Below the pieces are notes generated by a model. The model was not told the origin of the DNA and made no database searches. It worked only from the letters and a program-made list of their open reading frames with translations. From IMG/VR virus record IMGVR_UViG_2861069343_000001: a DNA stretch of 64,000 nucleotides; one strand, 5' to 3'. Numbering within the stretch: the first letter of the stretch is position 1; each line of letters begins with the position of its first letter. This document shows, in pieces, positions 1 through 64,000 of this stretch. This DNA is from a virus. Its lineage: Duplodnaviria > Heunggongvirae > Uroviricota > Caudoviricetes. The position numbers were made by a program, and so were the translations under genes.

Positions 1-24422: not shown

Positions 24423-25274
24423 CTATTGCGCGCTTTCGGGGTTGCTGTTTACTGGCTGCCCCTTCTTAGTTTTACGGCTGCGCGTAACTGATGCGGCTGA
24501 TTTGACCTTTTTCTCTTCGCGAGTGATGGCAATTTGTTTTTTTACATTTTCAATATCTGCCAGGCGATATATTTTTGCCTGCGGCCAGCGGTCGCAGATG
24601 ATCGGTTCTATAGAGTCATAAAGGCTAAATTTTGCTTTCTCGAATTCACCGTTGATGATGATTCCATCACGGAGAGTTTCATCGCAGATAAACACACCAC
24701 ACAGCGGCACATGGTAACTAACTGATTTACCATCATTGTAGTTAGGGCTACTGGAAATGTAATGGACGCGCAGCATTGTTTCGCTAAAGCCGTGTACACG
24801 CATACGGAATTTTTCATCCTCCGGGTACTGCTTCATTAGCTCTTTTGTTGCTTCCAGGTTCTCTATGTATTTCGCACTGTGCTCATTGATCCCCGCGCTT
24901 TTCTGGATGCGAATGTCCTTATCAATCAGATGAATAATGCGGCCAGCGGTCATGTTGACGCTGTTCACAGCTTCTGTCTGATAAGTAGTAACCTTACGCA
25001 CACCGCGAAGGATGTTAGGCACTGGATATAAAATAGTCTTTGGGATATTGAGGTCTGGGTACTGTTCCAGTTCCCGCGCCATTAAAGTCCATTTATCAAT
25101 TTCAGCCTGAATGCTGTCCGTTTCTTTGAACGGCAGAACGACAACCGGGCGAACAGGACGACCGTCGCTGGCGGCATCAACGTGTTGGGCGCGTGCAACA
25201 GCTTTTTTTAGAAAGAGATCCCTGAAGCTGACGAACTCCTGGTACAGTTGTTCGCCGTAGACATAATTTATCAT
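24423..25274 (-). CDS. c1: C1 repressor of lytic functions
   Basis: 283 aa, adjacent to coi and loxP-cre; operator-like sites cluster upstream. Confidence 0.8.
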   Translation of the reverse strand: MINYVYGEQLYQEFVSFRDLFLKKAVARAQHVDAASDGRPVRPVVVLPFKETDSIQAEIDKWTLMARELEQYPDLNIPKTILYPVPNILRGVRKVTTYQTEAVNSVNMTAGRIIHLIDKDIRIQKSAGINEHSAKYIENLEATKELMKQYPEDEKFRMRVHGFSETMLRVHYISSSPNYNDGKSVSYHVPLCGVFICDETLRDGIIINGEFEKAKFSLYDSIEPIICDRWPQAKIYRLADIENVKKQIAITREEKKVKSAASVTRSRKTKKGQPVNSNPESAQ

Positions 25275-25368
25275 TGATCCTCCTCCAGAATTGACATGGC
25301 CAACAACTCACAGCGGATTACACTGGGAGTTGTTGGCCACCATTATAGAAGGATCCAACGAAAATAAT

Positions 25369-25385
25369 AGATTTATTAGTGCATT
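25369..25385 (-). promoter_or_regulatory. C1 operator-like site upstream of c1
   Basis: reverse complement TGCACTAATAAATC. Confidence 0.4.
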
Positions 25386-25594
25386 TATTGTGAGTCTGGC
25401 TGGTTAGTGGCCATGAGATATTCGATTGTGTCAGTGAGATCATCCAGGTCGTCTTGGGTGATGCGGTACTCCTGATTGGATATCTTTGAGTAGTGTTCAG
25501 CAATGGCGCGGGCAGCGTCGGTTTCGGCGGGGTCTACAGATAAAGCGTTAGAGCAATGTCTAACGTCGTCGATGGTTGGTGGAATGAAAGCCAT
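25385..25594 (-). CDS. coi: C1 inactivator
   Basis: 69-aa ORF immediately upstream of c1. Confidence 0.65.
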   Translation of the reverse strand: MAFIPPTIDDVRHCSNALSVDPAETDAARAIAEHYSKISNQEYRITQDDLDDLTDTIEYLMATNQPDSQ

Positions 25595-25833
25595 AATTAT
25601 GCCTCACTGTATTGACAACACAGAGCCTGAAGCTCTGACCTACTGTTTCACCCATGATCCATGCTGGGGTAATCTAACAACATTGCGCTGTGTGTAAGAT
25701 GAGCAATGCATAGCTGTAATGCCGTTGTATAAGGTTTCCCTGTTTGCTCATTTCCTTCTGAGCCGCTCTACAACGCTGAAGACACATTAAATAGTGAATC
25801 CAAAGTCGTATTACGAAACGGCGGCAAAACTAT

Positions 25834-25850
25834 AATTTATTAGAGCAATT
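25834..25850 (-). promoter_or_regulatory. C1 operator
   Basis: reverse complement ATTGCTCTAATAAATTA, 16/17. Confidence 0.6.
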
Positions 25851-25915
25851 GTCAAACAACTATGAAAAACAATCCAGTTTTTGGCTGGTGGAGTGGGATT
25901 TTTCTCTCAAAATTT

Positions 25916-25932
25916 ATTGCTCTAATAATTAT
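25916..25932 (+). promoter_or_regulatory. C1 operator
   Basis: ATTGCTCTAATAATTAT. Confidence 0.55.
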
Positions 25933-25975
25933 TGATTTTTATGCGCAGCTGGACGTAAACTCCTCTTCAGACCTA

Positions 25976-26009
25976 ATAACTTCGTATAGCATACATTATA
26001 CGAAGTTAT
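25976..26009 (+). other. loxP recombination site
   Basis: exact ATAACTTCGTATA-GCATACAT-TATACGAAGTTAT. Confidence 0.97.
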
Positions 26010-26418
26010 CTAAAGGGTTATTGAACATGATCAATTTACCTGTAAATCCATACAGTTCAATACCTTACAGGTCAAATAGTGATCATTTGATCAAGGTTGC
26101 GCTACGTAAAATCTGCGAAATGTTGGCAGTGTTAGTGCTCCAGATTTCGCGTAGCGCACTTAGCACCACCAATCAATCAGAGGTGAAAAATGGGATATTC
26201 AGCTGCTAAAGTGTCCACTCATCTTGAGCTTGAGAAAAACCGTGGTTACTGGCGGGCAAAAGGGTTTGATCGTGATAGTTGTCAACTGTCATTATCGCGC
26301 GGTGAAGAGAAAATAGAACGCACGCGCGGTCGCTGGCGTTTCTATGACGAGAACCATAAACAGGTAAAGGCAGAGCCGATCCTGTACACTTTACTTAAAA
26401 CCATTATCTGAGTGTTAA

Positions 26419-27450
26419 ATGTCCAATTTACTGACCGTACACCAAAATTTGCCTGCATTACCGGTCGATGCAACGAGTGATGAGGTTCGCAAGAACCTGA
26501 TGGACATGTTCAGGGATCGCCAGGCGTTTTCTGAGCATACCTGGAAAATGCTTCTGTCCGTTTGCCGGTCGTGGGCGGCATGGTGCAAGTTGAATAACCG
26601 GAAATGGTTTCCCGCAGAACCTGAAGATGTTCGCGATTATCTTCTATATCTTCAGGCGCGCGGTCTGGCAGTAAAAACTATCCAGCAACATTTGGGCCAG
26701 CTAAACATGCTTCATCGTCGGTCCGGGCTGCCACGACCAAGTGACAGCAATGCTGTTTCACTGGTCATGCGGCGGATCCGAAAAGAAAACGTTGATGCCG
26801 GTGAACGTGCAAAACAGGCACTGGCGTTCGAACGCACTGATTTCGACCAGGTTCGTTCACTCATAGAAAATAGCGATCGCTGCCAGGATATACGTAATCT
26901 GGCATTTCTGGGGATTGCTTATAACACCCTGTTACGTATAGCCGAAATTGCCAGGATCAGGGTTAAAGATATCTCACGTACTGACGGTGGGAGAATGTTA
27001 ATCCATATTGGCAGAACGAAAACGCTGGTTAGCACCGCAGGTGTAGAGAAGGCACTTAGCCTGGGGGTAACTAAACTGGTCGAGCGATGGATTTCCGTCT
27101 CTGGTGTGGCTGATGATCCGAATAACTACTTGTTTTGCCGGGTCAGAAAAAATGGTGTTGCCTCGCCATCATCCACCAGCCAGCTATCAACTCGCGCCCT
27201 GGAAGGGATTTTTGAAGCAACTCACCGATTGATTTACGGGGCTAAGGATGACTCTGGTCAGAGGTACCTGGCCTGGTCTGGACACAGTGCCCGTGTCGGA
27301 GCCGCGCGAGATATGGCCCGCGCCGGAGTTTCAATACCGGAGATCATGCAAGCTGGTGGCTGGACCAACGTAAATATTGTCATGAACTATATCCGTAACC
27401 TGGATAGTGAAACAGGGGCAATGGTGCGCCTGCTGGAAGATGGCGATTAG
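26419..27450 (+). CDS. cre: Cre tyrosine recombinase
   Basis: 343 aa starting MSNLLTVHQNLPALPVDATSDEVRKNLMDMFRDRQAFSEHTWKMLLSVCRSWAAWCKLNNRKWFPAEPEDVRDYLLYLQARGLAVKTIQQHLGQLNMLHRRSGLPRPSDSNAVSLVMRRIRKENVDAGERAKQALAFERTDFDQVRSL. Confidence 0.97.
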   Translation: MSNLLTVHQNLPALPVDATSDEVRKNLMDMFRDRQAFSEHTWKMLLSVCRSWAAWCKLNNRKWFPAEPEDVRDYLLYLQARGLAVKTIQQHLGQLNMLHRRSGLPRPSDSNAVSLVMRRIRKENVDAGERAKQALAFERTDFDQVRSLIENSDRCQDIRNLAFLGIAYNTLLRIAEIARIRVKDISRTDGGRMLIHIGRTKTLVSTAGVEKALSLGVTKLVERWISVSGVADDPNNYLFCRVRKNGVASPSSTSQLSTRALEGIFEATHRLIYGAKDDSGQRYLAWSGHSARVGAARDMARAGVSIPEIMQAGGWTNVNIVMNYIRNLDSETGAMVRLLEDGD

Positions 27451-27467
27451 CCATTAACGCGTAAATG

Positions 27468-27484
27468 ATTGCTCTAATTCTTTG
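27468..27484 (+). promoter_or_regulatory. C1 operator-like site
   Basis: ATTGCTCTAATTCTTTG. Confidence 0.45.
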
Positions 27485-27500
27485 ATATTTATGGCGACAT

Positions 27501-27812
27501 ATGAGAAAGAATTTCAACATCGACGGAAAATATGTAGTGCTGTCAGTGAGCACTAATATTCAGTCGCCAGCCGTCATTGTCACTGTAAAGCTGAGCGATA
27601 GAATGCCTGATATTGACTCAATATCCGTTGCGTTCCCTGTCAGAAGTATGCGTAGTGCTGAACATTTCGTGATGAATGCCACCGAGGAAGAAGCACGGCG
27701 CGGTTTTGCTAAAGTGATGTCTGAGTTTGGCGAATTTTTGGGGCACGTTGACAAAGCCCTCTCAATCAGTTCAGCAAGGTCCAAAGCATTAACAGCTTCC
27801 ATGATGAAATAA
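27501..27812 (+). CDS. cra: cre-associated small protein
   Basis: 103-aa ORF directly downstream of cre. Confidence 0.45.
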   Translation: MRKNFNIDGKYVVLSVSTNIQSPAVIVTVKLSDRMPDIDSISVAFPVRSMRSAEHFVMNATEEEARRGFAKVMSEFGEFLGHVDKALSISSARSKALTASMMK

Positions 27813-27816
27813 AAAA

Positions 27817-27837
27817 AGCCTGGCAAGGAGCCAGGCT
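27817..27837. terminator. stable hairpin after cra; the T-run is on the minus strand
   Basis: AGCCTGGC-AAGGA-GCCAGGCT preceded by A7. Confidence 0.4.
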
Positions 27838-27943
27838 GCACAAAAGAGCGGGTTTGTATTCCGCATCCAATCAATCAAGAAGGAGTATAGCACACAGGTA
27901 CTGAAGTGAAAAAATGTGATTCGCGATAAACAAAATATCTACC

Positions 27944-27960
27944 ATTGCTCTAATTGATTG
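27944..27960 (+). promoter_or_regulatory. C1 operator upstream of ref
   Basis: ATTGCTCTAATTGATTG. Confidence 0.5.
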
Positions 27961-28058
27961 CTATAATTGAGCCGCAGTTTTTGTCAACTACGAAGACGTT
28001 GCCATTACTTAACTCCTTGACATCATTGGCGGCCATCAGGCCGCCTTTTTTTTGCCAT

Positions 28059-28619
28059 ATGAAAACAATCGAACAAAAAATTGAACAGCACCGTAAGTGG
28101 CAGAAGGCAGCCAGAGAACGAGCGATCGCTCGGCAACGGGAGAAGTTGGCTGATCCGGCCTGGCGAGAATCTCAATATCAGAAAATGCGGAATACTATCG
28201 ACCGCCGTATCGCTAAACAGAAAGAGCGCCCACCAGCCAGCAAAACGCGGAAAAGCGCGGTAAAAATAAAATCTCGTGGCTTGAAGGGACGAACACCGAC
28301 GGCGGAGGAGCGGCGCATAGCCAATGCTCTTGGTGCTCTCCCCTGCATTGCCTGCTATATGCATGGAGTAATATCTGAAGAGGTGTCTCTGCACCATATC
28401 TCCGGTCGTACCGCGCCTGGTTGTCACAAAAAGCAATTGCCACTTTGTAGATGGCACCACCAGCATGCAGCACCGGCTGAAGTAAGAGAAAAATACCCCT
28501 GGCTGGTCCCTGTTCATGCCGATGGTGTGGTTGGAGGCAAGAAAGAATTCACCTTGCTGAACAAGTCAGAGATGGAGTTGCTGGCTGACGCTTATGAGAT
28601 GGCAAACATCATGCACTAA
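28059..28619 (+). CDS. ref: Ref recombination enhancement function (HNH endonuclease)
   Basis: 186 aa from MKTIEQKIEQHRKWQ; HNH-like HHISGRTAPGCHKKQLPLCRWHH. Confidence 0.75.
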   Translation: MKTIEQKIEQHRKWQKAARERAIARQREKLADPAWRESQYQKMRNTIDRRIAKQKERPPASKTRKSAVKIKSRGLKGRTPTAEERRIANALGALPCIACYMHGVISEEVSLHHISGRTAPGCHKKQLPLCRWHHQHAAPAEVREKYPWLVPVHADGVVGGKKEFTLLNKSEMELLADAYEMANIMH

Positions 28620-28808
28620 TAAATATATTATTTTTAATCTGAAATAATTGACAACTGACAAGTGACTTCAGTCAGAATCATCACATGCCCGGTACGGATG
28701 GATCCCTTTTCAAATATTCCATGGACGGCACAGTCTGAGTACCGGGCGCTACCTTCAGTTGTATTGCTAAGCCGCCGCTGGTGGCTTTTCTTTTTTATAA
28801 GGGGCGCT

Positions 28809-29450
28809 ATGGATAAGAAAATATGCGTTGTTTCGATGAGCGTCGGCAAACCGGCGTCAATGACTGCCGCATGGATCAACAATGAGCTGATAATGGCTGA
28901 GCGGACCAGCTACCCTGAACGCCGCCGCGATATGGAACTCCAGCTGCTGCGCGAATTGCAAGAAAAAGAGGAAAAGGGTTTTATCGTGCTGGTGGAAGAG
29001 GAAAACAGCTTTATTACGGGTCGAGTTGGCCAGCGTGTAAGGTTGCGCGATCCCTTCATGAACGGCAGGCCGGTACTAATTGAAGCAATGCAGATTTACA
29101 AGGAGCTGGAACGCCAGAAAGCGATCAAGTTACCGCGCAAAGAATCCGGCAAATACATCCTCCACCAAAGCATCTTCGATTCCGAACACGACAAAAAAGG
29201 CGATGAATTTTTCAACATCAACTGGAGCGAAATAACGACAGAGCACGTTCTGTCGTTGTTATGCTGCTTCGCAACGGAATATAACAACGTTGCAAGCGCC
29301 GACTACATCAGGGCAATGGCTGGAGAAGTTGAGGCCCGCCAGGAACCATCGTTACTAAGCCCTCTGATTAACATAATTCGCGGAACCCAATGTCTAGCCG
29401 ACAAGCGAGTTCCTCAAGGCTTACTTACCGGCAAAGAAAACTATTTATAA
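28809..29450 (+). CDS. hypothetical protein at mat position
   Basis: ORF 28662..29450; start placed at MDKKICVV; start uncertain. Confidence 0.45.
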   Translation: MDKKICVVSMSVGKPASMTAAWINNELIMAERTSYPERRRDMELQLLRELQEKEEKGFIVLVEEENSFITGRVGQRVRLRDPFMNGRPVLIEAMQIYKELERQKAIKLPRKESGKYILHQSIFDSEHDKKGDEFFNINWSEITTEHVLSLLCCFATEYNNVASADYIRAMAGEVEARQEPSLLSPLINIIRGTQCLADKRVPQGLLTGKENYL

Positions 29451-29540
29451 TTAATTACGTCAGTAGCCAATAGAGATTTTTGTTGTGGAACAAAAATATA
29501 TATTTTACAATCTAGTAACTTTGGGTGGAGGATTATTACA

Positions 29541-30581
29541 ATGATGAATATTAAGCCGCTGAAAATTAGGAACAAGGTCATGAAGCCTCATAAAGCATTA
29601 TTAAACCCTGACCTAACCGCAAGGAATGTACTTACATACAGTCATTGGGATTTTGTCGAACTCTGGTTAAAGCGAAACGAAAAAGATGAGGCTCTTTTTT
29701 ATTGGGAGCAAGCAAAAGTATTTAATCAGGCGGCCAATGGTTTACCCAACCAATCAGCCCCACTTTTGCACTATTATTCATTCATGAATGCAGTAAAGGC
29801 GTTACTTTCATCTCGCAATATAAACTTCAAACAGCATCATGGTGTTGCTAGGGGTGAAAATACAGCCCAAATTGATAACTTATCTGATATAAAAGTAAAA
29901 ATAAAAAATGAGGGTATACTTCCGTCTTTTTCAAAATATATTGACGGCACCTCTCATGAGGGGGTGTACAATATAAAAAACCTTTTTTCTGGATTGCCAT
30001 ATATTCATCGTACATATTGCCTTACTTATGATGTAACTGATGATATATTTATTCCACTGATCGATGCTGAGTTCGTTTTGAATGAGTCAGACAATAGCCT
30101 GTTTTTCACTGCGATTTTATCCAAGGATTTTCGGTTCGACACAGTTTTCGACATTCTACCGCCAGCGTTCGAATTGTTTGAAAGAGAAAAGTACAAAATA
30201 AAATCAGTAGAATCATTACTTGATTTTAATGAAAATCAATCGTCCAACATGCCGCAATTAACTGAATTTCATCAAAAAATAAGAAGAGATCTTTACTATA
30301 TCAATGGCGCAGAGACTCTTTGGTATCTCAAACGTAAAAACAATCAATCTGAGCATACTTCTGTTTCAATATCGCCATTGGTTATAACCCTAGCAGCTAT
30401 GCATCGATTAAGTGAGCTATGTCGGTATGACCCACTTAAGCTAAGACAGTTACTAAATGAAAAAGAAAACTGGATTATTGCTGAATTTATTCAACAATCT
30501 CCGTCACAGTTTATAGATGCAATTTCATCTGAAATTACTGGACACCAATTTCTTATCCCAAACGTAAGGTCTGCTTCTTAA
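29541..30581 (+). CDS. hypothetical protein, gene A of AT-rich two-gene cassette (candidate defence system component)
   Basis: 346 aa, low GC, RBS GGTGGAGGA; R-x6-H (RNINFKQH); no ATPase/helicase/methylase motifs. Confidence 0.7.
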   Translation: MMNIKPLKIRNKVMKPHKALLNPDLTARNVLTYSHWDFVELWLKRNEKDEALFYWEQAKVFNQAANGLPNQSAPLLHYYSFMNAVKALLSSRNINFKQHHGVARGENTAQIDNLSDIKVKIKNEGILPSFSKYIDGTSHEGVYNIKNLFSGLPYIHRTYCLTYDVTDDIFIPLIDAEFVLNESDNSLFFTAILSKDFRFDTVFDILPPAFELFEREKYKIKSVESLLDFNENQSSNMPQLTEFHQKIRRDLYYINGAETLWYLKRKNNQSEHTSVSISPLVITLAAMHRLSELCRYDPLKLRQLLNEKENWIIAEFIQQSPSQFIDAISSEITGHQFLIPNVRSAS

Positions 30582-31090
30582 TGAATATATATATCGCATG
30601 CGCTTTAACTCATGTTCCAAGGGAAATTTTCCATGAGTACAGTAATTGGATTCACAGCCTTGCAAAAGGTCTATCTCAAAATAACAACGTAAAATATGCT
30701 TTGATAAATAGTGACCCAGAATTATCAAAGCGCCCTGAAAGTAACAAATCTAGACTTTGTTACATTTGGGACAGAGATATGGTTGAGAAATCTGATGTAA
30801 TAATTGCAGAATGTAGTTTTCCATCAACAGGGCTAGGAATAGAGTTGCAGATTGCTGAACAGAAGAACATTCCTGTAATCATCTGTTATAAAGATTATGG
30901 GATAAATAAAACTAAAACCATTGAATACGTGAATCCAGATGAGACTACCCATAATCTACAAGTTGGCGAGGGTTTCATTTCTCATATGGTATTAGGACTA
31001 CCAAACATCCTTGATGTCATATTATGTAAAGATATTGATAACACATGCAGGAAGCTAAAAATACTGTTAGATATGATTAACCATAATTAA
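30581..31090 (+). CDS. nucleoside 2-deoxyribosyltransferase/TIR-like (Rossmannoid N-glycosidase-like) protein, gene B of cassette
   Basis: 169 aa; start overlaps gene A stop (TAATG); NIYIACAL ... SDVIIAECSFPSTGLGIELQIAEQKNIPVI pattern. Confidence 0.65.
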   Translation: MNIYIACALTHVPREIFHEYSNWIHSLAKGLSQNNNVKYALINSDPELSKRPESNKSRLCYIWDRDMVEKSDVIIAECSFPSTGLGIELQIAEQKNIPVIICYKDYGINKTKTIEYVNPDETTHNLQVGEGFISHMVLGLPNILDVILCKDIDNTCRKLKILLDMINHN

Positions 31091-31120
31091 AAATTAACAC
31101 CCACTTAAGATGTCTAAACC

Positions 31121-31140
31121 AGCCCGGTATTAACCGGGCT
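31121..31140. terminator. hairpin between convergent cassette and lxc
   Basis: AGCCCGGT-ATTA-ACCGGGCT perfect 8-bp stem. Confidence 0.4.
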
Positions 31141-31148
31141 AGACAAAC

Positions 31149-31397
31149 TTAATCAGCATTCAGGAGCAATGCATTATCTATGATGATTTGCTCCCATTCT
31201 TCGAATGCCCGGTCGCGGACGCCCTGGGGAACGCTGTTAGTTTTGAAATCGACGACCGTACGCCATTTCCCGTCCGGGCGGTACATGCGCAGAGCTTTAC
31301 TTCCCCCTTCCCTGCGCACCTCAACGTTATGCTTATCAGCAAACTCTTGTAATGCTCGTAGCGTCCCATGCTTTACTGTGTAGTATCGCTTTTTCAA
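31149..31397 (-). CDS. lxc: Lxc/Bof C1 co-repressor modulator
   Basis: 82-aa ORF between darB operon end and cassette. Confidence 0.6.
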   Translation of the reverse strand: MKKRYYTVKHGTLRALQEFADKHNVEVRREGGSKALRMYRPDGKWRTVVDFKTNSVPQGVRDRAFEEWEQIIIDNALLLNAD

Positions 31398-31834
31398 GTT
31401 TTCTCTCCAGCCTGTGCCAAGGCTTCAACTTCCAAATCGTAAGACTCAAATTCATAGTCCTGGTCGTCAACTTCTTCAGGCACTGGCAGTAAATGCCAGG
31501 CTGAGTATATCTGACCATTATCAAAACGCTCCTGGCTGTAGAGCGTCGCGGCTATGAGTGTTAGAGCCGGGCGGTCATAACGGTAAATTTTGCGAACGTC
31601 ACGGTCAACGAGACGACCGAAATTACCATAACCGCGCTCCAGTAATAATTTTTTAATTTCCGGCCAGTATGGACCATAGCTGCGGTACAGGCGGGGATTT
31701 TTCAGTAATCGCCCGCGTAGCCCTGACAGGAAGAAATCAACGTATTCGTCTTCTGTCTTTCCTAACAACGCTGTACGGAGTACCGCCTCAAGATATGTTT
31801 TATTCGGTTTTATTGTATCAGATAGTGTGGCCAT
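31394..31834 (-). CDS. ulx: Ulx-like protein (upstream of lxc)
   Basis: 146-aa ORF between darB and lxc, overlapping lxc start. Confidence 0.5.
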   Translation of the reverse strand: MATLSDTIKPNKTYLEAVLRTALLGKTEDEYVDFFLSGLRGRLLKNPRLYRSYGPYWPEIKKLLLERGYGNFGRLVDRDVRKIYRYDRPALTLIAATLYSQERFDNGQIYSAWHLLPVPEEVDDQDYEFESYDLEVEALAQAGEKT

Positions 31835-31867
31835 ATTATGCGACGCCCGGCGAACCGGGCGCTCCTG

Positions 31868-34800
31868 TTATGCGTATTGTTGGATGACGGCCAGAACGTC
31901 CGCCACGTTGTGTTTTGTCTCGATAATCCACCAGTTACCCGGGAAATCGCTGTTCTTCGCCTTCGCTGGCAGCCAGCGAGCGCCGAATTTCGCCTTGATT
32001 GCGTCTTTCGCACGGAAAAGAACGCCTTTCATGCCTGAGGCTTCCTGAAGCCCAAATACCTCGCCAGCGGCGAATTTCGGTGCGTACATCATCTTCAGGT
32101 CGGCGGTGGATACGCGATAATTCAGACCAAGAGACTGAGCTATGCTGGTGGCATCACCCTGTATTGATGATAACTCTTCTTGTTTCTCGTTTCTGGCGGC
32201 AATTTCTTCCTCCGTGATGTTGCCAAGGGCCAGGTTTATCCGATCAGCGTCGGCCTGTTTCTCTTCATCGGTGCGCCCGGCAAGAACCGTGTTAATTCTC
32301 TGCAATATCTCCACATGATTCTTGCGCATGCTGAGCAATTCCGGCGTAACCTCGTTAAGATCCACCAGCCCAAGGATGGCAAGGTCGGAAAACATTGATA
32401 CCAGGTTGTAGGTCATGCGATAGCTGAGTTGGCCATAGGCTGATGGCAACTGCACCGCATCCATTTGATAGGCATCCATAAATTTAGAGCCGGCGTTTAC
32501 GACATCCGCAATTGCAGGTGTGATTTTCCCTGTGGTGGCGGCCTCCCTGATTGCTGTTACCCACGATTGAGTCAGTGCGGCGACTGCATGATTCAGATTG
32601 GCTTCCCGTTCTGCTGCGATGCGCGCGTTTGCTGCGTCCATTGCCTGCTTGATCTCGGCTTTATTGCTGTAAATGCCAATGGTGCCAAACTGTGCTGTGG
32701 TGATCTCATAATCTGACGCCCGGAACTCATGGGTACCGAAAATGGCATTGGTGACCTCAAGTTCAGAATCCCCGTTACGAGTAGCCCCCTGGCTTGTTTT
32801 CTCCGGCATTTTTGCGATCGCATCCGCTATTTTCTCCTGAATTGCTTCAGGGGATAGCGTATCTCCGTATGACGCGATTACATCGCCATAATTGGAGCCA
32901 AACAATTCAACCAGGAATGTTTCTGCCGAACGGATCTGGCGGTTATTCCCTTCCGACATCATACCAAGCACCCATTTTGCAATTGACGACTTCAGCGCGC
33001 CGTCACGGCGATCCGGGTAAACCGCATGCTTCAGTGGGTCCGTATAGGTACCAACAAAATCAATGCTATAGCCTGACTCTGTAGTCTGAACGCCGTATGA
33101 GTCAGTGATTTTGATCATGCCGCGCTGCTGGAAACGGTAGAAATCGTCACAGGAAATGATGTCGTTAATCCCGGCGATGGAGACGCCACCACTGATTTTC
33201 TGCATAACAGCATCTTCATCGGGAGTTACATCCACCTGTTTATCCAGCGTCTTCACATCCCAGTTACCCGATTTGGTGCCTCTTAAGGTAAAGATGATCT
33301 CCACGTCTGCGCGCTGGCTGTCGAAGTCCAGCGACTTAATGCGAACGATATCACCGGCACAATCGTAGTATTGGCCTACACGCCATGAGCGATCGCCGAT
33401 AACAAGGAACTCATTCGCATGGTTAACCAGATCAGGATCAACATCCAGAATGCCTTTATTTATTGCATCCTCCACCAGCGGGCGCAGGCGTTTGATATCC
33501 GTCGCGGCCTTCTGAGTACGGTTCAATAATTTCTCATAGCGGGAGATGGCCTGAGAGATATTAGCCTTGCGCTGAATGGCGCTTTTCAACGACGCGCGAT
33601 ACTGTGCTAACAACATACGGTCTGTGTGATGGACACTCCCCCAGCGGGCCTTCCAGTCTGCGTTATCCGCTGCCTTGGCCATTGCCGCCTGTTTGAATTT
33701 AGCTACCTCGGCGGTGGTCTTTTCAAGTTCCGCTTTGCTTCGCTCTAATTCAGCGGTAAGTACCTCCACATCCTCGCCAGCTGCGTGCTGCGCCTTGATG
33801 TAGTTCTGAAGGTCGATAGTAGCCTGTTCTTTCTGGCGAGCGCGTTTCGCAGCTTTCGCCTTATCCATTTGAACCTGCATCATTGCCAGACGTTCGCCGT
33901 CATCCTTCGCGGTATACATCTGCATTTCGATCATGTCATTGGCGTCGGCGTTCTCCATTTCTGACTTATCTGAACGGAGGATATCGGAGATCCAGCCTGC
34001 TTTACGCTTCAGCGTCTTCAGTCGGTATTCATCGAAAGACCCCTTGCCGCAGTAGTAGTGAACGCGAACGCTTGCACGGTTGGAACCAACTCGGGCACCG
34101 CGACCGTTACGCTGTGCGATACTGGCTGGTGTCCACGGCAACGTCAGGTGGTGGATATCCGTCGTTCCTCGATGCAGGTTGATACCCACCTCTGCCTTTT
34201 TGTTGCAGATGATGATCGGAGTCCGGCCCTCCTGGAAGTCGGCTGCAATCTTTTCCAGACCGCCCAACGACATTTCATTTTGCTGCGCGATATAGGCGTC
34301 ATACAGAGCCATTTGCTCGTTGTATTTCGCTATCTGTGCATCTGTTGGTTCATCCGGTAGCTCTTTCGGCGGTTTAACCGCTTTCAGTTTCTTACCGGTT
34401 TTACCTGCCTCGGCAACCGTCTGAGCATTCAGGATCCCCACCTTTGAAGGTTCAAGGTTTAGAGCATTGCAGATAATGCGCTTGAGCTTCTGGTGCTGCG
34501 TTTTTTCATCGGTGAAGATGATTTGCTTACCTTCCGGGAAAAACTCCTTCAGCGTGGCGATCAGCTTCGCGTATTTGGGCGTAACGGGGTGAGTTACGGT
34601 CTGTTCGTCAATGCCAAACCTGGCCAGGCGCTTATTCACTTCCTGCTCGAACGCTTCCGGAACCTGCAACTGAATAAACTCGCCCTTATCTATCAGGGAG
34701 TATTGCGATTGCTGCGTGATTGAATCATCACTGTCGTCGTCTTCGCTGGTGGCTTGTTTAGGCAAACTGTCCGCCAGCTGCTGCACCGCATCGGCGTACT

Positions 34801-37800
34801 CCGGCAGGAAACGATAGGTGATCCGGCGATAGTACAGGTCCATGTCAGTACATACGCGGTCCATATCCCTGATTATTGAGAAGATCGGACGGGCTTTCTC
34901 GTGCTCAATCACGCCGTCTTCATTGACCGAGGTCGTTACGCCATTGTTGGCTTTGGCCGCCGCTTCCGCCTGCTGACGCAATTCTTCATACGCCGCCAGT
35001 TGTTCTTCAGTAAGTGGTGCATCCTGCTGGTGTTCGTCCAGCTCCGGGATCTCCACGGTATCCTTAACGTCTTCCGCCGTTTTAAGCGTTACCCAGCGAT
35101 GGAATATACCGCGCAGCGCATCAAGGTTTTCAAAGCCCATCAGCGCCATTTTTTCTTCAACTTCACCGCTAATTTTCTGTACCGTTTCCAGCCTGGTCTT
35201 GCCGAAGAATTTAACGAAGTCATCAGGACCGTAGATCCCCATGTTCTGCCAGTATTCCTTCGGCAGAACATGAGAAAGCATGTTGTATGCATCGATCGGG
35301 GTGTTAACGACTGGCGTTGCAGTCAGGAGAACCGGCCCGCGCCCGCCATTCTTTTTCATCAGGTACGCGTTTTTAATTGCCATATCTCGCGCCGATTGCG
35401 CCACCGCGCTGGTGGGCAGATAGGCCAGTTGTGACGCTTCGCGACCATTTTTATAGCTATTGCGGTAGTTGTGACCTTCGTCAGCGATCACACTATCGAA
35501 GCCCATATCCTCAAAGTACGGATACTTCTCTGCTTTTTCGGTGCCGGTATCTGAATACTCCGACAATACCCGGCGACGCGCGGCCTCTTTGCGGTGGGAG
35601 TCGGAGTCCATTGCGCTGGCTACGCGTCCGGCGGCAACGAAGTCATAAAGCATATCCTGTGCATGCTCATCTACGGTGTCATCACGTAGCGGAATGCGGG
35701 CGTATTGTTCTTTGGTAAACACGACTGCACGGTAATTTGAGTGCGGGATCGCGTTCATCCGCGCCGTGATAGTGGCTTCATCTGCCAGTTTTAGGGCATC
35801 GCGCATAACTGGAGTGCCATCAGTACCAAGAACAGGTTTACCGTTCTCATCGAGCACCGGCACCTGGCGAATCTGATCGCCATCCATCAGCACATCAAGA
35901 CCGACGAACAGGTAGTTACTGAATGCCTCTTCACTCAGGAATTCTTTTGCTTCGTAATACCAGTTTTCCAGCACTGATTTAGGCACTACATACGCAGTAC
36001 GGGTGGAGCGACCGTTCTCATAGTTGAACGCCTCAAGCGCCAGCGCGGTCGTGGTTTTACCCAGCCCGGTGCCGAAGCCCAGGATGCCGCGCCCATCTTC
36101 GGACAGTCGGCGCACCTCGCTATTCTGGTAATCAAATGGCTGGCGCTTACCGCTTAATCCCTTCAACCCAAGCGGATCGCCAGAGTGTTCATACGGGATA
36201 TTGCTATTGAACACATCGTTGTATTTGGCAACCAGCTCATCGTAGCGATCGTGCGTCTTGATCCACTTATTGAACTGGTCCTCAAGCAGTGCCATCTGCT
36301 CGCGGTAGCCGTTCGCCGTCGCGCTATCTTTGCCACCGATACGCGCACCATTGAGATACTTTTCCAGCTGTGCCGGGAACCCGGTCGCGTTTTCACCTGA
36401 TTTACGGTCCCACTCGTAGCGGATCTCGCCTGTTTCTTTATCCTTACGCTGGACGACACCGTATCGGTGCCCGACGAACAGACCATCACCACCGTGATAG
36501 GTGTCAGAAACCATTTCGTCGCCTTCCAGCTGCACTGACTGCACATAGCGCAGATCCGGATAGCCGTTTTCCTGCAAAAATTCCAGAATGACGGAACGGT
36601 CGAACCAACGGCTATTGAGCTTAAACCGGATATTCTCTGCTGGCGTCTTGATGCGCTTCTCTTCGATCGCTGCCAGCTGATTAAGGACGTTGTTCTTTAC
36701 TGGACCGTCGGGGAGCGTGGCGAGGAATTCCTGTTTTGGAGCCACTATCTCGTTAATGTCGCCGCTGGTGGCGCGGGCGAACGGAACAATCCCGCCATAC
36801 GGTGAAACCGCAATGCCAGGGGTGCTGGCCAATAAATTAAGCAACTCGTCATCACTGGCTGGCAGTTCGCCGGTAAACGCAAGGCGGAAATCATCGAGCT
36901 GGATTGGATCGCGAGTGAGATCACTGTAGAGATAACGCAGGGTGTCCTGATAGCTGGTAGAGTCATAACTGGCGCTGGAATCATGCGTAACCAGTTTTCC
37001 TGTCAGCTCGTCAGAAATAGTGCCATCCAGCTTAATTGCACCACGGAAAGCAAACCAGGCGCGCGCACCGCTCCCCGATAATTTCGCTATCGGACCGCGA
37101 CCGGGGTTACCAAAACGGTCAATCTCTGCCTGCAAACGGGATACCAGAGAAAGGCGCTGCTGTTCGATTTGTTCAGCACTATGCCCGGCGGCCTTCATAT
37201 CCTGATATTCAATTAACATCCGGCCAATCATCGCTCCACGATACAAGCGTTCACGGTATTTTTCAGGCTGGCTGTTAATCCAGTCCACCAGCTGCACCAT
37301 ATCGTCGCTGATTGATGTGGTGTACTTATCGCGGACATTTGCCATCTGGGTAAATGTCATACCGAGACGGCCTTCTGTTGTAGTCAGGTTACGCTGAAGA
37401 GCCTCCCAGCTATCCGCGCCATAACTGGCAACCTCAATCTTCAGCTCCTTCCCGGCATCAGCTTCAATCCAGCGACCACCAGCATATTTTTGCCATACGC
37501 CATTAATCAGGCGCATTTCCCCTTCATCAACAACATCTGCGGTCGGTGACGGTTCAGCCATATCGAGCAAAGACCAGTCGATACGGCTTTCGAAACGATG
37601 AATCAGCTTCGCTTTAAGAGCCTGGTTATCAATCTGACCGTCGGCACGAACCTCAATACGCCCCTGGAAGCCCTTTTCCTGGGTGCCATGAACAAACCGG
37701 CGGCCATCCTTTTCAAACCACTTGCCAGAAATAAACGTTGGCCAAAGCACATTTGCCGATTCAAGAGTGCTCTCATCCACCAGGGGGATTTTCTCAGCCA

Positions 37801-38635
37801 TCTCCGCCGGATGTTTGCGCATCAGCACCACGTCAACGACCGTACTGGTCCCGTTTGCGTCAAAAGTACCGGTAGGCAAGCGGTGGGCACCAAGAAATTC
37901 AGCTTTACGGGATAGGCGCAGGCGTAACCGCTTCATGTTTGAACCTGAAACAATGGACGGCGGCACAATCACGCACATGAATCCGCCAGGCTTTATCTTG
38001 TCCAACATGCGGAGCATGAAGTAAGACCCCATGTCCGTTTCTTCTGCGTAAGGCTTATCGATGTTGCGTGTGTTATCACGACCGCCGAACGGAACGTTAC
38101 CCACAACATGGTCGAATGAATCGTTAGGCGTGCTTACAGCCAGTTGTTCGAACGGGGAAATTTGTACGCTGTCTTCCGGATGTAACAGCTGGTTTATACG
38201 ACCGGAAACACTGCTGATCTCAGTCGCGGTCATCACCGTACCAACCGGTTTTGTCTCATTAAAAACGCCGGTTCCCGCCGATGGTTCCAGAGTGTTACCT
38301 ACGTCCGCGCCGTAGAGCTTCATGATCTCCCAGACACCTTCAGCGATCGGCTTTGGTGTGTAATATTCGGAGACGGACCCGCCAATGCCGCCTTCACCGG
38401 TGTACCCAGCCAGGATCTGGCGCTGTTCATCTGTCAGTGTCGCGCCGTCCACCAGCGAATTAAGCAAATCTATCGCCTTCTGATTCGCCTCACGGCGCAG
38501 TCGGTCATAGCTTTTGCCTTCCACCTTTTCCACGCCGTATTTAATCGGCGCTCGGTGAGATGTTATTGCCCTAATGTATTTCAATATTTCGCTGACACTT
38601 GAACAGCGAAACACTCCCATAGATAGCTTGTTCAT
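31868..38635 (-). CDS. darB: DarB antirestriction protein (N6-adenine methyltransferase + SF2 helicase)
   Basis: 2255 aa; methyltransferase region (NVPFGG), helicase motifs (GFGTGLGKTTTALA, DEGH, TATPVVN). Confidence 0.9.
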   Translation of the reverse strand: MNKLSMGVFRCSSVSEILKYIRAITSHRAPIKYGVEKVEGKSYDRLRREANQKAIDLLNSLVDGATLTDEQRQILAGYTGEGGIGGSVSEYYTPKPIAEGVWEIMKLYGADVGNTLEPSAGTGVFNETKPVGTVMTATEISSVSGRINQLLHPEDSVQISPFEQLAVSTPNDSFDHVVGNVPFGGRDNTRNIDKPYAEETDMGSYFMLRMLDKIKPGGFMCVIVPPSIVSGSNMKRLRLRLSRKAEFLGAHRLPTGTFDANGTSTVVDVVLMRKHPAEMAEKIPLVDESTLESANVLWPTFISGKWFEKDGRRFVHGTQEKGFQGRIEVRADGQIDNQALKAKLIHRFESRIDWSLLDMAEPSPTADVVDEGEMRLINGVWQKYAGGRWIEADAGKELKIEVASYGADSWEALQRNLTTTEGRLGMTFTQMANVRDKYTTSISDDMVQLVDWINSQPEKYRERLYRGAMIGRMLIEYQDMKAAGHSAEQIEQQRLSLVSRLQAEIDRFGNPGRGPIAKLSGSGARAWFAFRGAIKLDGTISDELTGKLVTHDSSASYDSTSYQDTLRYLYSDLTRDPIQLDDFRLAFTGELPASDDELLNLLASTPGIAVSPYGGIVPFARATSGDINEIVAPKQEFLATLPDGPVKNNVLNQLAAIEEKRIKTPAENIRFKLNSRWFDRSVILEFLQENGYPDLRYVQSVQLEGDEMVSDTYHGGDGLFVGHRYGVVQRKDKETGEIRYEWDRKSGENATGFPAQLEKYLNGARIGGKDSATANGYREQMALLEDQFNKWIKTHDRYDELVAKYNDVFNSNIPYEHSGDPLGLKGLSGKRQPFDYQNSEVRRLSEDGRGILGFGTGLGKTTTALALEAFNYENGRSTRTAYVVPKSVLENWYYEAKEFLSEEAFSNYLFVGLDVLMDGDQIRQVPVLDENGKPVLGTDGTPVMRDALKLADEATITARMNAIPHSNYRAVVFTKEQYARIPLRDDTVDEHAQDMLYDFVAAGRVASAMDSDSHRKEAARRRVLSEYSDTGTEKAEKYPYFEDMGFDSVIADEGHNYRNSYKNGREASQLAYLPTSAVAQSARDMAIKNAYLMKKNGGRGPVLLTATPVVNTPIDAYNMLSHVLPKEYWQNMGIYGPDDFVKFFGKTRLETVQKISGEVEEKMALMGFENLDALRGIFHRWVTLKTAEDVKDTVEIPELDEHQQDAPLTEEQLAAYEELRQQAEAAAKANNGVTTSVNEDGVIEHEKARPIFSIIRDMDRVCTDMDLYYRRITYRFLPEYADAVQQLADSLPKQATSEDDDSDDSITQQSQYSLIDKGEFIQLQVPEAFEQEVNKRLARFGIDEQTVTHPVTPKYAKLIATLKEFFPEGKQIIFTDEKTQHQKLKRIICNALNLEPSKVGILNAQTVAEAGKTGKKLKAVKPPKELPDEPTDAQIAKYNEQMALYDAYIAQQNEMSLGGLEKIAADFQEGRTPIIICNKKAEVGINLHRGTTDIHHLTLPWTPASIAQRNGRGARVGSNRASVRVHYYCGKGSFDEYRLKTLKRKAGWISDILRSDKSEMENADANDMIEMQMYTAKDDGERLAMMQVQMDKAKAAKRARQKEQATIDLQNYIKAQHAAGEDVEVLTAELERSKAELEKTTAEVAKFKQAAMAKAADNADWKARWGSVHHTDRMLLAQYRASLKSAIQRKANISQAISRYEKLLNRTQKAATDIKRLRPLVEDAINKGILDVDPDLVNHANEFLVIGDRSWRVGQYYDCAGDIVRIKSLDFDSQRADVEIIFTLRGTKSGNWDVKTLDKQVDVTPDEDAVMQKISGGVSIAGINDIISCDDFYRFQQRGMIKITDSYGVQTTESGYSIDFVGTYTDPLKHAVYPDRRDGALKSSIAKWVLGMMSEGNNRQIRSAETFLVELFGSNYGDVIASYGDTLSPEAIQEKIADAIAKMPEKTSQGATRNGDSELEVTNAIFGTHEFRASDYEITTAQFGTIGIYSNKAEIKQAMDAANARIAAEREANLNHAVAALTQSWVTAIREAATTGKITPAIADVVNAGSKFMDAYQMDAVQLPSAYGQLSYRMTYNLVSMFSDLAILGLVDLNEVTPELLSMRKNHVEILQRINTVLAGRTDEEKQADADRINLALGNITEEEIAARNEKQEELSSIQGDATSIAQSLGLNYRVSTADLKMMYAPKFAAGEVFGLQEASGMKGVLFRAKDAIKAKFGARWLPAKAKNSDFPGNWWIIETKHNVADVLAVIQQYA

Positions 38636-38702
38636 TGGTAATCCTTAACAAGTGACTAGTGTTAAATTTCCGTTCAAACACGATACGAATTATTCTAATT
38701 AA

Positions 38703-41433
<2,731 letters not shown>

Positions 41434-41440
41434 CCACCAA

Positions 41441-41472
41441 AAATAACCCCGGCGAGTGCCGGGGTTCTCGTT
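41441..41472. terminator. bidirectional terminator between pro and lyz
   Basis: AACCCCGGC-GAGT-GCCGGGGTT hairpin plus TTCTCGTT. Confidence 0.55.
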
Positions 41473-41724
41473 AACTATTATCGACTTCGCCTGCGTGCCA
41501 TATATTTGCGCACCGCGCGGCGTGGACAATCTGAAGCGGTTTCTTTCTGCTGCATCAATCTCGCGGCCATGCTCAAAAATGTCAGGCACAGCCGAAGCCC
41601 GGCATACAATAGCGGTTCCAGTGGCCACGTTTCATTAAGCACATATACCGCCATGAAAATCGAGTCGAAAACTATCGCTGCCAGCGATAACTTCATTGTC
41701 GAAAGTCTGCGGAGCTGCCGGAGT

Positions 41725-42282
41725 TTATTCATTGACCAGTCCCGTCAGGCAAAGCTGGCGTTCTTTTTCACGGCGAATCTTTAAACCTCGCAGGGGCACG
41801 CCGTTACTGTTCACAAAATCAGGGAGATGGTTACACATATTCACCCATTCCCCTTTCTGCGCCCACTTGTGGATGGACGTTTCGACTCGCATGCCTCGCG
41901 CTTTGCTGTAGTAGGTCCGTAAGCTATTGCATCCCATATTGAATGCCGCGCTTGTCATTGCACTAAAGGCATTATCGGGCATGTCTTTGCCCCGGAAGTG
42001 CTGATTAATACAGCGTTCAGCGATCAGGATATTCTTTTCCCAATCAGCGGCGATTTGCTGGTCGGTTTTTCGCACACCCGGCGTTACCCCGTGTGTATTA
42101 CCGATCCCGTCAGTCCATACCCCCGCCGGGCACATGTATGGATCACGTCGGCAACCTTCAGCGTTACCAATCAGCTCAAGCCCCGCCTGGTTGGTTCGCA
42201 CATTGCCATTACCCATTACGATGGTAATCATCACCGCGATAGCGCAAATTGCACCGCCTCCTGCGGCTGTTTTTCCCTTCAT
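41725..42282 (-). CDS. lyz: phage lysozyme (T4 lysozyme-like, GH24)
   Basis: 185 aa; LELIGNAEGCRRDPYMCPAGVWTDGIGNTHG. Confidence 0.8.
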   Translation of the reverse strand: MKGKTAAGGGAICAIAVMITIVMGNGNVRTNQAGLELIGNAEGCRRDPYMCPAGVWTDGIGNTHGVTPGVRKTDQQIAADWEKNILIAERCINQHFRGKDMPDNAFSAMTSAAFNMGCNSLRTYYSKARGMRVETSIHKWAQKGEWVNMCNHLPDFVNSNGVPLRGLKIRREKERQLCLTGLVNE

Positions 42283-42414
42283 AAAGACCTCATAAGCGAA
42301 TTTTTACGCTCCAGGACAAACACCCATTCACAGCCAATACCGACTGACTCGATCCCTTTAGAAGGCACAGGATAATGCAAATCACTTGTTAGCTACGTTT
42401 CAAAGATATACATT

Positions 42415-42431
42415 ATTGCTCTAATCATTTT
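42415..42431 (+). promoter_or_regulatory. C1 operator-like site upstream of ssb
   Basis: ATTGCTCTAATCATTTT. Confidence 0.45.
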
Positions 42432-42450
42432 ATTTTATTAGGTAAGATAA

Positions 42451-42939
42451 GTGGCACAACGCGGTGTAAACAAAGTCATCCTGATTGGTACCCTGGGGCA
42501 AGACCCGGAGATCAGGTATATACCAAATGGCGGAGCGGTCGGAAGACTAAGCATCGCAACAAATGAATCATGGCGCGACAAGCAAACGGGCCAACAGAAA
42601 GAGCAAACAGAATGGCATAGAGTCGTTTTGTTCGGGAAACTTGCTGAAATTGCGAGTGAGTATTTACGAAAAGGTTCTCAGGTCTACATCGAAGGGAAAC
42701 TTAAAACCCGTAAGTGGACAGATGACGCCGGTGTAGAACGTTACACGACGGAAATTATCGTCAGCCAGGGCGGCACCATGCAAATGATCGGCGCTCGCCG
42801 TGACGATTCACAGTCCTCAAATGGCTGGGGGCAATCGAACCAACCTCAAAACCACCAGCAATACAGTGGTGGCGGTAAACCTCAGAGCAACGCCAATAAC
42901 GAACCTCCAATGGACTTTGACGACGATATTCCGTTTTAG
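42451..42939 (+). CDS. ssb: single-stranded DNA-binding protein
   Basis: 162 aa; OB-fold [23 protein letters not shown]...; acidic tail DFDDDIPF. Confidence 0.9.
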
Positions 42940-43141
42940 AGTTTATGAGTAAAAAACGACTGAAAGAAAAGCGGTGGTCAAGACGCCGACAAAAGCACGA
43001 ACTCGCAAACAAACGCCAAAGTTGGCAATGGCACGCGCTTTTAACGAATAGAACACCCCGAGATATTGCTTTCGCTGGTGGGAAAACATTCCTAACCAAC
43101 CTGAAGGCGCAATACATCAGTTTTTAAGCAGAGAAAAGACT

Positions 43142-43936
43142 ATGACAGCACAAAATACTAAAACCATTCAATACCGCCTGCGTAATGGCCAGAGTGTAGA
43201 AGTGACCATCAATAATGATGGTGTACCTGGCGAAAAGGTTTCTATCTCTGATCTGGCTATCGAAAAAACCATCATGTGCCACCTTGGCTTTACTGAAGAA
43301 GTGAGCAAAAAGCATGGTGTAGCTATCTGGCGCACAATGGATACTGGCATGCGCAGATTCATTACTGCTCGTACCCCTGGTATGACCATGATGGACCTCA
43401 TACAGATTGCGCCGCTGTTTGAGTGTGAACCTTTGGATGTATTCAGCAATCCAGCTATCTGCCAGCAGTTATATGGTGAGATGAAACTCGCGGTTACCCC
43501 CATTGTGCTGCATGAAGGATCGCTTGCTGGCGTATGGAAAGTAGAGCGAATTTCAAGCTACATGCCATTCCACATCCATGTCAACGGCGTAATCACAGGT
43601 GAAAATCAACCTGTTTCAGTTACAAAGTCAGACCTCAATCGCGCAATTCTTGAAGCAAGTTGTCGAGTTATCGGCCTGGGCAAACAGTCTTATGTTTCCT
43701 TCCCGGCTGGTCCTGAAGGCCCGGCAGAAATTCTGATTATGGATGCTGATCTGCTCTGGCAAATACAGTTTCTGATTGGCAAAAGCATCATCCGCGCTGA
43801 AGAACTCGATCAGTACATTACCTGCACGATGACGGATGAAGTCAAAAGTGTGGCTATAGCCAATGCCCGGAACCTGTGTCGTGCTGCATTAACAGAACTG
43901 CAAGAAAACACTACGGAAGAAGTGGAAAGCGATTAA
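43142..43936 (+). CDS. hypothetical protein
   Basis: 264-aa ORF followed by terminator. Confidence 0.5.
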   Translation: MTAQNTKTIQYRLRNGQSVEVTINNDGVPGEKVSISDLAIEKTIMCHLGFTEEVSKKHGVAIWRTMDTGMRRFITARTPGMTMMDLIQIAPLFECEPLDVFSNPAICQQLYGEMKLAVTPIVLHEGSLAGVWKVERISSYMPFHIHVNGVITGENQPVSVTKSDLNRAILEASCRVIGLGKQSYVSFPAGPEGPAEILIMDADLLWQIQFLIGKSIIRAEELDQYITCTMTDEVKSVAIANARNLCRAALTELQENTTEEVESD

Positions 43937-43967
43937 AAAAAATCCCGCCGATTGGCGGGATTTCTTC
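43934..43967. terminator. bidirectional rho-independent terminator
   Basis: AAATCCCGCC-GATT-GGCGGGATTT plus TCTTC. Confidence 0.55.
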
Positions 43968-44283
43968 AATATACGATCTGGTCTACATGATCCCCAAAAT
44001 CATCGTCGTCATCGTCGTCGTCCTCATCGCCACCCTCTACTGCTGGCCAATCAACAAACCAGCCAGCGTAAAGATGCAGCGTTCGGAGAACATCACTTGC
44101 GGGAGCATCAAGGGTGTTAACGAATCCCATATAGCTATTGGGATTTGCCCCAGCTATGGCTTCAGCGATCATGTCCTCGGTAATGTCACCGGAGATAATG
44201 CTTAAACGCCCGGAAACTTCTTCATTATCATCAAATTCGATAATGGCATCTCCGCCTAATGGCGCCGCGATTTTAATCTGCAT
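43966..44283 (-). CDS. small acidic protein, last gene of leftward operon
   Basis: 105 aa, poly-Asp C-terminus. Confidence 0.4.
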   Translation of the reverse strand: MQIKIAAPLGGDAIIEFDDNEEVSGRLSIISGDITEDMIAEAIAGANPNSYMGFVNTLDAPASDVLRTLHLYAGWFVDWPAVEGGDEDDDDDDDDFGDHVDQIVY

Positions 44284-47260
44284 TATTTAGCTCCTTTGCC
44301 ACACCTAATAACAGTTCCAGCAATCCGTCACCATTCATCAGTGATGCGGCAGCGGCCTCTTTGTCATGATACAACTGAAGAGCCATAGAGAATACTTCCG
44401 TTGCTGACGTTTTGGAAATAGTCGGTGATTTCTGCCGAATTTTCCCGGAGTTACTCACTGAGACTGGCGGGTATACCTTCGCCATATAAATATTACTCAA
44501 TCGAGATCTGAAGCACCATTCAGGCTTGCCACGCCCACCGATATTGACGAAAGATAGCTTACCCCCTTCAACATTGGCCTTCAGGAATGACCGGGCTTTC
44601 TCTAACAAACCGGGGTTACTGTACTCAAGATGATGACCCAGCTCGTGCCACAGTGCTCTTGCATTTTCATCGTTCAAATTGACAGCAACAACACCATTTA
44701 GATTTGCATATGCCCTTCCCTGGTGGTGAACCACCTTTGATAAGGTCGATATTTTCCCGCCAGTCAGGCGATAAATATCAGCAAGTTCCTTGCGCAGGTT
44801 TATCCCACCATTCTGTCCAGCGCGGGCTTCTTCCACTTCTTCCGTGATAAAAGAGTCGGCCCACTCAAGAGCTTTTTCTTCAGATACGGATGAGTTGGCG
44901 ATCGCACTGTTCATGGCAGATAACACTTTCTCGTGGACCGAACCCATACTTCGCTGATTCATTTGCCAGCGTGTCTGCGGGTTATATGAGAATCGCTTAA
45001 GTAGTTGGTCAAGATGCTCAAGTTCTTCTTCGCTGACATACTTTTTAGCCTCACCAATAATGCCAGGGAGAATATTGCCGTTAGGATTAAACGCTCGCGA
45101 AAGGAAGAGTTTCAGCGCCCCCATGCCCTCCGATGCTTCAATATCACCAATAACCTGGTTAACAATGGCCGCACTCTTCGGATTAGCATCCGCCAACGCT
45201 CTGGCTACGATTTGCAGGGACGATACGACCTCACGCTGCATATCAGTCCTGATCTCATCAATAAACTCTGGCGTTATGCCGTGCTCTTTAAGGATATCCC
45301 TGCCTTCCGCCGTTACCCCATCGATATCACCGACATGTTTATTAACCCGACTTTGCAATGCCTTAAATGCCTTCAGAATTCCACGGGCATCATCCGCTTT
45401 ACTAACGGCCTTCCTGAATGCTGGCAAGAAGTCAGAGTTAACCTCATTTTGTTGATCGGCCCACTGAATGGATGCTTCTTTCATCTCGTCAAGAGTCAGA
45501 TCACCCAACGCGGTATGATCTGTGAATATGAGCGACAGCCTCTGAACCATTTCTGCCAATGGTGATGCCGTATGCGCCGCGCTAAGGAATGCTTTCACCC
45601 TGGTTGGGCGAATGGAAAACCAGTCAATAGCTGGTGGCATATCTCCGTTTTTTATCGCCTGCGCTATCTCATCAAAGCCATCGCGCCCAAGGGAGGATGC
45701 GTGATTTAACAAGCCGCGAAGTAACGAATTGCTGATACCGAATAATCGGCACCATTTTTTCACGTCGGCAACAGGCATTCGAACAAAATGCGCAAGCACT
45801 TGTACAAGCTGTTCATCCTGGGGATCTGTGCGGGAAAGCAGCCTGATCAGATGAATAATGTCTTTGATGCCGGATGCCCGATGTAATAGCAAACTGGTAT
45901 ACGGAGCAACACCGTTGTAGCTACCGCCGGAAACGGACTCGAAAAGACCGCCGGATATCCCTTGCATGCCTTCGTTTTCCAGTTCCTGAGACACCTGGCG
46001 AAGGATATCCTGTAACGACACATCGCCGCCGCCAAACATATCCCCGAGCGCCTGGCCCTGGTGCTGTAACTCATCATTGATACGTTGCGCCATCAACTTA
46101 AAGGCGGTGGCCATACGCTTCGCGCTACGGTTATTCGCGACGATAAACAACGCGAGTGCTTTCACTTCCGGGGCCGTTTCGCTGAACATATCCCCCTGAG
46201 CAATAACATCGGTAATATGCTGGCCTGACTCCTTCGATTGCCTTACCAGGTCTACCGCATCTTTCAATGCCGCCAGCGCCTTTTTATCGAGGCTATCCGC
46301 TGTCTCAATGCCATCAACAATAGTTGTCACAGCCTGCTTGTGCGCTTCTCCTGACAAAGCCTGCATCTGGACAAAATCATTGGCTGCCGCATTAAGCGCC
46401 GTCAGAACATTACGCATATCCGGATCAGGTTCTTCTGCAACCATCCTTACCAGGCGCGCATCCTTATATGCCTTGGCAAAGATCGCGTTTTGTATACGGT
46501 CTACAAGTTGCCGTGTTGGTCGCCCATCTTCCGTTACAAGGCCAGCAGCCTGTGTGGCACCAACTTGCGTCATGAATCCGCGAATAAACGCGTCATTACT
46601 GCGGCTAAGCAGATCTCCACTTTCTGATGGGTTAAACAGCGCCATCATCGCCGGAGTTATGCTGTCAGCATCAACAAAAGCCTTTTCACTGGCTGCCATT
46701 TCCTGAAGATCAGAAATATTTGAGTCCTTGGCAAACTGAACGCGGTCAACCTTAGTTAACCGTCGGCGCACCAGTACCGGAGCCGCCATTGATTCAACCT
46801 TTTCAGGTCGTATGCCGAATTCGGTCGCATGATCAATCAGGTACTCACGATACCGATCCGCATTGCCGTCCTGATAGGCTTTGATGATCCCCATGGTCCG
46901 TCCATTACCTGACTCAACGGCATTGTCCTCACCAATTATCGGCGCGCCATGGCTGGATAAACCGGAATCGGTAAGCTGGGCAGGACGCAAATCCTTGGAT
47001 ATCTGGTTGACCTGAAGAAGATTGGATGCGCGGGTCCGGTCGCGCGGCTGAAGTTCCTGGGGATAGTCAGGGTTAATTTTCCCGTCCAGAGTATTGGATA
47101 CCAAAAGAGCTGAGGCATCGACGATATCAAACGCTGTTTTTACCTCGTCTCCCTTCGCTGTCACCACATACGAAACCCGCCCGTAATTGGGCAGGTTTTT
47201 TAGCAGCTCGATCAGCGTTTCTATGCTGGTGGCCATTACCACCTGATCGCTTAAGCTCAT
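44273..47260 (-). CDS. large protein with HExxH metallopeptidase-like motif; possibly Dar-operon DdrB-like
   Basis: 995 aa; WHELGHHLE motif; size and position consistent with P1 ddrB from memory. Confidence 0.45.
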   Translation of the reverse strand: MSLSDQVVMATSIETLIELLKNLPNYGRVSYVVTAKGDEVKTAFDIVDASALLVSNTLDGKINPDYPQELQPRDRTRASNLLQVNQISKDLRPAQLTDSGLSSHGAPIIGEDNAVESGNGRTMGIIKAYQDGNADRYREYLIDHATEFGIRPEKVESMAAPVLVRRRLTKVDRVQFAKDSNISDLQEMAASEKAFVDADSITPAMMALFNPSESGDLLSRSNDAFIRGFMTQVGATQAAGLVTEDGRPTRQLVDRIQNAIFAKAYKDARLVRMVAEEPDPDMRNVLTALNAAANDFVQMQALSGEAHKQAVTTIVDGIETADSLDKKALAALKDAVDLVRQSKESGQHITDVIAQGDMFSETAPEVKALALFIVANNRSAKRMATAFKLMAQRINDELQHQGQALGDMFGGGDVSLQDILRQVSQELENEGMQGISGGLFESVSGGSYNGVAPYTSLLLHRASGIKDIIHLIRLLSRTDPQDEQLVQVLAHFVRMPVADVKKWCRLFGISNSLLRGLLNHASSLGRDGFDEIAQAIKNGDMPPAIDWFSIRPTRVKAFLSAAHTASPLAEMVQRLSLIFTDHTALGDLTLDEMKEASIQWADQQNEVNSDFLPAFRKAVSKADDARGILKAFKALQSRVNKHVGDIDGVTAEGRDILKEHGITPEFIDEIRTDMQREVVSSLQIVARALADANPKSAAIVNQVIGDIEASEGMGALKLFLSRAFNPNGNILPGIIGEAKKYVSEEELEHLDQLLKRFSYNPQTRWQMNQRSMGSVHEKVLSAMNSAIANSSVSEEKALEWADSFITEEVEEARAGQNGGINLRKELADIYRLTGGKISTLSKVVHHQGRAYANLNGVVAVNLNDENARALWHELGHHLEYSNPGLLEKARSFLKANVEGGKLSFVNIGGRGKPEWCFRSRLSNIYMAKVYPPVSVSNSGKIRQKSPTISKTSATEVFSMALQLYHDKEAAAASLMNGDGLLELLLGVAKELNNAD

Positions 47261-47272
47261 CCCTGTTACGCC

Positions 47273-47635
47273 TTATGCTGCCTCTTTAATGTTGGCGGCT
47301 ATCCATGCCGCCGTGTGCTGTTTAACCTGGTCCAGATCGATGTATGTGCCAACATATTGACTCAAGTCCTGCAACGTACCGATAAATGCATCGGTGCTCT
47401 GATCGACGAATTTATCAGCCAGGAAATCAGCAACCAGTTTTGGCACACCATCATGTACCGAAGGTTGTTTTTCCTCGCCACTACCGCCGCCGGACGCGCC
47501 GTACCCCATCTGTTGCATGATCTGGTCAATTTCATCGCTGATATCCAGCAACTCCATGCCACTCGCGGTAGCAGCTTTGGACATCAGAGAATCCAACTTG
47601 TCGCTGAGGTCCATTAACTCAATAGCTGATAGTGT
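47273..47635 (-). CDS. small protein, possibly DdrA-like
   Basis: about 121 aa from internal Met MTLSAIELMDL of ORF 47273..47821. Confidence 0.35.
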   Translation of the reverse strand, partial: TLSAIELMDLSDKLDSLMSKAATASGMELLDISDEIDQIMQQMGYGASGGGSGEEKQPSVHDGVPKLVADFLADKFVDQSTDAFIGTLQDLSQYVGTYIDLDQVKQHTAAWIAANIKEAA

Positions 47636-47642
47636 CATGCCG

Positions 47643-49889
47643 CTAGCTATTGTTGTACGCCTCATACATCTGCAATCCAGTAGCAGCACCTTGTGTTGTA
47701 TCGGTGAGCGCAGTAACACGCCCTCTGGACGTAATTGTTGGTATCGAAATGTTCGCAGAACCATCAAACTTAACACCGTTGATTGTGCGGGCTGTTTGCA
47801 GTTTCGTAGCGGTTGCAGCATTGCCGGTAGTGCTCTGATTACCTGCTTTATTCACGCCCGGCAGGTCGATATTGGCACTACCATCGAACGACACTCCGCC
47901 GATTGTGCGTGCTGTTTGCAGTTTTGTGGCGGTGGATGCATTACCTGTCAAAGATCCACTAAGAGCCACGGCACTAAGAGACTTAACACTTACATCCTGA
48001 CCCCATCCGGAAACAACAACCTGACTCCACGCTGCCCAGCTTCCATTAACAACAAAGCGAACGTATATACGTTTTGTGTCGTTGCTGATCAGCGTTTGCA
48101 TGTTCGCATAATCCGAAGCAGAAACTTTGCGAGTCGACTCTACACGGAGCAAAAAGTTACCGTTTACGCCGTCAGGCTTGTTGGTGATATTTGCACCACC
48201 TCCAAAGGTTGGACAATAATAATATTTAATTGCCCCGACATCTGAGCTGATGGTCAGGTTGTTAAGATCAACCGTCTGGTCGCCAATTTTTTCCGGCTCG
48301 ATGGCTCCTGCTATCCCGGCACTAAATGTAGCAGCGGCTGAAAACGCTGTCTTACCTTTGAAAGTCTGTTGAGAACTCCAGGTATTAGCTGTGCTCAACA
48401 GGGGGATCTTTTCGCCGCTGGTTCCGATTTCTCTTAAACCAAGGTATTGGATAACAGCCAGTGTGCTTGTTTTAGCCAGGATATCGCGACCGACTGACGT
48501 TAAATCAGTCTGGGAAACAGTGTCTGTACCGGTAAAGTACGGCAATTTATTTGCGCCTGTCGCAAGACCAGCAAGCGCGGTTAAAGTTGCATCCAGAGGC
48601 TGTTTGCCTGCCAGCGCATTTGTCATTGTTGTCGCAAAGTTCGGGTCATTGCCCAGTGCTGCTGCAAGCTCATTCAGGGTATCAAGAGCTTCAGGTGATG
48701 AGCCGACCAATGCAGAGATAGCAGCTCTTACATAAGCGGTCGTAGCAATCTGCGTGTTATTCGTACCCTGTGCAGCGGTAGGCGCAGTAGGTATTCCCGT
48801 TAATGCAGGACTTGCTAAAGGAGCTTTAAGAGCCAGAGCATTGTTGATAGTTGTGCTGAAATTCGGGTCGTTATTGATCGCAGCAGCTATTTCTTTAAGC
48901 GTATCCAGTGTGCCAGGTGCACCGTTGATAAGTGCCGTTATAGCTGCCTTAACAAAGGCTGTATTTGCGATCTGCGTGCTGTTTGTACCTTGCGCTGCCG
49001 TCGGCGCGGTTGGCGTTCCTGTCAGACTCGGGCTTTCTATTGGCGCTTTGGTATCAGCCAGCTCTTTTACAGACTTAACGGCTTTAGGGGTAGCCGCCAT
49101 TGTTTCGCTGTCGCTGTTAGTTGCGCTACTGAGCTGAACTAATCCCTTTTGTGTTGTGCTTGCATCCTGCGCCGTATACTTGCTTTTAGCCAGATCGTAG
49201 GCTTTTTTAACCGCCAGCGAACTTGCAGCGACATCACTTCTGGTACTGGTTACAGAGTCGGAAATTTCAATGCCTATCGCGAGATCGATGCGGTCGGATA
49301 CATCTATCATTTCCTTAGTAATAGCAGATACGCCAGCAGGGATATTCACCGTACAAACAAGCAGTTCCCCATCTCCTAACTGATATGAATCGGTATAGGT
49401 TCTGGCAACAAATTCAGCCGCATGAATATGTGACGCGGTATTAACCTGATAAGAATCTTCTCCAAGGAGGTATCTTCCCTTCAGCACAATTGCATATTTC
49501 TTACCTGCGCTAAGTGCAAGAGAAATATCCTTACGCTGCTGAATAGTTACCTGGTAGAATTCACCAATATTCACTGACGCCGCGCCAGCGGTTTTATCAC
49601 CATCCACTGAGGTGATTAACAGGTTCATCCCACCGCCAGGCTTAGGAAAAAAACCGGCATAAAATCCAGGGTCAACAATTCCCCTGAATTTTCGGTTTAG
49701 CGCGGCTGACAGATATGGTTCGTGGTATTGCACATCAGCCACCAGAGCCAACGACTCGGGTGATGGGTAAGTAACCGATGTGACAACTGTAACGTCATTC
49801 ATCAAGCATATCCTTATGCTGTAGTCGTGTTTATGGCCATAACTGCGGTATATGTTTTGCCCACATACAGCGAGTCTTCCTGGACACAA
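47643..49889 (-). CDS. tail fibre protein (S-like) with internal repeats
   Basis: PTAPTAAQGTN[ST]TQIA repeats; C-terminal NAATATKLQTARTINGVKFDGSANI motif; start likely internal. Confidence 0.7.
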   Translation of the reverse strand: MCPGRLAVCGQNIYRSYGHKHDYSIRICLMNDVTVVTSVTYPSPESLALVADVQYHEPYLSAALNRKFRGIVDPGFYAGFFPKPGGGMNLLITSVDGDKTAGAASVNIGEFYQVTIQQRKDISLALSAGKKYAIVLKGRYLLGEDSYQVNTASHIHAAEFVARTYTDSYQLGDGELLVCTVNIPAGVSAITKEMIDVSDRIDLAIGIEISDSVTSTRSDVAASSLAVKKAYDLAKSKYTAQDASTTQKGLVQLSSATNSDSETMAATPKAVKSVKELADTKAPIESPSLTGTPTAPTAAQGTNSTQIANTAFVKAAITALINGAPGTLDTLKEIAAAINNDPNFSTTINNALALKAPLASPALTGIPTAPTAAQGTNNTQIATTAYVRAAISALVGSSPEALDTLNELAAALGNDPNFATTMTNALAGKQPLDATLTALAGLATGANKLPYFTGTDTVSQTDLTSVGRDILAKTSTLAVIQYLGLREIGTSGEKIPLLSTANTWSSQQTFKGKTAFSAAATFSAGIAGAIEPEKIGDQTVDLNNLTISSDVGAIKYYYCPTFGGGANITNKPDGVNGNFLLRVESTRKVSASDYANMQTLISNDTKRIYVRFVVNGSWAAWSQVVVSGWGQDVSVKSLSAVALSGSLTGNASTATKLQTARTIGGVSFDGSANIDLPGVNKAGNQSTTGNAATATKLQTARTINGVKFDGSANISIPTITSRGRVTALTDTTQGAATGLQMYEAYNNS

Positions 49890-50248
49890 ATAATGGCGAT
49901 TGGCTTGTTCTCGTTATCCAGAACAACCAGAGTGTTGAATGGGTAGTTTTTCCCTTTCTGCAACTGGCTTTGATCAAGGTCCATTCGGACAGTAATTATC
50001 CCGCCTGAGTAGGTTGGGACGAGGTTGATGGTGCAAAATTTACTGGTCAGTTCTGCCAGATCGAAAGCCTTTGGCAGTTCTCCAATCTCATAAGTGCCAT
50101 CTCCTTTCTTAGTAACCAGTGAACTGGTACCGAAAACGGCCTTGCTGATTAAAAATCGAGAGCCTTTGTTAATGGACGATTCAGCGCGCCGCTGATAGTA
50201 ATAGTCCAACAACTGACTCTTATAGAGGTTTGTTGAGACGTCAGACAT
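49814..50248 (-). CDS. tail-fibre-associated structural protein (P1 R position)
   Basis: 144-aa ORF upstream of tail fibre gene. Confidence 0.45.
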   Translation of the reverse strand: MSDVSTNLYKSQLLDYYYQRRAESSINKGSRFLISKAVFGTSSLVTKKGDGTYEIGELPKAFDLAELTSKFCTINLVPTYSGGIITVRMDLDQSQLQKGKNYPFNTLVVLDNENKPIAIICVQEDSLYVGKTYTAVMAINTTTA

Positions 50249-50299
50249 GATTTTCCCTAATCAATGTTGTGAAGCCTCATTGTAAGAGAAGTAACTTGT

Positions 50300-50322
50300 C
50301 ACCCCGCCCTGCGGACGGGGTG
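50300..50322. terminator. hairpin after leftward gene stop
   Basis: CACCCCG-CCCTGCGGA-CGGGGTG; weak T-tract. Confidence 0.3.
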
Positions 50323-50326
50323 ATTG

Positions 50327-51166
50327 TCAGGCGTCGCTATCCAGCAACAAATCATCTGCGCGTGTGCGATCAAACGTAGGTGTCGCTTTCACAATAGTGC
50401 CACCAGGCGTTGCGGTGATCGGGGCGCTAATCGACGTAACTCCAGTAAGCGAAGTTGTATCCGAAGTTTCAAACCAGCAGTACGCTTTTTCGGTATCAGA
50501 AATCTCGTTCAAAGTGATCATGTCGGCCTGTTCATTCACAACAACCGACAAATAGAGCGTAAGCCCATCAAACACTATATGCAGTGGCAGTAGAGGCTTT
50601 ACGAACTGATTAAACTTTCTGAGAATTTCTTCTGTAATTGCGGACTGATCTATCGTGCCAGTAATACCCATTGTCCGGGCCAGGTCGTTTATGGGAATAC
50701 TGATCATCCCTCTGGAAGTCAGAAACATCTCGCCGAATGTGCCGCCGGTAGTTTCCAGTGTGCTTTCTGGTATTAGAACTGTGCCATAGGGATGACGTTC
50801 AAGGTCCACCGGTGCATATATCGGATCCCATAAAACAGAAATACCATTAAATTCGCGGTAAATTGTCTGGTTTATAGGGCGTTCAGTCCCCTTAAAGTGA
50901 ATCTCATCAAGCCGCTGTTGTAACAACATCGGAACGGAAGATGAGTTTGAGGTTCTGATAGTAAAGAACTGGCCAAGTTCATTTGTCCTGGTCTCCAGAT
51001 CCTCCTTGCTCATGGAAAAAATAGACTTCCGGTTGGTAATTCGCTCCAACCATGGGTCAACAAAGGTGTCCATCATTGACTGAACCAAATCAGCCAATGA
51101 TTTATAGAGCAATGACTTTTGCTTAGCTGATGTAAGCCGATTATTAAACCAGGAACGTTGCATCAC
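50327..51166 (-). CDS. baseplate/tail structural protein
   Basis: 279-aa ORF coupled to upstream gene. Confidence 0.45.
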   Translation of the reverse strand: MMQRSWFNNRLTSAKQKSLLYKSLADLVQSMMDTFVDPWLERITNRKSIFSMSKEDLETRTNELGQFFTIRTSNSSSVPMLLQQRLDEIHFKGTERPINQTIYREFNGISVLWDPIYAPVDLERHPYGTVLIPESTLETTGGTFGEMFLTSRGMISIPINDLARTMGITGTIDQSAITEEILRKFNQFVKPLLPLHIVFDGLTLYLSVVVNEQADMITLNEISDTEKAYCWFETSDTTSLTGVTSISAPITATPGGTIVKATPTFDRTRADDLLLDSDA

Positions 51167-52596
51167 TCCTCCTCATACGAAATATTAAAGGTGGAGTTTT
51201 CTGTATCCAGATAAACGAAATCGTAAAAGCCGTTGGACTCATTCCACTCGACAAATTCCAGATAAAAGTCGCGGAAATAACCCAGCGTTTCGATAAATGC
51301 CCAAACGTCTTTTTTCTTGATCAGGATGTACTTGCCGACACCGTTCGGATCAAAGAAATTTGAGTCGCGCCCAAATTTTGTTTCCAGTGCCGACTTCAAC
51401 TCATCAGTCACGTTCTCAATAGTCAGGCTTGCCGATATCCGCCCGGTGATGGTTATCTTAAATGGTAGTTTTCTGACCTCTTTATAAGAGAATTTCTTGT
51501 TCAGTTCATTCGGTACCTTCTTAAAGGCAGTCAGGATCATTTCTTCAAGCTCTGACTGGCTTTTATTTGGATGCCATCCTGAAATAAATATCTTATTGAT
51601 ATTCTGAACATTATAAGCACCATCTAATTTCTCTTGCTGGCCTTCGCCCCATGCCTTTACCCAGGACAGCCCCGGGATGTTACGAACCAGAAAATACGTA
51701 TAGTCCCCGCCCCATACGACCTGATCATCATAGGCAAGGTAATATTGTGCACGGTTACGTGTGATCTCCGTTGTTTCAGCATCGGTACCTGCGGTTATAG
51801 GTGTCGTTGTCTTAACTGAAATCAAATTAGCTAAATTAGCCGCAGAATCGACAGGCGTCAGGTTTTGGCCAGCAACCAGGGTTATATCGCCGTTGGTGCA
51901 CCATACCTTAAGCGTAATTGTCGAACCTTCTGGCGGTATTTGCCCAATTAGCCCATCGCCGAATCGAACCCCCAACTGCTCGGATGGTTTATAAAACTCA
52001 ACGTAGACCTGGCTTTTACTACCGGCTAACCGGAACATAGTGCTGGAAGACCACTGCGTGGTCTTACCATCGGTCGTCACGAATACTTCCAGCTTATAGC
52101 AGACAGCAGTAAGAGCCTTTGATAACACGACTTCCAGAAATTCTTTGGCTGCCGTAACGGTATATGTCACCTCCTGGATTTCCAACTGTGCCACTTCTAC
52201 CGTACCGGTGCCGTCAACCAACCTGCATACATCCATAGTCATGTAAGGGTACTGGTCGTCAGATATTAAAGGCATGTTTTTGGGGATTACCGCTGGGGCA
52301 TCTTCACTTGTGGCGGTGATCTCAATCATCCCCGATGACGGTGTTGGCTTGGTACCAACGTAACTATTCGTTTCTGCCGCTGCCAGGATAGAGGAACGCC
52401 GCGTCGCGGTCGATATAAAGCCTTCAGCCAGCGCCGCATCGGCATACTGAAAGCACCTGTAGACAATCTGGGTAATAAACAATGTCAGCATCGAGACAAA
52501 TTGAGAGCCGACAAACTTCGACCAGAATGAATCTTTCTCGACAAGCTCTTCAAACTCTGCACGAATACTGTCTTTAGTCGGTGTTGTTTTACTCAT
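51163..52596 (-). CDS. baseplate protein (P1 bplA position)
   Basis: 477-aa ORF. Confidence 0.5.
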   Translation of the reverse strand: MSKTTPTKDSIRAEFEELVEKDSFWSKFVGSQFVSMLTLFITQIVYRCFQYADAALAEGFISTATRRSSILAAAETNSYVGTKPTPSSGMIEITATSEDAPAVIPKNMPLISDDQYPYMTMDVCRLVDGTGTVEVAQLEIQEVTYTVTAAKEFLEVVLSKALTAVCYKLEVFVTTDGKTTQWSSSTMFRLAGSKSQVYVEFYKPSEQLGVRFGDGLIGQIPPEGSTITLKVWCTNGDITLVAGQNLTPVDSAANLANLISVKTTTPITAGTDAETTEITRNRAQYYLAYDDQVVWGGDYTYFLVRNIPGLSWVKAWGEGQQEKLDGAYNVQNINKIFISGWHPNKSQSELEEMILTAFKKVPNELNKKFSYKEVRKLPFKITITGRISASLTIENVTDELKSALETKFGRDSNFFDPNGVGKYILIKKKDVWAFIETLGYFRDFYLEFVEWNESNGFYDFVYLDTENSTFNISYEEE

Positions 52597-52952
52597 AGCA
52601 CCACGTCCTGTGTGATAGTTATATCCCTGATACGAATGGATATTTTCAACTTATCAAAAGCATCTCCCTCGGCTACTGACAAGCCAGAAATCGGTATGTC
52701 AGGTAAATCTACCGTCAGTTTTTGCAACAGCATTGCCTCAACCGCAATTTGAACATGCGACAAGTTGGTCGGTTCGTGTTTAAACTGCGGTAAAACATTG
52801 CCCCATGACGGATCTCCGTATACCTCACCCTGATAAGTGTTTAGCCACTCATATAAACGAGCGCCCCAGGCCTCCTCCTGGGACTCATACGTTTTTACGC
52901 CGGATAACTCCAGCGTCAGCAAAGGATCAATTTCGTTATTGTTGGCCATCAA
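52593..52952 (-). CDS. baseplate-associated small protein
   Basis: 119-aa ORF coupled between sit and the baseplate gene. Confidence 0.4.
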   Translation of the reverse strand: MMANNNEIDPLLTLELSGVKTYESQEEAWGARLYEWLNTYQGEVYGDPSWGNVLPQFKHEPTNLSHVQIAVEAMLLQKLTVDLPDIPISGLSVAEGDAFDKLKISIRIRDITITQDVVL

Positions 52953-55900
52953 TCAACTCTCGCGTAGTCATTCATCAACGGATCATCAATTGACAGTGGT
53001 ACCGTGCGCATAACGCCCGGCTGAGGCGTGCTGACCTTTACGACAGTTCCCTGGCCTTTCGCCGAGTCTTTGGTGTGCTCTTCAATCCTGGCAAGCAATG
53101 AGGTCATCTGCGCAAACAGCCGCTTCGTTTCACCATCAAGTGAAACGGTATTATCAGCCAACTGCATTGTCGGCTTGGCACCGGAACCGCCAAGGTCACT
53201 AATAACCTGCCCGTCTATCTGCATACGACCGGTTGGTTGCTGCAAATCGTTGGCGGCAGTCGTCACCTTGGACGTGGAGGCTGGTTCAGTCGCATTATTT
53301 TTCCGCATCCCCGGCGAGTTGCGGAGTTTATCGAATAGTCCATCAATCCCCATTTGTGCGCCGAGTTGGTCAAAGTAACTTGAGTTGCTGGCCACCGGAC
53401 GCACCTCTTCAACTGGCATCGGAGTATCAACATACACATTGCCAGCTGCTGTTGCGGTCCCCTTCCCTCGTGCACGTTCTTCGAGCGTTCCCTGAACGAC
53501 TTCCCGACGCATACCCCGGCCATTCATGAATTTGTTGACCAGATCGTTAACGCCAACAGCATTGCCGATTTTGTCTACCAGACCGCCTTTCTCAAACGGG
53601 CTATCACCAGGGGTAAACGCCAGGCCAGTAGACTGATCGATAACAGCGTTATCAGGCAGTGGTCCCCTCACTCCATATTGCGCCCCACCCTGTGCTCCTG
53701 CTCCAGGTGTATAGATTTCACCACCTAAATAGCGAGCACGATGAGTATTGACCTTGATCGCGTACTCACGGTTTTCTTTCGATAAGTCACCTGTGCCTTT
53801 TTTCCACTTATTGATAGTGCCAAACCCAGCGTTATATGCAGTGATGGCCTCGTTTAAGTCTCCATTGGCTTGCTTCAGATACTTGCTCATGAGAAGAGCC
53901 GCAGCTTCTGCCGATTTCACAGGATCAAACGATTCACCTTCAGCTAAGCCAGTCTCTTCACGAGCAATCCCCGTGAACTGAAACATTCCCAGAGCACCGG
54001 TTTGGGATTTTGCATACGGATTACCACCAGATTCAGTTGCAGCAATCGCGTAAAGAGTACCTTCAGGAAGGCCATATTTATTCTCTAGTTCAGCAAAATA
54101 CGGAGCCAACTTATCGAGATTTGCCTTACCTTCAGCGCCAAGACTTCCGACTTTTACATACAAGTTGCCATTATTGTAGGTATCCGCAGCTTTCTGAATG
54201 TCATTCCTGGTGCCAGTGGTATTAAGCGAGGATGATGACGAGCTATTTTGACCAATAGCTTTATCAATTTTCTGCAACGCGCTATTGCCCGTTTCTACGG
54301 CATTTGCATTGATAATCTGATTGGCAGTTTGTTTAACTGTTTTATTGCTATCTTTCGCTGTGTCCAGTGCCGCATTTATCACGCGGGTAGCAATATTAGT
54401 CTGTTTGGCATCGGATTCAGTTTTAGAATCAGATGTCTCCTGGTGGCTATTAACCGGAGCTTTTAACTCTGGAGCGATTTCTTTCGCATTAGCCTCGCTA
54501 TTAACCGGAGCTTTTAACTCTGGAGTGATTTCTTTCGCATTAGCCTCGCCGATCGGATTGGGTATTTTTGATACAATCATTGCCGCAGGGGTATTTTTAA
54601 CGGCATCAACCGCTGCATCTAATGCTTTACCAGGTAAATTTTTAACCCCATCCCAAATATTACCAGCCGCCTCTTTAATGTGTTTCCCTGGGTTCTTAAT
54701 GAAATCAATTGCACTATCAATTGCATCACTGAAAACCTGTTTCAGGTTATCAACAGTAAAGAAGTCTTTGATGGCATCCAGCTTTTCAAGCAGCTTATTA
54801 GATGTATCGCTAAACCATGCTGAAACAGCATCACCAATCTTTGCTGTGTAATCTTCGAACTTGGTAGAAATGGTGTCGCCAAGGTTAGAAATATATGTTT
54901 CTAAGTTGGTAATCCCACTATCAATGGCCTGGGCAATACTTTCCGTCGAAAATGATTGCAACATATTGCCGATATCCTCAAATCCAAGTGATTTGAGAAC
55001 CTCACCAATGGCGCTGCTAATACCAGATACCAGTCCCCCCATATCAAGAACATTGGCTAACGTATAAGCGGCTTTTTGCTGGAATGATGGATCTTGTCCT
55101 GATTTAAGCCCAAACGCTCGACGTTGCGCTTCTGTATCATTCCAACCGGTTACCGCATCATAAATACCTCCAGCCACTGTGCCGACTAAGGGAATTGCGC
55201 GTAACGCCCCTTTACCAACTGCCTTTAATCCAAGTTTACCTGCTGCCCGGGCAGCCAAATCTCCACCTTCATGGGCGATAGTCTTCTTGCCACCACCGCG
55301 TAGCATTCCTACAAGTTTCTTTGCCCCCAGAGCGCCAAAAGCGAGTGCTCCAGCTTTTTTCAGCATGCCACGCCCCATTAACAACGACGCGACGCCACCG
55401 GCCCCCTTCCCTAACAGGCTAAATAGTTTGGACAGCAAGCCGCCCTTCTTTTTCCCGGTGTTTTTGGCTATCTGATCAAGGGCGCTGAGAATCTTGTCAT
55501 TGCCCTCTTTAATTTCGCTGGTCTGCTCCTGAAGTTCCTGAACTGTCCGTTTTTGGGTGTTAACCTGAACGACATCGGCACTATTTTGCGATTTACGCCT
55601 AAAAAAACCTTTTCTACGGCTGTTATCGTCATTGCCACGAATCACATCGGCAATAGACTTTCTGGCACCATTAAGCGATCCACCAACTTCTTTTGATATC
55701 CCGCCAAGCTCCTTCCCTGCTGCCCACAATGGACCAGCAACGGCATAACCTAACGCATCAACGGCACGAGTCTCTGAAGGGTTACCTATGCCTTCAGCTA
55801 CTTTTGACAGTTTTTTTAATAAACCTGATTCAGCATTTAGACGCTCATCATCCTCTTTGCGCCTGGCCTTTTCAGCACGTTCAGCACGGGCATCTTCCGT

Positions 55901-56689
55901 TGCGGCCTTACTCCCTAACTTTCCAATAAAACGACCACGCGCATCGCGTTGGTTTTGGCTTTTTTGCGCACCGCCTTTTTGATCGAACATTTCGCGAGCG
56001 TGTTCGGCTGCTTCGGTCCGTTGTGCCTTTATATCCTCTGGTATAGCCTTCCTGCGTCGTTTTTTACCCTTTGGTGTAGTTGATTTGGCCTGCTGTTCCT
56101 GTTGAGCAATGCCCTCCTGAACTACACGAGAAACGTCCCCTAAATTAAGCCGTTTCATTGCGTCAACAATAGGGTCTACTGATGGCACATTGGCCACAAA
56201 GTCTGGCCGGGAATTTTCGATTGTTCGATTTAATGCCGACACACTGCGAGATACTGGGTCAACCGTTGCAACGCGTTCCCCTTTCAAATCACGAGCGAGT
56301 TTGACCGTTTCTAACCGCTGTGCTTTAACATCCTCTGTTATTGCCTCTCTTCGTCTATTTGGGGGATTGTGCGCTGTTGGTGCAGCCTGCTGTTCACGGT
56401 TAGTGACTTTGTCCTCCCGTATACGAGAAACGTCCCCTAAATTAAGCCGTTTTATTGCGTCAACAATAGGGTCCACTGATGGCGCATTGGTCACAAAGTC
56501 AGGACGTGAATTTTCGATTGTGCGATTTAATGCCGACACACTGCGAGATACTGGGTCAACAGTTGCAACTCGTTCCCCTTTCAAATCTTCAACAGCTTCC
56601 CGAATACCTGCAAGCTCTTCCAGCTCTTTCGCGCTGGCGGTTTCAACTGTCCTTATAATATCGTCAATATTGGCGTTTTTTCTTTCCAT
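52949..56689 (-). CDS. sit: Sit-like injection transglycosylase / tape-measure protein
   Basis: 1246 aa; Gly/Ala/Lys-rich central region; lytic transglycosylase motif LYAIAATESGGNPYAKSQTGALGMFQF. Confidence 0.8.
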   Translation of the reverse strand: MERKNANIDDIIRTVETASAKELEELAGIREAVEDLKGERVATVDPVSRSVSALNRTIENSRPDFVTNAPSVDPIVDAIKRLNLGDVSRIREDKVTNREQQAAPTAHNPPNRRREAITEDVKAQRLETVKLARDLKGERVATVDPVSRSVSALNRTIENSRPDFVANVPSVDPIVDAMKRLNLGDVSRVVQEGIAQQEQQAKSTTPKGKKRRRKAIPEDIKAQRTEAAEHAREMFDQKGGAQKSQNQRDARGRFIGKLGSKAATEDARAERAEKARRKEDDERLNAESGLLKKLSKVAEGIGNPSETRAVDALGYAVAGPLWAAGKELGGISKEVGGSLNGARKSIADVIRGNDDNSRRKGFFRRKSQNSADVVQVNTQKRTVQELQEQTSEIKEGNDKILSALDQIAKNTGKKKGGLLSKLFSLLGKGAGGVASLLMGRGMLKKAGALAFGALGAKKLVGMLRGGGKKTIAHEGGDLAARAAGKLGLKAVGKGALRAIPLVGTVAGGIYDAVTGWNDTEAQRRAFGLKSGQDPSFQQKAAYTLANVLDMGGLVSGISSAIGEVLKSLGFEDIGNMLQSFSTESIAQAIDSGITNLETYISNLGDTISTKFEDYTAKIGDAVSAWFSDTSNKLLEKLDAIKDFFTVDNLKQVFSDAIDSAIDFIKNPGKHIKEAAGNIWDGVKNLPGKALDAAVDAVKNTPAAMIVSKIPNPIGEANAKEITPELKAPVNSEANAKEIAPELKAPVNSHQETSDSKTESDAKQTNIATRVINAALDTAKDSNKTVKQTANQIINANAVETGNSALQKIDKAIGQNSSSSSSLNTTGTRNDIQKAADTYNNGNLYVKVGSLGAEGKANLDKLAPYFAELENKYGLPEGTLYAIAATESGGNPYAKSQTGALGMFQFTGIAREETGLAEGESFDPVKSAEAAALLMSKYLKQANGDLNEAITAYNAGFGTINKWKKGTGDLSKENREYAIKVNTHRARYLGGEIYTPGAGAQGGAQYGVRGPLPDNAVIDQSTGLAFTPGDSPFEKGGLVDKIGNAVGVNDLVNKFMNGRGMRREVVQGTLEERARGKGTATAAGNVYVDTPMPVEEVRPVASNSSYFDQLGAQMGIDGLFDKLRNSPGMRKNNATEPASTSKVTTAANDLQQPTGRMQIDGQVISDLGGSGAKPTMQLADNTVSLDGETKRLFAQMTSLLARIEEHTKDSAKGQGTVVKVSTPQPGVMRTVPLSIDDPLMNDYARVD
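54449..54550. repeat. 51-bp tandem direct repeat x2 inside sit
   Basis: ATTAACCGGAGCTTTTAACTCTGGAG[C/T]GATTTCTTTCGCATTAGCCTCGC repeated. Confidence 0.8.
56120..56590. repeat. imperfect direct repeat of about 170 bp, two copies 297 bp apart, inside sit
   Basis: ACGAGAAACGTCCCCTAAATTAAGCCGTTT...CCCTTTCAAATC at 56126 and 56423; protein repeat KGERVATVDPVSRSVSALNRTIENSRPDFV. Confidence 0.75.
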
Positions 56690-56770
56690 GATCTTATCGC
56701 CTACCGTTTCGGTTTAAGTTTTTCTTCCAGTTTCTCCAACAGGAAAAACGCATAGGATTCAGTAAGCCTT

Positions 56771-57652
56771 TCAGCGTCCTGAATCGGTATACCCCCATAC
56801 AAAACCAGGTTGGACACTAAGGTCTGATAGCTTTTCAATCCCCACCTGTGGAATGAAGTCGGTAGCCCGAAAGGGCACCCACAGACGGGTATATGCACCC
56901 TCTGTGGACTCCTTTTTATCCTGATTTGGGCATTTATGCGGCGGGAGACGAAGACGCATTTCACCTTTATCGATGTAGCACGGTAAACCATGCTCGAGCT
57001 TTTCATGAGCCAGTCGGATGTGTGCCGCCAGCTTCATAAATTCAGTATCAATGGCCATCCGTTTAATCGTTTCATAACGACGCTCAGCCTGATCTTCACG
57101 AGTACCGCTAACATCGTTATAAAGCTCACACTGATAAGCGAATTCCCAAAAACGCAAATCAACGATCGCTTCTTTGAATTCCGCGTCGTCTTCAGGTGGC
57201 AATGCTGCACGGCGCATCTCCAGCATTTCCATTGCCCAACCATCAAGCGGCACGATACGCCATTGATAAGGTACTCCCTCTACAGACACCTCAATATCGT
57301 CAATGAAAGGTTCCACTTCCAGGACCTGGATATCTTCAGCCAGAGCATTCATATCGCAATCGTAATAATGCTCTTTACCGCAATGTTTACAGGTGTAGGT
57401 GAATGTCTCGACCGGTGTTTCACGGGAGCCGGTAAATATCCACCATAACGCGGTAATCCGGTCCTGCGCCGTCCATGTCAGGGGATCATGTTTCGCGGGT
57501 TCAGCCAGCAAGGCTTTTAAATACGCCGTTGTCTGTTGTTCTTGTTCCTCCGGTGTTATCGAGTTGAAACGCATCGCATCAGCAATATTTGGCTGACGGA
57601 ACTGGATCAATTCAGTTGGCCGCGATGGTAGCGGGAAAAGAGGTAAAAGCAT
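56771..57652 (-). CDS. tail morphogenesis protein (P1 pmgB position)
   Basis: 293-aa ORF. Confidence 0.45.
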   Translation of the reverse strand: MLLPLFPLPSRPTELIQFRQPNIADAMRFNSITPEEQEQQTTAYLKALLAEPAKHDPLTWTAQDRITALWWIFTGSRETPVETFTYTCKHCGKEHYYDCDMNALAEDIQVLEVEPFIDDIEVSVEGVPYQWRIVPLDGWAMEMLEMRRAALPPEDDAEFKEAIVDLRFWEFAYQCELYNDVSGTREDQAERRYETIKRMAIDTEFMKLAAHIRLAHEKLEHGLPCYIDKGEMRLRLPPHKCPNQDKKESTEGAYTRLWVPFRATDFIPQVGIEKLSDLSVQPGFVWGYTDSGR

Positions 57653-57666
57653 CCTTGCTCCTTAAT

Positions 57667-64000: not shown

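Follow-up and report, generated by a model that had tools for sequence, protein, structure and literature searches.

A foreign two-gene cassette in the mat-lxc slot of a P1-like phage-plasmid: a candidate anti-phage module directed at the nucleotide pool

The slot between mat and lxc of this P1-like phage-plasmid is occupied by a two-gene cassette that we tentatively read, as the most likely of several possibilities, as a previously undescribed module that protects against phages by acting on the nucleotide pool. The evidence comes from the borders and composition of the cassette, the predicted folds and conserved residues of its two products, and the company that its homologues keep in bacterial genomes.

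The cassette and its expression signals

The cassette (29451..31148, no strand assigned) is 1698 bp long and runs from the mat stop to the lxc stop of the window, that is, the whole 64,000 nucleotide stretch of DNA that was analysed. P1-like homology stops at 29450, the mat stop, and restarts at 31149, the lxc stop. The left border, mat (28809..29450, + strand), bears the annotation "maturation control protein" in NZ_CP023896 and also in P1, whilst the right border, lxc (31149..31397, - strand), is followed by ulx (31394-31834) and darB (31868-38635). The same interval contains res, mod and IS5 in P1 (NC_005856); in sister phages it contains a RelA/SpoT pair matching PDC-S33, or a PIN protein, or is empty. 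Given this break in homology and the other toxin- or defence-like cargo found in the slot, the suggestion of the sequence-only reading that foreign DNA has taken the place of res-mod is upheld. Moreover, the AT-richness which that reading had perceived was borne out by a windowed GC calculation: the cassette has 35.0% GC, compared to 47.7% for the whole window and 46.7% and 51.8% for the 5-kb flanks, and is the lowest-GC stretch of all 64 kb (1.7-kb windows, sd 3.3%). The same 1698 bp were found in 85 plasmids and in 109/5426 complete E. coli genomes.

Two genes are encoded, as had been proposed, namely gene A (29541..30581, + strand, 346 aa) and gene B (30581..31090, + strand, 169 aa). Searches of both proteins against Pfam and NCBIfam agreed with the earlier statement that ATPase, helicase and methyltransferase domains are absent, and returned neither the Mod methyltransferase nor the Res helicase-nuclease of a type III R-M system. 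EcoP1I res-mod of P1 occupies the same mat-lxc slot and presumably has the same role, the exclusion of foreign DNA or phages. However, the cassette has no methyltransferase, helicase or nuclease domains, measures 1.7 kb against ~5 kb and lies in the opposite orientation.

The ribosome binding site predicted for gene A is in place, with a Shine-Dalgarno GGAGG (29527..29531, + strand) 9 nt upstream of the ATG. The palindrome reported 5′ of gene A is likewise real (29469..29504, + strand; AT-rich, 16-nt arms, 88% complementary, 4-nt loop) and folds no more stably than shuffled sequences (z -0.15); it may serve as an operator, or as a weak terminator for mat. The claim that the operon carries its own promoter was not sustained. 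The proposed site, TTGTGG (29483-88)-17 nt-TACAAT (29506-11) (29483..29511, + strand), is weak and matches 8/12 consensus positions, and so was not reported by a consensus scan with a threshold of 9/12 positions; the region is poorer in promoter-like sites than shuffled sequences (4 vs 7.8). Genes A and B meet in a TAATG stop/start overlap (30579..30583, + strand), in which the A stop TAA (30579-30581) and the B start ATG (30581-30583) have 1 base in common. The same 1-nt junction is present at loci from Bradyrhizobium, Chryseobacterium, the E. coli chromosome and prophages, and may couple translation of the two genes. The overlap had been likened to that of phd-doc, an analogy with nothing but the overlap behind it. 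Between the convergent B and lxc lies a GC-rich stem-loop (31111..31145, no strand assigned) with an 8-bp perfect stem (31121-28/31133-40) and a folding energy of -19 kcal/mol on the + strand (z -5.3) and of -25 kcal/mol on the - strand (z -5.1). By its structure it appears terminator-like on both strands, with no classical T-run; a terminator scan called no terminator, this stem-loop included.

Predicted products of genes A and B

Profile, fold and alignment evidence strongly indicates that gene B encodes a DNPH1/Rcl-type N-glycosidase of the nucleoside 2-deoxyribosyltransferase superfamily, predicted to cleave the base off a (deoxy)nucleoside 5′-monophosphate. Against Pfam PF05014 the protein scores 22.1 bits (E 1.8e-4), below the gathering score of 28.8, which some members of the gene B family pass in precomputed annotation, whilst a gene B profile searched against the PDB reached Rcl with E 4e-5. 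In a Foldseek search with the AlphaFold2 model (pLDDT 96), DNPH1, NDT and BcmB came out on top (E 1e-5, probability 1.0, TM 0.58-0.76), which substantiates the deoxyribosyltransferase-like fold first surmised from the letters. An alignment of 36 family sequences shows that, of the predicted catalytic residues, Y4 (the N-terminal Tyr), D64 and E88 are invariant and S82 is kept in at least 90%, and D64, S82 and E88 align with the Rcl block EQD...PSLGVGYELG in a profile alignment. The Glu of GIELQ, earlier put forward as catalytic, is thus an invariant residue aligned to the catalytic Glu of Rcl. We take the Rcl Glu to be the nucleophile, the Asp to bind the sugar and the Ser to bind the phosphate, and carry these roles over to gene B. 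The dN/dS of gene B between two P1 alleles, those of the window and of NZ_CP032890, is 0.049.

The fold of gene B is common to DNPH1/Rcl (2′-deoxynucleoside 5′-phosphate N-hydrolase; in the PDB also 5-hydroxymethyl-dUMP N-hydrolase), NDT and the BcmB/MilB CMP N-glycosidases. Gene B resembles DNPH1/Rcl and relatives in its PS-G-G-x-E block with upstream Asp and in size. It differs from them in an identity of only 14-22%, in falling below the PF05014 cut-off, in an extra conserved beta-hairpin region at residues 110-140 (NPD...H.LQ.G.G), and in that a partner gene accompanies it in every case, on mobile elements. Longer proteins with a B-like domain contain no recognisable additional Pfam domain and therefore give no fusion clue.

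Gene A is a member of the YaaC family (Pfam PF14175, 157.6 bits, gathering cut-off 27), its residues 34-332 matching positions 18-307 of the 307 in the profile. The protein has the up-down helical bundle of the HEPN fold, split into two halves (~35-91 and ~279-333) by an alpha/beta insert (~100-278). HEPN RNases had been invoked before on the strength of an R-x6-H, RNINFKQH. The string is present, but R92 (R/K/N) and H99 (H/Y/N/R/M/S) vary across the family, and no conserved R/H pair 4-6 apart, as in the R-x4-6-H catalytic motif, was found in 32 paired A sequences and solo YaaC sequences. The HEPN call was therefore right as to the fold, for the wrong reason. Approximately 47 positions are invariant, including the His/Arg clusters H100, H156-R157, H288 and R295, which solo YaaC without B retains as well; judged by sequence, this looks more like the active site of an enzyme than a pure sensor. 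The alignment columns of the insert have a conservation of 0.47, those of the HEPN halves one of 0.73-0.79. Furthermore, between the two P1 alleles of gene A (dN/dS 0.29), 19/22 substitutions fall in the insert (106-274) and 0 in the HEPN helices. Solo YaaC proteins were found on plasmids, and YaaC is, we take it, a conserved chromosomal gene in Bacillus; therefore A can do without B.

A full-length gene A profile identified no HEPN or other relative in the PDB, and profile searches with a HEPN-core-only construct, from which the insert was removed, reached no HEPN family; the sole profile match, to an oligoribonuclease (E 0.5), was taken as chance. A Foldseek search of the PDB likewise produced no significant match, with Usb1 ranking first (E 0.64, probability 0.1), and a 2H-phosphoesterase identity, considered with H156-R-T158 in view, was dropped. 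From the HEPN proteins of Abi and TA systems (AbiD/F, HEPN-MNT and minimal HEPN AF0298/UPF0332) gene A differs in having no R-x4-6-H and in its ~180-residue alpha/beta domain between two HEPN halves. The 2013 HEPN survey makes no mention of YaaC (PMC3710099).

Distribution, partner exchange and defence context

Gene A lies directly 5′ of gene B in 32/37 species-level loci, with 2 more truncated by contig ends, and the loci come from about nine phyla. In all, A has about 770 homologues and B about 240. Among 518 clustered neighbour proteins from the 37 related loci there was no third conserved gene. Most homologues are found on bacterial chromosomes and plasmids, and a search of 50,697 GenBank phage genomes yielded no homologue of A or B. 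Lambdoid and P2-like prophages also carry relatives of the cassette at their cargo sites, in the latter the S-V site; the P2 hotspot that Rousset et al. studied is a different one, flanked by gpA and gpQ, and therefore we do not cite that work for the site of these relatives.

In three loci (L022, L032 and L050) gene A is replaced by DCD-TM, a dCTP-deaminase-like membrane protein (PF22769), and the combination of DCD-TM and B recurs in the Vibrio cholerae superintegron, as a cassette among TA-rich cassettes. Its RSSYARLG and PLE motifs are intact and DCD-TM is predicted to be a catalytically intact dCTP-deaminase-like protein. That B follows such a protein in a parallel version of the pair lends backing to a nucleotide-pool mechanism. 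Elsewhere, DCD-TM accompanies GTP cyclohydrolase II together with a HAD hydrolase, and it also forms part of a type I R-M operon; it matches no PADLOC model. A relationship between YaaC and DCD-TM was considered and rejected (hhalign probability 0.1). The dCTP deaminase and dGTPase genes of nucleotide-depletion defence have the same proposed outcome, the starving of phage DNA synthesis, and B has a dCTP-deaminase-like protein as its other partner. However, A is unrelated to DCD and B would act on monophosphates.

The neighbours of A-B pairs include GajA (2e-227) and GajB (1e-126) of Gabija, PDC-M19, type I and II R-M, mad3, BrxR with a Dpd cluster, AbiD (9e-78) with PDC-S08 (1e-125), and PycTM. 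Homologues of the cassette are thus located in defence islands (Gabija, R-M, BrxR/Dpd and AbiD neighbours). Enrichment beside defence genes and mobile elements is seen in a qualitative sense only (P1, P2-like and lambdoid cargo sites). Neither A nor B matched a model of PADLOC-DB v2.0.0 (2023), with hits allowed up to E 1, and a solo YaaC matched none; NCBIfam and PHROGs returned nothing for the two proteins, and the searchable literature on YaaC, PF14175, deoxyribosyltransferase or DNPH1 in defence does not describe the A-B pair. With no PADLOC 2023 model and no paper found in the searchable literature, the module may be called undescribed, as it was before.

Two known systems invite comparison. 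In Retron-Eco1 (Ec86) a deoxyribosyltransferase-like glycosidase, to which we liken B, is an anti-phage effector restrained by a partner (PMC13276650). The cassette, by contrast, contains no reverse transcriptase ORF or ncRNA, its related loci have no recurring third gene, B matches no PADLOC retron model and its partner is YaaC; Rfam gave no RNA family match in 28500-32000, which argues against a retron-like ncRNA. Type VIII Thoeris ThsI combines a nucleotide N-glycosidase-type domain (CMP-hydrolase) with TPR and is proposed to manipulate the nucleotide pool (bioRxiv 2025.12.03.692087). However, ThsI depends for its activation on a signal that a TIR protein makes, and neither a TIR gene nor a TPR domain is present in the cassette and its 37 related loci.

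Proposed mechanism and competing readings

With the same tentative confidence, we propose that the cassette is a self-contained mobile two-protein module that excludes competing phages via nucleotide destruction, with B as the effector and A as a sensor or gate. Carried in the defence-cargo slot of P1-like phage-plasmids, the module would keep competing phages out. Once switched on, B would irreversibly destroy the nucleotides for phage DNA synthesis and so starve the invader. A (YaaC) would control or feed B: its HEPN-fold core is strictly conserved and has no RNase motif, and its alpha/beta insert may be the surface that recognises a phage product, since it evolves fast, as expected for such a surface. 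The TAATG junction would provide A and B in fixed proportion, and the two probably form one complex. We note that the invariant residues of A, the existence of solo YaaC, the weak promoter and the absence of homologues from the phage genomes count against this reading, as do reports that NDT-like and TIR-like defence effectors hydrolyse NAD+ (PMC13276650; bioRxiv 2026.05.01.722283).

Such reports bring up the possibility, which we regard as unlikely, that B is a TIR/NDT-like NADase causing abortive infection by NAD+ depletion, and that A keeps it inactive until infection. NDT, TIR and DUF4062 belong together as Rossmann-like glycosidases that have a catalytic Glu, and B has an invariant Glu; DUF4062 is a NADase, and the NDT-like effector of retron Ec86 is described as NAD+-depleting (PMC13276650), as is also reported for Swarozyc. 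However, in structure and sequence B comes closest to DNPH1/Rcl, which are dNMP hydrolases, and to BcmB, a CMP glycosidase, rather than to TIR domains, and matches no PADLOC retron or TIR effector model. Moreover, it retains the Ser that presumably binds the 5′-phosphate in Rcl, and its dCTP-deaminase-like alternative partner points to deoxynucleotides. Slightly less probable is a TA or addiction module that mainly ensures inheritance of the P1 prophage or of its host island; B would then be the toxin and A the antitoxin, and the pair would not be dedicated to stopping phages. The genes are tightly coupled, they reside on a low-copy plasmid prophage in the slot of the P1 R-M system (and R-M is able to cause addiction in its own right), and the V. 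cholerae sibling pair sits among TA-rich cassettes. Yet A, at twice the size of B, contains no HTH, RHH or AbrB domain of a DNA-binding antitoxin; its sequence is strongly conserved and includes invariant residues of an enzyme-like kind, B has two unrelated large partners, YaaC exists without B, and chromosomal copies adjoin defence systems.

It is quite unlikely that A is the effector, as an RNase or phosphodiesterase that diverged from HEPN, works without metal and uses H100, H156-R157, H288 and R295-Y296, with B merely processing its nucleotide products. The HEPN fold, the His/Arg residues invariant in paired and solo YaaC, the ability of YaaC to stand alone, and its replacement by DCD-TM, apparently itself an enzyme, are in favour of this, but R-x4-6-H is found nowhere and neither sequence profiles nor Foldseek revealed a nuclease relative. 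To an equal degree improbable, in our estimate, is a non-abortive, phage-selective immunity in which B would hydrolyse modified deoxynucleotides made only by phages (hm-dCMP of T-even phages; hm-dUMP or dUMP of others), with YaaC or the dCTP-deaminase-like protein generating or channelling the substrate. The nearest structural relatives of B offer an analogy here, DNPH1 acting on 5-hydroxymethyl-dUMP and MilB on hydroxymethyl-CMP. Finally, a pair that benefits the phage, through counter-defence (destroying nucleotides of host immune signalling) or nucleotide salvage for P1, would accord with a phage-borne cassette that adjoins the anti-restriction genes ulx and darB. We consider this very unlikely, as most homologues are chromosomal or on plasmids beside defence genes, none is found in the 50,697 phage genomes, and the slot otherwise carries R-M, toxSAS-like or PIN cargo.

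In summary, of the complete E. coli genomes about 2% contain the cassette, on P1-like phage-plasmids, and since P1-like phage-plasmids spread resistance genes, it could affect phage-therapy outcomes and inter-phage competition. The partner swap, together with the link of DCD-TM to GTP cyclohydrolase II and the HAD hydrolase, suggests that there may be a wider set of uncatalogued multi-enzyme nucleotide-degrading cassettes. Should the cassette protect against phages, B would represent the first case of a free-standing DNPH1-like nucleotide N-glycosidase in the role of an immune effector, and base removal from monophosphates would be a new enzymatic route in nucleotide-depletion immunity. Human DNPH1 is a drug target and therefore a bacterial immune homologue would be of comparative interest. 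Phage protection would also be the first function tied to the YaaC family. Were the phage-selective reading to be true, that function would be the handling of nucleotides by a HEPN-derived protein, in a family that has gone without an assignment since the Bacillus genome.

The mat-lxc slot and its cassette

Homology to P1-like phages, in a megablast search of 27950-32600 against phage genomes, breaks at 29450 (the mat stop) and restarts at 31149 (the lxc stop). The 1698-bp cassette in between (29451-31148) encodes a 346-aa YaaC-family protein, A (29541-30581, + strand), and a 169-aa DNPH1/Rcl-like protein, B (30581-31090, + strand). Several features that the sequence-only reading had proposed for this unit stood: the TAATG overlap lies at 30579-30583, where the stop codon of A (TAA) shares one base with the start codon of B (ATG), and the ribosome-binding site of A is GGAGG, 9 nt 5′ of the ATG. 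The foreign, AT-rich composition was also recovered by calculation, at 35.0% GC against 47.7% for the window and 46.7% and 51.8% for the flanks; the cassette is the minimum among all 1.7-kb windows (sd 3.3%). The cassette is a foreign, mobile and tightly coupled two-gene unit.

Signals upstream of A fared less well. The palindrome is real (29469-29504), but its RNA folding is not above that of shuffles. Promoter-like sites in the region were fewer than in shuffles in a consensus scan. The proposed promoter, TTGTGG-17-TACAAT, is weak, matching 8 of 12 consensus positions, and the scan did not call it; therefore, transcription by read-through from mat is possible. A strong GC stem-loop (31111-31145; both strands, z about -5) separates the convergent B and lxc. 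The window copy of A opens with ATGATG (29541-29546), whereas the second P1-borne allele, from NZ_CP032890, has ATAATG (391-396 of its locus, L064), with the annotated start at the second ATG, so in some alleles translation may actually begin at 29544 (345 aa).

The same interval holds res, mod and IS5 in P1 (NC_005856) and is empty in RCS47 (hit H31). It contains a RelA/SpoT-like pair matching PADLOC candidate PDC-S33 in vB_EcoM-673R5 (region L009, 2095-3194) and SJ46, and a 315-aa PIN-domain protein with a partial PDC-S34 match in JL22 (region L010, 2044-2994). The content of the slot thus differs between P1-like phages, which makes it a hot spot for cargo resembling toxin and defence genes. 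Copies identical to the 1698-bp cassette are present on 85 PLSDB plasmids (78 from Escherichia, 6 from Salmonella and 1 from Cronobacter). Of 5426 complete E. coli genomes, 109 carry it, nearly always on plasmids of 70-100 kb, with the annotation 'YaaC family protein' and 'hypothetical protein'. GenBank phage records, searched at both DNA and protein level, lack it; among IMG/VR contigs, four P1-like and two other viral contigs carry the pair.

Elsewhere in the window, a gene at 14247-15884 (+) encodes a 545-aa Acyl_transf_3 + SGNH protein of O-acetyltransferase type. It lies in the second most AT-rich stretch (about 37% GC), is flanked by IS fragments and an IS3-like orfA/orfB (13412-13735, 15928-17200), and may serve the phage-plasmid as surface-modifying cargo.

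The two proteins

Against Pfam, B gave only a sub-threshold match (Nuc_deoxyrib_tr, E 1.8e-4), and it was still a 'hypothetical protein' in RefSeq in September 2026. Its family is well defined (~170 aa, 45-72% identity across phyla) and small, with 33 clusters (50% identity) at E 1e-30 among 1.84 billion representatives. Y4, S44-D45-P46, C60-Y61, W63, D64, E88, Q127, G129 and G131 are invariant in the family alignment, and S82 is kept in at least 90% of it. In the PDB, the family profile matched Rcl from rat and DNPH1 from human (E 4e-5 to 2e-4), aligning WD64...PS82TGLGIE88LQ of B with EQD...PSLGVGYELG of Rcl. In Rcl, the Asp facing D64 binds the sugar, the Ser facing S82 binds the phosphate, and the Glu facing E88 is the nucleophile. 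By this alignment B has a complete DNPH1-type catalytic set, and the Glu of GIELQ, already suspected to be catalytic, is the invariant E88 opposite the Rcl Glu. The deoxyribosyltransferase-type fold suggested earlier was likewise recovered (AlphaFold2 pLDDT 96; Foldseek probability 1.0, TM 0.58-0.76), the nearest structures being DNPH1, bacterial and cyanobacterial NDTs and the CMP N-glycosidase BcmB. Since the catalytic residues align with Rcl and the model is nearest to DNPH1, NDTs and BcmB, B is very probably an active N-glycosidase on a nucleoside monophosphate. A Tyr/Phe rule reportedly distinguishes deoxy from ribo specificity in Rcl versus MilB/BcmB; by it, the invariant Tyr4 would favour a preference for 2′-deoxy substrates. 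More distant B-like domains (motif PSTGTGQELERA) were seen in proteins P0414, P0416, P0418, P0421, P0435 and P0452; the long low-complexity or coiled C-terminal tails fused to such domains have no Pfam domain.

A matches the YaaC family over its full length (PF14175, E 6e-46), with 47 invariant columns in an alignment of 32 homologues (42-60% identity). RNINFKQH, earlier likened to a HEPN RNase motif, does not hold as one: R92 varies as R/K/N and H99 as H/Y/N/R/M/S, and only H100 of its region is invariant. No conserved Arg-His pair 4-6 residues apart was found anywhere in the alignments of B-paired and solo YaaC. Both groups share H100, H156-R157, R248, W261-Y262, H288, R295-Y296, E315, D326, E331 and R343, a pattern that would fit a site directed at phosphates or nucleotides. 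Variation in A is concentrated in the insert, where the majority-residue fraction is 0.47 at residues 173-247 versus 0.73 and 0.79 in the two HEPN halves. Of the 22 substitutions that distinguish the two P1-borne alleles, 19 map to residues 106-274, and the HEPN helices have none; dN/dS stands at 0.29 in A and 0.049 in B. A has a HEPN fold with a fast-evolving insert and without the RNase motif.

Partners and neighbours of the pair

A B-profile scan of a single genome from each species gave 37 loci, spanning Bacteroidota, Alpha-, Beta- and Gammaproteobacteria, Desulfobacterota, Campylobacterota, Myxococcota, Armatimonadota and Planctomycetota. A lies directly upstream of B on the same strand in 32 of these; contig ends cut two. 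In the remaining three (L022, 9009-10004; L032, 8946-10004; L050, 2297-3247) B is preceded, and slightly overlapped, by DCD-TM, a protein of 316-352 aa that joins an N-terminal dCTP-deaminase-like domain (PF22769, E 1e-26; intact RSSYARLG and PLE motifs) to C-terminal transmembrane helices and shows no relationship to YaaC. A Vibrio cholerae superintegron cassette likewise consists of DCD-TM and a B 51% identical to that of the window. At the sequence level, the partners of B are interchangeable and one is a nucleotide deaminase. DCD-TM also occurs with GTP cyclohydrolase II and a HAD hydrolase adjoining a type IIG R-M gene, as part of a type I R-M operon, and alone after a small WYL protein; further DCD-TM genes lie in L065 (5001-6002), L067 (5001-5978) and L068 (5001-5972). 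No PADLOC 2023 model matched DCD-TM, which has about 245 relatives and looks to be a separate, uncatalogued family of nucleotide-degrading defence proteins.

Solo YaaC genes without B (32-37% identity) occur on plasmids of Pseudomonas, Acinetobacter and Priestia and on an Acetoanaerobium replicon (L059, 3836-5056; L060, 3869-5068; L061, 3986-5032; L062, 4055-4993). Three have an N-terminal coiled-coil extension and a C-terminal tail GDDFRxTGFR in place of GHQFLxPNVR; the Acetoanaerobium copy has an apparent frameshift and adjoins an HsdM-like methylase.

Genes within 5 kb of the pair include Gabija (GajA, 2e-227; GajB, 1e-126), PDC-M19A/B, mad3, type I and type II R-M systems and AriA-like proteins. 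Moreover, BrxR, a Dpd cluster and an integrase accompany an E. coli chromosomal locus, AbiD (9e-78) a Piscirickettsia locus, and PycTM and DUF2726 helicases a Chryseobacterium locus. Qualitatively, the pair is associated with defence islands. No third gene recurs near it among the related loci. At one metagenomic locus a 5′-nucleotidase (PF06189; PDC-S08, E 1e-125) lies directly 5′ of YaaC on the same strand; such genes, with a homologue near the pair in Ralstonia, map to 5410-6882 of L015 and 7776-8768 of L042 and could supply an optional third nucleotide-handling enzyme. A lambdoid prophage carries the pair as cargo adjoining a DNA methylase. Outside P1, the nearest relatives of the cassette (A 60%, B 71% identical) are found in P2-like prophages, with tail gene S on one side and baseplate gene V on the other (L070, 6949-8510; L072, 8001-9562); P2 itself presumably has accessory genes there. 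An 8xMP membrane protein and a Gp49/HTH_37 pair were seen near these relatives.

Possible function

Depleting nucleotides is a known strategy of bacterial immunity. We propose an anti-phage or competition role for the pair: B would remove the base from (deoxy)nucleoside monophosphates, leading to irreversible nucleotide loss, and A would sense infection, or supply and gate the substrate. We regard an abortive system of the NADase type as unlikely, and a plain toxin-antitoxin or addiction module as slightly less likely than that. Marginally less likely again is that A itself, with its shared set of invariant residues, is the true effector enzyme, and a phage-beneficial function of the pair is the least probable of these, being very unlikely.

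Related effectors include an NDT-like one reported in Retron-Eco1 (PMC13276650), a CMP-hydrolase-like one proposed for type VIII Thoeris (bioRxiv 2025.12.03.692087) and DUF4062 (Swarozyc), a TIR-like NADase (bioRxiv 2026.05.01.722283); the YaaC + B architecture differs from all three. The pair matched no PADLOC 2023 model, though later defence catalogues or other papers may include it, and was not found in the searchable open-access literature. On these grounds, YaaC + B is a credible candidate for a previously undescribed module of nucleotide-depletion type.

Follow-up and report, generated by a model that had tools for sequence, protein, structure and literature searches.

A single 6,990-bp deletion very probably turned a P1-like IncY phage-plasmid of Escherichia coli into a non-spreading, plasmid-maintained element

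In phage P1, the genes from the tail fibre to the end of the dar operon follow the order S-U-U'/Sv'-cin-lydC-lydA-lydB-hdf-darA-ddrA-ddrB-hxr, whereas in the 64,000-nt stretch of P1-like DNA analysed here (the window; IMG/VR record IMGVR_UViG_2861069343_000001) a tail-fibre ORF is followed directly by a 121-aa ddrA-like ORF and a 995-aa ddrB-like ORF; hence the question whether the intervening genes were lost from this element or had never stood there. An earlier note, made from the letters alone, had remarked on this order, set it against the P1 map and offered two readings, namely a deletion derivative or a P1 relative with a different fibre and lysis organisation. The P1 map given there agrees with the annotation of AF234172, and the three ORFs are present, with their P1 homology confirmed. 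The fibre ORF of 748 aa given in the note does exist as a longer form called from a TTG start (47643..49889, minus strand), but in biological terms the ATG at 49802, with which residue 1 of P1 gpS aligns, is the likely start, leaving a protein of 719 aa (S').

The comparison that answers the question is with pCARB35_01 (NZ_CP031654.1; IncY, 89,643 bp), which is 100.000% identical to the window over positions 17211-47645 and over positions 47644-64000; between these two parts the plasmid has a further 6,990 bases (parent positions 27121-34110). When the parental sequence up to 27120 is joined to that from 34111 onwards, the reconstruction occurs exactly in the window, and S' corresponds exactly to residues 1-719 of the 1,566-aa parental S. 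Since the missing genes form a discrete gap relative to a plasmid identical on both flanks, their absence is not due to chance. On the coding strand of the junction, TA and the following G generate the TAG stop codon of S', at the place where the parent has a TAC codon (Tyr720). From the ddrA side, homology to P1 and to the parent stops at window position 47645, equivalent to P1 position 27914 and 7 nt upstream of the ddrA ATG, and the native GGGGG Shine-Dalgarno sequence of ddrA is lost at the junction. Codon 719 of S was joined to this point via a 2-nt TA microhomology. A single illegitimate-recombination deletion of 6,990 bp in a P1-like (Punavirus) IncY E. coli phage-plasmid, resulting in a non-spreading element maintained as a plasmid, is thus the highly probable explanation, and the first reading of the note is borne out. 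The assignment to Punavirus follows from synteny and from shared parts that are 97-98% identical to P1, P7 and SJ46, with P1 proteins matching at 93-100%, and the IncY typing (PLSDB) is that of the parent.

According to the RefSeq annotation and to tblastn with P1 proteins, the deleted block comprises the last 847 codons of the fibre gene, the fibre-assembly gene, a cin remnant, lydC-lydA-lydB, hdf and darA, and the late promoter LPdar is removed with it (lydC/lydA/lydB and LPdar lie at 30491-31609 in the parent). In Pfam terms, Gp34_trimer, Gly_rich_2 and Caudo_TAP are confined to the deleted part, the first two belonging to the 847 distal residues missing from S', while S' keeps its constant N-terminal region as well as the Phage_fiber_2 repeats. 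Residues 1-483 of P1 S align with it at 95%. The parental 1,566-aa fibre was split into pseudogene pieces in an older RefSeq annotation and is an intact CDS in the newer one. The features of the window are collected in Table 1.

Table 1. Positions in the window of the features around the S'-ddrA join and of the other elements discussed
Feature	Position	Strand	Remarks
LPs, late promoter of the R-S operon	50279..50297	-	gap-free alignment to P1 L001 21319-21337; -10 box 50279-50284 and -22 box 50289-50297, both identical to the P1 boxes
Gene R (baseplate wedge / fibre attachment), intact	49814..50248	-	144 aa; 97.9% to P1 gpR
S', truncated tail-fibre gene	47643..49802	-	719 codons + TAG; exact prefix of the parental 1,566-aa S
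cixR, orphan relic of Cin inversion inside S'	48432..48451	.	20-mer 100% identical to P1 cixR
Deletion junction	47644..47645	.	TA dinucleotide common to both parental ends
darA 3' remnant	47639..47643	-	7 nt if TA is counted; nothing else of darA left
ddrA, intact	47273..47638	-	121 aa; 96.7% identical to P1 DdrA
ddrB, intact	44273..47260	-	995 aa; ddrB-ParB domain (Pfam); 97.9% to P1 DdrB
hxr, final gene of the former dar operon	43966..44283	-	94% to P1 Hxr
lyz, SAR endolysin, intact ORF	41725-42282	-	100% to the P1 protein
lydD, pinholin, intact ORF	41478-41732	-	98.8% to P1 LydD
lydE, intact ORF	41413-41628	-	93% to the P1 protein
darB	31868-38635		2,255-aa ORF
IS2	15882-17211		sole IS in the window, 30 kb off the junction

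Upstream of the join, LPs differs from its P1 counterpart by a lone mismatch located between the -10 and -22 boxes. After the deletion it is the sole recognisable promoter 5' of ddrA-ddrB-hxr, and a scan of the LPs-to-ddrA interval for minus-strand terminator-like sites found none. Stripped of their own promoter and Shine-Dalgarno sequence, ddrA, ddrB and hxr would now constitute a 3' extension of the R-S' late transcript. The ddrA ATG begins 4 nt past the S' stop, and ddrA would be translated at best by re-initiation after this stop.

The absences listed in the note, namely cin, U, hdf, darA, the inverted fibre copy and the assembly gene, were found to be real. In tblastn over the whole window at E<=10, P1 DarA, Hdf, LydA, LydB, LydC, Cin, U and U' gave noise only, as did the fibre-assembly protein of the parent. 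Relocation of these genes was also considered and rejected: P1 has them between S and ddrA, tblastn of the window, the parent and a complete sibling plasmid (pYS2456-2, below) placed them at the parental position only, and they are absent from the whole of that sibling. Only one cix site, the cixR inside S', is present; no second site occurs in the window at <=5 mismatches, so the paired inverted sites of a Din-family switch are lacking, as is a serine invertase gene. In the parent, cin is reduced to codons 1-49 with an internal stop, and the parent lineage also lacks an invertible segment, encoding instead a single long, fixed fibre together with an assembly gene of the lambda type (Caudo_TAP). 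The losses of cin, the C-segment and U predate the deletion and are a trait of the whole undeleted lineage; the second reading of the note is correct to this extent, as the undeleted parent lineage was already unlike P1. A two-piece match of the AR437 plasmid over 2.3 kb suggested that part of the fibre gene is inverted or shuffled in the parent lineage, an idea that was rejected; the annotated arrangement is that of pCARB35_01, and the two-piece match therefore arises from internal fibre repeats.

Two systems survive in part. In the case of lysis, Lyz, LydD and LydE are encoded in the window, and the main holin LydA, the antiholin LydB, the accessory holin LydC and LPdar are missing; the intact lydD contradicts the statement in the note that no holin-like small transmembrane protein is present. 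In the case of the Dar anti-restriction system, DdrA, DdrB and DarB are retained, and DarA and Hdf have no match in the window or in the complete pYS2456-2. A PADLOC scan of a YaaC-like pair and an acyltransferase gave no matches.

The identical S'-ddrA junction is found in two complete long-read plasmids from Switzerland, pYS2456-2 of strain N2456 (NZ_CP189489.1) and the plasmid of N2512 (NZ_CP189425.1), both of 76.2 kb. Compared with the window, both lack IS2 and carry a second deletion of 6,439 bp, which extends from the gene that separates DUF5384 and tub, across tub and sit, into the N-terminus of bplA. In pYS2456-2, RefSeq labels S' as 'tail fiber protein, incomplete, missing C-terminus' and records a frameshift in lyz from a 1-nt deletion; over its complete length, this plasmid contains no darA, hdf, lydA/B/C or cin. 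Furthermore, 45 blocks of a public assembly collection contain exactly this 719-aa S'; among the contigs with it, one measures 82,775 bp and many measure 76,244 bp. Subtraction of the deletion from the parent leaves 82,653 bp (89,643-6,990), and removal of the second 6,439 bp leaves 76,214 bp, exactly the length of the N2512 plasmid. Among sister plasmids, recurrent deletion endpoints are observed, one of which is the ddrA-proximal end used here. Translational coupling as the basis of this recurrent end was rejected, as the variants follow no common pattern; in pGN4554-1, lydB' reads in frame with ddrA, and in the window S' ends 4 nt before it. Searches of the literature on pCARB35_01, pYS2456, CP189489 and others found nothing relevant and yielded no usable statement tying the lineage to a host clone, and no sequence type is claimed.

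Of the other accounts, the one that survives best accepts the same deletion event and ascribes its persistence to adaptation, i.e. a selected taming in which the losses of fibre, holin and Dar functions, and later of tail genes, were favoured in the host clone. Eight deletions in at least four independent variants of the lineage all fall within a single 22-kb late-gene block (parent 16-38 kb), three deletion endpoints recur, at parent 16997, 34105-34110 and 38254-38259, and the S' lineage has been sequenced many times, with most of the S'-carrying contigs read showing the second deletion and the loss of tail genes. However, no other contiguous set of genes that a lysogen can do without is as large as this block, so that clustering is partly expected; on a rough estimate the block accounts for about 60% of the late-gene DNA, and seven independent deletions would then all fall inside it with P about 0.03. 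Moreover, the loss of fibre, tail and Dar functions does not stop lethal induction, and the recurrent endpoints together with TA microhomology suggest hot spots of mutation and not selection. Selected taming is accordingly rather unlikely. It is likewise only tentatively suggested, at a similarly low probability, that the deletions as a group, in which six of seven short microhomologies at the junctions include TA, are non-random, arising either from a sequence-directed process (Chi-like or G5TA-limited end joining, or a TA-specific nuclease) or from repeated taming in a successful clinical E. coli clone.

As for the mechanism of the deletion, a Cin/Pin-type invertase acting at cixR and a quasi-cix site, or an adjacent deletion mediated by an IS, would be alternatives to illegitimate recombination. 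The intact cixR in S' and a 2-nt junction such as a serine recombinase would leave are consistent with the former; the IS2 in the window is consistent with the latter, as are the darA- deletion mutants of P1, which are said to be classically IS1-mediated (Iida and colleagues, in 1987). Against the invertase, cixR and the breakpoint within S are 787 bp apart, dyad symmetry resembling that of cix is seen at neither breakpoint, and the parental cin is a dead 49-codon stub. Against an IS, none is present at or near the junction, the lineage lacks the IS1 found next to isaA in P1, and the distant IS2 is absent from the relatives compared. Both routes were rejected, as very unlikely.

A native organisation, in which the genes were never at this place, the fibre is naturally short and the 6,990 bp are an insertion in pCARB35_01, is extremely improbable. 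P1-like plasmids are known to be hypervariable in the lydC-cin-Sv'-U'-U-S block (PMC9603915), and phage phi456 is viable without cin, both of which would fit such a view. Nevertheless, ddrA continues into darA in P1, P7, phi456 and the other P1-like records listed, and Dar-Ddr has been reported in every P1/D6 element screened (survey, bioRxiv 10.1101/2025.09.12.675607), a universality of the complete system that the present element contradicts. In addition, 7 nt of the darA 3' end persist, the stop codon of the fibre gene is made by the junction, the Shine-Dalgarno sequence of ddrA is missing, and the lineage-specific DdrB allele occurs in 1,279 blocks of the assembly collection against 45 for the truncated S'. 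An assembly artefact, by repeat collapse or a chimeric join, has a negligible probability in spite of the internal repeats of about 200 bp in the fibre gene, since the breakpoints share 2 nt only and lie outside these repeats, the same junction recurs in independent complete long-read genomes as well as in dozens of assemblies built from short reads of different runs, and contig and plasmid lengths agree with the deletion arithmetic.

The functional effects of the illegitimate-recombination deletion can be predicted from P1. Host specificity is set by S, and incorporation of the Dar proteins requires DarA and Hdf (PMC9024508). The fibre would lack its distal trimerisation and receptor-binding part and its chaperone, and with these lost, particles would be fibre-less or non-adsorbing, making spread as a phage impossible. 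Without DarA and Hdf, on which loading of the remaining components into the head depends, the Dar system would be dead, and DarB, DdrA and DdrB would be left as its orphans. Lysis would be crippled but not abolished, because Lyz and LydD remain: LydA is the main holin of P1, LydD is a demonstrated pinholin, and a lydA lydC double mutant still forms plaques without lysing liquid culture (PMC9025707). The genes for replication, partition, addiction and immunity should be intact in the remainder, which is identical to the parent, and would allow vertical persistence as a plasmid; repA/parA/parB-type genes lie outside the window and are present in the parent and in pYS2456-2. The window's own replicon is absent from PLSDB, INPHARED and the complete E. 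coli genomes of RefSeq, and the roughly 20 kb beyond the window are deduced from these relatives, both of which lack the IS2 of the window. With S cut to 719 of 1,566 aa, the Caudo_TAP gene lost and the remainder equal to the parent, the element is, to judge from its gene content, most likely a non-infectious phage-plasmid maintained as a plasmid, a case of ordinary, known prophage decay.

The element is a clean, fully resolved case of a phage-plasmid taking its first step towards a plain plasmid. Through one microhomology deletion of 7 kb it would have lost host recognition, the main holin with the antiholin, and the scaffold of anti-restriction, while the stably inherited replicon stays in place. 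Sequenced descendants display the next steps: tail genes have gone, lyz has acquired a lesion and an IS has inserted. Typing of P1-like elements by marker genes would still return a phage-plasmid, although infection is probably lost, and such miscalls matter when P1-like elements are counted as vehicles of gene spread.

Compared with known systems, the closest is pCARB35_01 with its near-identical copies (AR437, WCHEC020032, SUISSEKPC3NDM5 and others), in which the gene order is that of the window, with the 6,990 bp kept and no IS2. P1 (AF234172) shares R, Sc, ddrA, ddrB, hxr, lyz, lydD and lydE at 95-98% identity (lydE 93%, lyz 100% and hxr 94%), and has in addition Sv/U/U'/Sv', cin, lydC, lydA, lydB, hdf and darA between Sc and ddrA, as well as IS1 and isaB adjoining hxr. 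The P1-like phi456 (OR339795.1), deposited as a phage propagated on E. coli MC1061, has no cin or invertible segment and a single fixed S, which is complete (818 aa); two small ORFs and an entire lydA-lydB-hdf-darA block come after it. As phi456 is functional without cin, the absence of cin alone is no defect. Classical darA-operon deletion mutants of P1, reportedly described by Iida and colleagues in 1987 and 1998, are said to lack darA, hdf and lydA/B, with antirestriction, head-size and lysis-timing phenotypes, and to be viable phages because S and U are intact, whereas here the deletion truncates the fibre as well. The conversion of P1-like phage-plasmids into plain plasmids through gene loss is documented (PMC10879196), and those plasmids went through the same process, losing tail and lysis genes and keeping plasmid functions. 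They are more advanced, often with an acquired oriT or relaxase and resistance genes, whereas the present element, in which no conjugation functions were seen, represents an early stage, a single deletion away from an apparently complete phage-plasmid.

On its alignments the window belongs to the P1-like (Punavirus) elements; P1, P7, SJ46, RCS47 and others align to 40000–52000 at 96–98% identity, and within this region all these alignments end or start at 47645/47646. A gap-free map against P1 (AF234172) resolves three matching blocks, listed below with the genes around the fibre. P1 27915–36393, containing darA, hdf, lydB, lydA, lydC, cin, cixL, Sv', U', U, and most of Sv, is without a counterpart on this map, and window 47646–48354 is fibre sequence dissimilar to P1. 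The P1 gene order given in the earlier note agrees with AF234172. Its 748-aa fibre ORF does reach a TTG at 49889 in the ORF listing, but the ATG aligned to residue 1 of P1 gpS lies further inside, defining the shortened fibre gene S'. In P1, IS1 and isaB are situated beside hxr, whereas the window lacks both; the gap between the isaA-like gene and hxr (43937–43967) is just 31 nt.

Coordinates of the P1-matching blocks, the fibre-region and lysis genes, and the deletions in sister plasmids
Feature	Sequence	Coordinates	Strand	Remarks
P1 darB end-prt-pro-lydE-lydD-lyz-ssb-isaA	window	38399-43936		gap-free map vs P1
P1 hxr-ddrB-ddrA + 7 nt of darA	window	43968-47645		gap-free map vs P1
P1 from 77 bp inside C-segment, cixR, Sc, R, gp16, bplA, pmgA, sit	window	48355-53961		gap-free map vs P1
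R	window	49814-50248	minus	ORF listing and P1 protein comparison
S'	window	47643-49802	minus	start at ATG aligned to P1 gpS residue 1
ddrA	window	47273-47638	minus	
ddrB	window	44273-47260	minus	
hxr	window	43966-44283	minus	
lydE	window	41413-41628		intact; 93% identity to P1
lydD	window	41478-41732		intact; 98.8% identity to P1
lyz	window	41725-42282		intact; 100% identity to P1
Deletions in pGN4554-1 (Jamaica)	parent	16998-19558, 31461-34105		
Deletions in pEC21Z083-80K (China, four isolates)	parent	16998-22302, 32041-35106, 36604-38254		
Deletion in p23GD35035_P2 (China)	parent	~36962-38246		

By exact sequence correspondence, the missing block is the result of one deletion. In PLSDB and INPHARED, no record spans the junction of S' with the ddrA-proximal end of darA (47644/47645), and each half of this region is matched separately at 100% identity. 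The undeleted relative pCARB35_01 (NZ_CP031654.1; IncY, 89,643 bp, from a dog in the UK), here termed the parent, corresponds to window 17211–47645 at 64543–34109 and to window 47644–64000 at 27120–10764, both at 100.000% identity. Joining the parental sequence up to 27120 with that from 34111 onward reproduces the window exactly; hence, the window lacks parent 27121–34110 (6,990 bp), which supports the earlier proposal of a deletion derivative. Read as transcribed, the S side of the parent runs AAC AAT AGC TA/C CCG ACC and the darA side AGCGGGGG/TAGCGGCATG, with TA as the sole sequence common to both ends, and the window reads AAC AAT AGC TAG CGGC ATG. The join creates the TAG stop of S' from a parental TAC codon (Tyr720), places the ddrA ATG 4 nt past this stop, and removes the G-rich Shine-Dalgarno of ddrA, formerly located in the 3' end of darA. 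The junction also yields spurious 5'-extended ddrA ORFs (182 aa from ATG 47821; 130 aa in collection gene calls); the extension (47639–47821) is fibre DNA in another frame, and the NCBI call is the native 121 aa.

The parental full-length fibre gene, S, is an unbroken ORF of 1,566 codons, annotated in newer RefSeq as an intact 'phage tail fiber protein', and S' is exactly its first 719 residues. By Pfam, S' retains the Phage_fiber_2 repeats, and the deleted part carries Gp34_trimer (residues 1009–1086) and Gly_rich_2 (residues 1375–1563). Downstream of S, the parent encodes a 136-aa Caudo_TAP tail-fibre assembly protein, followed by a cin remnant in P1 orientation (49 codons with an internal stop, parent 30195–30363), and by lydC, lydA, lydB, hdf, and darA at 90–99% identity to P1. 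Judged from these sequences, the lack of a working cin, an invertible segment, or P1-type U/U' is a trait of the whole pCARB35_01-type lineage, and every other absence is an effect of the 6,990-bp deletion, so that two layers, the later one being the deletion, account for the finding. The alternative offered earlier, a P1 relative with a different fibre organisation, is supported too with respect to cin and the C-segment, whose loss is older. Having a fixed fibre region without cin is no defect in itself; phi456, which was deposited as a phage propagated on MC1061, likewise possesses such a region. Hypervariability of the lydC-cin-Sv'-U'-U-S block among P1-like plasmids is already recognised (PMC9603915).

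Searches (tblastn) of all 64 kb with P1 DarA, Hdf, LydA, LydB, LydC, Cin, U, and U', and with the fibre-assembly protein of the parent, give no match at E<1e-3 and noise only to E=10, confirming the reported absence of a serine invertase, U, hdf, darA, and a tail-fibre assembly gene. In the parent, each missing gene has one match, at the deleted position. Neither the parental counterpart of the replicon portion beyond the window (parent 80419–89643 plus 1–10763) nor the complete sibling plasmid pYS2456-2 (zero tblastn matches) contains them, contrary to the possibility that they lie elsewhere in the replicon. The observation in the earlier note is real, save its claim of no holin-like protein, since lydE, lydD, and lyz are intact and LydD is a pinholin demonstrated by experiment (PMC9025707). 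This overlooked lyz-lydD-lydE cluster (41413–42282) is flanked by pro and ssb. A single perfect P1 cixR 20-mer (48432–48451) survives inside S', but cin is missing from the window, and so is a partner: no second cix site occurs there at up to 5 mismatches.

A search of 5,426 complete E. coli genomes gives two plasmids that span the junction at 100%, both from human isolates in Switzerland: pYS2456-2 (NZ_CP189489.1; strain N2456, 76,204 bp), the fibre of which is labelled 'incomplete; missing C-terminus' in RefSeq, and the plasmid of strain N2512 (NZ_CP189425.1; 76,214 bp). Of the blocks indexed in the public assembly collection, 45 hold the exact 719-aa S' and 1,279 the lineage-specific DdrB allele, which makes the deleted form a minority sublineage, at roughly 3–4%. 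S' occurs on an 82,775-bp contig with intact tail genes (GCA_929618255.1) and on many 76,244-bp contigs. Taking 6,990 from 89,643 leaves 82,653, and a second deletion (6,439 bp) brings this to 76,214, which matches the N2512 plasmid in length; in the 76-kb form, this second deletion extends from the gene beside tub, through sit, into the bplA N-terminus, with TAC microhomology. The window carries the 6,990-bp deletion, intact tail genes, and an IS2-like IS3-family element (15882–17211, ~1.33 kb; ORFs HTH_Tnp_1 and rve), which is flanked by a 5-bp GTTTC duplication and splits an AT3-SGNH acyltransferase gene, cutting ORF 14247–15884 to 545 aa. Both the parent and pYS2456-2 lack this element, so that within the set of relatives compared only the window's replicon has the insertion. 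The window sit (tape-measure/transglycosylase) holds a tandem duplication (55992–56587) of two neighbouring ~300-bp copies with ~80% identity.

An adaptive 'taming' instead of neutral decay is possible but unsupported. Mediation of the deletion by Cin/cix is opposed by the 787 bp separating the breakpoint from cixR, the absence of cix-like symmetry at the breakpoint, and the dead cin, and mediation by an IS is opposed by the lack of any IS at the junction. A short form as the ancestral state is contradicted by the S' stop codon made by the junction, the remaining 7-nt darA stub, the lost ddrA Shine-Dalgarno, the fact that the remaining P1-like records listed have darA adjoining ddrA, and the short arrangement being in the minority. 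An assembly artefact is excluded by the independent occurrences of the junction and the absence of repeats at the deletion ends.

Deletion from the parental form recurs in sister plasmids, in independent events within one near-identical lineage. All eight deletions in four variants, including two of the window lineage, are located in parent 16–38 kb, a clustering partly expected because this is the largest run of lysogen-dispensable genes. Three endpoints are recurrent (parent 16997; 34105–34110, the ddrA-proximal end in the window; 38254–38259), with 0.06 coincident endpoint pairs expected and P(≥3) ~3e-5 as a post-hoc estimate. The microhomologies across the lineage are TA-rich (TA, TAC, GTTAC, GGGTA), TA being present in six of seven short ones vs 6.8% in simulated junctions; GGGGGTA lies just before two endpoints and CAGGTTA just before two others. 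The pattern is statistically non-random in this post-hoc test, and the repeated use of endpoints points to mutational hot spots. These non-random deletions are the sole feature possibly worth more work.

In phage fibres, the C-terminal domains and a Tfa/U-type chaperone are required for trimer folding and receptor binding. The S' end is homologous to approximately residue 548 of 987 in P1 S, and virions should be fibre-less or non-adsorbing because S' has lost its distal domains and no assembly chaperone is left. According to PMC9024508, P1 S makes up the fibre and determines host specificity, and DarA and Hdf are head-size determinants required for incorporating the Dar system; the leftover DarB, DdrA, and DdrB would not be loaded. 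A large survey reports Dar-Ddr in every P1/D6 element (bioRxiv 10.1101/2025.09.12.675607), making this element an exception. The main holin is LydA; a mutant in both lydA and lydC still forms plaques but fails to lyse liquid cultures, LydD and Lyz being enough on plates (PMC9025707). The Lyz+LydD(+LydE) set is precisely what the window retains, and lysis would thus be impaired, not abolished, still proceeding via Lyz and LydD. Meanwhile, the deletion removes LPdar, both promoter boxes of LPs upstream of R are kept, and no minus-strand terminator-like site exists between LPs and ddrA; hence, R-S'-ddrA-ddrB-hxr probably forms a single late transcript, in which ddrA translation would hinge on re-initiation 4 nt past the S' stop.

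In addition, at the P1 res/mod place between mat and darB/ulx (29541–31090), the window encodes two proteins, one YaaC-like (346 aa, Pfam E=6e-46) and one of 169 aa weakly matching nucleoside 2-deoxyribosyltransferase. PADLOC gives no match for either, and together they may form a defence or accessory pair that has yet to be described.

The remainder is identical to the parent and is expected to include its replication, partition, addiction, and immunity genes, by which the element would persist through inheritance as a plasmid. In pYS2456-2, lyz has a 1-nt deletion (plasmid ~26130, codons ~30–34), called a frameshift by RefSeq and possibly a homopolymer sequencing error. On the ERR4783641 contig, lyz is missing 12 nt in frame (~14065) at the same codons, placing lesions at one spot in two sublineages of the S'-ddrA deletion; other copies are intact. 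The descendants show the continued decay that would be expected. The element is best described as a defective P1-like phage-plasmid, already known in that RefSeq relatives carry a pseudogene flag, and as a fresh example of a well-known type of event, following the same route from phage-plasmid to plasmid as described by Pfeifer & Rocha (PMC10879196).

Follow-up and report, generated by a model that had tools for sequence, protein, structure and literature searches.

Two in-frame tandem duplications form a natural long allele of the tape-measure gene sit in a P1-like phage-plasmid

The window analyzed here, a stretch of 64,000 nucleotides, comes from a P1-like phage-plasmid element and is collinear with P1. 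The features at the sit locus are given in Table 1. In the ORF list of the window, the sit reading frame has an ATG start and zero internal stops. The encoded protein is 96% identical in amino acid sequence to P1 Sit and 98% identical to P7 Sit, and is an exact match of WP_089438725.1, which is carried by NZ_CP029103.1 and NZ_CP076528.1. The gene order tub-pmgB-sit-pmgA-bplA is the same in the window and in P1, and the operon shared with P1 and P7 is pmgC-tub-pmgB-sit-pmgA-bplA. By its full-length identity and conserved neighbourhood, the gene is the orthologue of P1 sit, in agreement with the name given to it in the original prediction. The P1 protein (1140 aa, gene order pmgB-sit-pmgA) was found in virions by mass spectrometry (PMC9024508), is called TMP in cryo-EM work (PMC12810830) and is encoded by a gene that is essential by CRISPRi (PMC10695390). 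Of the two neighbours, pmgB has been proposed to encode a tape-measure chaperone (PMC9024508), and the product of pmgA is a baseplate wedge protein (PMC9024508, PMC12810830).

Table 1. Position of sit, its neighbours and its internal features in the window.
Feature	Coordinates	Strand	Evidence
sit, 1246-aa tape-measure protein, long allele, C-proximal lytic transglycosylase domain	52949..56689	-	ORF list, P1/P7 identity
99-aa unit copy 1, aa 35-133	56291..56587	-	repeat search, identity scan
99-aa unit copy 2, aa 134-232	55994..56290	-	identity matrix, alignment
Gly-rich / hydrophobic conserved core, aa ~412-620	54830..55456	-	distant-match best stretches, composition
51-bp minisatellite, 2 copies: aa 715-731 EANAKEITPELKAPVNS, aa 732-748 EANAKEIAPELKAPVNS	54446..54549	-	Tandem Repeats Finder
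SLT lytic transglycosylase domain, aa 864-973	53771..54100	-	Pfam PF01464 E=1e-26
pmgB, 293 aa, upstream neighbour of sit	56771..57652	-	PHROG 1854 E=1e-154, P1 synteny
pmgA, 119 aa, downstream neighbour, overlaps sit stop	52593..52952	-	ORF list, P1 synteny, PHROG

The C-proximal region of Sit contains the motifs ATESGG (catalytic E-S), GALGMFQF (GLMQ-like) and AYNAGFG (AYNxG) and has MltC-like matches in the PDB; by its motifs and Pfam match it is assigned to the SLT (family 1 lytic transglycosylase) domains. A structure of Sit was not found in the PDB, where distant SLT domains were the only matches. There was no match to a curated tape-measure profile in Pfam or PHROG; Pfam returned the SLT domain only, and the best PHROGs are annotated as 'unknown function', 'tail injection transglycosylase' and 'lytic tail protein'. 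In a search of representative proteins, the core at aa ~412-620 was the only part of Sit conserved in distant relatives.

The window Sit exceeds P1 Sit by 106 aa and P7 Sit (1130 aa) by 116 aa; the excess over P1 agrees with the ~100 aa that had been predicted. The difference from P1 results from a second 99-aa unit, a second 17-aa unit and the absence of a 10-aa loop (T/PLTRSPN/DGKL) found in the SLT domain of P1 Sit (1246 = 1140 + 99 + 17 - 10). The two in-frame repeats claimed for the gene were both detected, and both lengths are multiples of 3. The reference P1 sit had been named as the place to look for the same repeats; alignment showed that P1 and P7 lack both of them, as do JL22 and SJ46.

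The longer repeat is near the N-terminus. A repeat search identified a 212-nt direct repeat with 86% identity and a spacing of 297 (56079-56290 and 56376-56587), and an identity scan at period 297 showed that an entire 297-bp unit is duplicated in tandem (55994-56587). The imperfect repeat of ~170 bp that was first described at this spacing corresponds to the 5' 168 nt of the unit, which are 93.5% identical between the copies; however, the duplicated unit is the full 297 bp, the last 129 nt of which are 61% identical. The divergence is in copy 1, where the 5' half (56420-56587) is conserved and the 3' half (56291-56419) is strongly diverged. Copy 2 is orthologous to the single unit of P1 and P7, with a 3' half 94.6% identical to that of P1.

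Only duplicated alleles contain the diverged copy-1 3' half, and a 135-bp diverged segment was used to count the duplication in PLSDB and in RefSeq E. coli. The duplication is present in 136 of 492 PLSDB sit records, 197 of 461 sit-carrying RefSeq complete E. coli genomes and 18 of 73 IMG/VR sit alleles, which corresponds to 25-43% of P1-like elements in the three collections. The N-terminal region of the IMG/VR loci is 149 aa in 54 cases, 248 aa in 18 and 145 aa in one. One single-unit allele (L029) has a copy-1-type 5' half, a sign of collapse or recombination. Neither the 73 IMG/VR alleles nor the listed homologues included a single-unit allele that could be the donor of the diverged 3' half. 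This half may have been imported from an unsampled relative, or it may go back to an ancient duplication in which the 5' half underwent gene conversion. An apparent triplication of the unit in NZ_CP029117.1 was rejected since sit in that record has two units in 3696 bp, and the other match lies outside the gene in an over-long linear record.

The 99-aa duplication is also shared with many IncY P1-like plasmids and with phi456 (WNL49372.1, 1231 aa), whose diverged copy-1 3' half is 99% identical to that of the window. The phi456 protein differs in the 17-aa region, which lacks the EANAKEITPELKAPVNS repeat and has a diverged, SJ46-like sequence. Since phi456 forms plaques and myovirus particles (phi456 paper), a phage with the 99-aa duplication is shown to be viable.

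The shorter repeat was reported by Tandem Repeats Finder with a period of 51, 2.0 copies and 98% matches; the copies are identical at 50/51 positions, and the array is the sole tandem repeat scoring at least 80 within the window. The predicted 51-bp duplication is therefore present, with ends that had been placed at 54449-54550 and are shifted by 1-3 nt, within phase ambiguity, and the two peptides quoted for it were recovered at aa 715-748. Across relatives, alleles that are otherwise near-identical carry 1, 2, 3, 4 or 5 copies of the 17-aa unit, and the arrays show 18 distinct arrangements of T/A unit variants. Other Sit lengths include 1147 aa in NZ_AP027786.1, which combines two 17-aa units with one N-terminal unit, 1229 aa, 1280 aa in CP063718.1 and 1297-1307 aa. 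Since copy number ranges from 1 to 5 with varied internal order, the array is a coding minisatellite (VNTR), and the different orders of the T/A variants suggest recurrent expansion events. The range of copy number among near-identical alleles strongly supports slippage or unequal recombination, bearing out the slippage first suggested; an origin of the repeats by one of these routes is well supported by the allele comparison.

Most elements (85-95%) have one copy of the 17-aa unit and 5-15% have two or more. The duplication junction occurs in 36 of 492 PLSDB sit records and 67 of 461 sit-carrying RefSeq complete E. coli genomes, and the duplication in 4 of 73 IMG/VR sit alleles; it is absent from all deposited phage isolates. 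The array resembles coding minisatellites formed by slipped-strand mispairing in its head-to-tail unit, length in multiples of 3 and variable copy number. It differs from them in its small range (1-5) with one copy predominant, and shows no sign of high-frequency switching or phase-variable function.

Short reads can mis-assemble tandem repeats, so a repeat falsely doubled during sequencing or assembly was considered; the chance of this is negligible. The identical 3741-bp sit allele is present in 7 independent complete plasmid assemblies (dog, human urine, human rectal swab), the 51-bp junction recurs in the 36 PLSDB and 67 RefSeq records, and the 17-aa unit forms an ordered series of 1-5 copies. 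In addition, the array of 51 bp x 2 is shorter than a read, and the many differences between the 297-bp copies rule out an error of collapse or expansion. The shared allele and the recurrent junction effectively refute an artefact, and a chance origin is ruled out because the repeats are near-perfect at such length. Both duplications are confirmed as real and in frame. Since both are common in P1-like elements, they are natural length variants that represent ordinary polymorphism and not a peculiarity of the window's element, given the frequency of the 99-aa duplication. A literature search found no description of sit length polymorphism, in a library that is incomplete and does not prove its absence.

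That a protein ruler controls tail length is textbook biology, for which most of the evidence comes from non-contractile phages with engineered mutations, and the contractile tail of P1 is among the longest. The rise of an alpha-helix is 1.5 A per residue. The P1 tail has 53 rings with a rise of 40 A (PMC10304247), and its 2120-A sheath divided by 1140 aa gives 1.86 A per residue (PMC9024508, PMC10304247). This is more than a helix provides. Precedents for a ruler include deletions and duplications in lambda H, and the loss of 114 aa from TM4 Tmp, which shortened the tail by 20 nm (PMC1796659). The mutants of lambda gpH, TP901-1 Tmp and TM4 gp17 are similar to the window allele in that an internal part of a long tail-lumen protein is deleted or duplicated in frame, and the TM4 and T5 tape measures have a muralytic motif or domain, as does Sit. 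However, those mutants were engineered or selected, and their tail changes were measured in non-contractile tails, whereas sit offers a natural allelic series in a contractile-tailed phage-plasmid.

The favored interpretation, with moderate confidence, is a natural long allele produced by two independent in-frame tandem duplications and expected to add ~4-5 tail rings. In the older event, duplication of the 297-bp unit would have given an extra 99-aa N-terminal module, after which the 5' halves would have stayed ~94% alike while the extra copy diverged in its 3' half to 61% identity. The 51-bp minisatellite, with two copies here, would grow and shrink by replication slippage or unequal recombination. 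With Sit probably threaded through the tail tube as its length ruler, the 116 extra non-globular residues would let tube and sheath polymerize ~4-5 more 40-A rings before termination. The expected tail has ~57-58 rings instead of 53, and the ruler rule would make it slightly longer, by 16 to 22 nm. Both unit lengths, 17 aa and 99 aa, amount to a fractional number of rings. The tail length of a long-allele phage was sought in the phi456 paper, which gives morphology only.

A second interpretation, possible but doubtful, is that the 17-aa unit, like the 99-aa module, is in a flexible non-helical segment outside the ruler, leaving the tail at 53 rings. The module would be an N-terminal tail and the 17-aa unit a hinge joining the helical body to the transglycosylase domain, with the duplications tolerated because local sequence is unconstrained. 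Prolines are frequent in both (6 per 99-aa unit, 2 per 17-aa unit). The sequences available for alignment were all >90% identical. An AlphaFold model of Sit aa 1-1000 was made from the single sequence; its mean pLDDT of 41.9 makes it a rough helix/coil map. This low-confidence map has helices at aa 219-706 and 760-839 and coil over both repeats (aa 35-218 and 707-759), so that the proline-containing stretches around both repeats are probably non-helical, and the repeats may be linkers rather than ruler. In distant relatives the core (aa 410-620) is conserved but the repeat segments are not, and the co-existence of many length alleles points to weak selection on exact length. On the other hand, in-frame length changes in lambda H, TP901-1 and TM4 give a roughly proportional tail change, even with a non-helical motif removed (TM4 mt3, PMC1796659). 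Anything filling the tube lumen must take axial space, and the 1.86 A per residue of P1 implies that extended non-helical parts count toward the measured length.

It is quite unlikely that the repeats reflect an adaptation unrelated to tail length, in which they alter the envelope function of ejected Sit (SLT reach, or a periplasm-spanning conduit) or aid escape. The escape would be from host or prophage systems recognizing the tape-measure protein, and the minisatellite would be a generator of diversity. Tape-measure proteins are ejected and are thought to form a trans-envelope conduit (PMC9022992, PMC12810830), the 17-aa array is directly upstream of the lytic domain, and its expansions are recurrent and differently ordered. 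However, copy number alone varies, with hardly any sequence difference among the repeat units, and a single copy is kept in 85-95% of elements.

A further extension of the ruler model, with low probability though slightly less remote, is that the sit repeats act as a heritable tail-length dial. Alleles of ~1044-1307 aa would set discrete tail lengths of ~50-60 rings and be kept by differences in the host envelope (capsule or O-antigen depth), and the 51-bp minisatellite, mutating fast, would provide the fine adjustment. If true, the series would also reveal how a tube of 212 nm can be measured by a 1140-aa protein despite the mismatch with an alpha-helical ruler.

The P1-like element in the window has lost ~7 kb, including the tail-fibre end (distal part of S), the holins/lysis genes (lydA/B/C), hdf and darA. 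Because these genes are missing, the element probably makes no infectious virions and is not a viable phage. Since it looks defective, any effect of the allele on tail length is probably moot for this element. A deletion different from that of the window is found in NZ_CP076528.1, which has the same Sit allele, and NZ_CP029103.1 carries this allele with the 7-kb region intact.

The reference P1 allele is just one of two major sit forms, and an unusual sit length is no reason to suspect an assembly error. The P1 ruler would be too short for the tail if purely helical. With clean 17-aa and 99-aa steps in near-identical genomes, the natural sit series could allow the length rule to be tested by counting rings.

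The sit gene of the window, the tail tape-measure and SLT transglycosylase gene of the P1 family, contains two in-frame repeats. Tandem Repeats Finder detected a single array in the gene, with a 51-nt period, two copies and 98% matches, and no second tandem repeat with a score of at least 80 anywhere in the 64-kb window. A repeat search also found a 212-nt direct repeat with 86% identity and a start-to-start distance of 297 nt, and a base-by-base comparison at period 297 shows that an entire 297-nt unit (the N unit, 99 aa) is doubled head to tail. Identity between the two copies is 93.5% across the 5' 168 nt and only 61% across the 3' 129 nt. Both repeat lengths are multiples of three, which keeps the frame. 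The original prediction described these two duplications and a protein about 100 aa longer than that of P1; since both repeats were found as placed and in frame, its coordinates, peptides and length claim (1246 aa vs 1140 aa in P1) are all correct.

Coordinates of sit, its length-variable sites and the fused ORF in the window
Feature	Window position	Strand	Description
sit ORF	52949-56689	minus	uninterrupted, 1246 aa
N unit, copy 1	56291-56587	minus	gene nt 103-399, aa 35-133; period-297 comparison
N unit, copy 2	55994-56290	minus	gene nt 400-696, aa 134-232; period-297 comparison
212-nt direct repeat	56079-56290 and 56376-56587		repeat search
51-nt array	54446-54549		Tandem Repeats Finder
SLT loop site	~53995-54006		aa ~895/896
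Fused ORF	47643-49889	minus	748 aa, left by the 6,988-bp deletion

The window Sit is 96% identical to P1 Sit and 98% identical to Sit of the P1-like phages P7 and JL22 (each 1130 aa). As in P1, the gene is preceded by pmgB and followed by pmgA and bplA. Collinearity between the window and P1 extends across tens of kilobases. The sole Pfam domain is SLT (PF01464, E=1e-26, aa 864-973), whose E-S, GMFQ and AYNAG motifs are visible in the translation. No Sit structure was found in the PDB, where the matches are distant MltC-like SLT domains only. Because no tape-measure profile of Pfam or PHROGs matched Sit, its assignment as the tape measure rests on gene position and the literature. P1 Sit is a virion protein of fitting size whose gene adjoins a putative chaperone gene (PMC9024508), and cryo-EM work on P1 calls it the tape-measure protein, with Sit unresolved in the map (PMC12810830). 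CRISPRi indicated that sit is essential in P1 (PMC10695390).

The window Sit was aligned with those of P1, P7, JL22, SJ46 and phi456. P1, P7, JL22 and SJ46 each have a single N unit and a single copy of the 17-aa unit encoded by the 51-bp repeat, the latter region being diverged in SJ46. The N-terminal duplication is common to phi456 and the window allele, and the 17-aa duplication is in none of the five references. The possibility that P1 sit has the same repeats, raised in the original prediction, was checked in this alignment; P1 carries neither. The length balance is exact (1140 + 99 + 17 - 10 = 1246), where 10 is the SLT-domain loop TLTRSPNGKL of P1 that is missing in the window allele. 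The loop is a third length-polymorphic site; it separates SLT motifs I and II and reads either TLTRSPNGKL or PLTRSPDGKL. P1 and many plasmids have it, the window and P7 do not, and its state recombines freely with the other two sites.

The exact 3741-bp gene occurs in seven complete plasmids from various hosts and countries (RefSeq protein WP_089438725.1), and near-identical 3741-bp alleles occur in many further plasmids. An assembly artefact is ruled out as the source of the repeats by these records, and the allele is neither artefact nor rare. A probe for the N duplication, specific to the diverged half of copy 1, matched 136 of 492 PLSDB plasmids with sit and 197 of 461 complete E. coli genomes with sit. 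A 52-nt probe able to match only the junction between 17-aa units was found in 36 PLSDB records and 67 complete E. coli genomes, and had no match in deposited phage genomes. Among 73 full-length IMG/VR ORFs, Sit ranges from 1044 to 1263 aa; two N units are present in 18 and at least two 17-aa units in 4. The N-terminal region falls into two main classes of 149 aa (54 loci) and 248 aa (18 loci), with one 145-aa variant.

Across sit loci and database proteins the 17-aa unit is present in 1, 2, 3, 4 or 5 copies, and the longest Sit has 1307 aa. Its sequence variants T and A occur in many different orders among alleles, which points to repeated expansion and contraction of the array. The copy-2 type of N unit is found in some single-unit alleles; the diverged half of copy 1 is in no single-unit allele among the 73 IMG/VR alleles and listed homologues. 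One single-unit locus (IMGVR_UViG_2778261179_000002) joins a copy-1-type 5' half (FVTNAPSVDPIVDAIKRL) to a JL22-type 3' half. This looks like a duplication that collapsed when its conserved halves recombined, or like an inter-allele recombinant.

Other variants were also observed. A 1277-aa Sit (P0048) has the AIDS tetrapeptide three times in tandem, not twice, and a 1224-aa Sit (P0080) has an in-frame 5-aa deletion within the Gly-rich core. The deposited annotation of phage vB_EcoM-673R5 (ON470615.2) splits sit, a gene that P1 requires, into five short CDSs. Such splitting suggests frameshifts, either from sequencing errors or in a pseudogene. A 1009-aa protein (P0123) is chimeric; its first ~245 residues are 88% identical to Sit aa 117-364 and the remainder is unrelated. 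It may be a rearrangement or misassembly in some P1-like contig.

The element itself has lost genes. Compared with NZ_CP029103.1, a complete plasmid with the same sit allele, the window is otherwise 100% identical across 39939-62020, and 6,988 bp are gone at junction 47644/47645, which has a 2-nt overlap. The lost segment holds the distal tail-fibre region, a glycine-rich ORF, the holin genes lydC and lydA, lydB, hdf and darA. The loss of tail-fibre, lyd, hdf and darA functions probably makes this a defective prophage-plasmid that cannot produce infectious particles. In addition, P1 nt 3468-9750 (EcoPI res/mod genes and IS5) are swapped for ~1.7 kb at 29450-31149, for which megablast against the first 48 kb of P1 found no similarity, and the IS1 of P1 is missing at 43936-43968.

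Phage phi456, which carries the 99-aa duplication, formed plaques and myovirus particles (phi456 paper), and the gene is shown to tolerate two tandem duplications of different ages. The P1 tail tube and sheath have 53 rings with a 40-A rise (PMC10304247). Relative to P7-type Sit, the window Sit has 116 additional non-globular residues. At 1.5 A per residue (alpha-helix) these predict +17 nm (about 4 extra rings), at 1.86 A (the ratio of P1 itself) +22 nm (about 5), and at 1.75 A (phage TM4) about +20 nm (about 5). In TM4, a tape measure shortened by 114 aa shortened the tail by 20 nm (PMC1796659). From these ratios it seems rather likely that the allele would lengthen the tail roughly in proportion. 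A less likely explanation is that the repeats are flexible linkers that are neutral for tail length. Each 99-aa unit contains six prolines and each 17-aa unit two. A single-sequence AlphaFold model, which is weak evidence (mean pLDDT 41.9), has aa 35-218 and 707-759 as coil and aa 219-706 and 760-839 as helix. Sit aa 1-860 gave only 162 matches to 1.84 billion representative proteins. Conservation in distant relatives is confined to the Gly-rich hydrophobic core at aa about 410-620; the nearest of them, a protein of 1081 aa with 52% identity, contains a single, hardly recognizable N unit and no 17-aa unit.

The work that identified Sit as the tape measure took the P1 tail as "120 nm" and reasoned that ~750 helical residues suit it (PMC9024508); by cryo-EM, the sheath is 210 nm and the tail 245 nm (PMC10304247). 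A 1140-residue Sit is calculated to span only 171 nm as an alpha-helix. The P1 ruler is therefore too short under the simple helix rule. No published description of sit length polymorphism was found in the searchable literature, of which coverage was incomplete. The sit repeats are a common natural length polymorphism in a known gene by known mechanisms, and the natural allele series would be a convenient, neat but unsurprising test of tail measurement.
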